A DNA stretch of 64,000 nucleotides, taken from NCBI GenBank assembly GCA_035513335.1, contig DATKCE010000021.1, positions 5,745 through 69,744 on the forward strand, read 5' to 3'. Within the stretch, counting starts at the first letter, position 1. Each line of letters opens with the position of its first letter. Shown piece by piece: positions 1 through 64,000 of the stretch. The stretch is from Acidimicrobiia bacterium (lineage in GTDB: Bacteria > Actinomycetota > Acidimicrobiia > Spongiisociales > ZC4RG35). The translations under genes and the position numbers were made by a program. The notes beneath the pieces were generated by a model. It had not been told where the DNA came from, searched no databases, and saw nothing but the letters and a program-made list of their open reading frames with translations.

Positions 1-38
1 CGTTGCCCACGGATCCGTAAGTCCGGCACCGAGACCGC

Positions 39-281
39 TCAGGTGTAGCCCTCGGCCTCCTCGTAGCTGATGAGGTCGTCGGGCTCGATCGTCACATATC
101 CAATTCGCCCGTCGATCTTGAACCAGTGCAACTCCCCCGCTTCCCCATCGGCCGGCTCGACCATGTCGTCGCGGGCGATTGCGGCAGCAGTGCCGAATCC
201 GCGGTAATGGGCCACGGCGGTCTTCTCCTCGCCTCCCTCTCGATAGACGATCGAATACCGCCCGCCGGGTGTCGGGGTCAT
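39..281 (-). CDS. hypothetical protein (80 aa)
   Basis: Complete track ORF with GC-rich third codon positions like the surrounding genes. No family recognised by eye. Confidence 0.4.
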   Translation of the reverse strand: MTPTPGGRYSIVYREGGEEKTAVAHYRGFGTAAAIARDDMVEPADGEAGELHWFKIDGRIGYVTIEPDDLISYEEAEGYT

Positions 282-395
282 GATTCCAGCTTAGAGATAC
301 GGGGCAGGCAGATCCCGGAGGACTCGTGACCCGCCACGGGCCGAGGTGTCGTGGAGTAACTTCGCGGGTAAGCGGTGTTCAACCAAGGAGGAATC

Positions 396-578
396 ATGAG
401 TGCCAGCGAGACGACACCGGAGAGCCTGAACGACGAGGACATCCGGACCATCGGAAGAGAGACACCAAAGGCGACTACGAGGGACAGCGACGGCGTCGAC
501 TCCACCGACAGCGACGGCGTCGACTCCACCGACAGCGACGGCGTGGACACCGCCGACAGCGACTCGCGGGACAGCTGA
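396..578 (+). CDS. small acidic tandem-repeat protein (60 aa, DSDGVDST x3)
   Basis: ATG 396 lies 4 nt after a strong Shine-Dalgarno AAGGAGG (385-391) and is in frame with track ORF 375..578. The stop TGA 576-578 overlaps CTG 575, which opens the cupin frame. Confidence 0.45.
   Translation: MSASETTPESLNDEDIRTIGRETPKATTRDSDGVDSTDSDGVDSTDSDGVDTADSDSRDS
483..563. repeat. 24-bp tandem repeat, about 3.4 copies (GACAGCGACGGCGTCGACTCCACC)
   Basis: Units 483-506 and 507-530 are identical. Unit 531-554 has 3 mismatches, followed by a partial unit 555-563. The repeat encodes DSDGVDST in the 396 ORF. Confidence 0.9.
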
Positions 579-1765
579 CCCTGCACACCGCCATCGACCC
601 GAGCGACGTCGAAGGGCGTCAGGCACTTGCCCGTGCAGTCGGGGACCCGGAGCACTTCGCTTCGGAGCTCTGGGCGAAACGTCCTCAGCATCGACCAGCC
701 TCTGACAGCAACGGATTCAGCGACCTCCTCTCCCTCGACGACGTCGACCAGATCGTCTCAACCAGCGGTCTCCGCCTACCGGCGTTCCGTCTGGTGAAGG
801 ATGGCGAGACGATGCCGTCCGCCCGCTCCACCAAGACCACCCGAACCGGGTCAAATCCGGCCACCGGGGTGATCGACGCCGCGGCGGTGTTCGCCGAGTT
901 CGACAACGGGGCAACCATCGTGTTCCAGGGCATGCACCGCTACTGGGAGCCACTCGCCGACTACTGCCGTGCCCTGGAGTTGGGCCTCGGTCACCCGGTC
1001 CAGGCCAACGCCTACATCACCCCACCAAGGGCACAGGGATTCGCCGCCCATGAGGACGAACACGATGTGTTCGTCCTGCAATCACACGGCACCAAGCAAT
1101 GGCGAGTCCACGACCGCCACGACCTGCCCCCCAGCCGCCCCCCGGTCATCGACGAGGTGCTGGCCCCGGGAGACTCCCTCTACATTCCTGCCGGATTCCC
1201 CCACTCAGCCAGCACCCAGGAGTTGGCCTCCGTCCACATCACGATCGGGATCCTCGCCATGACGTGGGCCGATGCCCTCGAGGCGGCGACGAGGCTGGTC
1301 AGAGAGGATCCTGAGCTGGGCCGGCCCCTTCCTCTCGACTTTGCAGCCGACACCAGTGCCTTCACCGACGAGGTCCGAAGCCATCTCGAAGCGATGGGAG
1401 AGTCGCTGGCCACCCTCGACCCGTCCCTGCTGGCGCGCGCTCTGCGCCGCAAGTTACTCACCACCCGACAGCCCCTCCTGAGGGGACAGATCCACCGTCT
1501 TCTCGCCCGCGACGAGATCGGGGACGAGTCGATCGTCACCCGACGGGTGGGCTCGATGTGTGTCCTCGAGATCGTGGACAGCGAACTATCCGTCCTGCTC
1601 GGGGATCGTGAACTGCGCATGCCCCGTTGGGTCGAGCCGGCGATGAACCTCATCGCTTCCGGCGAGAAACTGGCAGTGGCAGACCTTCCCGAACTCGACG
1701 AGACGGGCCGCCTCGTCCTGGTGCGTCGGCTGATCGGAGAAGGACTGCTCGAGGTCGTCGGTTGA
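575..1765 (+). CDS. JmjC / cupin-4 family oxygenase-like protein (start unresolved)
   Basis: Track ORF 326..1765. The recognisable part begins near 640 (ELWAKRP...LSLDDVDQIVSTSGLRLPAFRLVKDG). Metal-ligand candidates are AHEDEHD and FPHSA. By my reading there is no ATG/GTG/TTG in frame between 329 and 793. Confidence 0.7.
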   Translation: MTLHTAIDPSDVEGRQALARAVGDPEHFASELWAKRPQHRPASDSNGFSDLLSLDDVDQIVSTSGLRLPAFRLVKDGETMPSARSTKTTRTGSNPATGVIDAAAVFAEFDNGATIVFQGMHRYWEPLADYCRALELGLGHPVQANAYITPPRAQGFAAHEDEHDVFVLQSHGTKQWRVHDRHDLPPSRPPVIDEVLAPGDSLYIPAGFPHSASTQELASVHITIGILAMTWADALEAATRLVREDPELGRPLPLDFAADTSAFTDEVRSHLEAMGESLATLDPSLLARALRRKLLTTRQPLLRGQIHRLLARDEIGDESIVTRRVGSMCVLEIVDSELSVLLGDRELRMPRWVEPAMNLIASGEKLAVADLPELDETGRLVLVRRLIGEGLLEVVG

Positions 1766-2655
1766 TGCGTGACGACTGGCGATGCTCCAGCGAGGCAGTG
1801 GCCCGCGCCGAGCCTCACTACGCCACCGCGTCCCTGGTCTCGGCCTGGCTCCTCATCGAACAACCGGGAGCCTGGGGACCGGAGGCGCTGACCGACTCCA
1901 AGTTTCCTTCGGCCATCGCCACGGAGCTGCAACGCAGGGCGTCCGGCGTGCGAATCCTGCTCATCCGCCGCCGAACGGAGTCGAGCGACGGGCCCATCGT
2001 CTTCAAGGCGCACTCGGGAGACAAGGGCCGCGCCCCGGCGTTGGTGTCGATGCCCTTGGGCGAGCCCGACGCGCTATTGGACATCGACTTCGAGGCCCTC
2101 GCCGCCGGCGACGTGGGCCCGGGCAGGGTGATCAACGATCCGATCTTCCTGGTCTGCACCCATGGCCGCCACGACATCTGCTGCGCCGACAACGGTCGTC
2201 CCCTCTATCGGGCCTTGTCATCGGTCCGACCCGATCGGACATGGGAGGTTTCTCACATCGGGGGAGACAGGTTCTCCGGCAACCTCCTCGTCCTCCCCAG
2301 AGGCGACTACTTCGGGCGGCTGGAGCCTGAAGACGCCGAGCCGCTGGTCGCCGGGTATGAAGGTGGTCGGCTCGACCTGGCCCATCACCGGGGGCGCAGC
2401 ACCCGACCCCGTCTGGCCCAGGCTGCGGAGCACTTCGCTCGCGAGACGGAGGGCTTGAGCGGTCTCGATGACCTGATGGTGTCGGAGTACAGGAGATCCG
2501 ACAACCAGGCCGAAGTGGTCTTCGCCACCCCGGGGGGACCGATCAGGGTGACGGTTGCTGCCAGCCCTGCCCCAGAATCGGCATATCTCACCTGTCGGGC
2601 CTCCAGCCCAGGTCATCCCGTGGCCTACGACCTGATCTCCCTCAGCCGGGGCTGA
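1765..2655 (+). CDS. sucrase/ferredoxin-like (thioredoxin-like fold) family protein
   Basis: ATG 1765 overlaps the upstream stop (TGATG). The motif FLVCTHGRHDICCADNG is typical of the Suc_Fer-like family. The first 46 codons of track ORF 1627.. overlap the upstream gene. Confidence 0.75.
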   Translation: MRDDWRCSSEAVARAEPHYATASLVSAWLLIEQPGAWGPEALTDSKFPSAIATELQRRASGVRILLIRRRTESSDGPIVFKAHSGDKGRAPALVSMPLGEPDALLDIDFEALAAGDVGPGRVINDPIFLVCTHGRHDICCADNGRPLYRALSSVRPDRTWEVSHIGGDRFSGNLLVLPRGDYFGRLEPEDAEPLVAGYEGGRLDLAHHRGRSTRPRLAQAAEHFARETEGLSGLDDLMVSEYRRSDNQAEVVFATPGGPIRVTVAASPAPESAYLTCRASSPGHPVAYDLISLSRG

Positions 2656-2716
2656 GTCCGACCCCAAGAGTGGTAGCTCGGTTCCCCCCATGGACACATG
2701 ACCCGGGTCGGGATCC

Positions 2717-3934
2717 TCACCGCGCTTTGGGTATCCCTGTGATGATCCGCGCCCCCCGCCGGAAGGTGAGGTAGTGCCACGCCCAGCCGGCGAGGACGAA
2801 GAACCGGTTCCTGAATCCGATCAGATAGAAGATGTGGATCGCCAACCAGGCGAACCAGGCCGGAAAACCCCCGAAGCGCAGCCCCTTGATGTCGGCCACC
2901 GCCCGGGCACGTCCGATCGTGGCCAGCGACCCTTTGTCTCGATATCGAAACGGGCGCCGCTCCCCGGAGGCGACGACTCGCCCGGCGTGCCGACCCATCT
3001 GCATCGCCGCCGGAGCGACGCCGGGGACTCCCTCCACCGCGGCGAGGTCGCCGACGACGAACACCTCGGGATGTCCGGGGACCGACAGATCCGGCTCGAC
3101 CAGGACCCGGCCGGCCCGGTCGACCTCGCCCAACATCGCCCCCAGTGACGACGCCTGCACTCCTGCCGCCCAGAGCACGGTCCCCGCTTCGACCCGCTCG
3201 CCCGACGACAGGGTCACACCCCCTTCGTCGATTTCGGAGACGAGGGAGTCGGTCCTCACCTCGACACCGAGGTCTTCGAGTTGACGTCGGGCGGAAGCTG
3301 ACAACGACGGCGGGTACGGAGGGAGCACGCGGTCGGTTCCCTCCACCAGCATGATCCGGGCCTGGGAGGGGTCGACCACGTCGAACTCCTCGCCCATGGC
3401 GTGGACGGCGATCTCGACCAGGGCACCGGCCAGTTCCACCCCGGTCGGTCCCGCACCGACCACGACGAAGGTCAACAGACGCCTCGCATCGCCCGGGTCT
3501 GCCTCGGCCCGTTCGAAAGCACGCAAAACCCGGGCTCTAATCGTCAGGGCGTCCTCGATGGTCTTGAGACCCGGGGCGACCGGCTCCCACTCGTCGTTCC
3601 CGAAATACGAATGGGTGGCACCTGTGGCGACGATGAGATTGTCATAGGCCACCGGCTCCTCATCGACCACCACTCGCCTGCCCTCCAGATCCACCGACGT
3701 CACCTCACCGAGGAGCACCCGAACCACATTCGCCTGGTTCTTGAACACCGAGCGGATCGGATAGGCGATGTCAGACGGATTCAGCGCCGCCATCGCCACC
3801 TGGTAGAGGAGCGGCTGGAAGAGATGGAAGTTGCGCCGGTCGATGATGGTGATGTCGACGCTGGCCCTCCTCAGGGCCTTGGCTGCGTTGAGCCCGGCGA
3901 ATCCTGCCCCGACGATGACAACGTGTGGTCTCAT
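2717..3934 (-). CDS. ndh: type II NADH dehydrogenase (FAD-dependent pyridine nucleotide-disulfide oxidoreductase)
   Basis: 405 aa. Two dinucleotide folds (VVIVGAGFAGL and VVVGAGPTGVELAG) and VFVVGD near the C-terminal part. Confidence 0.9.
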   Translation of the reverse strand: MRPHVVIVGAGFAGLNAAKALRRASVDITIIDRRNFHLFQPLLYQVAMAALNPSDIAYPIRSVFKNQANVVRVLLGEVTSVDLEGRRVVVDEEPVAYDNLIVATGATHSYFGNDEWEPVAPGLKTIEDALTIRARVLRAFERAEADPGDARRLLTFVVVGAGPTGVELAGALVEIAVHAMGEEFDVVDPSQARIMLVEGTDRVLPPYPPSLSASARRQLEDLGVEVRTDSLVSEIDEGGVTLSSGERVEAGTVLWAAGVQASSLGAMLGEVDRAGRVLVEPDLSVPGHPEVFVVGDLAAVEGVPGVAPAAMQMGRHAGRVVASGERRPFRYRDKGSLATIGRARAVADIKGLRFGGFPAWFAWLAIHIFYLIGFRNRFFVLAGWAWHYLTFRRGARIITGIPKAR

Positions 3935-4506
3935 AGACCGAGCGATTCGGCCAGGGCCCGGATGGCGTGGGCGCGGTGTGAGAGCCGGTTCTTTTCCTCC
4001 CGGCCCATCTCGGCCAGGGTTCGCCCCTCCAACTCGAACACCGGGTCGTAGCCGAACCCACCGTCTCCTCTCGGCCGTTCGGTGATCGTCCCCTCGAGGA
4101 CCCCTTCCGCCGTCACTTCGACCCCGTCGGGGAAAACCAGCGCCACCACCGTCCTGAACCGGGCGCGACGATCCTCGATTCCGGACATCTCTTCGATCAG
4201 CTTCGCCACGTTGTGCTCATAGCTGGCAGCGTCACCGGCGTAGCGGGCGGTGTGGACCCCGGGTGCACCGTCCAACGCCTCCACCTCTAGCCCGGTGTCG
4301 TCGGCGAGCACGGGCAGCCCTGTCGCCTCCACGACGACGCGGGCCTTTAGCAGTGCGTTCTCCTCCAGGGTCGAGCCGGTCTCTTCGACGTCGGACCAGT
4401 CGAGACCGCGGACGATCGCCTTCGTCAGGCCGGTGCCATCGAGGATCCCCTCAATCTCGGTGATCTTGTCGGGGTTCTTCGAGGCGACGACCAGCCTCGG
4501 GATCAC
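3931..4506 (-). CDS. rdgB: non-canonical purine NTP pyrophosphatase RdgB/HAM1
   Basis: 191 aa with VVASKNPDKI and GFGYDPVF motifs. ATGA overlap with ndh; lies downstream of rph, as is common. Confidence 0.9.
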   Translation of the reverse strand: MIPRLVVASKNPDKITEIEGILDGTGLTKAIVRGLDWSDVEETGSTLEENALLKARVVVEATGLPVLADDTGLEVEALDGAPGVHTARYAGDAASYEHNVAKLIEEMSGIEDRRARFRTVVALVFPDGVEVTAEGVLEGTITERPRGDGGFGYDPVFELEGRTLAEMGREEKNRLSHRAHAIRALAESLGL

Positions 4507-5213
4507 CCCATCACCGCTCTCCGCTGCATGTCGACGAGCTCTTCGATGCCCACCGTGGCCAGATCGAGGAGCTCGTCAAGGTCTTCCCGGCTGAACGGTG
4601 CCCGTTCGGCAGTGCCCTGCACCTCGACGAGAAGACCGCGCCCGCTCATCACCACATTGAGATCGACTTCCGCCGCCACGTCGTTGTCGTAGTCGAGATC
4701 GAGCACCTTCTCGCCCTCGACGATCCCGACCGAGATCGCCGCCACCTCGTCGACGATCGGGTTCTCTGCAATGAGCTCCCGAGCCACCGACTCCTCCAAG
4801 GCCTGATGGAGAGCAATCCACGCCCCGGTGATCGCCGCGGTTCGGGTCCCACCATCGGCCTCGATGACATCACAGTCGACGCGAACCATCAGCTGGCCCA
4901 TCTTGGTGAGATTGACCGCGGCGCGCAGCGCCCGCCCGATCAGGCGGGAGATCTCTTTGGCCCTTCCCCCTTCGATGTGGTCGCGACGTACCCTTTCGCC
5001 TGAGGACCCGGGCAACATGGCGTACTCGGCCGTCACCCATCCCCGGTCTGAATCGCGTAGCCACCGCGGCACCTCGGCTTCGATGGATGCGGTGCACAGC
5101 ACCCGGGTCTTGCCCATTGAGATGAGGACCGAGCCAGGCGTCGAAGTGGTGAAGCCGAGCTCGACGCTGACAGGTCGAAGTTGATCGCGAGGACGGTCGG
5201 TCATTCCGATCAC
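4503..5213 (-). CDS. rph: ribonuclease PH
   Basis: 236 aa with RPVSVELGF..GSVLISMGKTRVLC and DGGTRTAAITGA motifs. Confidence 0.93.
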   Translation of the reverse strand: MIGMTDRPRDQLRPVSVELGFTTSTPGSVLISMGKTRVLCTASIEAEVPRWLRDSDRGWVTAEYAMLPGSSGERVRRDHIEGGRAKEISRLIGRALRAAVNLTKMGQLMVRVDCDVIEADGGTRTAAITGAWIALHQALEESVARELIAENPIVDEVAAISVGIVEGEKVLDLDYDNDVAAEVDLNVVMSGRGLLVEVQGTAERAPFSREDLDELLDLATVGIEELVDMQRRAVMG

Positions 5214-5228
5214 GCTAAACGCAGGGTC

Positions 5229-5957
5229 TCACACCTCGAAACTGGTCCCGGCCACGGCGAGGCGCACCGGGCGTCCAAACGCCGACTCTGCCTCCGCCAC
5301 GGAGACGGTTGGGTCGAGATACGGCGGGATGTGGGTCAACACCAGGGCCCCGGCGCCGACGCTGCGTGCGATCTCTCCCGCCTCCATGGCACTGAGATGA
5401 TGGGGATAGTCGGCATTCTTCGTCGCCTCCTGATAGGAGGCCTCCGACAACAGGACGTCGACTCCGGAAGCCGTGTCCCGCCACTCCCCCGCCGGGCCGG
5501 TGTCCGCGGTGTAGAACAGCGTGCGGCCGTTTCCATCCCACCGCGAGCCAACGGTGGGGACCGAGTGGTCCATCTCCACGAACGACACCTTCAGATCGCC
5601 CATCTCGATCTCGTCTCCGGTCCACACCGGGATGAAGTCGAAGCAGGGCGGCTCGCTCTCGAGGAACCCGATCAGACGATCCCAAACCGCCTGGGGCGCG
5701 TACAACGGCACCGGTGGCCTGGGATCGGGGCGGTAGGTCCAGGCGTGGAAGGCGGCCATGAGGTCGGAGCAGTGATCGGGATGCTGGTGGGAGATGACCA
5801 CGGCGTCGATCAGGTCCGGCTCGACGGGTAACGAGATGAACGTCCCCGATCCGGCGTCACACCACACGCGGGTGGCGCCCTGTTCGATCACATAACCCGA
5901 TGCGGGACGCCCATGGGCCGGGTAGGTCCCCGACGAGCCGACGACGTGGACCCTCAT
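5229..5957 (-). CDS. MBL-fold metallo-hydrolase
   Basis: ATG 5957 (MRVHVVGSSG) overlaps the pdxH stop (ATGA). Contains the HQHPDHCSD (HxHxDH) motif. The upstream part of track ORF 5229..6080 overlaps pdxH. Confidence 0.8.
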   Translation of the reverse strand: MRVHVVGSSGTYPAHGRPASGYVIEQGATRVWCDAGSGTFISLPVEPDLIDAVVISHQHPDHCSDLMAAFHAWTYRPDPRPPVPLYAPQAVWDRLIGFLESEPPCFDFIPVWTGDEIEMGDLKVSFVEMDHSVPTVGSRWDGNGRTLFYTADTGPAGEWRDTASGVDVLLSEASYQEATKNADYPHHLSAMEAGEIARSVGAGALVLTHIPPYLDPTVSVAEAESAFGRPVRLAVAGTSFEV

Positions 5958-6595
5958 GGTGAGAGCCTCTCCTTGACCCACCTGTCGGCTTCGCTCCGAT
6001 AGCGAATCCGGTCGTGGAAGCGGTTCGGCCTCCCTTGCCAGAACTCGACCATCTCCGGGCTCAGGCGCCACCCACCCCATTGCTCGGGGCGAGGGATCGT
6101 CTCCCCATACTCCTGGGAGACCGCTTCGAAGCGCTCCTCCAAGACGGAGCGATTCACCACCACCTCACTCTGCCGTGAGGCGTGGGCGGCGATCTGCGCG
6201 CCGCGGGGACGGGAGGTGAAGTACACGTCGGCCTCTTCGGCGGTCACCTGGGCGACGGACCCCTCGAGCCTGACCTGACGATGGAGTTGGGTCCAGACGA
6301 AGGTGGCCGCGGCCCGGGGGTTGGCGGTCATGGCCCGGCTCTTGCGGCTGTCGAGACCGGTGTAGAACACCAGCCCTTCTGCCGTGAGGTCCTTCATCAA
6401 CAACGCCCTCGCCGACGGGGTGCCGTCGGCATCGACGGTGGCGAGCACGAATGCACTCGGCTCGTACAGATCGACTTCGAGAACGCCGGCGAACCACTCC
6501 TCGAACTCGGAGAACGGGTCGTCGGCCATGACTTCGGGGTCGAGACCGGCCGTCTCATACTCGCGGCGCCGACGCGCCACCTCTTCTCGTATCAC
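5954..6595 (-). CDS. pdxH: pyridoxamine 5'-phosphate oxidase
   Basis: 213 aa. C-terminus HDRIRYR...WVKERLSP and overall layout are typical of PdxH. Confidence 0.9.
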   Translation of the reverse strand: MIREEVARRRREYETAGLDPEVMADDPFSEFEEWFAGVLEVDLYEPSAFVLATVDADGTPSARALLMKDLTAEGLVFYTGLDSRKSRAMTANPRAAATFVWTQLHRQVRLEGSVAQVTAEEADVYFTSRPRGAQIAAHASRQSEVVVNRSVLEERFEAVSQEYGETIPRPEQWGGWRLSPEMVEFWQGRPNRFHDRIRYRSEADRWVKERLSP

Positions 6596-6615
6596 GTGCC
6601 GACGATAACCTCGAC

Positions 6616-7023
6616 ATGGTGTCTGATCCGAACCTCTCGAGAGCCAGGCTGATGTCGCGAGGGATGAGGCGACGCTGTCCCCGTTGTGGCGAGCCCGCCT
6701 TCGTCGGATGGTTCCGGATGAAGAAGCACTGCTCTCGCTGCGGGCTGCAGTTCGAACGCGACCACGGCTATTGGGTGGGTGCCGTGATCATCAACACAAC
6801 GGTGATTTTCGCCACCTTCCTCGTGGTGTTCGGAGGGATGGTGCTGCTCACCTTTCCGGACGTACCGTGGGTGACGGTGCTCATCGTGACCGCGCTGGCC
6901 AACATCGTCATCCCGATCGTCTTCTACCCGATCTCGAAGAGTCTCTGGTCGAGCATGGAGCTCTCCTGGCACCCGCTCGAGCCCCACGAGATCGAAAGGG
7001 CCGACAACAGGGTCGCCGGCTGA
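6616..7023 (+). CDS. DUF983-like membrane protein
   Basis: CPRCGEP...CSRCGLQF zinc-ribbon-like N-terminus followed by two hydrophobic helices. The start could be an internal M. Confidence 0.65.
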   Translation: MVSDPNLSRARLMSRGMRRRCPRCGEPAFVGWFRMKKHCSRCGLQFERDHGYWVGAVIINTTVIFATFLVVFGGMVLLTFPDVPWVTVLIVTALANIVIPIVFYPISKSLWSSMELSWHPLEPHEIERADNRVAG

Positions 7024-7031
7024 AAGGGCCG

Positions 7032-7103
7032 CCCCGTTTTCGCGCATAGAACGAGCGGGAAACGCTTGAAACCACCCGCCATTCGATGCGCGAAAACCAG
7101 GGG
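7032..7103. terminator. family-2 palindromic element, copy 1 (arms GTTTTCGCGCAT / ATGCGCGAAAAC)
   Basis: Perfect 12-bp arms at 7036-7047 and 7086-7097, flanked by CCCC/GGGG. Lies between convergent genes, and its end abuts the stop at 7104. Confidence 0.6.
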
Positions 7104-8246
7104 CTAGAGCCGTTTGGCGATCTCCTCCAGCATCACCTCGGTGGCGCCGCCTCCTATGGAATGGATGCGCACGTCGCGATACATCCGCTCCACCGCGGTC
7201 TCGGCGATGTAGCCAATGCCACCGTGGAACTGGACACAGTCGTAGAGGACACCGTTGACCAACTCGCCGACCAGTGCCTTCACCTCCGACACCTCGCTGA
7301 CCGTGTCCTCCCCCTGGTCGGTGAGCCAGGCGGCGCGGTAGGTGAGCTCGCGGGCGGCGTCCACCTCCGCCTGCCGCATCGCCACCCGGTGACGGATCCC
7401 CTGCTTCGCCCACAAGGGACCACCGAAAGCGGTCCGCTCCTTGAGATAAGCAACGGTCAACTCGAGAGCTCTCTGAGCCTCTCCCAGGGCCTGACCCATG
7501 ATGGCGAGACGCTCGTTCTGGAAGTTCTCCATGATGTAATAGAAGCCGCGGTTCTCCTCGCCGATGAGATGGCCCGCGGGGACCCAGACGTCGTCGAGGA
7601 CCAATTCGGCGGTGTTGGACGAGTGCCAGCCCATCTTTTCTAATGCCCGACTGGCCGAGAAGCCGTCGGAGCCCTTCTCGACGGCGAACAGCGAGATGCC
7701 GCGCGAGCCTTTGACCTCGACGTCCGTCTTGGCGGCGATGAACACGACGTCGGCGATCGCTCCGTTGGTGATGAACATCTTGGTCCCGTTGAGACGCCAC
7801 CCGTCGCCGTCTCGCCTGGCCGTCGTCTTGATCGCGGCGACATCCGATCCGGCGTCGGGCTCGGTGACACCGATGGCGGTGATCATCTCGCCGTTGGCGA
7901 ACTTCGGCAGCCAGCGCTCCTTCTGCTCATCGGAGCCGAAGTTGGTGACGTATGGCGTGGCCAGGTCCGTGTGGACCAGCACGGTGATGGCAAAACCGCC
8001 GGAGGTGCTGCGACCCAACTCCTCTGCGAAAGCCACTGAGGCGACATGCCCCAGTCCAATCCCTCCGTACTCCTCGGGGATGCGCAGTCCGAAGAAACCC
8101 AACTCACCCATCTCGTCGAGCTTCGACCTGGGCACGGCCCGGTCGGTCTCCCACGCCTCGACGTTCGGGACGACCTCGCGCTCCACGTACTGGCGCACCT
8201 GGCTGCGTAAGGCGGTGAGATCGTCGTCGACGTAGATGGACCTCAT
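7104..8246 (-). CDS. acyl-CoA dehydrogenase
   Basis: 380 aa with GFFGLRIPEEYGG, TEPDAGSD and QFHGGIGY motifs. ATGA overlap with the upstream HMG-CoA lyase gene. Confidence 0.9.
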   Translation of the reverse strand: MRSIYVDDDLTALRSQVRQYVEREVVPNVEAWETDRAVPRSKLDEMGELGFFGLRIPEEYGGIGLGHVASVAFAEELGRSTSGGFAITVLVHTDLATPYVTNFGSDEQKERWLPKFANGEMITAIGVTEPDAGSDVAAIKTTARRDGDGWRLNGTKMFITNGAIADVVFIAAKTDVEVKGSRGISLFAVEKGSDGFSASRALEKMGWHSSNTAELVLDDVWVPAGHLIGEENRGFYYIMENFQNERLAIMGQALGEAQRALELTVAYLKERTAFGGPLWAKQGIRHRVAMRQAEVDAARELTYRAAWLTDQGEDTVSEVSEVKALVGELVNGVLYDCVQFHGGIGYIAETAVERMYRDVRIHSIGGGATEVMLEEIAKRL

Positions 8247-9151
8247 TCCTCTTCCCCTCGGGAGATGAGAGCCATCCCGGCCCGGCTGTTGTAGACAAGA
8301 TTCTGCTCATCGCAAAAGCGGTGAGCGACCCGGGCCACTTCGGCGCCGTCGACGCCGTGTTCGATGCCGAGCCCGTCCAGGAGCCACAGCACGTCCTCGG
8401 TGGCGACGTTGCCAGATGCCCCCGGTGCATAGGGACATCCGCCCAGCCCTCCTGCGGACGAGTCCATCTTCTCGACCCCGGCGGCCAGGGCAGTCACGGT
8501 GTTGGCGATCGCCTGCCCGTAGGTGTCGTGGAAGTGGACTCCGACCTGTTCCACCGGAACCCGACCAAGCACGTGGTCGAGTAGTCGCTCGATGTGCGCG
8601 GGGGTGGCCTTGCCGATCGTCTCCCCGAGGAATATCTCGTGTACTCCCCATTCGGCGAGGGTCTCTGCGAGGTGCGCCACCCAGTCGGGATCCTGTTCCC
8701 CCTCGAACGGGCAGTGAGTGGCCGTGGAGACATAGGCGCGGAAAATGAGCGTATCAGGGCTCTCCAACACCATGCGCCTGATCCGATGCATCGACTCGTC
8801 GACGGTTGCGTTCAAATTCCGCTCGCTGAACGTGTCGGAAGCCGCGGTGAGCACACCGATGTCAGTGACTCCCGCCGCCATCGCGTCTTCCAGCCCCCGC
8901 ATGTTGGGCACCAGGCCGATGAGGCTCAGGCCCGGTGCAGTGACCCGTGCGATCACTTCAGCGCCGTCCGCCATCTGTGGCACCCACTTGGGGCTGACGA
9001 AAGACACCGCATCGAAGCTGGTGAGACCGGCTCCGGCGAGGTCCTCGATCAGACTCGCCTTGGCTTCCGTCGGGACGAATGCGCCGAGGGACTGCAGACC
9101 ATCTCGGGAAGACGATTCCGTGATGGTGACACGATCGCGATATCCACTCAC
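8243..9151 (-). CDS. hydroxymethylglutaryl-CoA lyase family protein
   Basis: SSRDGLQS near the N-terminus and GGCPYAPGASGNVATEDV near the C-terminus. GTG 9151 was chosen because the upstream part of track ORF ..9292 overlaps the neighbouring gene. Confidence 0.8.
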   Translation of the reverse strand: MSGYRDRVTITESSSRDGLQSLGAFVPTEAKASLIEDLAGAGLTSFDAVSFVSPKWVPQMADGAEVIARVTAPGLSLIGLVPNMRGLEDAMAAGVTDIGVLTAASDTFSERNLNATVDESMHRIRRMVLESPDTLIFRAYVSTATHCPFEGEQDPDWVAHLAETLAEWGVHEIFLGETIGKATPAHIERLLDHVLGRVPVEQVGVHFHDTYGQAIANTVTALAAGVEKMDSSAGGLGGCPYAPGASGNVATEDVLWLLDGLGIEHGVDGAEVARVAHRFCDEQNLVYNSRAGMALISRGEEE

Positions 9152-9189
9152 GGGCTGCGACGGTAACCGGGTCCCGGGCCTTTTGATGC

Positions 9190-10110
9190 CTACCCGGTGC
9201 GGGCGAGGAAGTCTTCGAGGACCTCGGTGTAACGGGCCCGGGCCTTCTCCACGCTGATGTCCCTGCCCAACGCCACCCAGGCCGGCACCCACTCGGCGAT
9301 GTCAGGCGCAGGTCGGCACAACGCCACGGCTTCCCAGTGGGTCAAGTCGGGCAGCGGGCTGTCACTCATCTCTCGATAGCTCTTTGTGAAATGGTCGGCG
9401 ACACGGTCCATGCCCAGATACCGGATGTCGATCGAGCAATAGGCGACGTCCATCTCCCGGTCACCCATGGCCGGTGACTCCCAGTCGACCACCGCGGCCA
9501 GGTCACCGTCTCGCCACAAGATGTTGCCTGGCCAGAAGTCGGTGTGGCTGAACACCTGGTCCGATTCGAGCCCCCGGCTACCGAGGAGGACCCGTCTCCG
9601 GAGGAGATCCTCCCCAAGGGGATGCTCGAGGACCATCTCCGGATTCTCCTGGATCTTCCTCATGTCCTCACCGGCCCCTGGCGGGAAGAGCTCGAGATCC
9701 GACTCTTCGAGACGCACCTCGTGGATGCGCACCAGCACCGCGGCCATCTTCTCGACCCAGTCAAACGGGTTCGATGGGGTCAGCTCGGGGGCACCATCGA
9801 CGAACGAGATGAGGATCGCTCGCTCATCGAACACGCCTTCGGTGTCGATCCAGATCGGAGCCGGCGCGGGGATGTTCGCCCGCTGGAGGAGCTCGAGCGC
9901 CCGGGTCTCCCGGGCGGCCACATCGACCTCACGATCCTCTACCCAGTGCCCGTAGCGGCGCAGGACCAGCTGGGTCGAGCCTTCGGTCAACACGTCCATG
10001 GTGCAGCCCAGGCCCGCCTCGATCCGCTGCTTGTGCAGCAGGGAGGTGGCGCCTATCGCATCACGAACGCGGTCGAGTTGCTCGTCGGTTGGGAGGGGCG
10101 CGTATTGCAT
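9190..10110 (-). CDS. phosphotransferase (APH / choline-kinase fold) family protein
   Basis: 306 aa with catalytic-loop-like HTDFWPGNILW and VVDWE motifs. Confidence 0.8.
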   Translation of the reverse strand: MQYAPLPTDEQLDRVRDAIGATSLLHKQRIEAGLGCTMDVLTEGSTQLVLRRYGHWVEDREVDVAARETRALELLQRANIPAPAPIWIDTEGVFDERAILISFVDGAPELTPSNPFDWVEKMAAVLVRIHEVRLEESDLELFPPGAGEDMRKIQENPEMVLEHPLGEDLLRRRVLLGSRGLESDQVFSHTDFWPGNILWRDGDLAAVVDWESPAMGDREMDVAYCSIDIRYLGMDRVADHFTKSYREMSDSPLPDLTHWEAVALCRPAPDIAEWVPAWVALGRDISVEKARARYTEVLEDFLARTG

Positions 10111-10210
10111 CGGTTGTCACCAGTTAACGAAAACGGGGCGGGTTACCCCAACTCGAGGACGCACCGAACAGGCTAACCGAGGAGCCGCGGGTTCTTCGCT
10201 CTCGAGGCAG

Positions 10211-13200
10211 TCATACGGAGAACGCCTCCCCGATCAACCTCTCCTGCTCCTGTCGATGGGTGCGAGCCGATCCCGTGGCGGTCGATGCCGACGCGGGACG
10301 TCCCACGTAGGTAGGTGCCTTCCCGAAGATCCGCTCTAGATGAGGCTCGACGAACCGCCAGGCACCCTGGTTCTCGGGCTCCTCCTGACACCACACGATC
10401 TCGGCGTCGGGGTATTTGGCCGCGATCTCGGCCAGACGATCTTCGGGGACCGGATACAGCTGCGCTACCCGAACGAGCGCGATGTCCTCCTCCAGCCCTT
10501 CGCCCTCGTCCCGTGCCCGGGTCAGCTCGTGGTAGATCTTCCCGGCACAGACGAGGACCCGGCGCGGCTGGGCGGGTGACTTCGGGTCGTCCAGTACCGT
10601 CTCGAAACGCCCATCGGTGAACAACTCCGTCTTGGAGAACGAGTCCTTTGCCCGAAGCGGCGTCTTCGGGGCGAACACGATCAGCGGTTTCCGCTCTCTG
10701 GTGAGAGCCTGGCGACGGAGCAGATGGAAGTACTGGCCGGTGGTGGCCGGCACCACGACACGCATGTTGTCTTGGGCGCACAACTGCAAAAACCTCTCGA
10801 GCCTCCCCGACGAGTGGTCAGGGCCCTGCCCGTCGTGTCCGTGAGGCAGCAGCATCACCAAAGCCGAAGGCTGGCCCCAGCGGGCTTCCCCGGCTGCGAT
10901 GAACTGGTCGATGACCACCTGGGCGCCGTTGACGAAGTCCCCGAACTGTGCCTCCCAGATGACCAGGTGGTCCGCCCGCTCGATCGAGTACCCGTATTCG
11001 AATCCGACGGCGGCGAACTCGGAGAGGAGTGAGTCGACGATCTCCACGGTGGTGGAGGTCTCGGCGCCGATCTCGGCGAGAGGCGACCATTCCCGGCCCG
11101 TGTCGTGGCACACCATCACCGCGTGTCGGTGGCTGAAGGTGCCGCGCTTGGAGTCTTCCCCGGCCAGTCTCGACCCCACGCCCTGTCTGGCCAGTGTCCC
11201 CAGTGCGAAAGCCTCGGCGGTGCCCCAGTCGATCGCGTCCTCGTCGAGAATGCGGGCCCGGTTCTCCAGCATCTTCACCAGCTTGGGGTGGACCGTGAAG
11301 TCGTCGGGCGGGGACGTCATCTTGGCGAGCACCGCTTCCAACTCGCTGCGCTCCACCCGGGTCGGGGCGCTTTTGCGGGCTCCCAGACCCTCCACCAGCT
11401 TGGGCGCGCCGTCGCTGTCGTCCGCTCTCTTCGCTTGGCTGTCCGAGTCTTGGGTCTCCTCGAACGCCTGGCTGAGGATGTCCCTGAACTCGGCCAGGGC
11501 CGCCTCACCTTCCTCGACGCTGATGTCCCCGTTGTCGACCAGGTGGGCGAGGTACAGCTTCCGCACCGGAGTGTGGTCGTCGATGAGCTTGTACATGAGC
11601 GGCTGGGTGAACGACGGTTCGTCGGCCTCGTTGTGACCACGCCGCCGGTAGCAGACCAGGTCGATGACGACGTCCCGGGCGAAAGTGTTGCGGTATTCGA
11701 CGGCGAACCTCCCGGCTCTCACCACCGCTTCCGGATCGTCTCCGTTGACGTGGATGATGGGAGCCTCGATGGCCTTGGCCACGTCGGTGGCATAGATGCT
11801 GGAGCGGGCATGCTGGACCGAGGTGGTGAAGCCCACCTGGTTGTTGACCACGACGTGGACCGTGCCTCCCGTCTGGTATCCGGAGAGCTGGGAGAGGTGC
11901 AAGGTCTCGACGACCACTCCCTGACCGGAGAAGGCAGCGTCTCCGTGGATGAGCAGCGGCAGGACCTGGTCTGTTCCTCCACTTCCGATGCGCTCCTGCT
12001 TGGCTCGGACCACCCCTTCCAGCACCGGGTCGACCGCCTCTAGGTGAGACGGGTTGGCCACCAACTCGACTGCCATCTCGCTGCCGGTGCTGGTCTCGTA
12101 CTTGCCCGTGGCCCCGAGGTGGTACTTGACGTCCCCGGAGCCCCCGGTGGTGGCCGGGTCGAGTTGGCCCTCGAACTCGGCGAAGACGGTGGCATAGCTC
12201 TTACCGACGACGTTGGTGAGGACGTTGAGCCGGCCGCGGTGGGCCATGCCGATCACCACCTCGGTCTGACCTCCGGCGGAGCCGGCCTCGAGGATCGAAT
12301 CGAGGGCTGGGATCAGCGTCTCGGAGCCTTCCAACCCGAACCTCTTCTGACCGAGGTACTTGGTGTGGAGGAATCGCTCGAACGCCTCCGCCTGGTTGAG
12401 TTTGGCGAGAATGCGCAGCTTCTCCTTGTGGTCCAAGGCCTCGGGCGGGATCTCCACGTACCCCTGGATCCAGCGCTTCTGGTCGGTGTCGGTGATGTGC
12501 ATGTACTCGATGGCGCTGGTGTCGCAGTAGGTCTGGCGCAACCGGGAGAGGATCCGCTTCAGGGGCATGGCCGTCGCTCCCCCAAAACCACCGGTGGCGA
12601 ACTCGCGGTCGAGGTCCCAGATCGTGAGTCCGTAGTAGTGGATGTCGAGCTCGGGATACAGCCGGGGCGGCTTTTGGCGCAAAGGGTCGGTGTCTGCGAT
12701 GAGGTGGCCCTGGGTTCGGTAGGCGTTGATCAGCCGGGCGATGCCGGCTTCCTTCGCGGGTCTCCCCACCGTGACGGCTTCCCGGGCCGGATGTTCGTCG
12801 ATCTCCCAGCGGGCCGGTGTGTAGTGGATGCCGAGCTCGGCGAAGACCTTGTCATAGAAGTCACCCCCTCCCAACAACAGCTCTTCCACCTTGGCGAGCA
12901 GCTCTCCCGAAGTCGCCCCCTGGATGACCCGGTGGTCGTAGGTGGAGGTGAGGGTCACGACCCGGGACAGACCGGCTTCGGCCGCCCGGGCCGGGTCGCT
13001 GCCCCGGTGCTCGGCGGGGTAGGCCACTGCCCCCACACCGATGATGGCGCCCTGGCCCTCCATGAGCCTCGGTGCCGACTGGGTCGTGCCGATCGTGCCC
13101 GGGTTGGTCAGGGTGATGGTGGTGCCTTCGAAGTCGGAGAGCTCGAGCTCGCCGTTGCGGGCCCTGGTCACCAGGTCTTCGTAGGTGAGCCAGAACTCCC

Positions 13201-13870
13201 TGAAGTCGAGTCGCTGTGCCCCTTTGATGTTGGGGGCGACGAGGCTTGCTCGGGCCTCTTCCCCCAGCGAGATGGCCAGCCCGAGGTTGATGTCGCTGCG
13301 AGTCACCTTGTGGGGTTTCCCGTCGATCTCCCGGTAGGCGACATTGACGCCATCGGTGGCGGCGACCGCCTGCACCACCGCCCACCCGATTAGGTGGGTG
13401 AAGCTGACCTTGCGTCCTTCCTGATGACGGCGCAAGTAGGAGTTGACTGTCTCGCGGTTTACCTCGAGGAGTTTGGCGGGGAGGGTGCGCACCGACGTAG
13501 CGACCGGGATGGCGAGGCTCTCGTCCATCCGCGAGGAGATGAGGCGCGCCGGGCCTTTCAGCTCGGTGACGGTCTCGCCTTCGTCATCGTCTTCTGACTC
13601 CGGTGTCTCCTCTGCTTCGGCCGCCTCCATCTGGCGGGTGCCGGGTTGGCGGCGATGATGGGCCGATGCCGACCCGGCCTGCTGTTCCCGTCTCCTGGCT
13701 CGGGCCAGTTCGGGGCTGTGTGGCTCGTAGTCGGCGAAGAACTCTCTCCACACCTCGGCGACCGAGGTGGGGTCGTCGAGGTAACGCCGGTACATGGCGT
13801 CGACTCGAGACCTGTTGGGCCCGAACATCTCTTGGTGTTCTCTCGGTTCGATCGGTTCGATGAGACCCAT
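10211..13870 (-). CDS. kgd: multifunctional 2-oxoglutarate dehydrogenase/decarboxylase (E1 with fused E2-like segment)
   Basis: 1219 aa. An N-terminal acyltransferase-like segment (TYDHRVIQGA) is followed by a TPP-dependent E1 body, as in actinobacterial Kgd/SucA. Confidence 0.93.
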   Translation of the reverse strand: MGLIEPIEPREHQEMFGPNRSRVDAMYRRYLDDPTSVAEVWREFFADYEPHSPELARARRREQQAGSASAHHRRQPGTRQMEAAEAEETPESEDDDEGETVTELKGPARLISSRMDESLAIPVATSVRTLPAKLLEVNRETVNSYLRRHQEGRKVSFTHLIGWAVVQAVAATDGVNVAYREIDGKPHKVTRSDINLGLAISLGEEARASLVAPNIKGAQRLDFREFWLTYEDLVTRARNGELELSDFEGTTITLTNPGTIGTTQSAPRLMEGQGAIIGVGAVAYPAEHRGSDPARAAEAGLSRVVTLTSTYDHRVIQGATSGELLAKVEELLLGGGDFYDKVFAELGIHYTPARWEIDEHPAREAVTVGRPAKEAGIARLINAYRTQGHLIADTDPLRQKPPRLYPELDIHYYGLTIWDLDREFATGGFGGATAMPLKRILSRLRQTYCDTSAIEYMHITDTDQKRWIQGYVEIPPEALDHKEKLRILAKLNQAEAFERFLHTKYLGQKRFGLEGSETLIPALDSILEAGSAGGQTEVVIGMAHRGRLNVLTNVVGKSYATVFAEFEGQLDPATTGGSGDVKYHLGATGKYETSTGSEMAVELVANPSHLEAVDPVLEGVVRAKQERIGSGGTDQVLPLLIHGDAAFSGQGVVVETLHLSQLSGYQTGGTVHVVVNNQVGFTTSVQHARSSIYATDVAKAIEAPIIHVNGDDPEAVVRAGRFAVEYRNTFARDVVIDLVCYRRRGHNEADEPSFTQPLMYKLIDDHTPVRKLYLAHLVDNGDISVEEGEAALAEFRDILSQAFEETQDSDSQAKRADDSDGAPKLVEGLGARKSAPTRVERSELEAVLAKMTSPPDDFTVHPKLVKMLENRARILDEDAIDWGTAEAFALGTLARQGVGSRLAGEDSKRGTFSHRHAVMVCHDTGREWSPLAEIGAETSTTVEIVDSLLSEFAAVGFEYGYSIERADHLVIWEAQFGDFVNGAQVVIDQFIAAGEARWGQPSALVMLLPHGHDGQGPDHSSGRLERFLQLCAQDNMRVVVPATTGQYFHLLRRQALTRERKPLIVFAPKTPLRAKDSFSKTELFTDGRFETVLDDPKSPAQPRRVLVCAGKIYHELTRARDEGEGLEEDIALVRVAQLYPVPEDRLAEIAAKYPDAEIVWCQEEPENQGAWRFVEPHLERIFGKAPTYVGRPASASTATGSARTHRQEQERLIGEAFSV

Positions 13871-13917
13871 TCTTGCGAATCTGTCCAGATCTGCATGCCT
13901 GGGCCCGACGCGACAAG

Positions 13918-13972
13918 ACCCGCCTCCCCGATCCTGGGATCAGAGAGACGGATCTTCGGTCGGTTCACCTGT
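13918..13972. repeat. ssrA-flank module b, partial degenerate copy
   Basis: ACCCGCCTCCCCGATCCTGGGATCAGAGAGACGG... aligns with 19617-19660 and 14590-14630. Confidence 0.5.
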
Positions 13973-13996
13973 AGTGAGTCGTAGGCGTTCACGAGA

Positions 13997-14028
13997 ACAG
14001 AGCCGGCACTCGAGGGTCCCGGCTCTGT
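13997..14028 (-). terminator. hairpin downstream of the 14039 membrane-protein gene
   Basis: Perfect 10-bp stem ACAGAGCCGG / CCGGCTCTGT with a 12-nt loop, 11 nt after the stop. The T-tract is weak. Confidence 0.45.
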
Positions 14029-14038
14029 CTTTGGGTGT

Positions 14039-14392
14039 CTACAGGATCCAGATCAGAGCGAAGATGATGGCGGCACCGAAGGCTGCCAGTGCAAGCACTG
14101 TCGGCACGACCACACCCAGCGTCCAAGCCGAATCCCGGACGTAGTCCATCCGTGCGAGGAACCCGAATGCGATGGTGAGCAGGACACCGGCCACGATGAA
14201 CATGCCGAAATACCAACCCTCGACAAGCCCACCGAGGAACCAGTCACTGGGCGCGTAGTACATCCACGCACCCACTCCTACCGCCAGCAAACCAGCGATA
14301 CCCGTCACGAACTCTGTGATCCGGGAGCGCCCGGTCGGCATCCGGGTGACCTCCGCTGTCGGCTGCTCGCGTAGAGCTGTCACAGAGACCAC
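14039..14392 (-). CDS. hypothetical membrane protein (117 aa)
   Basis: Three or four hydrophobic segments. No family recognised. The start may be the internal M (MPTGRS). Confidence 0.55.
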   Translation of the reverse strand: MVSVTALREQPTAEVTRMPTGRSRITEFVTGIAGLLAVGVGAWMYYAPSDWFLGGLVEGWYFGMFIVAGVLLTIAFGFLARMDYVRDSAWTLGVVVPTVLALAAFGAAIIFALIWIL

Positions 14393-14589
14393 CTCCTTTC
14401 GCGAGAGCCCGGTCTGGGCTCTCCACGCCGATCATGTGATGATTACGCTGGCCCGACTAGAGGCTTTGGACCCGAATTGGGGACAGGGCGAGCGGCGCGG
14501 CGTCGACGCGGCGGCGGGACACCGTGACCTGCTACCCAGGGCGAGCCTCGACGTCACCGACCCGCCGTCAGGACATGGAGGATCGCAAG

Positions 14590-14663
14590 CCCGCTCTCCG
14601 ACCCCCCGATCTGAGAGACGTTTCGCTTTCTCAGGTGCCACTCTTTCGTTGGCACCCGCCTGT
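14590..14663. repeat. ssrA-flank module b, left copy
   Basis: Shares the hairpin GGTGCCACTCTTTCGTTGGCACC (14634-14656) and its flanks with 19617-19695. About 70 percent identity with indels, judged by eye. Confidence 0.6.
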
Positions 14664-14916
14664 CGCAGCCAACGAGATACCTGGCCAATGGCACAGACGG
14701 ACACCCGGCGAGATCGCCGACGCACCACCCCGAAGCGCCTCACCGCACCTGCCGAGCCCGCCGAGCTCGCTTCCCCGAAACGCACCAGCCACCACCATTG
14801 ACAGCGCCCCCGGGGCCGTACAGTCACCACCGTGAAGCGAACGATCGGTGTGCCCGGCAGCAATCGGAGCTGGGCGATAGTGAAGATCGTCCAGAACATG
14901 ATGTTGGAGCGTCACC

Positions 14917-15402
14917 ATGGCGAAGCGGAACTACCTGGTGGAGGGCTTGTCTGGCGCCGGCAAGTCTGCGGTCTATGAGGAGCTGATCCGACGCGGCTAC
15001 AAGGCCATCAGTACCGACCGCACCTGGGCCTATCACGCCGATTCCGGCACCGGTCTCCGAAGTGGGCCCATCACCCACGACACCTGGATGTGGGACCCGA
15101 AAAAGGCGGTCAGCGAACTCGAGAGCCCGGAACCAGAGGTGTTGTTTGTGTGTGGAAGCAGCCGCAATCGCGACCACTTCCTGCCCTATTTCACCAAGGT
15201 GTTCAACCTGCGCATCGATGATGACACGATGCGTCGCCGCCTCGAAGCGCGCACCGACGACGACTGGCCGCTTGGTCAGGAGGGTGTCGAGCTCATGCTT
15301 GAGCTGAATCGGAGCGACGAAGGGCCGGCCGGAGCGATAGATGTGGACGCCACGCAGCCTCTCGACCAGGTGGTCGATGAACTGCTTCGCTTAGCAAGTT
15401 GA
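14917..15402 (+). CDS. P-loop NTPase / kinase-like protein
   Basis: 161 aa with Walker A GLSGAGKS at the N-terminus. GGAG lies 9 nt upstream of the ATG. Confidence 0.7.
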   Translation: MAKRNYLVEGLSGAGKSAVYEELIRRGYKAISTDRTWAYHADSGTGLRSGPITHDTWMWDPKKAVSELESPEPEVLFVCGSSRNRDHFLPYFTKVFNLRIDDDTMRRRLEARTDDDWPLGQEGVELMLELNRSDEGPAGAIDVDATQPLDQVVDELLRLAS

Positions 15403-15409
15403 GCAAGTT

Positions 15410-15463
15410 CTCCGACGCGCACAAGCGTCTCGGTGACACCGGATCCGGCGATCGAACACGACA
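15410..15463. repeat. ssrA-flank module a, left copy (54 bp)
   Basis: 51/54 identical to 19561-19614; only GAT versus CCT differs. Contains GACGC..GCGTC and the CCGGATCCGG palindrome. Confidence 0.9.
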
Positions 15464-15591
15464 GCTAACAAAAATACCTGGCCTGGTGGTTCGCGACCCT
15501 TACTGACCCTCGATTACACGCGAAACGCTCGAAAATTTCACCCAGTTTCTTCCAGGATTGGGTGATGTGAGTACGTGGCCAGCGCCAGCTC

Positions 15592-16036
15592 CTATTTCGG
15601 TGTGGCCTTCATCAGGATCCGACCTTCGTGCTGTTCGAAGGCGACGAAACCCAGGCTCCGATAGAGGCTTCGGGCCGGGTTGATCTCGAAAACATGAAGG
15701 GAGACGGCCCTTCCCCCTTCTTTGGCCTGCTGTAGGACGTCTCGCATTACCGCTGCTCCGATACCTTCGGTTCTGCCAGTCAGGATGGACCTCGATCCGG
15801 GTCACATAGACCTCATCATCACGGTCCTCCACACCAAGCACGCCGATGTCTTCTCCTTCGACTCTGATGACGAGAACGTTCTCGGGCTGGAACCACCGGT
15901 CGAAGAAGTCCCACTGGACCGCATCGTCCCAGGGCCCATAGAGCTGTTCTACGTAAGGGCCCATGGCAGCTCGATGGAGCTCAAACAGAAACTCCCTGTC
16001 TCGATTCGTGGCCGGTCGAAGTGCTAGTCCCTCCAT
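15592..16036 (-). pseudogene. GNAT family N-acetyltransferase, apparent 1-nt frameshift
   Basis: Starts MEGLALRPATNRD. After ...HPDWQNR a 1-nt shift near 15766 restores GIGAAVMRDVLQQAKEGG...ILMKATPK-stop (15592-15594), a textbook GNAT motif A. This is part of track ORF 15500..16816. Confidence 0.6.
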
Positions 16037-16200
16037 CCCCCTTGCAACGTAGCCATCACTGCGCTTATCGACAGCATCTGAGAGCTCGGCGACGAAGTTC
16101 TGCACAGGATGGGGGGTCTCCATGAAGCGGACATTCCGAGCCGCACCCCAGTCGGCAACCAAGGGTCCGCCACTCGTGACGGGGACAGCACGTACTTCTA

Positions 16201-16813
16201 CTACGCGTCCGGTCGCCGAAGTCCTCGACTCACAAGCGTCTCGTAGATCGTCTCGGCGTTTTGCCGGGCGCCGACTTTCCGTGGTGTCGACCTGCACCAC
16301 CTCTTCGGCTGGTGGCTGGTAGAGCTTGGTGTGTTGCCTGTGTCGGCGGTACCCCTCTGGGTCCGAACCTTTGAGCCGTGCGATCCGATCGGGGTTGTCA
16401 ATGCGGAGGACCTGCTCTTCGACGTCACAGTCGACCATGACCGACAGAAACAGTGAGCCGCGGCGGTGAGCAAGCGAACGGATGCGGTCGTAGTGTTTCG
16501 CGCCTTCCTCATCGTCCTCCAGCACGTTGGTGAATACGTAGCTGTTGGACTTGGGTGCGAGGTCTTCGATGGTCCCGAGCACCGCCTCGCGGATCGGTTC
16601 CACGCGTTCCCAGATCTCTGTTGGGATCGGAGACCTGCCATCCCACTTGAACAGTGTCAGAAGCGGGATGTTGATGAGCTGGTTATCGACCAGCACAGCG
16701 TCAAGAAGTTCCGCCAGGTGCGATCCGACGGTCCGCTTGCCTACACCCGGGTAACCAAGCAGAAAGACGACGCAGGTCTCGTGTTTCTCAAATCCGTCAT
16801 CGATTGGAGTCAT
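16201..16813 (-). CDS. AAA/P-loop ATPase (kinase-like), possible C-terminal frameshift
   Basis: ATG 16813 overlaps the upstream stop (TGATG), with GGAGG 9 nt upstream. Walker A is GYPGVGKRT. After ..VQVDTT the alternative frame (track ORF 16201..16641) gives a more protein-like end with a stop at 16201. Confidence 0.55.
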
Positions 16814-17364
16814 CACTCCGCACCTCCAAGTTCGACCCTCGCAGGCGAGAAACTCAGGTCGACGGCGACATAACCCGGAAACCGGAGCTGCGACCAGATC
16901 TCAACCGGATCCACATCTGCGAGGCCAGCTACAAGAACGCTGATCGCCAGACCATGAGAAACCAGGCACACACCGCTCCCGAAGCGGGCAATTGCTTCCT
17001 CCACCGCCTCGGTCATCCGCCCGACGACATCAGAACGTGACTCCCACCCGTCGACACGTTCACCTTCCAGCCACCGCCGAGCGACCGATTCGTAGTCGCC
17101 TTCCACCCAAGGCCTACCCACCTCACGCAGGCGCCGGTCGATGACGATCTCGTTCGAGAAGGCTTCTGCGGTCTGTTTCGCCTTAACCTCGTCGCTGCTC
17201 ACAACGTGAGTGTCGGCTGGGAGGTCGAGCAGCCTGGCCAACGCTTGGGCATCGCTGCGGCATTGATCAGACAACGGCCAGTCTTGGGGCGCACTGTCCC
17301 TGTCGACAACCGGCAGTGCGTGGCGCACGAGAACGAGAGACGTGCTGGAGGGCATTACGAACAT
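16813..17364 (-). CDS. histidine phosphatase (PGAM-like) family protein
   Basis: The LVLVRHA motif follows directly after MFVMPSSTS. The rest of track ORF ..17697 upstream overlaps the divergent gene. Confidence 0.75.
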   Translation of the reverse strand: MFVMPSSTSLVLVRHALPVVDRDSAPQDWPLSDQCRSDAQALARLLDLPADTHVVSSDEVKAKQTAEAFSNEIVIDRRLREVGRPWVEGDYESVARRWLEGERVDGWESRSDVVGRMTEAVEEAIARFGSGVCLVSHGLAISVLVAGLADVDPVEIWSQLRFPGYVAVDLSFSPARVELGGAE

Positions 17365-17409
17365 GGTGGCTGACCGGGGTACCGTCGCCAATCGACTTTC
17401 GTTCCGCTC

Positions 17410-18672
17410 ATGGCGGACTCCCCATCCCTTCGTACTATCGCCTCTATGGACGGACGGAATGGCTTCATTGATCCGGACGGCAACGAGGGTTCGATGGTCG
17501 ACGACCCGGCGTCTGCAGTTGTCGCCGGGTACGACCAGCTTGCATCCCACTGGGACGACTGGGCAGATGACGTGCACCCCGATCTGCGTGCCGAGTACCT
17601 GAAGCAACTGGAGGCTCAGCTGTCCCCGGGATCGGACGTCCTCGAACTCGGCTGCGGCACAGGTCGGCCGGTAGCGGCCCGTCTTGCCACCATCCACCGC
17701 TATGTCGGAAACGACTCATCACCACAGATGGTGAAACTGGCACAACGAAGTGCCCCCGACGGACGGTTCCACGTCGCCGACATGACAGCACTCAACCTCC
17801 CCGAGAACAGCTTCGATGCTGTGATCGCCTTCTACTCGATCATCCACGTGCCTCGAGACGACCAACCGGAGCTGTTCTCTCGAATCCGATCCTGGCTCCG
17901 GCCGGATGGGCTGTTTGTGGGGTGTCTCACTGCTGGTGACTCTCCCCAAGGGTGGGAGGACGACTGGCTGGGAGGCGGCCCCATGTATTGGAGCGGTTTC
18001 GATGCTGACACCAACCGGCGGCTGTTGGAAGAGGCCGGCCTGGAAGTGGACAGCTCAGAAGTCATCTCTCAGATGGAAGGAGACACCGAAGTCCGCTTTC
18101 TGTGGGTGGAGGCCCATCGCCCTCGGGTTGATCTGTCGGCCGATCCGCCGAAGTACTCCGTCTCTGAACTCGAACGACGGTTCTTGCTGTCCGAACTGCC
18201 TCCGGGGCTCTCCCAACCCCGGCGGATCCGCGACCTGTACATCGAAGGAACCAGGCTGCGTCTGCGTACCGTGGAGGATGCGGATGGCATCGTTCTCCAG
18301 CGCAAGCTGGGCCACAAGCGTCGGACTGAAGAGGCGAATCCCTCCATCGTCAACCACACGAGCCTCTATCTGAACGAGAGGGAGTACGAGACACTGTCTC
18401 CACTGCCCGGCCGCTCGGTCGTGAAGACTCGTTGGATAGTGGAAGCCAATGGCCGCCGGGCCGCTGTAGACGTGTTCGAGGGGGAACTGCAGGGGCTGAC
18501 CATGCTCGAGGTGGATTTCGACACGTACGAAGACATGGACGTCTACACCCCGCCTGCATGGGCTGGCGTCGAAGTAAGCCACATGAGCGAGTTCTCTGGG
18601 GGTGAACTCTCCGCACTCGAATCCGAAGAGCTGGAAGAGTTGCTACGGGGGGCCTCACCTCCAAGCGGATAA
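17410..18672 (+). CDS. class I SAM-dependent methyltransferase fused to a CYTH (triphosphate tunnel) domain
   Basis: Methyltransferase motif I VLELGCGTGRP in the N-terminal half. The C-terminal half has the CYTH-like signature SELERRFLL, LRLR, and LTMLEVDFD...PAWAGVEV. The start could also be 17446 or 17494. Confidence 0.75.
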   Translation: MADSPSLRTIASMDGRNGFIDPDGNEGSMVDDPASAVVAGYDQLASHWDDWADDVHPDLRAEYLKQLEAQLSPGSDVLELGCGTGRPVAARLATIHRYVGNDSSPQMVKLAQRSAPDGRFHVADMTALNLPENSFDAVIAFYSIIHVPRDDQPELFSRIRSWLRPDGLFVGCLTAGDSPQGWEDDWLGGGPMYWSGFDADTNRRLLEEAGLEVDSSEVISQMEGDTEVRFLWVEAHRPRVDLSADPPKYSVSELERRFLLSELPPGLSQPRRIRDLYIEGTRLRLRTVEDADGIVLQRKLGHKRRTEEANPSIVNHTSLYLNEREYETLSPLPGRSVVKTRWIVEANGRRAAVDVFEGELQGLTMLEVDFDTYEDMDVYTPPAWAGVEVSHMSEFSGGELSALESEELEELLRGASPPSG

Positions 18673-18778
18673 CTGGGTCAGAACTCAGCGCTTCGTGTCT
18701 CGTCGGGTTTCTAGCGAAAGGGGGGGTCTTCAGTTAGCTACACAGGAACGCACACCGGCGAGCGGGTTCGGTATCGGC

Positions 18779-19222
18779 CTATTCGTTGGTGGGTACCGTA
18801 TCGAGGGCGTTGCGGATCCGCTCGCCAACCGCCTCGAGCTCTGCCCTTGCAGGTCGAGTCTCCCAATCGGCGATGAGTTCGACCCCGTCGCCGTCGTAGC
18901 GCGGAAACACATGGAGATGAGCGTGGAAGACCTCTTGGAAGGGGGCTTCGCCGTCGGCGTAGAAGAGATTGACACCGTCGCAACGAAGGCCGCTCTCCCG
19001 TAACGCTGCCGCCATGCGCTGAGCGACGTTGAACAGATGAGCACCTGTTTGGAGATCGATGTCGGCCAGAGCGGGCAAATGTGCCCGCGAGACGACCATC
19101 AAATGCCCAGGCGTAACAGGACCGATGGTGAGAAAGACAAGGACGGTTTCGTCCTCGTAGAGGATCGTGGCAGGTGCGTCGCCGCCTGCGATCTTGCAGA
19201 AGATGCAGTCTGGGTCGGTCAT
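18779..19222 (-). CDS. HIT family hydrolase
   Basis: 147 aa with CIFCKI at the N-terminus and the histidine triad HAHLHVFPR. Confidence 0.88.
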   Translation of the reverse strand: MTDPDCIFCKIAGGDAPATILYEDETVLVFLTIGPVTPGHLMVVSRAHLPALADIDLQTGAHLFNVAQRMAAALRESGLRCDGVNLFYADGEAPFQEVFHAHLHVFPRYDGDGVELIADWETRPARAELEAVGERIRNALDTVPTNE

Positions 19223-19560
19223 GCGGGCTCGTTCGCGCTTGAGGCTATCTCAGGGCAGTGCTCTTGTCGGGCGTCTCTACCGCTCATCAACGAAGACGCT
19301 GTGTGATCACGGAGATTCGTTCCATCGCTCCTTCTCTGGTGATGGGCCACTGGTGCCCATGGAAGAGCTTCATGCCAGTCGCCCGCTCCTCCACGGCCTG
19401 GAGAGGTGTTCACGGTCGGAGCGCGGGCACTCCCTCCCCCAGTGGGCGGTGTGGGTAAGGAGATTCAAGGCCGAGTGGATTTGAGCCTCCCCCATCTAAA
19501 CCCCCTGAGAGGCCTCTTCTCCCCTGCCCTGAGCTGGCCGGCTCGGGGTTTGTTTGTGCC

Positions 19561-19614
19561 CTCCGACGCGCACAAGCGTCTCGGTGACACCGGATCCGGC
19601 CCTCGAACACGACA
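19561..19614. repeat. ssrA-flank module a, right copy (54 bp)
   Basis: 51/54 identical to 15410-15463. Confidence 0.9.
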
Positions 19615-19656
19615 AAACCCGCCTCCTCGATCCTTAGATCTCAGAGGCGGGTTTTT
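19614..19656 (-). terminator. rho-independent-type terminator downstream of tmRNA
   Basis: Stem ACCCGCCTC / GAGGCGGGT with an 18-nt loop. It is flanked by AAAA on one side and TTTTT on the other, so it could act in both directions. Confidence 0.65.
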
Positions 19657-19695
19657 CGTCTGTTCGGGTGCCACTTTTTCGTTAGCACCTACTTG
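19617..19695. repeat. ssrA-flank module b, right copy
   Basis: Contains the terminator hairpin plus the hairpin GGTGCCACTTTTTCGTTAGCACC (19667-19689). Ends at the tmRNA 3' end. Confidence 0.6.
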
Positions 19696-20043
19696 TGGAG
19701 GTGCGGGGAGTCGAACCCCGGTCCGCTAAGCCGTCAGCGTTGGCATCTCCGAGCGCAGTCGTCAGCGATTTTCGGTCACAGGAACTCTGACGACGAGTTT
19801 CCCTGCGCCTATCCGGAGTTGTTCTTAGCCGACCGATCCCGGAATCCAGGACGGAGCATCCCACATTGCGGCGCCCTGACCTGACCGGGTGGGAACCAGC
19901 CAGGAGGACGGGCTACTTAATTAGGCAGCCAGTGCGAAGTTGTCTTCGGCACTTGTTGGTTGTTCCGGTTTGTTGACGGGGCCCCGGAGACCCCGGCTCG
20001 CTTCCAACGCCTCAACACTCAACGTCGAAACCGTTTCACCCCC
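19696..20043 (-). ncRNA. ssrA: transfer-messenger RNA (tmRNA)
   Basis: The 5' GGGGGTG pairs with the 3' CACCTCC (G3-U pair) ahead of discriminator A. T-arm GGGGTTCGACTCCCC. The tag reading frame ends ...GCC GAA GAC AAC TTC GCA CTG GCT GCC TAA (AEDNFALAA). CCA is not encoded. Adjacent to smpB. Confidence 0.9.
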
Positions 20044-20061
20044 GTGTCTGGGAGAACAGCC

Positions 20062-20091
20062 ATTGTAGATCCAATGTTCCCGATCACCCAA
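20062..20091 (-). promoter_or_regulatory. candidate ssrA promoter (-10 TACAAT, -35 TTGGGT, 18-nt spacer)
   Basis: On the minus strand, TACAAT (20067-20062) lies about 18 nt upstream of the mature 5' end. The -35 match is weak. Confidence 0.35.
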
Positions 20092-20116
20092 TGTGGATTG
20101 CCTTCTGTGTTCCCCA

Positions 20117-20134
20117 GGGCCGGTATACCGGCCC
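20117..20134 (-). terminator. hairpin between smpB and ssrA
   Basis: Perfect 7-bp stem GGGCCGG / CCGGCCC with loop TATA, about 10 nt after the smpB stop. No T-tract. Confidence 0.3.
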
Positions 20135-20144
20135 CCTGTGGCAA

Positions 20145-20615
20145 TTAGGAACGGGTTCGACGGGTGGCGCGGTCGATCTCGCGCTGGTGCTCGCGGTCGC
20201 GGAGGGTGTGGCGTTTGTCCACGGTGGTCTTCCCCCGGGCCAGAGCGAGCTCGACTTTGGCGTTGCCGTCCTTGAAGTACACCTGGAGCGGCACCAGGGT
20301 GAGCCCCTTCTCCGCCAGCCCACCGGCGATGCGGTCGATCTCGCGCCGGTGCAGCAGCAGCTTCCTCATCCGCTCCGGGTCGTGACCTCCCTCGTGGGCG
20401 TAGTCGTAGGGGGCGATGTGGGCACCGACGAGATAGGCCTCACCACCGCGGATGTCGCCGTAGGAGTCCTTCAACTCCATCTTCCCCTCACGGAGCGACT
20501 TCACCTCCGAGCCGAGGAGGACGAGACCAGCCTCGTAGGTGTCCATGATGGTGTAGTTCCTCCGGGCCTTCCGGTTGGTGGCGACGACCTTCACCCCGGA
20601 CTTTGGGGAGGTCAT
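20145..20615 (-). CDS. smpB: SsrA-binding protein SmpB
   Basis: ATG 20615 (MTSPKSGVKVVATNRKARRNY...). The whole length looks SmpB-like. The upstream part of track ORF ..20822 overlaps ftsX. Confidence 0.93.
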   Translation of the reverse strand: MTSPKSGVKVVATNRKARRNYTIMDTYEAGLVLLGSEVKSLREGKMELKDSYGDIRGGEAYLVGAHIAPYDYAHEGGHDPERMRKLLLHRREIDRIAGGLAEKGLTLVPLQVYFKDGNAKVELALARGKTTVDKRHTLRDREHQREIDRATRRTRS

Positions 20616-20617
20616 CG

Positions 20618-21541
20618 TCAGAACCCGGCGGGAACGTCCGGTCCGGTGCCCTCGGCGTCGCGCAGGTACTTGCTCAGCCCCAGCATGGAGCCGATCACAC
20701 CGGCGGCGGCACCGAAGATCATGAACAACAGACCCCACCTGAAGAAGAACTCCTGGCTGACGTCGAGCCGGAAGAGGGCGAACGTCTCCCCGGCCTGGGC
20801 CAGGTTGTTGGCCCCGAGCCACACCGTGAACACCGCGAGTGATGCTCCGACGAGCCCTTCGATCATCCCTTCCAGCAAGAAGGGCACTCGTATGAACCAG
20901 TTGGAGGCCCCCACCAGCTTCATGATCGAGACCTCGTCACGGCGGGCATAGATGGCGAGGCGGATCGTGTTGGCGATGAGCACCACGGCAGCCACGCCGA
21001 GGACGATCGCCATGCCCAACCCGAGGACGTTGAGGACGTTGGAGAGGCTCTGCAACTGTTCGATCGACTCGGCCGCGGTCGCCACCTGGCGCACGGAGCC
21101 GGTGCGCTGCTCGAGACGGAAGCGAACCGACGAGTGGAGTTCGATGTCTGTGAGCTCGATCCGGATCGAGGCGGGCAGGATCGTCGGATCGATGTCGAGT
21201 AGCTCCTGCTGCCCGGCGAACAGCTCCTGGTACTCCTCCCAGGCCATGGTCTTGTCGAAGTAGAAGGCGCTCCTGGTCTCCTCCCAACCTTCGATCTCGG
21301 TGAGGAGTTGGTCGTGAGCACCGATCGGCACACCGCTCTGCCCTTCATCGTTGAGGAAGGCGATGACGTGGACCCCTTCCTGCCAGGCGAGGGTGTTGAT
21401 GCGGAGGATCTCGTTGACCACCAGCGCCCCCAGAGCGAGGGTCAACGATATGAACACGGCGAGGATGGCGCCGGCGACGATGAGGACGTTTCGTCGCAGA
21501 GAGATCATCGCCTCCTTGAGGAGGAACAAGACCCGGCTCAC
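20618..21541 (-). CDS. ftsX: cell division permease-like protein FtsX
   Basis: 307 aa with four TM segments and a large first extracytoplasmic loop. Overlaps the ftsE stop. Confidence 0.9.
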   Translation of the reverse strand: MSRVLFLLKEAMISLRRNVLIVAGAILAVFISLTLALGALVVNEILRINTLAWQEGVHVIAFLNDEGQSGVPIGAHDQLLTEIEGWEETRSAFYFDKTMAWEEYQELFAGQQELLDIDPTILPASIRIELTDIELHSSVRFRLEQRTGSVRQVATAAESIEQLQSLSNVLNVLGLGMAIVLGVAAVVLIANTIRLAIYARRDEVSIMKLVGASNWFIRVPFLLEGMIEGLVGASLAVFTVWLGANNLAQAGETFALFRLDVSQEFFFRWGLLFMIFGAAAGVIGSMLGLSKYLRDAEGTGPDVPAGF

Positions 21542-22227
21542 TCCCGGGCCCCCTCGTATCCACCGGTCTCGTCGTCACGGACGAGTTTGCCGCCTTCGAG
21601 GGCGACCACCCGTCGCTTCATGGCGTCGACGATGGCATGGTCGTGCGTGGCCATGACGATGGTGGTGCCGGTCCTGTTGATGCGGTCGAGCAGTTTCATG
21701 ATCCCGACCGAGGTCTTGGGGTCGAGATTCCCTGTGGGCTCGTCACACAGCATGATCGGGGGACGGTTCACGAAAGAGCGGGCGACGGAGACACGTTGCT
21801 GCTCCCCACCGGAGAGCTGTCTCGGATAGCGCTCGGCCTTGTCGGCGAGACCCACCAGCTCGAGGACCTGGTCGACCTGGGGGCCGATCACGGATTGGGG
21901 CCGCCCCAGCACCTCGAGGGCGAAAGCAACGTTCTCTCGCACCGTCTTGTTGGGCAACAGCTTGTAGTCCTGGAAAACCGTGCCCACCGACCGGCGCAGG
22001 AAGGGGATCTTCCACTTGGGCAGGGTGGTGATGTCCTTGCCCGCGACCCAGATCTTGCCCCGGGTGACCGGCTCCTCGCGCAGCATGAGCCGGATGAGGG
22101 TCGACTTGCCGGACCCCGATGCGCCAACGAGGAAGATGAACTCGCCCTTCTGGATGTCGAGCGACACGTCATTGGCGGCCACGGTGCCGCCGTCATAGAC
22201 CTTGGTGACCTTATCGAGTCTGATCAT
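21538..22227 (-). CDS. ftsE: cell division ATP-binding protein FtsE
   Basis: ATG 22227 (MIRLDKVTKVY). Walker A GASGSGKST, ABC signature LSGGEQQRV, Walker B IMLCDEPTG. Confidence 0.93.
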   Translation of the reverse strand: MIRLDKVTKVYDGGTVAANDVSLDIQKGEFIFLVGASGSGKSTLIRLMLREEPVTRGKIWVAGKDITTLPKWKIPFLRRSVGTVFQDYKLLPNKTVRENVAFALEVLGRPQSVIGPQVDQVLELVGLADKAERYPRQLSGGEQQRVSVARSFVNRPPIMLCDEPTGNLDPKTSVGIMKLLDRINRTGTTIVMATHDHAIVDAMKRRVVALEGGKLVRDDETGGYEGARE

Positions 22228-22301
22228 GGGGATCGGGGGGAAGTCTGACAGCCTGTGGCCGTCGAGCAGGGCAATCCGCGACGGTAACGGCGGTGTGACG
22301 T

Positions 22302-23429
22302 CTAGCTGGAATCGTCGGTGGTCTCGTGCTCGGACCTGCGCCACCGCAGGTAAGCCTCGACGAACCCGCGCAGGTCCCCGTCGAGGACACCCTGGACATT
22401 GCCCACCTCATGGTCGGTGCGCAGGTCTTTTACCATCTGATAGGGCTGGACGACATAGCTGCGCACCTGTCGCCCCCAGGCGGCCTCGCCCTTCTCCCCC
22501 CTGATCTCGGAGAGATGCTCTTCCCGCTCCAGACGTGCCCGTTCCGCCAGACGTGCCTTCAGCATCGCCATCGCCCGGGCCTTGTTCTGCAGCTGGCTGC
22601 GCTCGTTCTGGCACTGGACCACGATTCCGGAGGGGAGGTGGGTGATGCGGACCGCCGAGTCGGTGGTGTTGACGTGCTGGCCCCCGGCACCCTGGGAGCG
22701 GTAGGTGTCGATACGCAGCTCTTCTTCGTTGATCTCGACGTCGGCGTCCTCTCCGAGGTCGGGGATGACGTCGACTCCGGCGAAGCTGGTGTGACGACGG
22801 GCGTTGGCGTCGAACGGGCTGATTCTCACCAGGCGGTGGACGCCCCGCTCGGACTCGAGAGTCCCGTAGGCGTGGTCGCCCTTGACGGTCATCGTCACCG
22901 ACTTGACTCCCGCCTCCTCGCCTTCGGTCACTTCTTCCACCCGCACCGAGAAACCGGCGTTGCTGAGGAAGCGCTGATACATACGGGCCATCATCTCCGC
23001 CCAGTCCTGGGCGTCGACTCCCCCAGCTCCGGCGTGGACGCTGAGGATGGCGTCGGCCTCGTCGTATTCGTCAAAGAAGAGTGACTCCATCTCCAGGTCA
23101 TCGAGCCCGGAAGCCGCCTCCCGGAGCAGACCGAGGGCTTCCCGGCGCGAGGCGGCGTCGTCGGCCTCGGCTGCCAACTCGAGGAGGACCTCGGCGTCTT
23201 CGATCTGCCGGCTCAGGCTGTCGACCCTGTCGAACATCCCCTCGTAGCGGGAGAGCCGCTGGCTGACCACACGGGCCCTATCTTGGTGGTCCCAGAGGTC
23301 GGGTGAGGAGGCCTCCTCGCGCAGTTCATCGAGCTCGGCCCCCTTGCCCTCGAGGTCGAGAAACACCCGCGCCTCGGCGAGCCGCTTGCGCAGCTCGGAT
23401 GCATACGAGACGGGATCGTGAATGTCCAC
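22302..23429 (-). CDS. prfB: peptide chain release factor 2
   Basis: 375 aa with SPF and GGQHVN motifs. Uninterrupted frame with no internal TGA frameshift site. Confidence 0.93.
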   Translation of the reverse strand: MDIHDPVSYASELRKRLAEARVFLDLEGKGAELDELREEASSPDLWDHQDRARVVSQRLSRYEGMFDRVDSLSRQIEDAEVLLELAAEADDAASRREALGLLREAASGLDDLEMESLFFDEYDEADAILSVHAGAGGVDAQDWAEMMARMYQRFLSNAGFSVRVEEVTEGEEAGVKSVTMTVKGDHAYGTLESERGVHRLVRISPFDANARRHTSFAGVDVIPDLGEDADVEINEEELRIDTYRSQGAGGQHVNTTDSAVRITHLPSGIVVQCQNERSQLQNKARAMAMLKARLAERARLEREEHLSEIRGEKGEAAWGRQVRSYVVQPYQMVKDLRTDHEVGNVQGVLDGDLRGFVEAYLRWRRSEHETTDDSS

Positions 23430-23470
23430 CGTGGAGTCAGCTTATGGTCCAGACAGGGTCAAGGCGCGGT

Positions 23471-26086
<2,616 letters not shown>

Positions 26087-26136
26087 CTGGCTCCACCATG
26101 GTACCGGGCAGCGGAGTTTGACCACATGGTTCGGCG

Positions 26137-26787
26137 CTACCTGATTTCGATCAGGCCTTCCCGATAAGCCCAGTTGACCGCTTCGAACCGGGACTTCAGC
26201 CCCAGCTTGTCGAGGATGTTGCGCACGTGGTTACGCACCGTGTTCTCGGAGATGTACAGCACGTCTGCGATCTCCTTGGAGGTCTTGCCTTCGCCGACCA
26301 TCCCGAGGATCTCCACCTCACGTCCGGTCAACTCCGGACGGCGCGCGCTCATCGACCCGTTGTGGCGAAGGAGGTCACGCAGAGCGGAGAACAGCTTTCC
26401 CCCCATCGCCGGGGATACCGCCGCTCCCCCGTCGAGAACGTCACGCATCGCGGCGGCTAGCCGCGGGAGTGGAGTGTCCTTGGTGAGGTATCCCGAAGCT
26501 CCGGCCTTGATCGCGGCGAGGAGGTCTTCGGCAGACTCGGAGGTGGTCAGGAGCACGACCCGGCTGCGCGGGCTCTCCTTCTGGATCGTGCCCACCACTT
26601 CGAGACCCGACATCCCTGGCATGAGGAGGTCGAGCATCACCAGATCGGGCTCGTGCTCCCGGGCGAGGTCGATACCTGCCATCGCATCGGCGGCGACGCC
26701 CACCACATCGAAACCCTCCTGGGAGAAGGCCGCCTTCAGCGCTTCGCGAAACAACTCGGCGTCATCGACTATCAGAATTCTGGCCAA
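26137..26787 (-). CDS. NarL/LuxR-family two-component response regulator
   Basis: Receiver domain (ILIVDD...[14 protein letters not shown]) plus a C-terminal LuxR HTH ([28 protein letters not shown]). No cognate kinase in the window. Confidence 0.9.
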
Positions 26788-26788
26788 A

Positions 26789-27382
26789 CTACGTCCAATC
26801 CTGGCTGTGACTCGTTATTGCGGTCACGTTAGACATCTGGGGGACGACGCTGACCGCGGCGACCGACCGCACCCTGTCTACACCCAATGCCGCAGCCGCG
26901 GCCTTCGCCGTGCCACCCGTGGTGACCACGTCGTCGACGAGGATCACGGTCGCCGGTGGGACTCTTCGCACCCGGAACGGGGGGACGGCGCGTGAGTGAT
27001 CACGCCCGGCCCGTCGGGGTGTGTGCAGGTGGGGGGCGAGAGCTCCGATCAGGGGGACTTCGAGTCTGCGACCCAGCGAGGCGGCGATCACCCGTGCCGG
27101 GTCGACCCCATATTTGAGGCGGCGAGAGAGCGCCCGGGGCACGGGCACGAGGGGAAGACGGGGCAGACGATCGGCGAGCAGTTCGGCTGCGAGCTCGGCG
27201 GCCACCACGACCCCCTGGTACTTGAGATGGTGGATCAGCGTCTTGGCCGCCCCGTCGTGCTCGAACGCGGCCACCACGGGGAGCCCGCCGGTGAGGAGGC
27301 GGTCTGGAGCAGGGCGGATCGAAGACTTGCAGTCACGACAGAGGCGACCCGCACCGGGTTGGTGACAGCAGAGACAGATCAT
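26789..27382 (-). CDS. ComF family protein (phosphoribosyltransferase domain)
   Basis: N-terminal CxxC...CxxC and a PRPP-binding loop ILVDDVVTTGGT. Confidence 0.8.
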   Translation of the reverse strand: MICLCCHQPGAGRLCRDCKSSIRPAPDRLLTGGLPVVAAFEHDGAAKTLIHHLKYQGVVVAAELAAELLADRLPRLPLVPVPRALSRRLKYGVDPARVIAASLGRRLEVPLIGALAPHLHTPRRAGRDHSRAVPPFRVRRVPPATVILVDDVVTTGGTAKAAAAALGVDRVRSVAAVSVVPQMSNVTAITSHSQDWT

Positions 27383-27436
27383 GCTCTCTCTCTATATCGG
27401 CAGCCAGCGACAGAAACCACAACGCGACTTTGGCCA

Positions 27437-27576
27437 CGCGAACCGAGGGCGCTGGACTTCGCTCAACGGGGCCTGCAACCCTGGGTTCGCGGGAGGCGGC
27501 GGGTCGCTGCAAACCGAGGGCGCCAGACTTCGCTCAACGGGGCCTGCAACCCTGGGTTCGCGGGAGGCGGCGGGTC
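27437..27576. repeat. family-1 structured intergenic repeat, two tandem copies (71-bp period), orientation A
   Basis: Core GAGGGCGCTGGACTTCGCTCAACGGGGCCTGCAACCCTGGGTTCGCG occurs twice and is followed each time by GGAGGCGGCGGGTC. The second copy ends on the ahcY stop codon. Confidence 0.9.
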
Positions 27577-28822
27577 AGGTGCCTTGTTGCCAGCCGCTCA
27601 GATAGTCGACCTGGTCCGGGGTGAGCTGCTCGAGGCCGCCGCCCATGTGCTCCAGCTTGATGCGGGCCACCTCGGAGTCGATCTCCGGCGGCAAGGTGTA
27701 GATGCGGGGCTCCAGTTCGTCCCGGTTCTGGATCAGATACTCGGCGGCGAGAGCCTGGTTGGAGAACGACATGTCCATGACGTCGGCGGGATGACCTTCG
27801 GCGGCGCTCAGGTTGACGAGGCGTCCCTCGGCGGCGAGGAGGATGCGACGCCCATCCGGCATGTCGAACTCCTCCAGATGGTCTCGGACCGGACGCCGCC
27901 CAGTGGCCTCGGCGCGCAGAGAGGCGAGGTCGAGCTCGATGTCGAAGTGCCCGCTGTTGGCGAGGATCGCTCCGTCCTTCATCCTCTCGAAGTGCTCCAT
28001 GCGCAGGACGTGCTTGTTGCCGGTCACGGTGATGAACACGTCTCCGATGGGCGCCGCGTCGATGGCGGTCATGACCCGGTAGCCATCCATGGCCGCCGAC
28101 AGGGCCCGCACCGGGTCGACCTCGACCACGATCACCTTCGCCCCCAGACCATCGGCGCGGTTGGCGACACCGCGACCACAGTCGCCATATCCGACCACCA
28201 CGACGTTCTGACCGGCGAGCAGGATGTTGCTGGCACGGATGATCCCGTCGATCGTCGACTGACCGGTCCCGTAGTGGTTGTCGAAGAGGTGCTTCGTCGC
28301 CGAATCGTTGACCGCCACCACCGGGACCCGCAACGTCCCGTCGGCAGCCATCGCCTTGAGCCGGATTACCCCGGTGGTGGTCTCCTCGGTCGACCCGATC
28401 ACCTCGATGTCTCGCCGGTCGGTGTGGAGGATGGTGGCCAGGTCGGCTCCGTCGTCCATCGTCACCGCCGGCGCGTGGTCGAGGGCGGCGTGGATGTGCT
28501 TGTAGTAGGTGCTGTCGTCCTCGCCGCGGATGGCGAACACGGGGATCCCCTCGGCGACCAGCGCCGCGGCCACGTCGTCCTGGGTCGAGAGCGGGTTGGA
28601 TGCGCAGAGGATCGGCTCGGCGCCCCCGTCGCGCAGGGCGAGCATCAGGTTCGCCGTCTCCGCCGTTACGTGGAGACATGCCGCCACGACGTGGCCATCG
28701 AGGGGCTTCTCCTCCCGAAACCGCTGTCGGATCGTCTCGAGCACCTGCATGCGTCGCCCGGCCCATGCCACCCGCCGGGCACCCCCTTCGGCCAGGTCGG
28801 GATTGGCGATGTCGTAGTTCAT
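27575..28822 (-). CDS. ahcY: adenosylhomocysteinase
   Basis: ATG 28822 (MNYDIANPDLAEGG...), 415 aa. NAD fold VVVVGYGDCGRG. The 268-codon extension in track ORF 27575..29626 overlaps the upstream gene. Confidence 0.95.
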   Translation of the reverse strand: MNYDIANPDLAEGGARRVAWAGRRMQVLETIRQRFREEKPLDGHVVAACLHVTAETANLMLALRDGGAEPILCASNPLSTQDDVAAALVAEGIPVFAIRGEDDSTYYKHIHAALDHAPAVTMDDGADLATILHTDRRDIEVIGSTEETTTGVIRLKAMAADGTLRVPVVAVNDSATKHLFDNHYGTGQSTIDGIIRASNILLAGQNVVVVGYGDCGRGVANRADGLGAKVIVVEVDPVRALSAAMDGYRVMTAIDAAPIGDVFITVTGNKHVLRMEHFERMKDGAILANSGHFDIELDLASLRAEATGRRPVRDHLEEFDMPDGRRILLAAEGRLVNLSAAEGHPADVMDMSFSNQALAAEYLIQNRDELEPRIYTLPPEIDSEVARIKLEHMGGGLEQLTPDQVDYLSGWQQGT

Positions 28823-28830
28823 TGTCTCTC

Positions 28831-29832
28831 TCAGTCGTCGGCAAGAAGCTTCTTCAGCTTCTCGATTGTCACCACGGGGGTGGGGTCTACGCCAAGTCGG
28901 TCGGCGAGCATCCAGGAGACCAGGTCTCCCACGACCGTCAGCGAGATCAGCCGCGCCAGCCGGGAGGTACCACGCGACGCCACCTCGCCGACCCAGGGGA
29001 CGGCGTCGCTGGTCAGGTCGCGAGTGTGGGCGATCCGGGATTTGATCCGGTCGTGGTCCGCCTCGTCGGTGAGAACTACGACCCCGAGCTGTTCCCTGGT
29101 GGTCTCCGGCATAGTCTCCCAACCCACGATCTCGTTGTGGTCGAGCTCGGGAAGCGCTGAATACCAGGAGGGGACCTTGGCGTTCTCGTTGATCTGGGTC
29201 TTCCAGCGCTTCGCCACCACCGCCGAGACCGGTCCCCCGCCGTAGACGATCGGGATCCGACCGGCCAGGGCCGTGGCGATGGCGTCGGCCTGCACCCATG
29301 CCGTGCTGCCCTCCCCGGTCATCTCGTCGGCCAGGTCCGCCGCCTCGATGAACGAGAGACGCTGGTCGTCGATGGACTTGGCCCCTTCGAGAAGCCGGAT
29401 CACACCGCCGATCATGTACCCGGCGGCGGCGCGTGGCTGAAGACCGGTGGGGACGGTGATGCCGGGCCACTTGTGCTGTGCGGTGAGGTCGGCGAGCCGG
29501 CCACCGGTGGTCACCGTCGCCACGGGGAGCCCCGACTCCCAGGCCGAAGTCACCATGTCGATGGTCTCCTCGGTACTCCCCGAGTAGGAGCCCGCGATGA
29601 GCAGCGGCCTCACCCGGATCGCCCATGCGGGGATCGGCCCGTAGCCCTTGTGCACCGCCACCCGGGTCCCCGACGGGAGTGCGACCGATCCGGCATAGTC
29701 GCCGGCGATGCCCGAGCCGCCCATGCCTGCGTAGAGCACCTCGGAGAAGGTCCCCACGTGTGGGGCGTCGACATCGGCGGCCCAGCGCAACTGTTCTCCG
29801 AGACTCCGGATCTGGCCCAACATCTCAATCAT
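28831..29832 (-). CDS. SIS-domain bifunctional phosphoglucose/phosphomannose isomerase family protein
   Basis: Two SIS-like halves (GMGGSGIAGD...). ATG 29832 (MIEMLGQ) overlaps the end of the Trm112-like ORF. Sits between manB and ahcY. Confidence 0.8.
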   Translation of the reverse strand: MIEMLGQIRSLGEQLRWAADVDAPHVGTFSEVLYAGMGGSGIAGDYAGSVALPSGTRVAVHKGYGPIPAWAIRVRPLLIAGSYSGSTEETIDMVTSAWESGLPVATVTTGGRLADLTAQHKWPGITVPTGLQPRAAAGYMIGGVIRLLEGAKSIDDQRLSFIEAADLADEMTGEGSTAWVQADAIATALAGRIPIVYGGGPVSAVVAKRWKTQINENAKVPSWYSALPELDHNEIVGWETMPETTREQLGVVVLTDEADHDRIKSRIAHTRDLTSDAVPWVGEVASRGTSRLARLISLTVVGDLVSWMLADRLGVDPTPVVTIEKLKKLLADD

Positions 29833-29986
29833 CGGGCCCACCTTCGGCCTCGTCGACCAGCATGACCGGGATGCCGTCGCGGACCGGGTAGCGACGCCCG
29901 CACTCGCTGCACTCGAGACGACTGGCCTCCACGTCTTCGCTCAAGTCTGCCTTGTCCACCGGGCACACCAGCACCTCGGCCAGCAT
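29825..29986 (-). CDS. Trm112-family small zinc-ribbon-like protein (53 aa)
   Basis: Not in the ORF track because it is under 60 aa. My translation is MLAEVLVCPVDKADLSEDVEASRLECSECGRRYPVRDGIPVMLVDEAEGGPDD. The CP...C..C..YPV.DGIPVML pattern is typical of Trm112/UPF0434. Confidence 0.75.
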   Translation of the reverse strand: MLAEVLVCPVDKADLSEDVEASRLECSECGRRYPVRDGIPVMLVDEAEGGPDD

Positions 29987-30000
29987 CGGATCTATCAGGC

Positions 30001-31344
30001 TCAATTCGCCGCCTCCACGACTCTTCTCACGTCCGCCACCAGCTCCTCCACGCCCCTCTCATCGGGAGCCTCGGCGTTGAGCCGGAGCAGTGGCTCGGTA
30101 TTGGATGGTCGCAGATTGAACCATCGGTCCCCGAAGTCGACGGTGAGCCCGTCGAGGCGGTCGACTGTGGCATCGGTGAACTCCTCCTCGACGCGGTCCA
30201 TCACCGCCTGCTGGTCGTCCACCGTGAAGTTGATCTCGCCGGAGGCGGCGTAACGTTCGACGTCGAGCCTGATCTCGGAGAGGCGGCGCCCGTCCTCGCT
30301 GACCACCCTGAGCAGGTAGAGCATCGCCAGCATCCCGGAGTCGGCCCTGAAGTTGTCCCGGAAGTAGTAGTGGCCGCTGTGCTCGCCGCCGAAGACGGCG
30401 CCGGTGTCGGCCATGACCTGTTTGATGAAGCTGTGCCCGACCCGGGTCCGGACCGGCTCGCCGCCGGACTCGGCGACGATCTCGGGCACCGCCTTCGAGG
30501 TGATCAGGTTGTGCACCACCGCGGCACCGGGGTTGTCGCGGAGGATGCGTCTCGCCACCAGCGAGGTCACCGTGCTGCCGCTGAGCGACTGCGACCGGTC
30601 GTCGAGGAAGAACGCCCGGTCGGCGTCGCCGTCGAAGGCGACTCCCAGGTCGAACTCCCCCCGATTCATGAGGGCCTTCAGATCCTCGACGTTCTCGGGG
30701 ACCAGAGGATCGGCGGGATGGTTGGGGAACGTGCCGTCGGGCTCCAGGTAGAGGCCTTCGAGGGTGGCTTCGATCCGGTCGAAGACCTGCTCGATTGCGA
30801 CACCGGCCATGCCGTTCCCTCCGTCGGCGGCGATCCGCAGGGGCCCGATCGATTCGGCGGGGACGATCCGGAACAGATGGTCGACGTAGTCATCGACGAT
30901 CGACTCCGATGTCATCGTCCCCTCGCCCCCTTCGAGGACGAGCTCGCCGGCCAGGACCGCTCCCTTGATGTCGGCGAGACCGGTGTCCATGCCGATGGGC
31001 GCCGCCCCAGGACGGCAGAGCTTGAGACCGTTGTACTCGGGCGGGTTGTGCGAGGCGGTGATGATGGCGCCGTGGACGTCGTGTGCTCCCGAGTAGTAGT
31101 AGACCGCGTCGGTGGGCACCTCTCCCAGATCGATCACGTTGCCGCCCGCCGAGCGGATTCCGTCGGCGAGGGCGGCGAAGAAGGAGGAGCTCGTCGCGCG
31201 GCAGTCCCGGCCCACGGCCACCGTGGCGGCACCGATCCTCCCCACTAGGGCGATGCCGATCCGTCGGTAGAGCTCTTCGTCGATCTCCCCGGTGTCGGAG
31301 CGGCCCCTGATGTCGTATGCCTTGAAGACTGCGTCTGGGTCCAC
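30001..31344 (-). CDS. manB: phosphomannomutase/phosphoglucomutase
   Basis: 447 aa with the active-site loop TASHNPPEYNGLK and metal loop FDGDADR. GTG start. Confidence 0.9.
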   Translation of the reverse strand: MDPDAVFKAYDIRGRSDTGEIDEELYRRIGIALVGRIGAATVAVGRDCRATSSSFFAALADGIRSAGGNVIDLGEVPTDAVYYYSGAHDVHGAIITASHNPPEYNGLKLCRPGAAPIGMDTGLADIKGAVLAGELVLEGGEGTMTSESIVDDYVDHLFRIVPAESIGPLRIAADGGNGMAGVAIEQVFDRIEATLEGLYLEPDGTFPNHPADPLVPENVEDLKALMNRGEFDLGVAFDGDADRAFFLDDRSQSLSGSTVTSLVARRILRDNPGAAVVHNLITSKAVPEIVAESGGEPVRTRVGHSFIKQVMADTGAVFGGEHSGHYYFRDNFRADSGMLAMLYLLRVVSEDGRRLSEIRLDVERYAASGEINFTVDDQQAVMDRVEEEFTDATVDRLDGLTVDFGDRWFNLRPSNTEPLLRLNAEAPDERGVEELVADVRRVVEAAN

Positions 31345-31403
31345 GGGAACGAGAGTGTAGAGGTGGACCGGTGGTGGGGCAGCCGGGTGGGCGCCACCTT
31401 CCC

Positions 31404-31526
31404 GTTCTCGGGGCGTTGGACTTCGCCCAGCGGGGCCTGCAACCCAGGGTTCGCGTACGCGGCGAGGCGAGCGTGAACTGAGGGCGCTGGACTTCGCTCA
31501 GCGGGGCCTGCAACCCAGGGTTCGCG
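31404..31526. repeat. family-1 structured intergenic repeat, two tandem copies (71-bp period), orientation A
   Basis: Copies at 31404-31455 and 31473-31526 in the divergent manB / GT2 intergenic region. Confidence 0.9.
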
Positions 31527-31563
31527 GTGGGCGCAGGGCCGTTCCTACACTTCGGGCCGCTCC

Positions 31564-32259
31564 ATGGCGCCCTCATTCACGATCGTCGTCCCCGTCTACA
31601 ACGAGGCCGACTTCATCCCCGACGCATTGCCCAAGCTCATCGCCACCGTCGACGAGGTCGGGGGGGACTACACCATCCGCATCGTCGAGAACGGCTCGAC
31701 GGACAACACCGCGGACGTCGCCAAGAAGGTCGCGGGATCGGCGAACGTCGTCGTGGACTCGCTCCCCACCCCCGACTATGGAGCGGCGATGCGTCACGGT
31801 TTCCTCGCCGCCGACTCCGACTGGGTGGTCAACTTCGACATCGACTACTTCTCGGCGGACTTCCTGCGCCGGGTGATCGTCCAGCCCGACGACGTCGACC
31901 TGGTCATCGCATCGAAGCGCGATCCGGGCTCCGAGGACCGCCGACCCCTGATCCGGCGACTCGCCACCAGGGTCTTCAACCTCCTGCTCACTGTCATTCT
32001 GTCGTCGGCGGTCTCCGACACCCACGGTATGAAGGCCTTCAGGCGCCGAGTGGTCGCCGATGTCGCCCCTCAGGTGGTGAGCACGGAAGACCTCTTCGAC
32101 ACCGAGCTGGTGATCCGCGCCGAACGGGCCGGCTATTCGATAGTCGAGGTCCCGGTGGTGGTCGAGGAGATGCGCACCGCCCGGTCGTCGCTGATCAAGC
32201 GAGCACCACGCACCGTCGTCGGGCTCATTCGGATGCGGGAGCGTCTCCGGCAAGGTTGA
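31564..32259 (+). CDS. glycosyltransferase family 2 (polyprenol-phosphate glycosyltransferase-like)
   Basis: 231 aa with FTIVVPVYNEADFI at the N-terminus and a DxD-type region NFDIDYF. Confidence 0.85.
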   Translation: MAPSFTIVVPVYNEADFIPDALPKLIATVDEVGGDYTIRIVENGSTDNTADVAKKVAGSANVVVDSLPTPDYGAAMRHGFLAADSDWVVNFDIDYFSADFLRRVIVQPDDVDLVIASKRDPGSEDRRPLIRRLATRVFNLLLTVILSSAVSDTHGMKAFRRRVVADVAPQVVSTEDLFDTELVIRAERAGYSIVEVPVVVEEMRTARSSLIKRAPRTVVGLIRMRERLRQG

Positions 32260-34591
32260 CCCGCCGGCGCCAGTAGAACAGCCCACCGGCGACCAGCAAC
32301 GACGCCACTCCTCCCAGGGTCAGGATCTTGCCGCCGGTCTCGGCCCAGGTGTCGTCGAATTCGATCACCACGTCGCGCTCGGTGGGGACGACCACCATCA
32401 GCGAAGGGGACGCCCGCCAGGGGCCGTCGGCGCCGGTGGCGGTCCAGTTCGGGAAGTACGACACCTTGACCAGGTGCGGCACGCCCACCGCCTCGGTCGA
32501 GAATGCGATGCGGTGGTGATCGACCTCCAGCGCGCTCACCGCGGTGACGGCGCCGTCGAGCTCGACGTCGGGACGTTCGGCGATGGCCTGGATCCTGGGC
32601 CAGTCGTCAGGCCCGTCGGCGACCACCCAGCGGTGCAGGTTGTCGATGTCGTCGTACCACTCGAGAGACAGATCGTGAAAGCTGGGCAGGGGCTCACCGT
32701 CGGGCCCGCTCACCGTTTCCGACCCGATGAGCGACGCGAACAGCCCCCGCTCTGGGACGTCGTAGACCGCGGGTAGATGTGTCGCCGGAAGGACCAGGTC
32801 GGTGTCGGGGAGGCGGAAGATGTGGAACGGCTCCACGCTGGCAGCCAGCTCGGTGAATCCCTCGATGGTGCGTGCCTTCTCGGCCGCCTCCTCGGTGAAC
32901 GACACGTAGTAGGTGACGCCGTAGAGATCCATGTGGCGAAGCCCCCGCTCCATGTCGAAGGTGTGGTAGCGGAGCCCGGGGACGGGATTCGAGGGGCGGT
33001 AGGACATCTCGGAGTGGTTGATGAAGTGGAACGGCGTGGTCAGCGACGACTCGAAATAGAGCCCCTCCATCGACTGATGCGACCCTTCGGTCCAGTAGGG
33101 GATCAGCATCGGGGACATCGGGGTGCCGTACCGGTTGAGGTCGCTGCTGGACTCCCACTGCACCCGCCCGTCGGGGAGGGCGTTGAGTTCGACCATCAGC
33201 GCCTCGTACTCGGGCCACGGCTCCTTGGACTCGTAGCCCTCGTAGTTCCACCTCGACCAGCCGTCGATGAAGGTGACTCCGGCGGTGGCCCCCAGCACCA
33301 CCACGGCCGCCGCGGTCGTGGTGAGGAAGTTGCGGGTGTTCACCGTCGGTCGCGATCGCAGGGTGGCAGCCAGCGCAGCAGCCCCGGCAAGGGCGACGAT
33401 GAGCCACGCCCAGTTGGGGAACTCGTCCGAGTCGGCGATGAGCCACGCAGCCACGCCGAAACCGACGACCACCACGGCCCGAGGCCAGTGCACGTGGACC
33501 CGGCTGGGTAGCCGCCGCGACAACCACATCACGGCAACGCCGAGACCGAGGGCGGCGAAGAAGGCGACTCCGAAATACCAATAGGGCAAGAGACGGCCAT
33601 TCCACAGCTTCCAGCGCTCCCCGCCGAACAGGTCGGGCAACAACTCGGGGAGGATCCCGGGCAGCGGGAAGTAGATCACCGGGAGCAGGGTGGCGGCGAG
33701 CAGCGGCACCACCCGTCGCGTCTTCCGCACCGCCCAAACCGCGGCCGGGATGGCCACCGGCACCAGCAGCCACAACTCGACCGGGAAGATCTCCTCCCAC
33801 CGGCTCAACGGCGTCCAGGCCATGTCGGAGGTGAGTCCGATCCGGGCGATGAGGGGAAGAGCCCAGAACGCCGCGATCGAAAAGCCCCAGAACCAGATGA
33901 GCAGCGTGCGCGCCAGACCGTTCTTCCAGGGCAGCACGAAGAGGGAGGCGAACACGATGACGATGGTGGTGAGCACATGGGACAGGGCGGTGAGGGCGAG
34001 GGCGAGGGCGGCCCACTTGACGTACTTGCGATCCTCCCGTACCGCTTTGATCAACAGACCGAGATAGACGAGCGAGAGGGCGAACGACCACGCGTAGGAG
34101 AACTCTCCGGCCAGTGTGGAGGCCACGTTCCCGCCGTAGATCGAGTAGCTCTCGTAGAAGGCGAACACCACCCCCGACCCGGCGGTGATCAACGCGATCT
34201 GACGTCCGATCTGGAGCGACCGGGTGAAGAAGTAGATAGCCGGGGCCATCGCCAGGAGACCGAGCACGGTGACGATCTTGAACGCCACCCCGTAGGGGAG
34301 GAATAGGTCGAGGAAGACGATCACCAGGGAAGGCAGAGGGAAGTAGAAGTAGAACGCGGGGAAGCCGGCGAACCAGTCGTTGGACCAACCCAACACCCGG
34401 CCATCGGACAGCAGCGTGTCACGCAGGAAAGCGGGCCCGAGCACGTGGGCGCCCATGTCGCCCCCCGTCGGGGTGGTCGCCGAGAAGATCAACCACGGCT
34501 GCATGACGATCAAGATGACCAGGGAGGACGCGACCAGGATGATCGCCGGGAGCGGTGGGATGCGCTGCAGCGCCTCCCGGATCTGGGTCAC
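32225..34591 (-). CDS. large polytopic membrane protein with C-terminal extracytoplasmic domain (putative GT-C-type glycosyltransferase)
   Basis: 788 aa from GTG 34591, which overlaps the stop of the upstream small ORF (GTGA). More than 10 TM segments are followed by a soluble domain of about 350 aa. The family was not identified by eye. Confidence 0.7.
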   Translation of the reverse strand: MTQIREALQRIPPLPAIILVASSLVILIVMQPWLIFSATTPTGGDMGAHVLGPAFLRDTLLSDGRVLGWSNDWFAGFPAFYFYFPLPSLVIVFLDLFLPYGVAFKIVTVLGLLAMAPAIYFFTRSLQIGRQIALITAGSGVVFAFYESYSIYGGNVASTLAGEFSYAWSFALSLVYLGLLIKAVREDRKYVKWAALALALTALSHVLTTIVIVFASLFVLPWKNGLARTLLIWFWGFSIAAFWALPLIARIGLTSDMAWTPLSRWEEIFPVELWLLVPVAIPAAVWAVRKTRRVVPLLAATLLPVIYFPLPGILPELLPDLFGGERWKLWNGRLLPYWYFGVAFFAALGLGVAVMWLSRRLPSRVHVHWPRAVVVVGFGVAAWLIADSDEFPNWAWLIVALAGAAALAATLRSRPTVNTRNFLTTTAAAVVVLGATAGVTFIDGWSRWNYEGYESKEPWPEYEALMVELNALPDGRVQWESSSDLNRYGTPMSPMLIPYWTEGSHQSMEGLYFESSLTTPFHFINHSEMSYRPSNPVPGLRYHTFDMERGLRHMDLYGVTYYVSFTEEAAEKARTIEGFTELAASVEPFHIFRLPDTDLVLPATHLPAVYDVPERGLFASLIGSETVSGPDGEPLPSFHDLSLEWYDDIDNLHRWVVADGPDDWPRIQAIAERPDVELDGAVTAVSALEVDHHRIAFSTEAVGVPHLVKVSYFPNWTATGADGPWRASPSLMVVVPTERDVVIEFDDTWAETGGKILTLGGVASLLVAGGLFYWRRRVNLAGDAPASE

Positions 34592-34764
34592 TGCCGCGCT
34601 TGTCGGACTATCTCCAGGACCTGCGTGACGTCGATGTCGACGCCCTCGCGGTTCCACCACTTCTCCTCACAGTTGTGACACCAGAAGAAGAGGACCTCGG
34701 TCCCGTCGGGGAGGACGTGCTCGATCTCGAGCACGTCGTCTTGGGAGCAGCGGGGACAGTCCAT
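34588..34764 (-). CDS. small zinc-ribbon protein (58 aa)
   Basis: MDCPRCSQ...WCHNCEE has two CxxC pairs. Translationally coupled to the 788-aa membrane protein. Confidence 0.55.
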   Translation of the reverse strand: MDCPRCSQDDVLEIEHVLPDGTEVLFFWCHNCEEKWWNREGVDIDVTQVLEIVRQARQ

Positions 34765-34798
34765 TGATAGCGATATGGTAAATCGCGAAAGTCGCCTA

Positions 34799-35077
34799 CT
34801 ACAACGATTCGTCGAGGAGGCGTCCGATGTACCGGCTGCGTCGCTTCCCGTCCTCGGTCCAGTAGGCGTACCAATAGGGCCCATGCGGGCACTTGGTGCA
34901 CCCGGACTTGCCGCACCGGACCATCTGCTTCCTGAGGCTGACGTTGGGCTCGTCGTTGGGGCCGATGGCCCCGATGCGCTCCAACTGGGCCCGGGTCAGG
35001 ATCTGCAGTCGACGCAGCCCGTGCTCGTCGAGGTCCTTGACCGCGTCGAGGAGGTCGCGGTCTAGTGCTCCGGCCAC
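34799..35077 (-). CDS. small CxxC protein, DUF6788-like (92 aa)
   Basis: C-terminal CGKSGCTKCPHGPYWYAYWTEDGKRRSRYIG resembles the DUF6788 pattern (from memory, not searched). GTG start. The first 5 codons belong to the duplicated R1/R2 block. Confidence 0.55.
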   Translation of the reverse strand: MAGALDRDLLDAVKDLDEHGLRRLQILTRAQLERIGAIGPNDEPNVSLRKQMVRCGKSGCTKCPHGPYWYAYWTEDGKRRSRYIGRLLDESL

Positions 35078-35145
35078 TGACGTTGGTGATGTTCAGGGCG
35101 AGCCAGGGGCGCCGATGGCAAGGACGCAGGACGCAGGCGCACCCG
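35062..35145 (-). promoter_or_regulatory. duplicated leader block R1 (68 nt upstream plus first 16 nt of CDS)
   Basis: 80/84 identical to 39850-39933. Confidence 0.8.
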
Positions 35146-35195
35146 TTTTCGCGCATAGGACGAGCGGAAAACGCGCCATTTGATGCGCGAAAACG
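35142..35195. terminator. family-2 palindromic element, copy 2
   Basis: Perfect 12-bp arms GTTTTCGCGCAT (35145-35156) and ATGCGCGAAAAC (35183-35194), about 35 nt downstream of the DUF3499 stop. Confidence 0.6.
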
Positions 35196-35230
35196 AAATG
35201 TGAGCTCGGCGGTCGCCGCCCGATGTGGCA

Positions 35231-35452
35231 TCAGGCGACTTGAACGGGAGCGAACAGACGGGTGACCGTGCGCCGATCCGTGAGAGTCCAGCCGTGTGGA
35301 GGGGTCATCCGGTCGGCATGGTCGGAGCAGAACAGATATCCGTACTTGTCGATCGGGTCGGCCAAGTCGTCCATCCAGACGGCGCCGTCCGAATAGTTGA
35401 AAGTCATTACCGCGGCGGCAGGGGCACCGCATCTCGTACAGCTAACTGTCAT
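35231..35452 (-). CDS. DUF3499 family protein
   Basis: 73 aa. CTRCGAPAAA...LCSDHADRMTPPHGWTLTDRR matches my recollection of the actinobacterial DUF3499 pattern. Confidence 0.8.
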   Translation of the reverse strand: MTVSCTRCGAPAAAVMTFNYSDGAVWMDDLADPIDKYGYLFCSDHADRMTPPHGWTLTDRRTVTRLFAPVQVA

Positions 35453-35479
35453 GGCCCCACGGTAGGGATCGCGAAAACC

Positions 35480-35857
35480 TCAATCAAGGATCGAACCCGA
35501 ACTCAGTCTCCGCAGCGCCCGGTCGGGTTGCCCGGGATAGATCCTGCCCCTGCCGCGGCCGTCCACGACCATCACCGCCGGGACCGCATCGACGCCAAGC
35601 TCCTCGAAGGTCTGAGACGCCTCCTCCCAGGCGAGCTCGCGGAACCGCCCCTCCCCCAACCCGGCTTCCAGTGTCTCCCGGGCCCGGATGCAGCTCGAGC
35701 AGGTGGTCGAGGTGAAGAGGTAGACGCCCGGCTCCAGACCGGTCGCGGCCACCCTCCTCACCGTCTGTCTCGCCCGGGAGCGTTGGATCAGGACCGCGAC
35801 GCCGGCCACAGCCAGCGCCCCGGCGACGAGACCGGCCCGGGCCCAGACCTCATCCAT
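35480..35857 (-). CDS. membrane-anchored thioredoxin/glutaredoxin-like protein
   Basis: ATG 35857 (MDEVWARAGLVAGALAVAGVAVL), one TM segment, then a CxxC motif (TTCSSC). Overlaps the upstream gene end by 8 nt. Confidence 0.6.
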   Translation of the reverse strand: MDEVWARAGLVAGALAVAGVAVLIQRSRARQTVRRVAATGLEPGVYLFTSTTCSSCIRARETLEAGLGEGRFRELAWEEASQTFEELGVDAVPAVMVVDGRGRGRIYPGQPDRALRRLSSGSILD

Positions 35858-37130
35858 CCTGGAGGGGGATCCCGATGGCGGCGCTTCGGCTCGCACCGAA
35901 CTCCGAGGTCCACAACGCCACCACCGGGCCGCTGGCCTCGACGCGGTAGCCGTCGGCGGCGACGAGATCGGCGACCAGGACACCCTCGGCGTCGACTTCG
36001 AGCTCACGCACCGGCCCTGACTCTCCCAGGGCTCGAATCGAGACGGTCACGGTCTCGATCCCGGTGTTGAGGACCACCACCGACCCCGAGCCCTCCGGCG
36101 GCGCGCCGGCGCCGGGCAGGAGCCACACCGTGGCGTCCACCGGGCTGGCCGTCGTCCACGCCAGACCATGAGGCGAATCGATCCGCAGCGCCGGGACCAC
36201 AGGTCCGGTGGTGATCACCCTGACCCCGGCGGCCCCTTCGGTCACCGCGGCCAGTGGCACCACGACCCGCCCCCTGGGGGCAATGACCCCGGTGTCGTGG
36301 CCCTCGACATAGCCGTCGGGACCGAAGAGGTCGACCTGGTATTCGATCTCGGAGTTCTCGGGCGTGGCGATCACCATCTGCTTGGTGCCAGCCCCCTCCG
36401 GCACCGGAAGCCACCAGTTATCGCCGGGAGCTACCGCCCGCCATACAGCCACCTCCCCATCGCTCGTCAGACGGCCGTAGGCGAGAACCGATCCCCGTGT
36501 GGTCTCGATGTTCGCCGAGATGGTCTCCCGGCCCGGGATGATCTCGTTCATGTCCCGCGTGATCGTGCTCAGGGGCGGCACCACCACCGCGTTGAACTGG
36601 TCGTTCGACTCCAGGCCGGTGTCGGTGGTGACGGTCAGGTTCACGATGGCCTCTCCGGCGTACGGGTTGATCAACTGGATAGCGAACAGCTCCCCGCCCG
36701 CGGTGGAACCACCGGAGATGAAGATCTGGCCTTCGGGGATATCGGCACACGACTCGGCCGCCCGGGAGTTCGGCCCGGCGACGACGACTGCCGCGGCGGT
36801 GGTCTCCGATGGCATCTCGACCAGACCGCCGGCGTTGCCGACCGCCCCGACGTCGGCGGCAGCGATTGTCACGGCTCCCAACCGGCCGGTCCTGAAGTCC
36901 AGAGCCCCGGTCTCGGACCCGGCGGCGAAGGTCGACAGACGACCCTCCCCGTTGACGGACGAGAGCACCGAGACGCTGGTAGAACGCTCCCCTGCCTGGA
37001 GGATGGGACAGATGGCGACCGGTGGCGCCTCCGTCGCCGGCACGGCTCCCGGATCGGCCGGATCGGGTGCGGGTAGGAATGTCGCCGCCACTGCAGCGAC
37101 CAACATCACCACCACGCCCAGGTACTTCAT
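35850..37130 (-). CDS. secreted protein, DUF5719-like
   Basis: ATG 37130 (MKYLGVVVMLVAAVAATFL signal-like) overlaps the GT2 stop (ATGA). The body looks beta-rich. The DUF5719 label comes from synteny and recollection only. Confidence 0.65.
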   Translation of the reverse strand: MKYLGVVVMLVAAVAATFLPAPDPADPGAVPATEAPPVAICPILQAGERSTSVSVLSSVNGEGRLSTFAAGSETGALDFRTGRLGAVTIAAADVGAVGNAGGLVEMPSETTAAAVVVAGPNSRAAESCADIPEGQIFISGGSTAGGELFAIQLINPYAGEAIVNLTVTTDTGLESNDQFNAVVVPPLSTITRDMNEIIPGRETISANIETTRGSVLAYGRLTSDGEVAVWRAVAPGDNWWLPVPEGAGTKQMVIATPENSEIEYQVDLFGPDGYVEGHDTGVIAPRGRVVVPLAAVTEGAAGVRVITTGPVVPALRIDSPHGLAWTTASPVDATVWLLPGAGAPPEGSGSVVVLNTGIETVTVSIRALGESGPVRELEVDAEGVLVADLVAADGYRVEASGPVVALWTSEFGASRSAAIGIPLQDG

Positions 37131-39865
37131 GGTCGACGCCTCCCCCAGACGATCATGCCGATCGCCCCGACCAGGAGGGCCAGTGTCGCCCCGGGAGGGA
37201 CGTAGTCGATCGACTGTGGCGAATACCAGGCCCGGCCCGGGCTCCCGTCGACCGACCCGGACCAATCGGCGCGGGTGCCGTCGGGCTCCCAACCTTCGCC
37301 GTGATTGAAGGCGATGGAGACGTCGCCGTCGGTGCGGTCCCCGGAGAATCCGGTGCCCGATCGGGTCCAGGTCACTTCGTCGTTGCCGGCCAGCGGCGCC
37401 GCTTCCCCGTTCTCGTAGACCCGGGAATCTGGGTCGAGAGGAGTGGGGACCAGGTCGAGCTGAGCCCGGAGAGCTTCGTCGAGCACGAACGTGGGGCCTT
37501 CCAGCACCACCCAATCGATTGCGAACGGAGCGAGGGCCGCTCCCGGTCGGAGCTCGGCGCCGGAGCCGATCTCGGCGAGAACGGTCTCGAGACGCTCGTC
37601 GCCCTCCTGGCGCTCCGGCAGCCAGACCTCGTCCTGAGTTGTGCCCTGGCCGTCGAGGAGTCGATACCAGAACCCGGGCCCGGATCGAGCCTCACCGGGG
37701 ATCGAGTCCCTATCGACCGAGGCATAGAGGATGCGGCCCGGACCATGATCGTCGGCGAGGGTCACCGAGAATGCCAGCCTCTCGTTGAGATCGCCGTCCG
37801 GCAAGCCCAGTCTCCCGTTGCCAACCGTCCCCAGGGAGACCACCATGATGGCGGCCGCGCCGACGGCGGCAACCAGCCGGACCGGGTCGCGGGAGAACGA
37901 GTCGAGTGCGGCGGCCACCACGAGTGCAGCACCTAGAGACCCCGTGATCAGGACCGCCTCCTGCAGACCAGGGCCGAGGGCGAGCCCGCGGGCCAGGGCC
38001 AACATCGTCAATGCGATGACACCACCGGTGAGGCCCACCGTGCGGATCCGGCCCTCGGCCAGGAACAGAGGGACCGCGCCCACGAGGATCAAGATCGGCC
38101 ACAGCTGATCCACCGGGGCGTAGACGGCTCGTGACCCGTCGAAGACCCACCGCGGATCGGCTGCCAGGAAAGCGGCTCCGGACAAACCCCCGACCACAGA
38201 GATCAGGCCGAGAAGGACCCCGCCCCGGTCACCGCCGAACAGACGCCACACCAGCACCACCAGCAACGGGACGAGAGCGAGCAGTGGAGAGAAGGACGCC
38301 ACCACCAGGGCGGTGAGCAGCGCCCATCCGACGTAGGTGAGCCGGCTCCGGCCGAACTCATGGGGATGGACGAACGTGGCGCGCACCGCCCAGGGGAGAA
38401 ACGCCGCCGCCGCCAACGCGAGCCACGACCCGCGACCCACTAGCACTGCCGTCCCCGGTCCCGCGATCACCACCAGGCCGGCCAGGTAGCGACCGGGGCC
38501 GCTCAATCCGAGGCGGCCGCCGAGACGACCGACACCGATGATGCCCACCAACGCCGTGCCGATGGTCAGCAAGGCTCGGGCAGCGTCGGCGGCGCCGAAC
38601 CAGATCAGCGAGAGCAGGCCGGTCAGCCCGACCGATGGGTGCACCGGGGCGGAGGAGCCGAGCCCGGCTTCGTTCCAGCCGGCGAACCACCGCTCGAGCG
38701 CCACCGTGGCGGGCTCGAACGGGAACGAGAGGCCGGAGTTTGCCATCCCGGTGAAGACGATCGCCCGAGCCGAGACGAGGGCGATGACCGCCGCCACGAC
38801 CGCCCCCCAGATGCCCGGGGAGCCCCACAATCGACGCGACCTCCGTGCTAGCGCCTGGTCGTCGTCGAACATCGACAGGACCCGCCCACTCACCTCTTCC
38901 CCGATCGTCCGGAGACGGATCGAGCCCTTTGCCTGGAAGCGGAAGAGCTCCTCGTCGCCTTCCGAGCGGATCGACCGCAGCCGGCGCCGTTGCCTCAACG
39001 TCGAGTACAGGTGGATGAGATTCCAGATCCACGACAGGAGGTGGCGGACCAGAGGCTGCCAGCGCAGGAGTAAGAGGCTGGCCACCGAGTCGAAGACCGA
39101 CACCAGCAGGTCGTAGGGCACGACCCAGAGCAGCGTCAGGGGTCGGTATGCGATGAGCATGGCCCGGAGCCGCCCGGCCTGTTCCCGCCAGCCCTTGCCC
39201 CGCTGGCCGCAGCGCGCCTGGTGATACACCTCGGACGAAGGGACGCTGATCACCTTGCCCCCGGCCAGCCTGGTCCGCTGTGAGAAGTCGAGACCGGCGG
39301 CTACCGGCGGCAGCAGCGGGTCGAGACCGCGCAGACCCTGGGCGAGGTCACGGCGCACCAGCATCGACGCCGACTGCACGAAGGCGACCTCGCGGACCAC
39401 GTCGTACTGCTGGAGGTCGATCTCGCCCTCGTCGAGCCCCGAGTAGGGCTCGCCGAACACGTCGGTGGCGCCACCCACCGACTCCAGCTCGTCCATCGTC
39501 CCTGCCTTGAGCAGCTTGGAGCCGGCCAGAGACGCTTCGTTCCGCTCGATCTCTGAGATCAGTGCCCCCAACGCATCGGGGCGGGGGCGGGCGTCGGCGT
39601 GGAGCAGCCACACGTAGTCGAACGACGAGTCGGTGGAGCCGATCGCCTCCTCGAGAGTCTCTGCCGTGGCCACCCCTGCGTCGAGATCGAGATCCTCGCC
39701 CACGACCACGACCACGACGTCGGGGGCGGGCTCGTAGACTTGTCTCCCGACCACGGCCATTGCCGCCTCGAGGTCGGCATCTGCCACCGCCGTGATGACA
39801 ACACGCACGCGGGGCGCGTCGGATACCTCGTCGAGGGTCTCGTCGTCCGCTAGTGCTCTGGCCAT
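37127..39865 (-). CDS. glycosyltransferase family 2 domain fused to a large multi-TM domain (912 aa)
   Basis: N-terminal GT2 features (VRVVITAV.., YVWLLHADARP), then many TM helices and a C-terminal extracytoplasmic region. Confidence 0.85.
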   Translation of the reverse strand: MARALADDETLDEVSDAPRVRVVITAVADADLEAAMAVVGRQVYEPAPDVVVVVVGEDLDLDAGVATAETLEEAIGSTDSSFDYVWLLHADARPRPDALGALISEIERNEASLAGSKLLKAGTMDELESVGGATDVFGEPYSGLDEGEIDLQQYDVVREVAFVQSASMLVRRDLAQGLRGLDPLLPPVAAGLDFSQRTRLAGGKVISVPSSEVYHQARCGQRGKGWREQAGRLRAMLIAYRPLTLLWVVPYDLLVSVFDSVASLLLLRWQPLVRHLLSWIWNLIHLYSTLRQRRRLRSIRSEGDEELFRFQAKGSIRLRTIGEEVSGRVLSMFDDDQALARRSRRLWGSPGIWGAVVAAVIALVSARAIVFTGMANSGLSFPFEPATVALERWFAGWNEAGLGSSAPVHPSVGLTGLLSLIWFGAADAARALLTIGTALVGIIGVGRLGGRLGLSGPGRYLAGLVVIAGPGTAVLVGRGSWLALAAAAFLPWAVRATFVHPHEFGRSRLTYVGWALLTALVVASFSPLLALVPLLVVLVWRLFGGDRGGVLLGLISVVGGLSGAAFLAADPRWVFDGSRAVYAPVDQLWPILILVGAVPLFLAEGRIRTVGLTGGVIALTMLALARGLALGPGLQEAVLITGSLGAALVVAAALDSFSRDPVRLVAAVGAAAIMVVSLGTVGNGRLGLPDGDLNERLAFSVTLADDHGPGRILYASVDRDSIPGEARSGPGFWYRLLDGQGTTQDEVWLPERQEGDERLETVLAEIGSGAELRPGAALAPFAIDWVVLEGPTFVLDEALRAQLDLVPTPLDPDSRVYENGEAAPLAGNDEVTWTRSGTGFSGDRTDGDVSIAFNHGEGWEPDGTRADWSGSVDGSPGRAWYSPQSIDYVPPGATLALLVGAIGMIVWGRRRP

Positions 39866-39933
39866 TGATGTTGGCGATGTTCAGGGCGAGCCAGGGGCGC
39901 CGATGGCAAGGACGCAGGACGCAGGCGCACCCG
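39850..39933 (-). promoter_or_regulatory. duplicated leader block R2 (68 nt upstream plus first 16 nt of CDS)
   Basis: 80/84 identical to 35062-35145. Confidence 0.8.
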
Positions 39934-40105
39934 GAGGTGCGTCAAGGACGAGGACGCAGCAAGCGGTGTCATCTGGCCGTCCTGAACGCGGCGAACGTCG
40001 GTGGTCGGGGCACAAGCTGCGGAGTCGGTTGGGACATGCGAGCTGCCATTGTGAACGGGTGCACGGCACTGAGCAATATCGAGTGGTCGAGCTGAGAGGC
40101 GGAGA

Positions 40106-41011
40106 ATGAAGATCGTCCAACTGTCAGGCGGTGTGGGAGGGGCGCGCCTGGCGCGCGGATTCGCCGCTCACTCCGATGTCGAGCTGACGGTCGTGGTCAA
40201 CGTGGGTGACGACTCCCACAACCACGGTCTCCACATCTCCCCCGATATCGACACGGTGATCTACGCCCTCGCCGGGATCGAAGGCCCAAACGGGTGGGGA
40301 CGCGCCGGGGACACATTCGCCCTCAACGAGGAGCTCGCCCGCTTCGGCGTGGACAACACATTCCAACTCGGCGATCGCGACCTCGCCCTCAAGTTGTATC
40401 GCACCCACGCGCTGAGTTCAGGGGCGGCTCTCTCGTCCGTGACCCGGACCGTCAGCCGCAGCTTTGGCGTCGAGGCGGTGGTCCTGGGGGTGACCGATGA
40501 CCCGCTGCGCACCTCGGTCCGGGTCGCCGACGGCTGGATCGGCTTTCAGGAGTACTTCGTCACCCGCCGCCATCAGGACGAGGTGCTGGAGCTCAGATTC
40601 GACGGTGCCGACAGGGCGCGTCCCGCACCCGGGGTGATCGAGTCGATCGAGGGCGCCGATCGTGTCGTGATCGGCCCATCGAACCCTCCCCTCTCGATCT
40701 GGCCGATCCTGGCGGTCGATGGCGTTCGGGATGCCGTGGCGCGGCATCCCACGGTGGTCGCGGTCAGCCCCCTCGTCGGTGGCAAGACGGTGAGGGGACC
40801 TGCGGATCGGGTGATGGCCTCGCTCGGGCTCCCCCCAGGAAACGCCGGGGTGGCGGCGGCCTATGACGGGTTGATCGACCGACTTGTCATCGACACCAGC
40901 GACGGCGACGATGCCGGATCCATCGAAGGCATCGACGTGACCGTGACCGACACGCTGATCGGCGACCCCGAGGCCGGCACCCGGCTGGCCGGTGAGCTGG
41001 TGGCGGGATGA
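40106..41011 (+). CDS. cofD: 2-phospho-L-lactate transferase
   Basis: 301 aa. MKIVQLSGGVGGARLARGF is the typical CofD/FbiA N-terminus. Followed by cofE with an ATGA overlap. Confidence 0.92.
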   Translation: MKIVQLSGGVGGARLARGFAAHSDVELTVVVNVGDDSHNHGLHISPDIDTVIYALAGIEGPNGWGRAGDTFALNEELARFGVDNTFQLGDRDLALKLYRTHALSSGAALSSVTRTVSRSFGVEAVVLGVTDDPLRTSVRVADGWIGFQEYFVTRRHQDEVLELRFDGADRARPAPGVIESIEGADRVVIGPSNPPLSIWPILAVDGVRDAVARHPTVVAVSPLVGGKTVRGPADRVMASLGLPPGNAGVAAAYDGLIDRLVIDTSDGDDAGSIEGIDVTVTDTLIGDPEAGTRLAGELVAG

Positions 41012-41706
41012 CCCTCGAGATCCACCCGCTCGAAGGTGTCGGCGCAGTCGTCGCCGGCGACGACGTGGCCGCGGTGCTCGAGCCGGCGCTGCGCTCCCTC
41101 GCCCCGAGGGAGGGAGACGTCCTGGTGGTGACCCACAAGATCGTCTCCAAGGCCGAGGGTGCGGTCCGGGAGGTCTCCGGGGACGAGGAGACCTTCAAGA
41201 AGGAGCTGGTCGAGGAGATCGCCCGCTCGATCGTTCGTCGCCGGGGAGACCTGATCATCGCCGAGACCAAGCACGGCTTCGTCTGCGCCAACGCCGGTGT
41301 GGACCGCTCGAACGCGGCACCGGGGACCATGATCCTGCTCCCCGACGACCCCGATCGGTCGGCACACCGGATCCGCACCAGGCTGCAGCGCAGTCTGGGC
41401 GTGGACCTACCGGTGATCGTCTCCGACACGTTCGGCCGACCCTGGCGTCGGGGGCTCACCGACGTCGCAATCGGGGTCTCGGGCCTGGCCCCGATCCTCG
41501 ACCTGATCGGCACCAAGGACTGGACGGGACGCGACCTCGACGTCACCGAGGTGGCGGTGGCCGACGAGCTGGCGGCGGCCGCCGACCTGGTGATGGGAAA
41601 GGCCTCCGGGATCCCCGCGGCGCTGATCCGGGGCTACCAGGGCCCACGCGGTGAGGGCCGCGGGGCAGAGTTGGTCCGCCCCGTCGACGAAGACCTGTTC
41701 CGTTGA
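41008..41706 (+). CDS. cofE: coenzyme F420-0:L-glutamate ligase
   Basis: 232 aa with LVVTHKIVSKAEG and ANAGVDRSN motifs typical of CofE (FbiB N-terminal domain). Confidence 0.9.
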   Translation: MTLEIHPLEGVGAVVAGDDVAAVLEPALRSLAPREGDVLVVTHKIVSKAEGAVREVSGDEETFKKELVEEIARSIVRRRGDLIIAETKHGFVCANAGVDRSNAAPGTMILLPDDPDRSAHRIRTRLQRSLGVDLPVIVSDTFGRPWRRGLTDVAIGVSGLAPILDLIGTKDWTGRDLDVTEVAVADELAAAADLVMGKASGIPAALIRGYQGPRGEGRGAELVRPVDEDLFR

Positions 41707-41709
41707 TTA

Positions 41710-41764
41710 CGCGAACCCAGGGTTCCAGGCCCCGCTCAGCGAAGTCCAGCGCCCTCGGTTCGCC
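41710..41764. repeat. family-1 structured intergenic repeat, single copy, orientation B
   Basis: CGCGAACCCAGGGTTCCAGGCCCCGCTCAGCGAAGTCCAGCGCCCTCGGTTCGCC, between the convergent cofE and ugd. Confidence 0.9.
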
Positions 41765-41770
41765 GGAAGG

Positions 41771-43045
41771 TCACGCTCCCGGTCGCCCCAGGCCCCAGTA
41801 GTCGAGCCCGGCGGCGCGAACCGAGGCCGAGTCGAGGAGGTTGCGGGCGTCCACCACCCGGTGGCCCTTCATCGCCGCCGCCACCCGAGTCATGTCGATG
41901 GTCGAGAACTCGGGCCACTCCGTGGCGACCAGCAGGACGTCGGCGTCGGTCACCGCGGCGATGGGGTCGTCGGCCATGATGAGCTCATCCGACGACGCCT
42001 CCGGGTCGTAGGCCACCACCTCGGCTCCGTCGGCCTGGAGAATGCGGGCGATGCGGAGCGCAGGTGACTCGCGTACGTCGTCGGTGCCTGCCTTGAAGGC
42101 GACTCCCCACATGGCGATCCGGCGCCGGTGCAACCCGCCTCCCGCCGCCTGGCGCACCTTCTCGGCGACCCGGCGACGCTGCTCGTGGTCCGCCTCGATG
42201 ACCGCCTTGAGGAGTTGGAAGTCGTAGCCGGCGTCATGGGCGACGCTGATCAGGGCCGCGGTGTCCTTGGGGAAGCACGACCCCCCGTAGCCGGGCCCGG
42301 GCTGGAGGAAGTGGGGCCCGATGCGATGGTCGAGGCCGATCCCGTGGATCACGTCGATGACGTCGGCGCCCACCGCCTCGCAGACGTTGGCCAGGGCGTT
42401 GGCGAAGGTGAGACGGGCGGCGAGATAGGCGTTGTTGGCGTATTTGATCATCTCCGCCGAGGTCGGATCGGTGATCACCACCTCGGTCTCGAGACTCCGG
42501 TACAGGGTGGCGACCCGCTCCGCGTCGGTCGGGTCATAGGCGCCGACGACGATTCGATCCGGCTCCATGAAGTCGTCGACCGCCTTCCCCTCACGCAGGA
42601 ACTCGGGGTGGGAGACCAGCCTCGCCGTGCTCCCCAGGTCGGCGAGACGCTTACGCAAGATGGCCGCCGTGCCTGGAGGCACCGTCGACTTGACCACGAA
42701 GAGGGTGTCGTCACCGACTTCGTTGGCCAGTTGGTCGACCACGCCGAACACATAGCTGAGGTCGGCATGCCCGCCCTCGGATTCCGGGGTGGGGAGGCAG
42801 AGAAAGACCATGTCCACTCCGTCGACTGCGTCGAGGTTGGAGGTGTGGAACGAGATCGTCTCCCGCTCGACGGCTCGCCCGATCAGGTCGGGCAGTCCTT
42901 GTTCGAAGATGGGGACCTCGCCCCGCTCCAACATCGCCACCCGGTCGGCATTCGCCTCACCGACCCGCACCTGATGGCCGAGGTTGGCCAGACCTGCGCC
43001 GGTGACGAGACCGACGTATCCGGCGCCAATGATTGCTACATCCAC
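41771..43045 (-). CDS. ugd: UDP-glucose 6-dehydrogenase
   Basis: 424 aa with N-terminal VAIIGAGYVGLVTG and catalytic GGSCFPKD. Confidence 0.92.
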   Translation of the reverse strand: MDVAIIGAGYVGLVTGAGLANLGHQVRVGEANADRVAMLERGEVPIFEQGLPDLIGRAVERETISFHTSNLDAVDGVDMVFLCLPTPESEGGHADLSYVFGVVDQLANEVGDDTLFVVKSTVPPGTAAILRKRLADLGSTARLVSHPEFLREGKAVDDFMEPDRIVVGAYDPTDAERVATLYRSLETEVVITDPTSAEMIKYANNAYLAARLTFANALANVCEAVGADVIDVIHGIGLDHRIGPHFLQPGPGYGGSCFPKDTAALISVAHDAGYDFQLLKAVIEADHEQRRRVAEKVRQAAGGGLHRRRIAMWGVAFKAGTDDVRESPALRIARILQADGAEVVAYDPEASSDELIMADDPIAAVTDADVLLVATEWPEFSTIDMTRVAAAMKGHRVVDARNLLDSASVRAAGLDYWGLGRPGA

Positions 43046-43080
43046 GAGACACTCATCCTATTGGTAGAAGGCGGGGCGGT

Positions 43081-44340
43081 CTAGGAGGCGTCGGCGCCAA
43101 CGATGACGACCGCGTCGTATCGATTATCGACATTGTCGAATTCGACTACACCAAAACCGAGGGCGGCGGTGATCTGTGAGCCGGCGTCGCTTCCCGTCGG
43201 GACGATGACGGTGGTCTGCTCGTAGGAGTTGGTCCCGGCGTTTCCGATCATCGCCACCTGGAACCCGAGAGACTCGAGACGCTGCGACATCTCACCGGCG
43301 CTCCCCGCCCTCCCGTTTCCGTTCAGCACCTCCACCCGCAGGGCTTGTTCGGCCAGCGGGTTGCCGGCCCGGAAGTTGGCCAACATAGCGTCGGCCTCGG
43401 GCTGTTTGGTGATCTGATAGGACACCCCACCGATGTTCGATGTGGTGGAGGGAAGGGTGGCTCCTTCGATCGATCCGGTGATCACTCCCCGGAAGTCCCA
43501 CAACAGCGAGGCCGGGGAGGCCTCGGCGAGCTTGGAGTCAATGGTCGTGTGCCGTGCCATCGACGTGGCGATGTCACCGGCCTCGGTCACCGACGAAGGG
43601 CTCTTCAGTCGGGCCATGATCGCTTTCATGACCTCCTGCTGCCGCTGGGTGCGCCCGATGTCGTTGGCGTCGACCGACACCCACGAGCCGCCCTGCTGCT
43701 CCTGGTAGCTACGCGAGCGGGCGTAGGCCAGGGCTTGCTCACCGTCGAGTCGCTCGGTGCCCGCCGGGACGTCCAGACCCGACTTGGCATCCCGGGCCGC
43801 ATTCGGGAAGGCGAGCTCGATGCCCCCGATCTCGTCGATCAGGGCCTGGAACCCGACGAAGTCGACCTCCACGTAGTGGTTCACGCCGACGTTCAGGTTC
43901 GACTTGATCGTCTCGACGAGGAGCGAGGGGCCACCGAATGCGTAGGCGGCGTTGATCTTGTTGGTCCCGTGTCCCGGAATCTCGACCCGCAGGTCGCGGG
44001 GGATGCTGAGCATCTGCGTCGAGCCCGAGGAGTCGGCCCGGACCAACATCACTACGTCGCTGCGGGCACCGCCAACGCGGCCGAAGTTTGTCAGGTCGTC
44101 CAGTCCCTCTCTCGTATCCGACCCCACCAGGAGGAACACGAGCTCGCCGTTGGTGGCCGGGTCCAGAACCTGCACCACGTCGTCGTCGGTGTCGGCTCCG
44201 GTGAGGAGAGTGCTCCCGGTCCGGACGGCCCAGATGACCGCGAGCAGGCCGAGATTGGCCACCACGAGCAGAGCGATGATGGTGACCTTGAGCCACTTGG
44301 GGAGACCCGAGCGCGCGGGAGGATCTGACGTATGGGCCAT
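43081..44340 (-). CDS. LCP (LytR-CpsA-Psr) family cell-envelope glycopolymer transferase
   Basis: N-terminal TM segment, LCP core (LLVGSDTR..RSDVVMLV..SIPRDL..NKINAAY) and a LytR_C-like tail. Confidence 0.9.
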   Translation of the reverse strand: MAHTSDPPARSGLPKWLKVTIIALLVVANLGLLAVIWAVRTGSTLLTGADTDDDVVQVLDPATNGELVFLLVGSDTREGLDDLTNFGRVGGARSDVVMLVRADSSGSTQMLSIPRDLRVEIPGHGTNKINAAYAFGGPSLLVETIKSNLNVGVNHYVEVDFVGFQALIDEIGGIELAFPNAARDAKSGLDVPAGTERLDGEQALAYARSRSYQEQQGGSWVSVDANDIGRTQRQQEVMKAIMARLKSPSSVTEAGDIATSMARHTTIDSKLAEASPASLLWDFRGVITGSIEGATLPSTTSNIGGVSYQITKQPEADAMLANFRAGNPLAEQALRVEVLNGNGRAGSAGEMSQRLESLGFQVAMIGNAGTNSYEQTTVIVPTGSDAGSQITAALGFGVVEFDNVDNRYDAVVIVGADAS

Positions 44341-44535
44341 GGGGGGAGTTAGACGAACGACAGATTACCGCCGGTTCCTGACTTAACCGCGGCGATCCTC
44401 CCCCCTCCCCGGCTACGCCGGTACTTCCCCCGCTGGGGGGAGAGACTCCGACTCCAGGAGCGAAGCGACGTTGGGGGTCGGAGGGGGCCATCAAAACAGT
44501 TAACGTTCCCTGCGACCGAACGGAGGTTCCAACCC

Positions 44536-45273
44536 TTGGCAGTGCTGTCCCACGAGGGCACATATCCGATCATGTACGCGTCCTGGCCGATCCCGGTGGG
44601 ATCGTCGCACCGCAACGGCTACATCTCCCGTCCCGACGAGGCGGGGAAGGTCCCGGTCGTGTTCGTGGTCCCCGATCTCGACGGAATGGGGAGCTTCGAA
44701 AAGGACCTCTGCCGCCGTCTGGCGCGCGAGGGTTTCGCCGCCCTCACCATCGACATCTATGGGGAGAACGGCGACCCCCTCGAGCTCTACCACTCCATCA
44801 CCGACGACCAGGCTCTGTTCGTGCTCGACGAGCTGCACCAGTTCCTGGTCTCCGACGACGTCGACTGGAACGTCGAAGACCGGGTCGGGATCCTGGGCAT
44901 CGACGTCGGCGGCCGTTTCGGTCTGATCAAGGCGGCAACGAGAGACTGGGCCCGCTCGCTGGCGCTCTGTTCCACGCCACTGACCGGGGACGAGGAGAGG
45001 GAGCACCAGGTGGCCGAGTATCTGGACCATCTCCCGGTGCCGGTCCTGGGGCTGTACGGCGCCGACGATGAGTTGATCGATGCAAAGTCGGTCGACGAGG
45101 CCCAGCGGCGCAACGACCACGGGCAGTGGCTGCTCTACGAGGGAGTCGGCCACCGCTTCCTCGACATCGACGGAGAGGGTTTCGATCAGTCGGCGGCGGA
45201 CGACGCTTTCGCCCGCCTGGTCGCGTTCTTCAGAGGTTCTCTGGCCAAAGCCGAGATCGAAGAGCTCGGCTGA
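44536..45273 (+). CDS. dienelactone hydrolase family protein
   Basis: 245 aa, alpha/beta-hydrolase-like layout (VVFVVPDLDG...GADDELI...GVGHRF). The start could be ATG 44572. Confidence 0.7.
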   Translation: MAVLSHEGTYPIMYASWPIPVGSSHRNGYISRPDEAGKVPVVFVVPDLDGMGSFEKDLCRRLAREGFAALTIDIYGENGDPLELYHSITDDQALFVLDELHQFLVSDDVDWNVEDRVGILGIDVGGRFGLIKAATRDWARSLALCSTPLTGDEEREHQVAEYLDHLPVPVLGLYGADDELIDAKSVDEAQRRNDHGQWLLYEGVGHRFLDIDGEGFDQSAADDAFARLVAFFRGSLAKAEIEELG

Positions 45274-45292
45274 AGACGAAGCCGGAGCCGAC

Positions 45293-45511
45293 CTAGACGT
45301 CGCCGGTCTGGTCGTCGGCGGCGGGCCCTGCGTCCTCCTTGCGCTCCCGGGCAGCCCGGACCATCGCGGCGCCGGTTGCGAGTGCCCCTCCGGCGATCGG
45401 AAGCACCTGTTCGAGGGGAAGGCCGGTGAAGGGGAGTTGGCCGGAGACCACTTCGTCGTCGTTCTCGATCTCGACGTCCAAGACCTCGTCCTCGATAGAG
45501 CCGTCGCTCAC
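45293..45511 (-). CDS. hypothetical small protein with LPFTG-hydrophobic-RAARERK C-terminal pattern
   Basis: 72-aa track ORF with a GTG start, GC-rich third positions and a weak SD. No signal peptide. Confidence 0.35.
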   Translation of the reverse strand: MSDGSIEDEVLDVEIENDDEVVSGQLPFTGLPLEQVLPIAGGALATGAAMVRAARERKEDAGPAADDQTGDV

Positions 45512-45778
45512 TTCGGGCTCGGTCGTCTCGGGGACCGGACTAGTCGCCTGAGCGAACTGGTGCTGTCATCGCGTAGGAGAACATCTGTGGGGTGACCCAG
45601 CTCCCAGACCCAGCAGCGTTCCACGCTTGAGAGCGTCCCGGCGGGTGATGCCTCGTCCAGCTTCGTCAGGCGTTGCCCCCGCCCCCCAGTCTCCTTGCCT
45701 CATCTGCCGGATTCAACCACCCCGACGCGGCGAAACAATGGATCGTCTGACCCAAATTCTCCCCGACCGACCCCACCA

Positions 45779-46432
45779 TCATCGGACGTGGCTCACCGCA
45801 CCCGAGTAGAGGGTCTCCCGCCCCGTCGACGTCTCCACGACCAGGGCACCGTCGTCGGCCACGTCGACCGCTCGTCCCGCTCCGTCGGGCTCCCAGGTGA
45901 TGTCGCGCCCGATCGTGGCGCAAGCCCGGCGGTACTCGTCGATCTGCCAGCCCTTCCCGTCGATCGCCTCCATCAGCTCCGCCCCCCACAGGGCACCGAT
46001 CTCGGCGTGAGCCTCCTCCCCCGGGTCTTCTGGGAACAGGGCATCCATCCCGTCTGGGGGCGACGGCCACCACAGGTTCAACCCGAGGCCGACCACGGTG
46101 GTGTCGCCCGTACGCTCCACCAGGATCCCGCCCACCTTGGCATGGTCCACCACCACGTCGTTGGGCCATTTCAGAGCGGTTCCCTCCGTGGCGCGCGCCG
46201 CGGCGACACCGGCCATCAGCGACAGCGGACGCTCCTCACCCTCGGCGTGACGAAAGGCGAGTGATGCGGCCAGTGCCCGATCGGCGGTGAGCCACTCCGC
46301 ACCGGACCTCCCTCTCCCCCATGTCTGTCCAGAGGCGAGCACCAGCACCGGGAGGTCATCGAGCCTCTCCCGCGCCACGTCCTGGGTGGATGACACGCGA
46401 TTGACCCGCAGCTGGAAATATGGTGTAGCCAA
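45779..46432 (-). CDS. birA: biotin--[acetyl-CoA-carboxylase] ligase
   Basis: 217 aa with the GRGRSGAEW biotin-binding loop. No N-terminal HTH (group I type). Confidence 0.85.
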   Translation of the reverse strand: MATPYFQLRVNRVSSTQDVARERLDDLPVLVLASGQTWGRGRSGAEWLTADRALAASLAFRHAEGEERPLSLMAGVAAARATEGTALKWPNDVVVDHAKVGGILVERTGDTTVVGLGLNLWWPSPPDGMDALFPEDPGEEAHAEIGALWGAELMEAIDGKGWQIDEYRRACATIGRDITWEPDGAGRAVDVADDGALVVETSTGRETLYSGAVSHVR

Positions 46433-46475
46433 CTTGTCTCCTGATGAGTCTGATATCTGAGGTTACGGAGGAGTA

Positions 46476-48026
46476 TTGGGAACAGAGGCGCGCATCGACC
46501 AATTGAGGACGCTGAGAGAAGAGGCCCTCCACGCCGGGACCCAGCGCGCCGTGGCCCGCCAGCACGAGGCGGGGAAGCTCACCGCCCGTGAGCGCATCGA
46601 CATCCTCTTGGACAAGGACTCCTTCAACGAGATCGATCAGTTCGTCAAGCACCAGTCGATCGGATTCGGGATCGAGGACAAGAAGCCGCCCGGTGACGCG
46701 GTCGTCACCGGTCATGGCACCATCGACGGACGACCAGTCTTCGTGTTCGCCGAGGACTTCACCGTTTTCGGCGGGAGCCTGGGCGAGGTGGTCGCCGACA
46801 AGATCTGCAAGATCCTCGACATGGCCCTCGACACCGGTGCCCCTGTGATCGGTCTCAAGGACTCAGGCGGAGCCCGGATCCAGGAAGGGGTCTCCTCACT
46901 CGACGGCTACGGGCGGATCTTCGAGCGCAACGTCAGGGCCAGCGGGGTCATCCCTCAGATCTCGGTGATCATGGGGCCCTGCGCCGGCGGCGCCGTCTAC
47001 TCCCCCGCCCTCACCGACTTCGTCTTCCAAGTCGACAAGACGTCGCACATGTTCATCACCGGCCCCGACGTCATCAAAGCGGTCACCGGGGAAGAGGTCA
47101 CCATGGAAGACCTGGGAGGCGCGGGAGCCCACGCCGCCAAGTCGGGGGTGACCCACTTCGTCTACCCGACGGGGAAGGACGCGCTGGAGGCGGTGCGCTA
47201 CCTGCTCTCGTTCCTCCCCCGCAACAACATGGAGCTGCCCCCCTACTACGCCCCCGCCGACCGCAACGACCGCTCCGACGACAGTCTCGACTCGATCATC
47301 CCCGACGAGTCGAACCAGCCCTACGACATGCGCAACGTCATCGAGACGGTGCTCGACTCGGAGGAATTCTTCGAAGTCCACGAGCAGTGGGCGAAAAACA
47401 TCATCGTCGGATTCGGGCGCCTCGACGGCCATGCCGTGGGCATCGTCGCCAACCAGCCCGCGGTGCTCGCCGGCACCCTCGACATCACCGCCTCGGAGAA
47501 GGCGGCACGCTTCGTCCGTTTCTGCGATGCGTTCAACATCCCCATTCTCACGTTCGTCGACGTCCCCGGCTTTCTTCCGGGAGTCGACCAGGAGCACGGC
47601 GGGATCATCCGTCATGGAGCCAAGCTCCTCTACGCGTACTGTGAGGCCACGGTGCCGAGGATCTCGGTGATCACCCGCAAGGCCTATGGAGGTGCCTATC
47701 TGGTGATGAACGCCCGCGGCGTGCGCGCCGACCTGGTCTTCGCCTGGCCGTCCGCCGAGATCGCGGTGATGGGCGCCCAGGGAGCGGTCAACATCATCCA
47801 CCGCCGCGAGCTGGCCGCATCCGACGACCCCGAGGCGCGGAGGTCCGAACTGATCGCCGACTACGAGCAGCGCTTCAACAACCCCTACGTGGCCGCGGAG
47901 CTGGGGCTGGTCGACGACATCATCGAGCCCCGCGAGACTCGGGTGAAGCTGATCCGCGCCATGGAGATGCTGCGCACCAAACGGGAGACGCTGCCACCGA
48001 AAAAGCACGGCAACGGGCCACAATGA
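46476..48026 (+). CDS. acyl-CoA carboxylase carboxyltransferase (beta) subunit
   Basis: 516 aa. The two crotonase-like halves are typical of PccB/AccD5. Substrate not assignable by eye. Confidence 0.92.
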   Translation: MGTEARIDQLRTLREEALHAGTQRAVARQHEAGKLTARERIDILLDKDSFNEIDQFVKHQSIGFGIEDKKPPGDAVVTGHGTIDGRPVFVFAEDFTVFGGSLGEVVADKICKILDMALDTGAPVIGLKDSGGARIQEGVSSLDGYGRIFERNVRASGVIPQISVIMGPCAGGAVYSPALTDFVFQVDKTSHMFITGPDVIKAVTGEEVTMEDLGGAGAHAAKSGVTHFVYPTGKDALEAVRYLLSFLPRNNMELPPYYAPADRNDRSDDSLDSIIPDESNQPYDMRNVIETVLDSEEFFEVHEQWAKNIIVGFGRLDGHAVGIVANQPAVLAGTLDITASEKAARFVRFCDAFNIPILTFVDVPGFLPGVDQEHGGIIRHGAKLLYAYCEATVPRISVITRKAYGGAYLVMNARGVRADLVFAWPSAEIAVMGAQGAVNIIHRRELAASDDPEARRSELIADYEQRFNNPYVAAELGLVDDIIEPRETRVKLIRAMEMLRTKRETLPPKKHGNGPQ

Positions 48027-49753
48027 AGAGCCTTCTCGTCGCCAACCGTGGCGAGATCGCGGTCCGAGTAATCCGCACCGCACGCGAGATGGGACTGCGG
48101 ACCATCGCCGTCTTCTCGGAGCTCGATCGAGACGCGTTGCACGTCGATCTCGCCGACGAGGCGTGGAATGCGGGGCCGGCCCCGGCGTCGGAGAGCTACC
48201 TCAACCAGGAGGCGATCCTCCGTATCGCCCATGAGTCTGGTGCGGAGGCGATCCACCCCGGATATGGGTTCCTGTCGGAGAACGCCCAGTTCGCCCGGGC
48301 GGTGGAGGAGGCGGGGATCATCTGGGTCGGCCCCTCCGGAGACGCCATCGAGGCCATGGGCGACAAGATCACCTCCCGGCGCAATGCCGAGGCCCACGGC
48401 GTCCCCACCGTCCCCGGGATCACCGACCCGGTGACCACGATCGAGGAGGTGGCGGCCATCGCCGAGGAGTTCGGATACCCGGTGGCGATCAAGGCGGCCC
48501 ACGGAGGCGGCGGCAAGGGCCTGAGGGTGGTCCGCAACCCCAAGGAGGTCGCCGACGCCTTCGAGGGGGCGCGGCGCGAGGCCGACGCCTACTTCGGCAA
48601 TCCCGAGGTCTACGTGGAGAAGTACCTGGAGAAATCGCGTCACGTGGAGGCACAGATCCTCTTCGACAAGCACGGCAACGGCGTCTTCCTCGGGGAGAGG
48701 GACTGCTCGGTGCAACGTCGTCACCAGAAGCTCATCGAGGAGACCCCCTCTCCCGGGCTCACCTCCAGACTGCGCAGGGCCTTGTCGAAGGCGGCTCTCG
48801 ACGTCGGCAAGTCGTGCGACTACGTCAACGCCGGGACGGTCGAGTTCTTGATGGACCAGGAGGGCCACTTCTACTTCCTCGAGATGAACACCCGGCTCCA
48901 GGTGGAGCACACCGTGACCGAGATGGTCACCGGGCTCGACCTGGTGGCCTGGCAGCTGCGCATCGCCCGTGGGGAGAAGATAGAGCTCAAGGAGGTGGGA
49001 CCGAGGGGGCACGCCATCGAGTTCCGCATCAACGCAGAGGATCCTTACAACGGCTACCTGCCCACGCCGGGCCAGGTTGTCGAGTGGGAGGAGCCGGCGG
49101 GCCCGGGGGTGCGGGTCGACTCCTGGATCCGGCCGGGCACCAACGTCTCGCAGTACTACGACAACCTGCTGGCGAAGCTGGTTGTCTGGGGCCCCGACCG
49201 GGAGTCGGCGATCAACCGGGGGCGGAGAGCGCTGGAGGAGTTCATCGTTCGAGGGGTGGCCACCACTATCCCCGCCCACCTGGCCGTGCTGGATCACGAC
49301 GACTTCGTCGCCGGCAGGCACCACACCAAGTGGATGGAGGAGGTGCTGTCCTTGGAGAGCTCCGACCCGACGGTGGCACCCACCCTCCCCGAGGAGGAGG
49401 AGCTGACCAAGCGGGACATCACCGTCGAGATAGGAGGCCGTCGTTTCCGGGTGGCCTACTGGGCGCCGGAGCCCGCCGCCGGTGGCCAGGTGCGAAGACG
49501 CCCGCCCAGACTCGCCGCATCCGGACAGTCGGCGGCGGCCGACGGCATGGTCACGGCCCCCATGCAGGGAACGATCGTCAAGATCCACGTGAGGGCCGGT
49601 GAAACCGTCGAAGTCGGCGACCCGATCTGCGTCCTCGAGGCGATGAAGATGGAGAACGAGGTGGTCTCACCCGCCGCCGGCGACGTCGTCGACCTCCGCG
49701 TCGAGACCGGCGACACGGTCGCCTCCGGCCAGGTCATCGCCATCATCAAATAG
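48023..49753 (+). CDS. acyl-CoA carboxylase alpha subunit (biotin carboxylase + BCCP)
   Basis: 576 aa with N-terminal LLVANRGEIAVRVIRT and the C-terminal biotinylation motif EAMKMENE. ATGA overlap with the beta subunit. Confidence 0.92.
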   Translation: MKSLLVANRGEIAVRVIRTAREMGLRTIAVFSELDRDALHVDLADEAWNAGPAPASESYLNQEAILRIAHESGAEAIHPGYGFLSENAQFARAVEEAGIIWVGPSGDAIEAMGDKITSRRNAEAHGVPTVPGITDPVTTIEEVAAIAEEFGYPVAIKAAHGGGGKGLRVVRNPKEVADAFEGARREADAYFGNPEVYVEKYLEKSRHVEAQILFDKHGNGVFLGERDCSVQRRHQKLIEETPSPGLTSRLRRALSKAALDVGKSCDYVNAGTVEFLMDQEGHFYFLEMNTRLQVEHTVTEMVTGLDLVAWQLRIARGEKIELKEVGPRGHAIEFRINAEDPYNGYLPTPGQVVEWEEPAGPGVRVDSWIRPGTNVSQYYDNLLAKLVVWGPDRESAINRGRRALEEFIVRGVATTIPAHLAVLDHDDFVAGRHHTKWMEEVLSLESSDPTVAPTLPEEEELTKRDITVEIGGRRFRVAYWAPEPAAGGQVRRRPPRLAASGQSAAADGMVTAPMQGTIVKIHVRAGETVEVGDPICVLEAMKMENEVVSPAAGDVVDLRVETGDTVASGQVIAIIK

Positions 49754-49789
49754 CTGGGGGCCGGACCGGCTCACGGTGGGCGCACCAAC

Positions 49790-49834
49790 CGCGAACCCTG
49801 GGTTGCAGGCCCCGCTGAGCGAAGTCCAGCGCCC
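49790..49834. repeat. family-1 structured intergenic repeat, single copy, orientation B
   Basis: CGCGAACCCTGGGTTGCAGGCCCCGCTGAGCGAAGTCCAGCGCCCCGAGAACGCG. Shares the GTTCTCGGGG variant arm with copy 31404. Confidence 0.9.
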
Positions 49835-49885
49835 CGAGAACGCGAGGCCACGACAAGGGGGTTCCAGGGACCCGGCGCGCCCGGC

Positions 49886-50560
49886 ATGCTGGAACACGTG
49901 GGGATATCCAGACGGGTGCTCGAGCTCGCCGCCCAGCAAGGCGGGTACATCAGGCGCGACCAACTCATCGCCCAAGGTCTCTCGACGAGCGCCATCGACA
50001 GACGGGTGAACGAAGGCGTCATCTCCAAGGTGATCCCTGGCATCTACCAGGTCATTCCCACGTCCGACCACATCGACCTCATGCGAGGAGCCGTCCTAGC
50101 CCTCCCCGACGCGGTCGTCTCGCATCAGTCGGCGGCTCATCTCCTCCGCTTCCCCAGGAGCCCCGTTCTGGTCCCGACCGTAGTCGTCCCCAGCCACACG
50201 ACACATCGGTTTCCCGGAGTGATGGTCAGGAGATGCAACGACCTCATCGATGCCGACCTGGTGGAGGTCGGCGGGCTGCTCGTAACCAGCGTCCCCCGTA
50301 CCCTGTTCGCTCTCGGCGGGCTGCTGAGGTTCAGGGAGTTCGAGCCATCGGAGAGTCACTGGTCATCGCCGGGAGGATGGATCTCGACGAGTTCGAGGAT
50401 GTGACGAGTCGCCTGGCCAGACGGGGCAAGCCGGGGAGCCGGGCGGCGCATCACTTTCTCGAGATTCGCGCCGGAACCGATCGCAACGCCACCGTGCTCG
50501 AGCGCAAGGGACGGGCGATCCTGTCCACGGCCGGCCTACCCGATCCCCACCACCCGGGGC
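49886..50560 (+). pseudogene. AbiEi-antitoxin-like / DUF559-associated protein remnant (frameshifted and 3'-truncated)
   Basis: The N-terminal part is in track ORF 49886..50404. It continues in the frame of ORF 50233.. after about 50340 (RAIGESLVIAGRMDLDEFEDVTSRLARRGKPGSRAA...LERKGRAILSTAGLPDP). No endonuclease-like C-terminal domain follows before the convergent gene at 50583. Confidence 0.55.
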
Positions 50561-50582
50561 CACGGACCACCCCCGCCCCCCC

Positions 50583-51941
50583 CTACTCCGCGGCGTCGCT
50601 GATGGCTTCGATCATGGAGGGGTGGGCGAGGAGGGTCTCCACCAGGGTGTTGGTGGTCACCCGGGCCTGGACGGCGAGGGCGATGATGCCGATCAGCTCC
50701 GAAGCGCGGTGGCCGACGATGGTCCCGCCGAGGACGACACTGGTCGCCGGGTCGGAGGTCACCTTGACGAAGCCCCGGGTGAAGTCCTGCAGCACCGACC
50801 GGGCGTTCGAGGTGAACGGGACCTTCGTGGTCCGCACCTTGCGCCCCTGGGCGGCGGCGTCGACCTCGGCGAGGCCCACCGAGGCGATCTCCGGCTCGGT
50901 GAAGATGGCCTCGGTCACCTTGTCGAGGTCGAGCGGCTCCACGGGCAGACCCAACGCATGCCGGGCGATCTTGCGGCCCTGCATCGACGCCACCGAGCTC
51001 AACGGCATCTGCCCGGTGACGTCGCCGGCGGCATAGATGTGGGGGGCGCTGGTCCGCTGGAACTCGTCCACCGTGATGTACCCGTGGTCGGTATCCACGG
51101 CGGCGTTCTCGAGCCCGAGACCGTCGGTGAGCGGCACCGACCCGACCGCGAGCAGCGCATGCGAGCCGCGGATGACCCGACCGTCGTCGCAACGCACCGA
51201 GACGGTGTCTCCTTCGACGTCTATCGCCTCGGCCCGGGCGCCGATCACCAGATGCACGCCGCGTTCGATGAAGCCCTCCTCGAGGACGGCGGCGACTTCG
51301 GCGTCGCGGTGGGGAAGAATCTGCTGGCGGGAGACGACGAGAGACACCTCCGAGCCCATCGCCTCGAAGATGTGGGTGAATTCGACGCCGGTGACCCCGG
51401 AGCCGATCACGACAATGTGCTCGGGGACACCGTCGAGGTCGTAGCAGTCGCGGGTCGTCAGCACCCGCTTGCCGTCGACCGGAGCCCAGTCGGGCACCCT
51501 CGGCTTGGAGCCGGTCGACACCAGAGCCTTGTCGAAACCGAGCTGTCGCTCCCCGTCGACGGTGTCGGCCACGGCGGTGTGATGGCCAAGGAACCGACCC
51601 GTCCCCTCGACCAACTCGACCTTCTGGTCGATGAGCAAGTCGACCAGGTTGTCGTGGATGCTGGAGGTGACCTCCTTGATCCGGGCGGAGAGCATGTGGG
51701 GGTCGACCTCGCCGGGGTCGTTGATCAGTCCCAGCTTGACCGAGTTGCGCACCGAGGTGTGGCGGAGGGCACTGGCTGCCATCGTCTTCGAGGGGATGCA
51801 GTCCCAGAGATGGGCGGCCCCTCCCACGATGTCTTTCTCGACGAGGGTCACCCGGGCGCCGAGGGTGGCGGCGGTCGTGGCGGCCTGGGTACCGGCGGGT
51901 CCCCCGCCGATGATCAGTAGATCGCTCCTGTCCTCTGTCAT
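50583..51941 (-). CDS. NAD(P)H-quinone/dihydrolipoyl dehydrogenase family flavoprotein (LpdA-like)
   Basis: 452 aa with LLIIGGGPAG. The disulfide-motif position reads GGAAHLWDCIPSK, so the first Cys of CxxxxC is replaced. Confidence 0.88.
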   Translation of the reverse strand: MTEDRSDLLIIGGGPAGTQAATTAATLGARVTLVEKDIVGGAAHLWDCIPSKTMAASALRHTSVRNSVKLGLINDPGEVDPHMLSARIKEVTSSIHDNLVDLLIDQKVELVEGTGRFLGHHTAVADTVDGERQLGFDKALVSTGSKPRVPDWAPVDGKRVLTTRDCYDLDGVPEHIVVIGSGVTGVEFTHIFEAMGSEVSLVVSRQQILPHRDAEVAAVLEEGFIERGVHLVIGARAEAIDVEGDTVSVRCDDGRVIRGSHALLAVGSVPLTDGLGLENAAVDTDHGYITVDEFQRTSAPHIYAAGDVTGQMPLSSVASMQGRKIARHALGLPVEPLDLDKVTEAIFTEPEIASVGLAEVDAAAQGRKVRTTKVPFTSNARSVLQDFTRGFVKVTSDPATSVVLGGTIVGHRASELIGIIALAVQARVTTNTLVETLLAHPSMIEAISDAAE

Positions 51942-51953
51942 TCCGACTCGAAG

Positions 51954-53519
51954 CTACCCCGTGGGCCGATGCAGCCCGAAAACGTCACGCAATGCGTCGG
52001 ATACCTCGCCGATGGTGGCTCCCAGGGCGAGCGCCTCCCGCATGGCAGGCATCAAGTTGGCTTCGCCGGCGGCCACCTCACCGACCTGGGCCAGGGCGGC
52101 TTCCACCGCCTCCCGATCGCGCGCATCACGTCGCTCGACCAGAGCCTTCTTCTGCGTCTCCTCCAAGGCCGGGTCGACCTCGAGGATGGCGATCGGCTCC
52201 TCTTCGGAAGACTGGAAGCGGTTGACCCCGACCACCACCGACTTGCCGTCCGACTGTCGTCGCGCCTCTTCATACGCCGAGTCCTCGATCTGACCTTGCA
52301 TCCACCCTTCCTCGATGGCGGCCACCGCCCCTCCCATCCCGGCGATGGTGGCGATGAGCTCTTCGGCCTTCTCCTCGAGGGCGTCGGTGAGGCTCTCGAC
52401 GAAATACGACCCGGCGAGGGGGTCGACGGTGTTGGCGACACCCGACTCGTGGGCGATCACCTGCTGGGTCCGCAGCGCCACCAACGCCGACTCGTCGGTG
52501 GGGAGACCCAGCGCCTCGTCGTAGGCGTTGGTGTGAAGCGACTGGGTGCCCCCCAGCACTGCGGCGAGTGCCTGGAGGGTGGTCCTGACCACGTTGTTGA
52601 GCGGTTGTTGTGCGGTGAGCGTGGAGCCGGCGGTCTGGGTGTGGAACCGCATCGCCCACGACTTCGGATCGGCCGCCCCCACCTCCTTGCGCATGTGCCG
52701 GGCCCAGATCCGACGCGCGCTGCGGAACTTGGCCACCTCCTCGAAGAAGTCGTTGTGGCCGTTCCAGAAGAACGAGAGCCGGGGGGCGAACCGATCGACG
52801 TCGAGCCCGGCGTCGCGGGCCGCCTGGACGTAGGCGAGCCCGTTGGCGATGGTGAACGCCAGCTCCTGGGCGGCGGTGGCCCCTGCCTCGCGGATGTGAT
52901 AGCCGCTGATGGAGATGGTGTTCCACTGGGGGATGTGCTCGTCGGCGTACTCGAACACGTCGGTGACGAGACGCATCGAGGGTGCGGGTGGGTAGATGTA
53001 GGTCCCCCTGGCGACGTACTCCTTCAAGATGTCGTTCTGGATCGTCCCCCTGATCCGGTCGCCGCGGACCCCCTGCTCCTCGGCGACCAACTGGTAGAGC
53101 AGCAGCAACAGCGGTCCCGTGGCGTTGATGGTCATGCTGGTGGACACCTCGTCGAGGGGGATCCCGTCGAAGAGACGCCGCATGTCTTCGATGGAGTCGA
53201 TGGCGACCCCAACCTTTCCCACCTCGCCGGCGGCCAGGGGATGGTCGGAGTCGAGACCCATCTGGGTGGGGAGGTCGAAGGCGACACTCAACCCGGTCTG
53301 TCCCGCCTCCAGCAGGTCCTTGAACCGCCGGTTGGTCTCCTGGGCGGTGCCGAACCCCGAGTACTGGCGCATGGTCCACAGCCGCCCTCGATACATGCTG
53401 GGATACGGCCCCCGGGTGTACGGGTACTCGCCCGGGCTCCCGATACGTTCCGGGTCGGCCGGGGTCTCGTAGAGGACATCGACCTCGATACCGCTCGAGG
53501 TTCGACGGGTTTCACTCAT
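51954..53519 (-). CDS. methylmalonyl-CoA mutase family, catalytic (TIM-barrel) subunit without B12-binding domain
   Basis: 521 aa with [26 protein letters not shown] and an RIARNT-like region. It ends before any DxHxxG cobalamin domain. Confidence 0.9.
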
Positions 53520-53595
53520 GACGGCTGTATCCTGACACTGTCCGGGATCGTAGGCGGGAACTACCCAGCCTTCCGGATCGTCTCAATACCCTCAG

Positions 53596-56217
53596 ATGGC
53601 CAGGAAAGCCCTCATCCACCAGATCGAGGCGCGGGAACGGCGAGGACGCTGGTTTGGCGCCTTGGCCACTCTCCTCTCGATTTCACTCCTCCTCTCCGGG
53701 TGGGTGGGTTTGTTCGCGTTCCTGGGAGCCAATTCGGCCTACGGGACGTTCGAGGAGGTCACCGCGGAGTGGGTCCCCGACACCCGGTCGATGGAGCTCA
53801 ACTTGCCCGACCTGAGCCGGGTGAGCCGGGTCTACGCCGACTCGGGCGAGGTGCTCGCCGAGCTCCACAACGGCCGCAACTCCGAGCCGATCCCCTACAG
53901 CCAAGTGCCCGAGGTGATGGTCCACGCCATCCTGGCGGCCGAGGACTCCTCGTTCTTCGAGCACGACGGGGTCGACTTCTCGGCCATCGCGTCGGCGGCC
54001 CTCGACAACCTCATCTACGACCAGACCCGGGGCGGGTCGACCATCACCCAGCAGGTGGCGAAGAACGCGTTCGTCGGCAACGAGATCAGCATAAGACGTA
54101 AGGTGAACGAGGCCTTCGTCGCCGCGGAGGTGGAGCGGCGCTTCTCCAAGGAGCGGATCCTCGAGTTCTACGTGAATTCGGTCTACTTCGGCGCTGGGGC
54201 CTACGGGGTGAAGACCGCCGCCGAGGAGTTCTTCGACAAGCCGCTGGGCGACATCCGCATCCATGAGGCGGCCGCCCTCGCGGTCCTGGTCCGCAACCCG
54301 TCCCTCTACAACCCCCGGACCCGGCCCGAGATCACCCTCGACCGCCGCAACCTGGTGATCATGGAGATGGAGGAGAACGGTTGGATCACCGAGGACGAGG
54401 CGGAACGAGCCATCGCCCAGCCCCTCGGTGTTGTCGACACGCCTCCCCGCCGCGGTCTCGCCGATCATGTCGTCGCCGAGGTGCGGCGCCAGATCCTCAA
54501 CGATCCCGAGTTCGCCTTCCTCGGCGACAGCAACGAGGAGCGGATCCAGGCGGTGTTCGGCTGTCCGGCCGACGACGTCGTCTGTGAGGGAGGTGGGGGC
54601 CTGCAGATCTACACCACCATCGACCTGAGGCTCCAGCAGGAGGCGAACCGGATCCTCCACGAGTGGCTGCCCCTGCCCCCTTATGAGGAGAACCTCGCCG
54701 CGTGCGGCGAGGTCTTCCCCGACTTCGACGAGAACCGGGCGTACTACGAGCGCTACGCCGAGACCCACTCCTGTCGTCCCACTGGTGCGATCGCCATGGT
54801 CGATAACCACACCGGTGCGGTGAAGGTGATGGCCTCGGGCATCGACTTCGAGTTCAGCCAGTTCGACCTGGCGATCCAGGGCCGGAGAAACCCGGGGTCG
54901 GCCTTCAAGGCGGTCGGCCTCGCCGCCGCCCTCGACCAGGGCTTCACCTTGGGTCACAGCTGGGCGGGGACCAGCCCACTCGAGATCGAATGCGAGTTCA
55001 TCTGCTCGCCCGCCGGGACCAACATCTGGACAGTCCACAACGCCAACCGCAGCTCGACCGGCGTGATCACCCTGGAGGAGGCCACCTACCGCTCGGTCAA
55101 CACGGTCTACGCCCAGGTGTCCCGTGACACCGGACCCGAGAACGTGGTGACGATGGCGCGTCGGATGGGCATCACCCAGGCCGCTCTCGACCCGGTGCTG
55201 TCACTCGTCCTCGGCGCCTCGGCTGTCTCGCCCCTCGAGATGGCCTCCGCCTACTCCAACTTCGCCACCAACGGTGTGCACGCCGACGACTACATCGTCG
55301 CCCGCATCGTCAACCACGAGGGCGAGGTGATCTACGAGAAGGAGCCTGAGATCACCCAGGTGGCCGACCCGGCCCTGTTCGCCGCGGCCCGACGCCCCCT
55401 GCTTCGGGTCCCCACCGAGGCCGGGACCGCGGCCCGGGCCAACATCGCACGTCCCCAAGGGGGCAAGACCGGGACCCACCAGAGCTATCTCGACGCCTGG
55501 TATGTTGGGTTCACCCCCGAATTCTCCACCGCGGTCTGGGTTGGCTATGAGGCCGAGCAGATCCCGCTCGAGAACCTGGTCATCAGAGGGCAGAACTACT
55601 CCCGGGTGTTCGGTGGCTCGGTGCCCGCCCCGATCTGGGCGGAGTTCATGTCGGTGGTCATGGAGGGGATGCCCGAGGCTGGCTTCCCTACAGACCCATC
55701 CAACATCGAGGACTATCTCGAGCCGCCGCCGACCCAGGTGCCGAGTGTGGTCGGACTCACCGAACGTCAGGCGGTCAGAGCCCTGCGCGTCGATGCCAAG
55801 CTCAACGTCAGCGTCCGGGCCATCGCTTCGACGGAGCCCGCCGGGATTGTTGTGAGACAAGGGATCCGAGCCGGAGCCACGGTGCCTCAGGGCACCACCG
55901 TGGCCATCTGGGTGTCCAACGGCGAGACCCCGGCGGGGCCACTCCCCGACTTCAGGGGGATGACCTTCGAGGAGGCGGAGGAACTGGCGCAAGAGTTCTC
56001 CTTCAACACCAACGTCCTGCTCAGCCTGATCACCGAAGAGGTCCCGGTCCAGGACCAGAGTCAGATCGGTCGTGTCGTCGACACCAACCCTGGCCCCGGA
56101 GCCGTCGTCTCGGAGTCTGCTCAGGTCGTCCTCCAGATCGGCGTGGAAGCACCGCCACCTCCGGATGAAGACGAGGACGACGAGGACGACGAGGACGACG
56201 AGGACGACGGCGGCTGA
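53596..56217 (+). CDS. class A penicillin-binding protein (transglycosylase/transpeptidase) with C-terminal PASTA-like region and acidic tail
   Basis: 873 aa. GT51 motifs (EDSSFFEHDGVD, GGSTITQQ), transpeptidase SAFK, KTGT, PASTA-like VPSVVGL..., and a tail PPPPDEDEDDEDDEDDEDDGG. Confidence 0.92.
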   Translation: MARKALIHQIEARERRGRWFGALATLLSISLLLSGWVGLFAFLGANSAYGTFEEVTAEWVPDTRSMELNLPDLSRVSRVYADSGEVLAELHNGRNSEPIPYSQVPEVMVHAILAAEDSSFFEHDGVDFSAIASAALDNLIYDQTRGGSTITQQVAKNAFVGNEISIRRKVNEAFVAAEVERRFSKERILEFYVNSVYFGAGAYGVKTAAEEFFDKPLGDIRIHEAAALAVLVRNPSLYNPRTRPEITLDRRNLVIMEMEENGWITEDEAERAIAQPLGVVDTPPRRGLADHVVAEVRRQILNDPEFAFLGDSNEERIQAVFGCPADDVVCEGGGGLQIYTTIDLRLQQEANRILHEWLPLPPYEENLAACGEVFPDFDENRAYYERYAETHSCRPTGAIAMVDNHTGAVKVMASGIDFEFSQFDLAIQGRRNPGSAFKAVGLAAALDQGFTLGHSWAGTSPLEIECEFICSPAGTNIWTVHNANRSSTGVITLEEATYRSVNTVYAQVSRDTGPENVVTMARRMGITQAALDPVLSLVLGASAVSPLEMASAYSNFATNGVHADDYIVARIVNHEGEVIYEKEPEITQVADPALFAAARRPLLRVPTEAGTAARANIARPQGGKTGTHQSYLDAWYVGFTPEFSTAVWVGYEAEQIPLENLVIRGQNYSRVFGGSVPAPIWAEFMSVVMEGMPEAGFPTDPSNIEDYLEPPPTQVPSVVGLTERQAVRALRVDAKLNVSVRAIASTEPAGIVVRQGIRAGATVPQGTTVAIWVSNGETPAGPLPDFRGMTFEEAEELAQEFSFNTNVLLSLITEEVPVQDQSQIGRVVDTNPGPGAVVSESAQVVLQIGVEAPPPPDEDEDDEDDEDDEDDGG

Positions 56218-56224
56218 TCACGTC

Positions 56225-57025
56225 GTGGCCCACCCCTATCTCGAGCTCGTCGACAGAATCGATCGCGCCCTGACCGCCGCTGAGAACGTCTTCGCCACCC
56301 TGAACGGGCGGAAAGTCACTGAAATGAGAAAGACAGGGGGCGACCCCCTGACTCATGTAGATCTGGCGCTTGACGAGGTATTGCGCGACTCGCTTCAGGT
56401 CGAGGGCGACGGGTGGCTGTCCGAGGAGACCGCCGACGATCTGTCACGACTCGATACAGAGCTGGTCTGGATCGTCGATCCGCTCGATGGCACTCGTGAG
56501 TTCATCGACGGGCTCCCGGAGTTCTGCACCAGCGTCGCCGCGGTCGTCGACGGAATGCCGGTGGCAGGTGGCGTCGTCAACCCGGCGGCGGATCTCCGTG
56601 TCGTAGGGGCCATAGGTTTGGGTGTGTCCTGCAATGGCGAATCGGCAAGCCCTCGCCCGAGCGGGCCTCTGGCGCATATGACCGTTCTGGCCAGCAGGTC
56701 CGAGGTGGGCCGGGGCCAATGGGAGGCTGTGGAATCCGCCGGTATCGTCGTCCAGCCGATGGGGTCGGTGGCCTACAAGATGGCCCGGGTCGCAGCCGGG
56801 CTCGATCACGCCACCTGGACACCGGTGCCCAAGCACGAATGGGACGTGGCCGGTGGGGCTGCGCTAATGGCTGCGGCGGGAGGCTCTGTCATCGGAGTCG
56901 ACGGCGAGCTTCTCCTGTTCAATCAACCCCGCCCTTGGTTCAGCGGAGTCATCGCGGTACCTCCTGGGTTCGAGATCCACCTCGAAGCCGTGAAGACGCT
57001 CATCCATCAGCAACGAGCCGGCTAA
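56225..57025 (+). CDS. inositol monophosphatase / CysQ-type phosphatase family protein
   Basis: WIVDPLDGTREF and WDVAGG motifs. GTG 56225 was chosen just after the PBP stop. The upstream part of track ORF 56072.. overlaps the PBP. Confidence 0.8.
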   Translation: MAHPYLELVDRIDRALTAAENVFATLNGRKVTEMRKTGGDPLTHVDLALDEVLRDSLQVEGDGWLSEETADDLSRLDTELVWIVDPLDGTREFIDGLPEFCTSVAAVVDGMPVAGGVVNPAADLRVVGAIGLGVSCNGESASPRPSGPLAHMTVLASRSEVGRGQWEAVESAGIVVQPMGSVAYKMARVAAGLDHATWTPVPKHEWDVAGGAALMAAAGGSVIGVDGELLLFNQPRPWFSGVIAVPPGFEIHLEAVKTLIHQQRAG

Positions 57026-57055
57026 GGAAACCTTTCGCGCCCTCATTGGCGAGGA

Positions 57056-57084
57056 TTGACGGTAGATAACGATACTTGTAGTTG
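57056..57084 (+). promoter_or_regulatory. candidate promoter (-35 TTGACG, 17-nt spacer, -10 TAGTTG) giving a near-leaderless transcript
   Basis: An AT-rich patch in a GC-rich genome. The -10 ends 8 nt before ATG 57093. Confidence 0.3.
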
Positions 57085-57092
57085 TTCTCTGT

Positions 57093-57509
57093 ATGAGAGC
57101 CGGAGCACCCGCAAGTGGCCAGAATCGTCCTCCGATGAGAAGCGCCGTGGGGCATGTGGGTGCTCCGGTTCGACCCACCGCCCGGGTCCGCCCCACCGTC
57201 CCGGTGCGGTTGATCCCTTCCGACGACGGCCTCGAGCCGTCCGATCCCTACGTGCGCAGGTTCTGGGTGGCCGCGCTCGGGCCCGGCGCGGTCGCGGAGT
57301 TGCTCCGTCTGGTGAGCGCCGGCCGGAAGGGGGAGGAGGTGCGGCTGCCCAGACATCTCCCGCAACTGCTTCGGACCGGTCTGGTCACTGTCGTCGACGG
57401 CTCGTTGGCGGTTCGAGAGCGAATACCACCCGTCCCCACCGAGATGCGCTGGCGGTTCCCTCCCGATGTGGCGGCTCAGCATGCCAAGTGGTTGAGCAAG
57501 ATGAGGTGA
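57093..57509 (+). CDS. hypothetical protein (138 aa)
   Basis: Track ORF. The central part DPYVRRFWVAALGPGAVAELLRL looks like genuine protein. No family recognised. The start is uncertain. Confidence 0.5.
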   Translation: MRAGAPASGQNRPPMRSAVGHVGAPVRPTARVRPTVPVRLIPSDDGLEPSDPYVRRFWVAALGPGAVAELLRLVSAGRKGEEVRLPRHLPQLLRTGLVTVVDGSLAVRERIPPVPTEMRWRFPPDVAAQHAKWLSKMR

Positions 57510-57547
57510 AGCATCATGGCATCACTTTTCTTGATGCTATGATGCTT
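57509..57547. promoter_or_regulatory. 39-bp imperfect palindrome, candidate vapBC operator
   Basis: AAGCATCATGGCATCA ...TGATGCTATGATGCTT: 16-nt arms with one mismatch, ending 4 nt before GTG 57551. Confidence 0.45.
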
Positions 57548-57550
57548 TGC

Positions 57551-57796
57551 GTGAGAACCACCGTCACTCTCGACCCGGATACCGAACAGATCATCCGCAG
57601 GCGAATGCGGGAGCGCGGCATGACCTTCAAGGAAGCGCTCAATGACGCCATCCGCGGCGCCACATCCGACCCGACTCCGTTCCGTACCGCGACTGCATCG
57701 ATGGGCGAACCGACCGTGAACCTAGATCGTGCTCTCCAGGTGGTCGCCGACCTGGAGGACGACGAACTGGTCCGGAAGATGAGATCAGGGTCTTGA
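57551..57796 (+). CDS. vapB: type II antitoxin (VapB-like, ribbon-helix-helix type)
   Basis: (M)RTTVTLDPDTEQIIRRRMRERGMTFKEALNDAIR. The stop overlaps the toxin start (TTGA). ATG 57539 or 57542 are alternative starts. Confidence 0.7.
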   Translation: MRTTVTLDPDTEQIIRRRMRERGMTFKEALNDAIRGATSDPTPFRTATASMGEPTVNLDRALQVVADLEDDELVRKMRSGS

Positions 57797-58218
57797 ACCT
57801 GGTCGACGCCAACGTCCTGCTCTACGCGGTCAACACCGACAGCCGACATCACAAGCCGTCGCGGCGCTGGCTGGACGCTGCCCTGTCCGGCGAGTCCACC
57901 GTCGGCTTCGCCTGGATGGCCCTACTCGCCTTCGTCCGTCTCGCGACCAAACAAGGACTGTTCCCCAATCCGCTCGACCCGGATGAGGCGCTCGACCAGG
58001 TGGAGGCGTGGCTGGGAGCAGCGGCGGCGGTCGTGCTTGAACCGACCGCGGACCATCCTCGAATCGTCCGCCGACTACTCGGCGAGACCGGGACGGGGGG
58101 CAATCTCGTCAACGACATCCACCTGGCCGCACTGGCTCTCGAGCATCGCTGCGTCATCGTCTCCTACGACAACGACTTCGACCGCTTCGACGGGGTCCGG
58201 AGAAAACGGCCGGCCTAA
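57793..58218 (+). CDS. vapC: PIN-domain ribonuclease toxin VapC
   Basis: 141 aa with LVDANVLLYA at the N-terminus and acidic residues spaced as in PIN (..D..., ..E..., NDIHLAALA, SYDNDF). Confidence 0.88.
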   Translation: MNLVDANVLLYAVNTDSRHHKPSRRWLDAALSGESTVGFAWMALLAFVRLATKQGLFPNPLDPDEALDQVEAWLGAAAAVVLEPTADHPRIVRRLLGETGTGGNLVNDIHLAALALEHRCVIVSYDNDFDRFDGVRRKRPA

Positions 58219-58219
58219 T

Positions 58220-58278
58220 CCCCCGCTTTCGCGCATGATGTGCGCTGAGAACCCGCCATTTCAACGCGTGAAAACGGG
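58220..58278. terminator. family-2 palindromic element, copy 3 (degenerate)
   Basis: Arms CCCGCTTTCGCGC / GCGTGAAAACGGG (about 11/13) and the shared interior CGCCATTT. Lies between the convergent vapC and flippase genes. Confidence 0.5.
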
Positions 58279-58289
58279 TTCGGAGCCGG

Positions 58290-59510
58290 TCAGCGGCGGA
58301 TGGCGAGGACCGCCATCAGGACCAGGGCGGCGATCTCCCCGGCGGCGAAGGCGATCGCCACCCGGGTGTCAACCTCCCCGGGCACGAGCATGAGGACGAC
58401 CAGCCCGACTACCAGGCCACCGAGCCATGCCCAGGAGAGCCTGGTCGTCCTCCCCTCGGCCACCAGCACCTGGCTGGCGATCTGAGCGGCGGCGGCGGCC
58501 ATCACCCCACCGGCGGCGAGCATTGCCACCACGTCGCTCGGTGAGTACTGGGCTCCGTAGAGCAGACCCACCACCTCGGGGCCGACGAACCAGCCGATCA
58601 GGGCACCGGCGAGCGCGAGAGCCGTCCCCACTAACACCACTCCCCTTGCGATCTTGCCCAACTGGGCCCGGTTGGCGTCGCGTGCCAGCCCGACCAGATA
58701 GGGCAGGATCCGACCCTGGAGGGCGAAGATCAGGGTGAGTGGTGCCCGGTAGAGGGTGAAGGTGACGAAGACGATCGACACCAGGGCCGGGGACCCGCCG
58801 AGCATCGCCACCGCGATCGGCGCCCCTCCCAGGAGGAGTTGAGAAGAGGAGCTCCCTCCCACGTACCCGGCGAGGAACCGCCCGGCAGGGGCGGCCCGAG
58901 CCTCGGCCCGTCCCGTGTCGTGACGCCACCAGCCCATGGCCAACACGGCAAACCCTCCGATGACCATGCCCCACCCCAGCGACGAGGCGTCGAAGACCAT
59001 CTGCAGCAACACCACACCGGCCACCAGCCGGGCGACGGTCTCGACGATGAGCAACCAACCGACCCCGGCGAACCGACGCGACCCGGCGAGCACCCCCTTT
59101 GCCACGAACAGCAGCGAGTAGCCAACCATGAGGAGCACGAACTGGAGGATGTAGACCCGGTCGCCGAAGAAGAGGTCCTCGAGGGTGACCGCCACGAACA
59201 CCCCGCCTACCAGGGCGCCGACGCCGGCCATGACGAACGCCGGCTCGAGGTCGGTCGGCAACGCCTTGCGCCCGCTGGCCACCTCCCGGGTCACGTACTG
59301 CTCGACCGGGACCAGGAGGATGGTGGCGAGGATGAAGAAGGCGGTCCACAGCACGCTGACGGGGGCGAAAGCGTCGGGATCGAGGTTGCGGGTGCCGTAG
59401 ACCTGGAAGACGTAGGCACCGACGGCGCCGATCAGCCCTCCGGCGACCATGAACGTGGTACCCGGCGCCCTGAAACCCCGCCGTTCGGGGGCTATCAGCG
59501 GTTCGGTCAC
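58290..59510 (-). CDS. polysaccharide biosynthesis (Wzx/MOP-type flippase-like) membrane protein
   Basis: 406 aa from GTG 59510, which overlaps the upstream stop (GTGA). About 12 TM segments. The upstream part of track ORF ..60125 is out of context. Confidence 0.75.
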   Translation of the reverse strand: MTEPLIAPERRGFRAPGTTFMVAGGLIGAVGAYVFQVYGTRNLDPDAFAPVSVLWTAFFILATILLVPVEQYVTREVASGRKALPTDLEPAFVMAGVGALVGGVFVAVTLEDLFFGDRVYILQFVLLMVGYSLLFVAKGVLAGSRRFAGVGWLLIVETVARLVAGVVLLQMVFDASSLGWGMVIGGFAVLAMGWWRHDTGRAEARAAPAGRFLAGYVGGSSSSQLLLGGAPIAVAMLGGSPALVSIVFVTFTLYRAPLTLIFALQGRILPYLVGLARDANRAQLGKIARGVVLVGTALALAGALIGWFVGPEVVGLLYGAQYSPSDVVAMLAAGGVMAAAAAQIASQVLVAEGRTTRLSWAWLGGLVVGLVVLMLVPGEVDTRVAIAFAAGEIAALVLMAVLAIRR

Positions 59511-60787
59511 CGTGCCCCGGCGCCGGTGAGGACCGTCCAGATGCTCTTCCAGAAGATGCGCAGGTCCATCACCGGGGACATATGCTTGATGTAGTAGAGG
59601 TCGTAGGTGAGCTTCTCGATGGTTTCGGCCTCGTCGTCGGCGTAGCCGTAGTTGACCTGGGCCCAACCGGTGATGCCGGGGCGGACCATGTGGCGGTGGT
59701 CGTAGAAGGGGATCTGCTGGCGGAACTCGGAGACGAACGGGACTTGCTCGGCACGTGGCCCGACCAGGCTCATGTCCCCCTTGAGGACGTTCCAGAGTTG
59801 GGGGATCTCGTCGAGCCGGGCCCGTCGGAGGAAGGCTCCCCCCCGGATCAGCCGCGGGTCGCGCCTGGTGGCGAACTGCGCCCCGTTGCTCTCGGAGTCG
59901 AGATGCATGGTGCGGAACTTGTACATGGTGAAGACACGCCCACCGAGCCCGACCCGCTCCTGTTTGAAGATCGAAAAGCCGGGATCTGAGATCTTGACGT
60001 AGGCGGACACCAGGACACCGAGCGGGATCCACAGCGGAGCGGTGAGCAGCGTCGCCAGGGTGTCGAAGATCCGCTTCCCGGGTAGCCATTGGGCCACCTC
60101 GAGGAGCGGCGCGGAGATCTCCCACCCTTCGGAGAGATGGACCAGGGGGACGCGGCCGGTGTGCTCCTCGTAGATCGAAGAGAACGGCCGGATCGTGTAT
60201 CCCGCCACGTCGGCCGAGGACAGATACTGGGCCATCGACTCGGAGAGGACGGCCCGCAGATCGACGGCGAGGGTCACTTCTCGCGCCGGCAGCTCACCTG
60301 GGCTCTCCCTGTCGGGCTCCAACACCCAGAGCACATCGGCGTGGTCGGCGGCGTGGAGGTCGTCGGCGAGTTGTTTCTCCAGGGTGATGACGCCGAACTT
60401 CTCGGTCCAGGGCCGTTGTCTCCGCACGATGCGATGGGCTGTGGCGGGGATGAGCCAGAACGCTGCCGTGAGCGGCATGAACGACAGGGAGTAGTTCGAC
60501 CGGGTCACCAACAGGAGGCTCGCGGTCAACAGCAGCGTGCCGAGCAGGATCGCCACCATCCTGCCGTAGGTGGGCCGGGGCACACCTGGCCCCGACATCT
60601 GGTTGGTGACGAACGACAGCACCACCATCGACACGACCAGAAACGCCAGCATCCGGGGGTCGGCTCCCGGGGTCGTCGCCTCCCAGGGCAGCAGGGTGTC
60701 GAACACCAGATATGACGCCGCCATCATCGCCAGGGCGAGGGCGATGAGATCCGACATCGCCACCGAGATCAGGAAGCGGCTGCGCAC
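59507..60787 (-). CDS. polyprenyl-phosphate sugar-phosphate transferase (bacterial sugar transferase family)
   Basis: 426 aa. N-terminal TM segments and a C-terminal catalytic domain with MSLVGPRAE and RPGITGWAQVN. Confidence 0.9.
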   Translation of the reverse strand: MRSRFLISVAMSDLIALALAMMAASYLVFDTLLPWEATTPGADPRMLAFLVVSMVVLSFVTNQMSGPGVPRPTYGRMVAILLGTLLLTASLLLVTRSNYSLSFMPLTAAFWLIPATAHRIVRRQRPWTEKFGVITLEKQLADDLHAADHADVLWVLEPDRESPGELPAREVTLAVDLRAVLSESMAQYLSSADVAGYTIRPFSSIYEEHTGRVPLVHLSEGWEISAPLLEVAQWLPGKRIFDTLATLLTAPLWIPLGVLVSAYVKISDPGFSIFKQERVGLGGRVFTMYKFRTMHLDSESNGAQFATRRDPRLIRGGAFLRRARLDEIPQLWNVLKGDMSLVGPRAEQVPFVSEFRQQIPFYDHRHMVRPGITGWAQVNYGYADDEAETIEKLTYDLYYIKHMSPVMDLRIFWKSIWTVLTGAGAR

Positions 60788-60818
60788 GATCCCGCAAGCC
60801 TAGGTATATCGAAGCCTG

Positions 60819-62246
60819 TCAGTCGGTTTCAGCCAACGTTCGGGCCAGCTCGATAAGGGTCCGCACCCCGACTCCGGAGGCACCCTTGACGAACTCCCCA
60901 CTGGTCTCCTCCCGCCGCGCCGGGCCGGCGATGTCGAGGTGGGCCCAAGGCCCCTCTCCTGAGTATTCGGCGAGGAAGAGAGCGGCGACGATCGCCCCGC
61001 CGTAGCGACTCCCGGAGATATTTTTGATGTCGGCGATGTTGGAGTCGATCGACTTGCGGTAACCCCTGTGGAGGGGAAGCTCCCAGAACTCCTCCCCCGC
61101 TTTCGCCGCCGCGTCGAGCACCCGAGCCGACACCCCCGGGTCGGAGCCGAAGACCGCTGCGACCTGCTTCCCGAGCGCCACGGCGGCTGCGCCGGTCAGG
61201 GTGGCCACGTCGACGGTGAGGTCGGGCTCGTACCGTTTCGCCAACCCCAGACCATCGGCAAGGATGAGACGCCCTTCAGCGTCGGTGTTGAGCACTTCGA
61301 TGGTGGGACCGTCCACCGGGCGGAGCACGTCCCCGGGTCGGGTGGCGTCTCCACCCACCGCGTTGTCGGTGAGCGGTGTTATTGCGGTCACGTTCACGGG
61401 GATGACGAGACGGGCGATGCCGATGGTGGCCGCGGCCACGGCGGCGGCGCCCGACATGTCGTCTTTCATCTCCTCCATGAAGTTGGCTGTCTTCAGCGAG
61501 AGACCCCCGGTGTCGAAGGTGATGCCCTTCCCGACCAGGGCGACGTGCTGTGTGGCTCCGTCGGGTCGGTATTGGAGGATGACCACCCGTGGGTCACGAT
61601 CCGAGCCGGCGGCTACCCCGAGGAGCGCCCCCAGCTTCTCCTCTTCGATCCGAGACCGGTCCCAGATCTCAACCGTGACGCCAGTGCCCTCAGCGGCGGC
61701 CCCGATCAGACCGGCCAGGGTCTCGGGAGCGGTGTCCTTGGCGGGAGTGTTGACCCAGTCCCGGGCGAGGATCGTGGCCTCACAGGCGACGATCGCGGCT
61801 GCCAGCTCCGCCTCGTCGGCACCGACCACCTCGACGGTTTCGGCGTCGAGAGCGTCGTCATCGGTCTTGTAGGTGCGGAACTGGTATCCACCGAGCAGGG
61901 TCCCTTCGACCACGGCTCGGGTCGCCTCTTCGATGTCGACTGCGGCGAGAAGGGTGACGGCTCGCTCGGTCTTGATGTTGCGGATGGCGTTCCCGGAGGC
62001 GGCCCGCAGCGAGTCGAACGACGTCTCGTCGCCGAGCCCGACGACGAGGACTGCCTTGGCGGAGGTGTGAGGGAGAGTGACGGTCTGTCCCGGCTTGCCT
62101 TCGAAGCCGGCGGCTTCGAGGGCAGAACGCTCGATGGCCTCGAACTCCTCCTCCGAGCCGGTGACCGGCTCGAGACCCTCCATGACTCCGATGATCAGCG
62201 TCGCCCCATCGAGATCGGCCGGCGCCGCGGTTGCACTGAGTTCCAA
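60819..62246 (-). CDS. pepA: leucyl aminopeptidase (M17)
   Basis: Motifs VGKGITFDTGG and NTDAEGRL. TTG 62246 is preceded by AGGAGG. The upstream part of track ORF ..62324 overlaps the neighbouring gene. Confidence 0.9.
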   Translation of the reverse strand: MELSATAAPADLDGATLIIGVMEGLEPVTGSEEEFEAIERSALEAAGFEGKPGQTVTLPHTSAKAVLVVGLGDETSFDSLRAASGNAIRNIKTERAVTLLAAVDIEEATRAVVEGTLLGGYQFRTYKTDDDALDAETVEVVGADEAELAAAIVACEATILARDWVNTPAKDTAPETLAGLIGAAAEGTGVTVEIWDRSRIEEEKLGALLGVAAGSDRDPRVVILQYRPDGATQHVALVGKGITFDTGGLSLKTANFMEEMKDDMSGAAAVAAATIGIARLVIPVNVTAITPLTDNAVGGDATRPGDVLRPVDGPTIEVLNTDAEGRLILADGLGLAKRYEPDLTVDVATLTGAAAVALGKQVAAVFGSDPGVSARVLDAAAKAGEEFWELPLHRGYRKSIDSNIADIKNISGSRYGGAIVAALFLAEYSGEGPWAHLDIAGPARREETSGEFVKGASGVGVRTLIELARTLAETD

Positions 62247-62265
62247 TGTCCCTCCTAGTGGTCTG

Positions 62266-63063
62266 TTACAGCCCGAAAGGTCCGAGGCCGGCGACGAGTG
62301 CGCGGCCGACGAAGACGGCGCCAAGGGTGGTCAACAATGCCAGATAGGACAAACCGGTCGCCGCCATCACCCCGCTGTAGGCGGGATATCTGAGAGTCGC
62401 CACCACGGCCCCCATGAGGACCACGGAGGTGACCAGCAGTATCCAGAAGGCGAGGGCACCACCTGCAAACCCGACGTCGAGGCCGACCAGAAGACCTGAC
62501 TCGGCGATGAGCCCTGCGATACCGACGAACACCAGGTTCCGCAGCGCCGACCGGGGCAGACGGGGGTCGACGAGATACCAGTGGCCCAGCATCATCTCCC
62601 CTGTGACGCCTCCGAGGGCCAGGGTTCCGGTCACCGCCGGGATCCATCCGGCGAACAACGCCGCCTCAACGAGGTATCCGGCACCGGCAACGGCCAGTGC
62701 CAGCCCGGCCACCGGACGATTGCGAGCTGAGATCGCGCCGACGACCACCCCGAGCAGTCCGAGCCGCGCCCACCAGGCGCCACCGGCTAAGACCCCGGGG
62801 ATCCCCACCAGGCCGGCCACCCCGGCGGTGAGCCAGGTGAAGCCGGGCCCGACGATGCGCGCCAGCGAGATCGCTCCTGCCACCAACGCCAGCCCGGCCG
62901 CCCATACCAGGAGGATCGCCCTCGGATCGGCGATTGACGTCAGGTCGGCAGGCACCGCGGGGCATGATATGGCCCATTGCCGCCGACCTTGGTTGCGGGC
63001 CCCGCGCATGCGTCGTCCCAGCGCCACCAGAAGCGGGACGCGGTACACCCGCTCACGGGCCAA
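62266..63063 (-). CDS. hypothetical polytopic membrane protein
   Basis: Six to eight hydrophobic, Gly/Ala-rich helices. No family recognised. The start may be the internal ATG 63009. Confidence 0.5.
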   Translation of the reverse strand: MARERVYRVPLLVALGRRMRGARNQGRRQWAISCPAVPADLTSIADPRAILLVWAAGLALVAGAISLARIVGPGFTWLTAGVAGLVGIPGVLAGGAWWARLGLLGVVVGAISARNRPVAGLALAVAGAGYLVEAALFAGWIPAVTGTLALGGVTGEMMLGHWYLVDPRLPRSALRNLVFVGIAGLIAESGLLVGLDVGFAGGALAFWILLVTSVVLMGAVVATLRYPAYSGVMAATGLSYLALLTTLGAVFVGRALVAGLGPFGL

Positions 63064-64000
63064 ACCGGTAGATCTCGGCTGACGTTCCTCCTGCGCGAAC
63101 CACGATCGGCCCGTCGACTGTCAGAGCGATGAGCTCAGAGAGGTCATCGCCCTTGGGCTGGTTCTTCCCATCCTCTACCACCAGCAAGTATCGAAGCTCC
63201 CCGCTGACGCGACTCAAGGCCTCCGCGGGGTCGAGCTGGGGTCGGAAGAATTGTGTGCTGCACGACGAGAAATAGGTGATCTGCGGAAAATAGGAAGTCA
63301 TCACCCCACAGGGTTCTGTCCCGCTCATCTCACGCACTTCGTCCGCGACTGCCTCGATGATTTCGGTGCCTCTCGCTCGGTTTTCCACGGCCCCGCGCAC
63401 GTAGGCGGTTGCCATGGCGAGAGAGCCTGTCAGGAGAACAGCCAATGCCAGACTCAAGGCGTGGGCCGTCCGCGGCGACCATCGGTCTCTGACGGAGAAG
63501 AAACCGGCAACCCCTCCGATCAGGGTCAGGGCGAGAGGGAAGAAAATGAACCTCGCCTCCCCATGTGACAAGACCCCCAGAATTATCACCTGACCGGCTG
63601 CCGGGATCATGAGGAAGAGACATCTCACCCGTTCCGTTCGGTTGTCCCATCCGACGATGAGCCACCAGATGAAAAACACCGCTGCCACCGGACCAACGAA
63701 TGCAGCCAGTGGCCACGCCATGAGGAGGAAGTAGTCCACCAGCCCTTCGCCGTAGAACTCTCGGCCGGCGACGTCGGCCGTGAAGAGGATGATGCCTAAG
63801 GGGGACCCTTCCTCGGATGTGGCAAATAGGAAATGTGGAACGAGACCCAGAAACCCCAAGGTTGTAGCCGCGGTGATGGGCCTCCAACTCGCCTTCGCCT
63901 TTTCCCAGAACAGCAGCGCGATCATCAAGGCGATGAGTCCGAAGCTGAGTACAGACTGGTAGCGGATGTAGAAGGCCGCCCAGGCGAAGGGGAGCACCCA
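63053..64000 (-). CDS. membrane protein, GT39/ArnT-like glycosyltransferase C-terminal part (5' end outside window)
   Basis: The open frame runs to the window edge. Multiple TM helices are followed by a soluble tail of about 90 aa. The family call is tentative. Confidence 0.55.
   Translation of the reverse strand, partial: WVLPFAWAAFYIRYQSVLSFGLIALMIALLFWEKAKASWRPITAATTLGFLGLVPHFLFATSEEGSPLGIILFTADVAGREFYGEGLVDYFLLMAWPLAAFVGPVAAVFFIWWLIVGWDNRTERVRCLFLMIPAAGQVIILGVLSHGEARFIFFPLALTLIGGVAGFFSVRDRWSPRTAHALSLALAVLLTGSLAMATAYVRGAVENRARGTEIIEAVADEVREMSGTEPCGVMTSYFPQITYFSSCSTQFFRPQLDPAEALSRVSGELRYLLVVEDGKNQPKGDDLSELIALTVDGPIVVRAGGTSAEIYRFGP

Follow-up and report, generated by a model that had tools for sequence, protein, structure and literature searches.

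What generated the succession of small genes and repeats that follows the 3' end of the tmRNA gene in a 64 kb window (the whole stretch of DNA analysed here) of an Acidimicrobiia genome? The initial annotation had proposed a low-G+C islet bracketed by two repeats, a and b, and left by two insertions that each duplicated their target next to ssrA. The comparative analysis indicates that the interval from the ssrA 3' end to kgd is quite probably an additive, non-autonomous islet, built up as no fewer than three insertions in succession entered the b/a segment, and that its repeat architecture is non-canonical, unlike the classical footprint of tRNA/tmRNA integrases.

Repeats at the ssrA 3' end

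The ssrA 3' end at position 19695 anchors the array and, since the gene occupies the minus strand, the 135 bp below this position constitute its 3' flank. The anchor and its repeats are as follows.

19695-20043, minus strand: ssrA (tmRNA gene); ARAGORN, tag AEDNFALAA; Rfam RF00023, 171.6 bits
19615-19694, minus strand: b0, trailer hairpin (19667-19689) and intrinsic terminator (~19614-19655); left end of unit 1
19561-19614, minus strand: a0, ssrA-proximal copy of a 54-nt direct repeat
15410-15463, minus strand: a1, distal copy of this repeat, abutting module X1 directly without an intervening b
14586-14664, minus strand: b1, degenerate b with intact hairpin and decayed terminator (profile E=2.7e-15, fold); left end of unit 3
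13908-13966, minus strand: b2, partial b (terminator half), 78% identical to b0 (profile E=3e-6; fold -45.2 kcal/mol)

In the orientation of ssrA, b forms a short hairpin, then a long G+C-rich one and finally a U run (-51.7 kcal/mol, z=-8.2), bearing out the terminator and second hairpin previously assigned to it. Its degenerate and partial recurrence was also recovered, at 14586-14664 and 13908-13966: a b profile matched 19611-19696, 14586-14664 (E=3e-15) and 13912-13966 (E=3e-6), with no further match anywhere in the 64 kb window. In ungapped comparison b0 shares 77% of positions with 14621-14663 and 78% with 13908-13966, and the hairpin GGTGCCACTYTTTCGTTRGCACC occurs in the window at 14634-14656 and 19667-19689 only, with no occurrence expected. 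Both reported copies of module a are present, but 52 rather than 51 of their 54 positions are identical, the sole difference being GA versus CC; the 40-nt core of a has two exact matches in the window and none expected in shuffled sequences. Neither module has a copy elsewhere in the window, and in relatives both occur at the homologous locus only, which speaks against the dispersed high-copy repeats that the initial annotation had named as a refuting outcome; further copies of a, b or X may exist beyond these 64 kb.

The b0 repeat is homologous to the single ssrA-kgd spacer of two related Acidimicrobiia, L040 and L041, which are organised as smpB-ssrA-b-kgd-aph with one b and no X, and hence provide the anticipated empty site. 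In five or more further relatives (eight when judged by gene order), ssrA lies directly next to an aph-like gene. In L003, L005, L008, L011 and L014, ssrA adjoins aph, the window being collinear with them on either side of 19695 and 10110-10133, with nothing between; in L008, L012 and L014 the ssrA end lies ~4-5 nt ahead of the aph ATG, with neither b nor X. The one b of L040 and L041, together with the ssrA-aph adjacency of the others, implies that b is native and that the islet lies inside b. In its native role, b supplies ssrA with its trailer hairpin and intrinsic terminator. The duplicated target proposed earlier thus does lie at ssrA, but it is this trailer/terminator and not a displaced piece of the gene. 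As had been expected, relatives without the repeats (L040, L041, L003, L005, L008, L011 and L014) are also without the islet.

Inserted units and their junctions

The remaining features of the locus, in order of distance from ssrA, are listed below.

15464-19560, no strand assigned: unit 1 cargo, the newest, compositionally foreign block (Pfam, composition)
19223-19560: non-coding stretch of 338 nt, unit 1
18779-19222, minus strand: HIT gene, unit 1 (Pfam)
17410-18672, plus strand: SAM-methyltransferase, unit 1 (Pfam), C-terminal half without an assigned family
16813-17364, minus strand: histidine phosphatase, unit 1 (Pfam)
~16202-16816, minus strand: AAA_18-like kinase, unit 1 (Pfam)
~15598-16036, minus strand: frameshifted GNAT pseudogene, unit 1
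15459-15557, minus strand: X1, module of ~100 nt that terminates unit 1 distally (profile E=6e-28)
14917-15402, plus strand: unit 2 cargo, a P-loop (AAA_18) kinase gene (Pfam)
14663-14685, minus strand: X-end remnant CCAGGTATCTCGTTGGCTGCGAC, closing unit 2 (junction alignment, pair table)
14039-14392, minus strand: unit 3 cargo, a 117-aa predicted membrane protein (memb117)
10211-13870, minus strand: kgd (multifunctional 2-oxoglutarate decarboxylase/dehydrogenase), native composition
10116-10134, minus strand: X-end remnant GTTTTCGTTAACTGGTGAC, right-hand limit of the variable block

Read from ssrA, unit 1 comprises b0, a0, the HIT, methyltransferase, His-phosphatase, kinase and GNAT genes and X1; the array continues with a1, the P-loop kinase and an X-end, then b1 and the membrane protein, and then b2 (directly upstream of the kgd leader), kgd, an X-end and aph. 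The order b, P-loop gene, a, cargo, a, b, ssrA given by the initial annotation is therefore correct. Successive insertion is upheld too, but with at least three units instead of two, the third being b1-memb117, up to the partial b at 13908-13966. The bracketing by a and b likewise stands, but module X had been overlooked and the variable block reaches 10134, kgd included. This 9.5 kb block (10134-19694) varies within the clade; synteny of L003 with the window picks up again at 10133, and kgd occupies the ssrA-aph position in one subclade only.

Between the two a copies, the 4.1 kb of cargo have a foreign composition. The GC content of 15464-19560 is 0.605 versus 0.665±0.012 (minimum 0.640) in a background of 464 windows of 4.1 kb (z=-4.9), and its tetranucleotide distance (z=10) lies above every background window, in agreement with the lower G+C estimated beforehand. 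GC3 is 0.68-0.70 for unit 1 genes, 0.75 for units 2 and 3, 0.85 for kgd and 0.83-0.89 (~0.86) for core genes. The unit 2 P-loop kinase is a widely transferred single gene, found in at least 120 clusters (83-95% amino-acid identity), with DNA identities of 86-91% in unrelated contexts. No Pfam family was found for the 117-aa membrane protein.

Each inserted unit has module X as its distal boundary; in unit 3 no recognisable X was detected. X1 is composed of the blocks CTGGAAGAA, GGTGWAAT, CGTGTAATCG, a variable hairpin and GGYCAGGTATTTTTGTTAGCTG, and has homologues in L007 (three copies) and L032. The junction alignment places all unit starts at b, right after ...(C/G)AC, and unit ends at ...GTTAGCTGGYGAC. 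At its outer ends the array stops precisely at ...CCTCCAC (ssrA) and at AACCGATG (aph), where the X-end remnant lies five nucleotides ahead of the start codon. X-end and b-start form an inverted repeat in which compensatory changes keep pairing in five junctions: all five have a perfectly paired inner 6 bp, built from three different arm sequences (GTTAGC/GCTAAC, GTTGGC/GCCAAC and GTGAAC/GTTCAC). Within the window, the GTTGGC arm of the 14663-14685 remnant pairs with GCCAAC of b1. The X1/a1 junction, which has no b, requires an 85-bp deletion or a different crossover site.

Parallel arrays in relatives

The modules recur with other genes in an independent array of the distant relative L007. 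Upstream of its kgd, b (10910-10995, 11755-11843 and 12859-12945) and X (11659-11755, 12332-12424 and 12761-12859) each occur three times around different small genes, and its positions 10996-11117 are homologous to a0 plus 19492-19560. The terminator loops of b0, b1 and b2 are of the 'GATC...GATC' type seen in the internal b copies of L007, and the native b loop type of the closest relative (L042) differs from them. Unit 1 is present in another sample (L039) at 92.5% identity, and individual cargo genes appear elsewhere: the His-phosphatase gene in L034 (87% DNA identity, other neighbours) and the P-loop gene in L038 (89% identical, in a different gene order and beside a b-like element). Among the closest relatives, contigs break off either at ssrA or within b. 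A version of 170 bp without cargo is present in L003, where a b hairpin is accompanied by an end weakly resembling X (profile E=0.05). By neighbour joining, the clade of the window comes close to a star phylogeny, so that the polarity of some states is uncertain, as with loss versus never having gained in L003. Since the known X copies number only about ten, from about six sequence contexts, and an exact-pattern metagenome scan returned two contigs only, any statement on how general the X/b architecture is draws on a small sample.

History of the array and alternative explanations

The start state would have resembled L040 and L041, with a single b between ssrA and kgd, and the ssrA trailer/terminator segment (b, then a) would have been the target of insertions. 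Each incoming DNA would have brought a b-like (or a-like) left end of its own and, on the right, a terminal X module, so that recombination at ssrA would have re-created the terminator proximally, leaving an X/b (or X/a) junction on the distal side and pushing older units away from ssrA. Units may have entered as circular molecules with X-end contiguous with b-start, either through a putative trans-acting site-specific recombinase operating at the X-end/b-start inverted repeat, or through Campbell-type homologous recombination via the 54-135 bp of b/a homology. Given the exact outer limits of the array, and naive genomes without homology there, the site-specific route is favoured for the primary event; homologous recombination is plausible for the latest, a-flanked insertion. 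Neither a recombinase nor a circular junction or excision product was seen, and the mobility of the units is here inferred from comparison only.

Pfam searches detected no recombinase domain in the island genes, in the ORFs of the non-coding stretches 14393-14916 and 19223-19560, or in the high-GC3 ORFs of the window. This agrees with the absence noted by the initial annotation and, together with the frameshifted GNAT gene, fits its description of the element as decayed or non-autonomous. A strain-variable flexible island with no dedicated recombinase, integrating DNA from relatives RecA-dependently via portable homology (ssrA/b/a on one side, X or b on the other), would also have no recombinase in cis, its repeats being by-products of Campbell-type single crossovers and unequal exchange. 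Modules a (54 bp, 96%) and b-a (135 bp) are of sufficient length to sustain homologous recombination, the X/b arms co-vary as expected if X and b were contiguous and the crossover lay deeper in b/a, and the L007-type loops of b0, b1 and b2, unlike that native to L042, suggest b-replacing exchanges. We nonetheless consider this explanation rather unlikely, as b copies only 77-78% identical are a poor RecA substrate and the naive L008, L012 and L014 have no b or X, yet the block limits are exact at ssrA and aph; the first insertion hence cannot have used homology. Non-autonomous transposon-like units, with subterminal inverted repeats (GCTAACGAAAAA left, TTTTTGTTAGC right), insertion after (C/G)AC beside ssrA and a transposase acting in trans from elsewhere, would fit the inverted 11-12-nt motif 5-9 nt from the unit ends, the AC at every boundary and the miniature-like L003 version. 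They are improbable: copies lie at one locus in every genome piece examined, no transposase was found, and (C/G)AC is far too frequent a target for exclusive insertion at ssrA.

The position at ssrA and the foreign composition would also suit a classical tRNA/tmRNA-targeting integrase island with its crossover inside ssrA and its integrase gene since lost, and an island of precisely this kind is present in the relative L009, where a 26-nt copy of the ssrA 3' end lies ~940 bp downstream. For the window this origin is highly improbable, given that neither blastn-short nor the tmRNA covariance model (at E<=1) detected a displaced ssrA fragment in 10134-19694 or elsewhere in the window, that X bears no similarity to the ssrA 3' end (shuffle p=0.16-1.0) and that the repeats begin only past the last ssrA base. 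Small, often single-gene units, imperfect palindromes with pairing conserved over sequence and cassette-type cargo (GNAT, APH, methyltransferase, kinases, NUDIX, glyoxalase) evoke an attC cluster lacking its integrase, with X-b as attC. This is scarcely credible: neither strand of 10100-19700 contains a RYYYAAC...GTTRRRY pair at attC spacing, no IntI was found, the X-end/b-start hairpin (~39 nt) is below any attC, the deduced crossover falls in the spacer and not at the stem base, and several units have at least four genes in both orientations. Finally, the window derives from a metagenome-assembled genome, and module a is a graph branch point, through whose shared 54 nt two strain variants could have been concatenated. 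Such an artefact is barely tenable, since the a copies differ at two adjacent bases and have unique flanks on both sides within read length, the X1/a1 junction is unique sequence, L007 shows the same modular repeat architecture in a different assembly, and the contig of L033, obtained from an independent sample, matches 17823-19590 at 100% identity and ends inside a.

Comparison with known systems

The locus is a familiar kind of hotspot; what is unusual is its repeats and the absent recombinase. Like the ssrA-GIs of Dehalococcoides, it comprises tandem islands of low G+C downstream of a single-copy tmRNA gene, with broken synteny. [quoted passage not shown] 2011, PMC3146451). Here, by contrast, there is no repeated ssrA fragment and no recombinase, and the repeats are b, the 54-nt a and X. 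Islander-type islands (PMC4383910) and Prochlorococcus tycheposons (bioRxiv 10.1101/2020.12.28.424599) similarly grow additively beside a tRNA-like gene, with older elements pushed inward by successive integrations and degenerate remnants, but they are delimited by a regenerated target and a displaced fragment (partial tRNAs) and use tyrosine integrases, and here neither a displaced target fragment nor a tyrosine integrase was found.

CIMEs and accretion at ICE/IME sites also yield tandem att-flanked segments without recombination or transfer genes. CIMEs, however, are defined by a cognate integrase-bearing element at the same site, and for X/b none was found in the genome, metagenome, viral, plasmid and phage collections searched. 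To our knowledge, integrons are essentially unreported in Actinobacteria. The array differs from integron cassette arrays in having no attC core sites, a far shorter hairpin, no IntI, a crossover in the spacer instead of at GTT, and the ssrA 3' end instead of attI as its anchor; it resembles them in its small gene units, in imperfect palindromes whose pairing is better conserved than their sequence, in additions at one fixed end and in a cargo of small-molecule-modifying enzymes.

Repeat modules beyond the ssrA 3' end

The window is actinobacterial DNA of high G+C content (~0.66), and its nearest relatives among public assemblies are Acidimicrobiia MAGs. The tmRNA gene, ssrA, was identified by both ARAGORN and Rfam, with smpB, ftsX, ftsE, prfB and secA upstream of it according to gene calls, Pfam and the gene table of the related contig L040. 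An array of repeats and inserted genes begins at 19694, the first base beyond the ssrA 3' end. The initial annotation had described two repeated modules here, a and b, both of which were recovered; their copies are numbered outward from ssrA. The inserted gene blocks are designated unit 1 (the cargo between the a copies), unit 2 (a P-loop kinase gene) and unit 3 (a membrane-protein gene).

Features of the array, in window coordinates
19695-20043, reverse strand: ssrA (tmRNA gene)
19615-19694: module b, copy b0
19561-19614: module a, copy a0 (54 nt, 52/54 identity with a1)
15459-15557: module X, copy X1
15410-15463: module a, copy a1
14663-14685: X-end remnant closing unit 2, just before b1
14586-14664: module b, degenerate copy b1
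13908-13966: module b, degenerate copy b2
10116-10134: X-end remnant, 5 nt before the start codon of the aph-like gene (aph)

The 40-nt core of a and the hairpin of b each occur exactly twice in the 64 kb, against zero copies expected. Folding of b in the orientation of ssrA gives a short hairpin, then a long G+C-rich stem and a run of U residues (-51.7 kcal/mol, z=-8.2). The module constitutes the ssrA trailer and intrinsic terminator; a simple terminator scan did not detect it, because its stem and loop exceed the limits of the scan. Searches of a, b and X against Rfam, at the gathering score and at E<=1, returned only tmRNA and chance matches. ARAGORN also reported a second, permuted 'tmRNA*' at 19128-19785, overlapping the true ssrA 3' end and the HIT gene region; it lacks Rfam support and is almost certainly spurious.

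Module X and the boundaries of the units

Alignment of the window with L007, a related locus, revealed three copies of b in L007 and, also in three copies, a sequence of ~100 nt equal to window 15459-15557, which we term X. Its conserved blocks are, in order, CTGGAAGAA, GGTGTAAT, CGTGTAATCG, a hairpin of variable sequence and GGTCAGGTATTTTTGTTAGCTGGCGAC. When all boundaries were aligned, b was found to start each unit immediately after ...(C/G)AC, the AC of the first unit being the dinucleotide with which the ssrA region ends (...CCTCCAC), and the X-end ...GTTAGCTGGYGAC was found to terminate every unit. With slashes marking the boundaries, the layout from ssrA is b0-a0-unit 1 cargo-X1 / a1-P-loop gene-X-end / b1-membrane-protein gene / b2-kgd-X-end / aph, where kgd encodes a 2-oxoglutarate decarboxylase/dehydrogenase.

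Across the window and ~0.4 Mb of related loci, profiles of X and b identified no copy away from the ssrA locus. In an exact-pattern scan of metagenomes, X turned up on one more pair of contigs, L031 and L032, which overlap each other, and a divergent X subfamily lies between accessory genes in the contigs L034 and L038. Two readings of X were discarded. Taken as a displaced or diverged ssrA 3' end, it aligned locally to the last 80 nt of ssrA no better than shuffled sequences did, and a resemblance to a T-arm and acceptor seen by eye (…GCGAACCACCA) found support neither from ARAGORN nor from the alignment test.

An inverted repeat spans the junction between consecutive units, with TTTTTGTTAGC at the X-end and GCTAACGAAAAA at the b-start separated by a spacer of 14-19 nt. 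The inner 6 bp are all Watson-Crick in 5/5 junctions, of which L007 and L034 contribute two each and the window one, a small sample of related junctions. Three arm variants occur (GTTAGC/GCTAAC, GTTGGC/GCCAAC and GTGAAC/GTTCAC), one outer pair is compensated too, and different variants are found within one genome, each junction remaining self-complementary. This pattern is suggestive of either of two situations: both arms may travel together, as in a circular intermediate with X-end and b-start contiguous, or the hairpin itself may matter.

State of the locus in related genomes

A SmpB scan with one genome per species yielded 13 close loci, and a search for homologues of Kgd brought in L040, L041 and L042. 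Look-ups of the exact products returned a single 1.1-kb contig for SmpB and no match for the P-loop protein. Three locus states were observed in the window and its relatives: ssrA followed directly by aph (i); ssrA, a single b, kgd and aph (ii); and ssrA, the array, kgd and aph (iii).

State (i) was found in L003, L005, L008, L011 and L014. These match the window collinearly on either side of the site, their alignment with it ending at 19695 and restarting at 10110-10133; gene order places L009, L010 and L012 in the same state. In L008, L012 and L014 the gap between the ssrA 3' end and the start codon of aph is only ~4-5 nt long. State (ii) is represented by L040 (13% flank divergence) and L041. 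The initial annotation had suggested looking in relatives for an empty site, and these two loci provide one, with a single b; they show b to be the native spacer between ssrA and kgd. State (iii) comprises the window and L007 (~19% divergence). The nearest relative, 3.6% diverged, consists of contigs L002 and L042, its assembly being broken right after smpB and inside b, and the short contigs L001, L004 and L013 also stop at or just before the smpB/ssrA boundary. Such breaks are the expected product of a repeat-bearing, strain-variable stretch.

In a neighbour-joining tree of the 2.6-kb flank, whose inner branches are poorly resolved, the outgroups L011, L012 and L014 are all in state (i), which makes the location of kgd beside ssrA a derived trait. 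L003, which lacks kgd, retains a 170-bp relic in which the hairpin of b is combined with an end weakly resembling X (profile E=0.05).

Several further observations concern this site. Only one subclade (the window, L040/L041/L042 and L007) has the core TCA-cycle gene kgd (10211-13870 in the window) placed between ssrA and aph, and eight relatives (L003, L005, L008-L012 and L014) join ssrA directly to aph. In the window kgd is bracketed by b on its left and an X-end remnant on its right. The identity of Kgd homologues falls abruptly from at least 83% to at most 65%, so the relatives lacking kgd here may hold a different kgd elsewhere, or none. The same site is used differently in L009 (10878-11957), which carries a classical integrase-island footprint with a 26-nt ssrA repeat, and in L006 (10878-12527) a MerR-like/adenylate-cyclase-like gene directly follows ssrA in place of aph.

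Composition and gene content

The 4.1 kb between the a copies had been described as lower in G+C, and the windowed analysis bears this out: their G+C content is 0.605 against 0.665±0.012 (z=-4.9) in a background of 464 windows of equal size, none of which falls below 0.640. Their tetranucleotide distance from the rest of the window lies 10 SD above background (z=10). GC3 is 0.68-0.70 in the unit 1 genes, 0.75 in the P-loop and membrane-protein genes, 0.85 in kgd and 0.83-0.89 in core genes.

Genes of the islet (domains assigned with Pfam)
HIT-family protein
SAM-methyltransferase, 420 aa, its C-terminal half without Pfam assignment
Histidine phosphatase
AAA_18-like kinase, followed by the GNAT acetyltransferase
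15598-16036, reverse strand: GNAT acetyltransferase, with a frameshift near 15775-15790
14917-15402, possibly from GTG 14881: AAA_18 kinase, 161 aa (the P-loop gene)
Membrane protein, 117 aa

An initial guess of a 'CYTH' domain in the C-terminal half of the methyltransferase found no support in Pfam. The listed 438-aa ORF at 15500-16816 is a fusion artefact, combining the kinase gene, the 5' part of the GNAT gene and out-of-frame read-through into X1.

Other repeats and genes were noted elsewhere in the window. A 68-nt intergenic family (GCGAACC...GGGTTCGCG), often in tandem pairs and unrelated to a, b and X, occurs at 27438-27505, 27509-27576, 31402-31469, 31473-31540, 41711-41778 (62% identity, apparently inverted) and 49790-49834, the gene for an AbiEi-type antitoxin (49886-50404) adjoining one copy. 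Glycosyltransferase-like and DUF5719 genes occupy a 4.8-kb stretch between the two copies of a 103-nt direct repeat (35062-35164 and 39850-39952, 88% identity), a 33-nt pair (7033-7065 and 35142-35174, 94% identity) links the regions at 7 kb and 35 kb, and a solitary PIN-domain gene lies at 57793-58218.

Evidence for movement of units

Unit 1 recurs with 92.5% identity over 3.2 kb in L039, from another assembly, and with 100% identity over 1.8 kb in L033, a contig from another run that stops exactly 30 nt into a. Its histidine phosphatase gene has 87% DNA identity with a copy among other neighbours in L034 and 74% with one in L038, followed there by a GNAT-methyltransferase fusion as in L007. 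The P-loop gene is also present in L038 (89% identity), where its order relative to the phosphatase is changed and where it again adjoins a b-like hairpin/GAACAGACGAAA element.

Module a0, together with the 70 nt that follow it, is homologous to the beginning of the first L007 unit, and b0-a0 is therefore the left end of unit 1. At the opposite end, a1 is joined directly, with no b between, to a slightly truncated X1 (…GTTAGCTGT meeting CGTGTTCGA). Two histories fit this junction. A circle carrying X1 joined to a and the cargo could have recombined with a resident a, either homologously, for which 54 bp would suffice, or site-specifically; alternatively, a canonical X1/b-a junction could have lost b through an 85-bp deletion between TG microhomologies. 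Under either history the a pair marks the most recent event; its two members are 96% identical, compared with 77-78% among copies of b.

The gene for the 161-aa AAA_18 'nucleoside kinase' (window 14917-15402) is exceptionally conserved and widespread, with at least 120 protein clusters showing 83-95% identity to its product. The gene shows 86-91% DNA identity with copies in the Chloroflexi-labelled contigs L044 and L045 and in L043 and L046, in unrelated contexts (one of them shared by L044 and L045) and with a G+C content of 0.60-0.64, below the 0.68-0.69 of the host loci; it resembles a single gene that has been transferred promiscuously, no vehicle being recognisable. In L043 the gene is also followed by the first 14 nt of module a. 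L034 (9.9 kb), L038 (4.3 kb) and L007 (13000-16700) hold homologues of islet genes and are rich in genes for enzymes that modify small molecules (APH, APH_6_hur, GrpB-hydrolase, NUDIX-glyoxalase, methyltransferases, GNATs and histidine phosphatase), in shuffled order, a content that suggests a common pool of resistance- or detoxification-like accessory genes.

Recombinase searches

As the initial annotation had stated, no recombinase is recognisable: Pfam detected no recombinase domain in the islet genes, and ORFs from the non-coding segments 14393-14916 and 19223-19560 contained no recombinase remnant at E<=1. Thirty further window ORFs (high-GC3, outside syntenic core genes; Pfam at 1e-5) yielded none either, eight of them having no Pfam match at all. 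No recombinase associated with X or b was found in L007, L034, L038 or L031/L032, and exact-pattern scanning of phage, plasmid and viral collections did not return X or b. An HTH protein at the end of L034, considered as a resolvase (HTH_7, E=4e-4), was rejected on inspection of its sequence, which consists of two sigma-70 region 4/LuxR-type helix-turn-helix units.

Mechanism of assembly

The nested repeats originally observed are confirmed. The restriction of the modules to this locus within the sequences searched, the empty sites and the atypical composition support their interpretation as a non-autonomous islet of additive type that grew step by step in the terminator region of ssrA. Stepwise recombinational insertion into b and a, a mechanism that we infer, is probably the right account. 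Within it, a site-specific enzyme acting in trans and homologous recombination are about equally probable for the later events. If a trans-acting enzyme recognises the junction, high-G+C Actinomycetota would have a new means of accumulating small accessory genes, for instance those for kinases, acetyltransferases, methyltransferases and phosphatases; if homologous recombination alone is responsible, the locus would be a case from nature of an additive island arising through portable homology. Given the exact empty sites in relatives, the question is testable.

A more far-reaching and rather unlikely proposal is that X-b constitutes the recombination site of a new gene-capture platform in the Acidimicrobiia. 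A recombinase whose gene lies elsewhere would insert circular units of one to few genes, with a structured X-end/b-start junction, precisely at the final base of the tmRNA gene, and each unit would bring its own ssrA terminator, so that arrays would grow from the ssrA end. Such a platform would be an ssrA-anchored functional analogue of the integron, in a phylum, the Actinomycetota, in which integrons are to our knowledge essentially unknown, and even the core gene kgd could be accommodated in it, with b as the left end and X as the right.

Comparison with known element classes

Since tmRNA genes are textbook landing sites for islands, an islet at ssrA is expected, and this one belongs to the known phenomenon of tmRNA-associated islands. 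Judged by the Islander definition of tRNA/tmRNA integrase islands, the array adjoins ssrA (from 19694), its site is empty in relatives and its composition is atypical. The displaced 3' fragment of the target gene that should form the distal direct repeat is absent: no ssrA fragment longer than 11 nt was found in the window, and a tmRNA covariance model at E<=1 over 13800-19720 matched the true gene only. Nor was a tyrosine or serine integrase detected with Pfam among the islet genes, the non-coding ORFs or the high-GC3 window ORFs. With no repeated ssrA fragment and an X unrelated to the ssrA 3' end, the classical integrase footprint was rejected for the window, although the relative L009 does have one.

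An integron-type array fails the sequence criteria applied, with no regex match to attC sites (RYYYAAC ... GTTRRRY, 57-141 bp apart) on either strand of 10100-19700 and no Phage_integrase-type match indicative of IntI in the window ORFs scanned. A further integron trait is that inter-cassette sites keep their structure more than their sequence; the observation bearing on it is the pairing of the inner 6 bp, with three arm variants, in the 5/5 junctions, which are few and related. The islet resembles a cis-mobilisable element in combining att-like direct repeats (a0 and a1 flanking the 4.1 kb, b copies flanking the older units) with a lack of recombination and transfer genes, but exact-pattern scanning revealed no cognate autonomous element using the same att site. 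Subterminal inverted motifs of 11-12 nt and an 'AC' at each boundary are reminiscent of MITE-like or TIR transposons, a class rejected on account of all copies lying at one locus instead of being dispersed.

The nearest described case is that of the tandem ssrA islands of Dehalococcoides, in which 20-bp direct repeats of ssrA delimit the units and a DsiB/CcrB-like serine recombinase module adjoins attL (PMC3146451). The window islet differs in its repeat architecture and in that neither the ssrA repeat nor a recombinase was found. It departs from the textbook pattern in the repeated reuse of its site with no recombinase found in cis, in the absence of a duplicated piece of the target gene, and in the delimitation of its units by the terminator module b and the conserved 100-nt X, with a junction inverted repeat kept through compensatory changes. 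The same architecture surrounds different genes in L007, a genome ~19% diverged.
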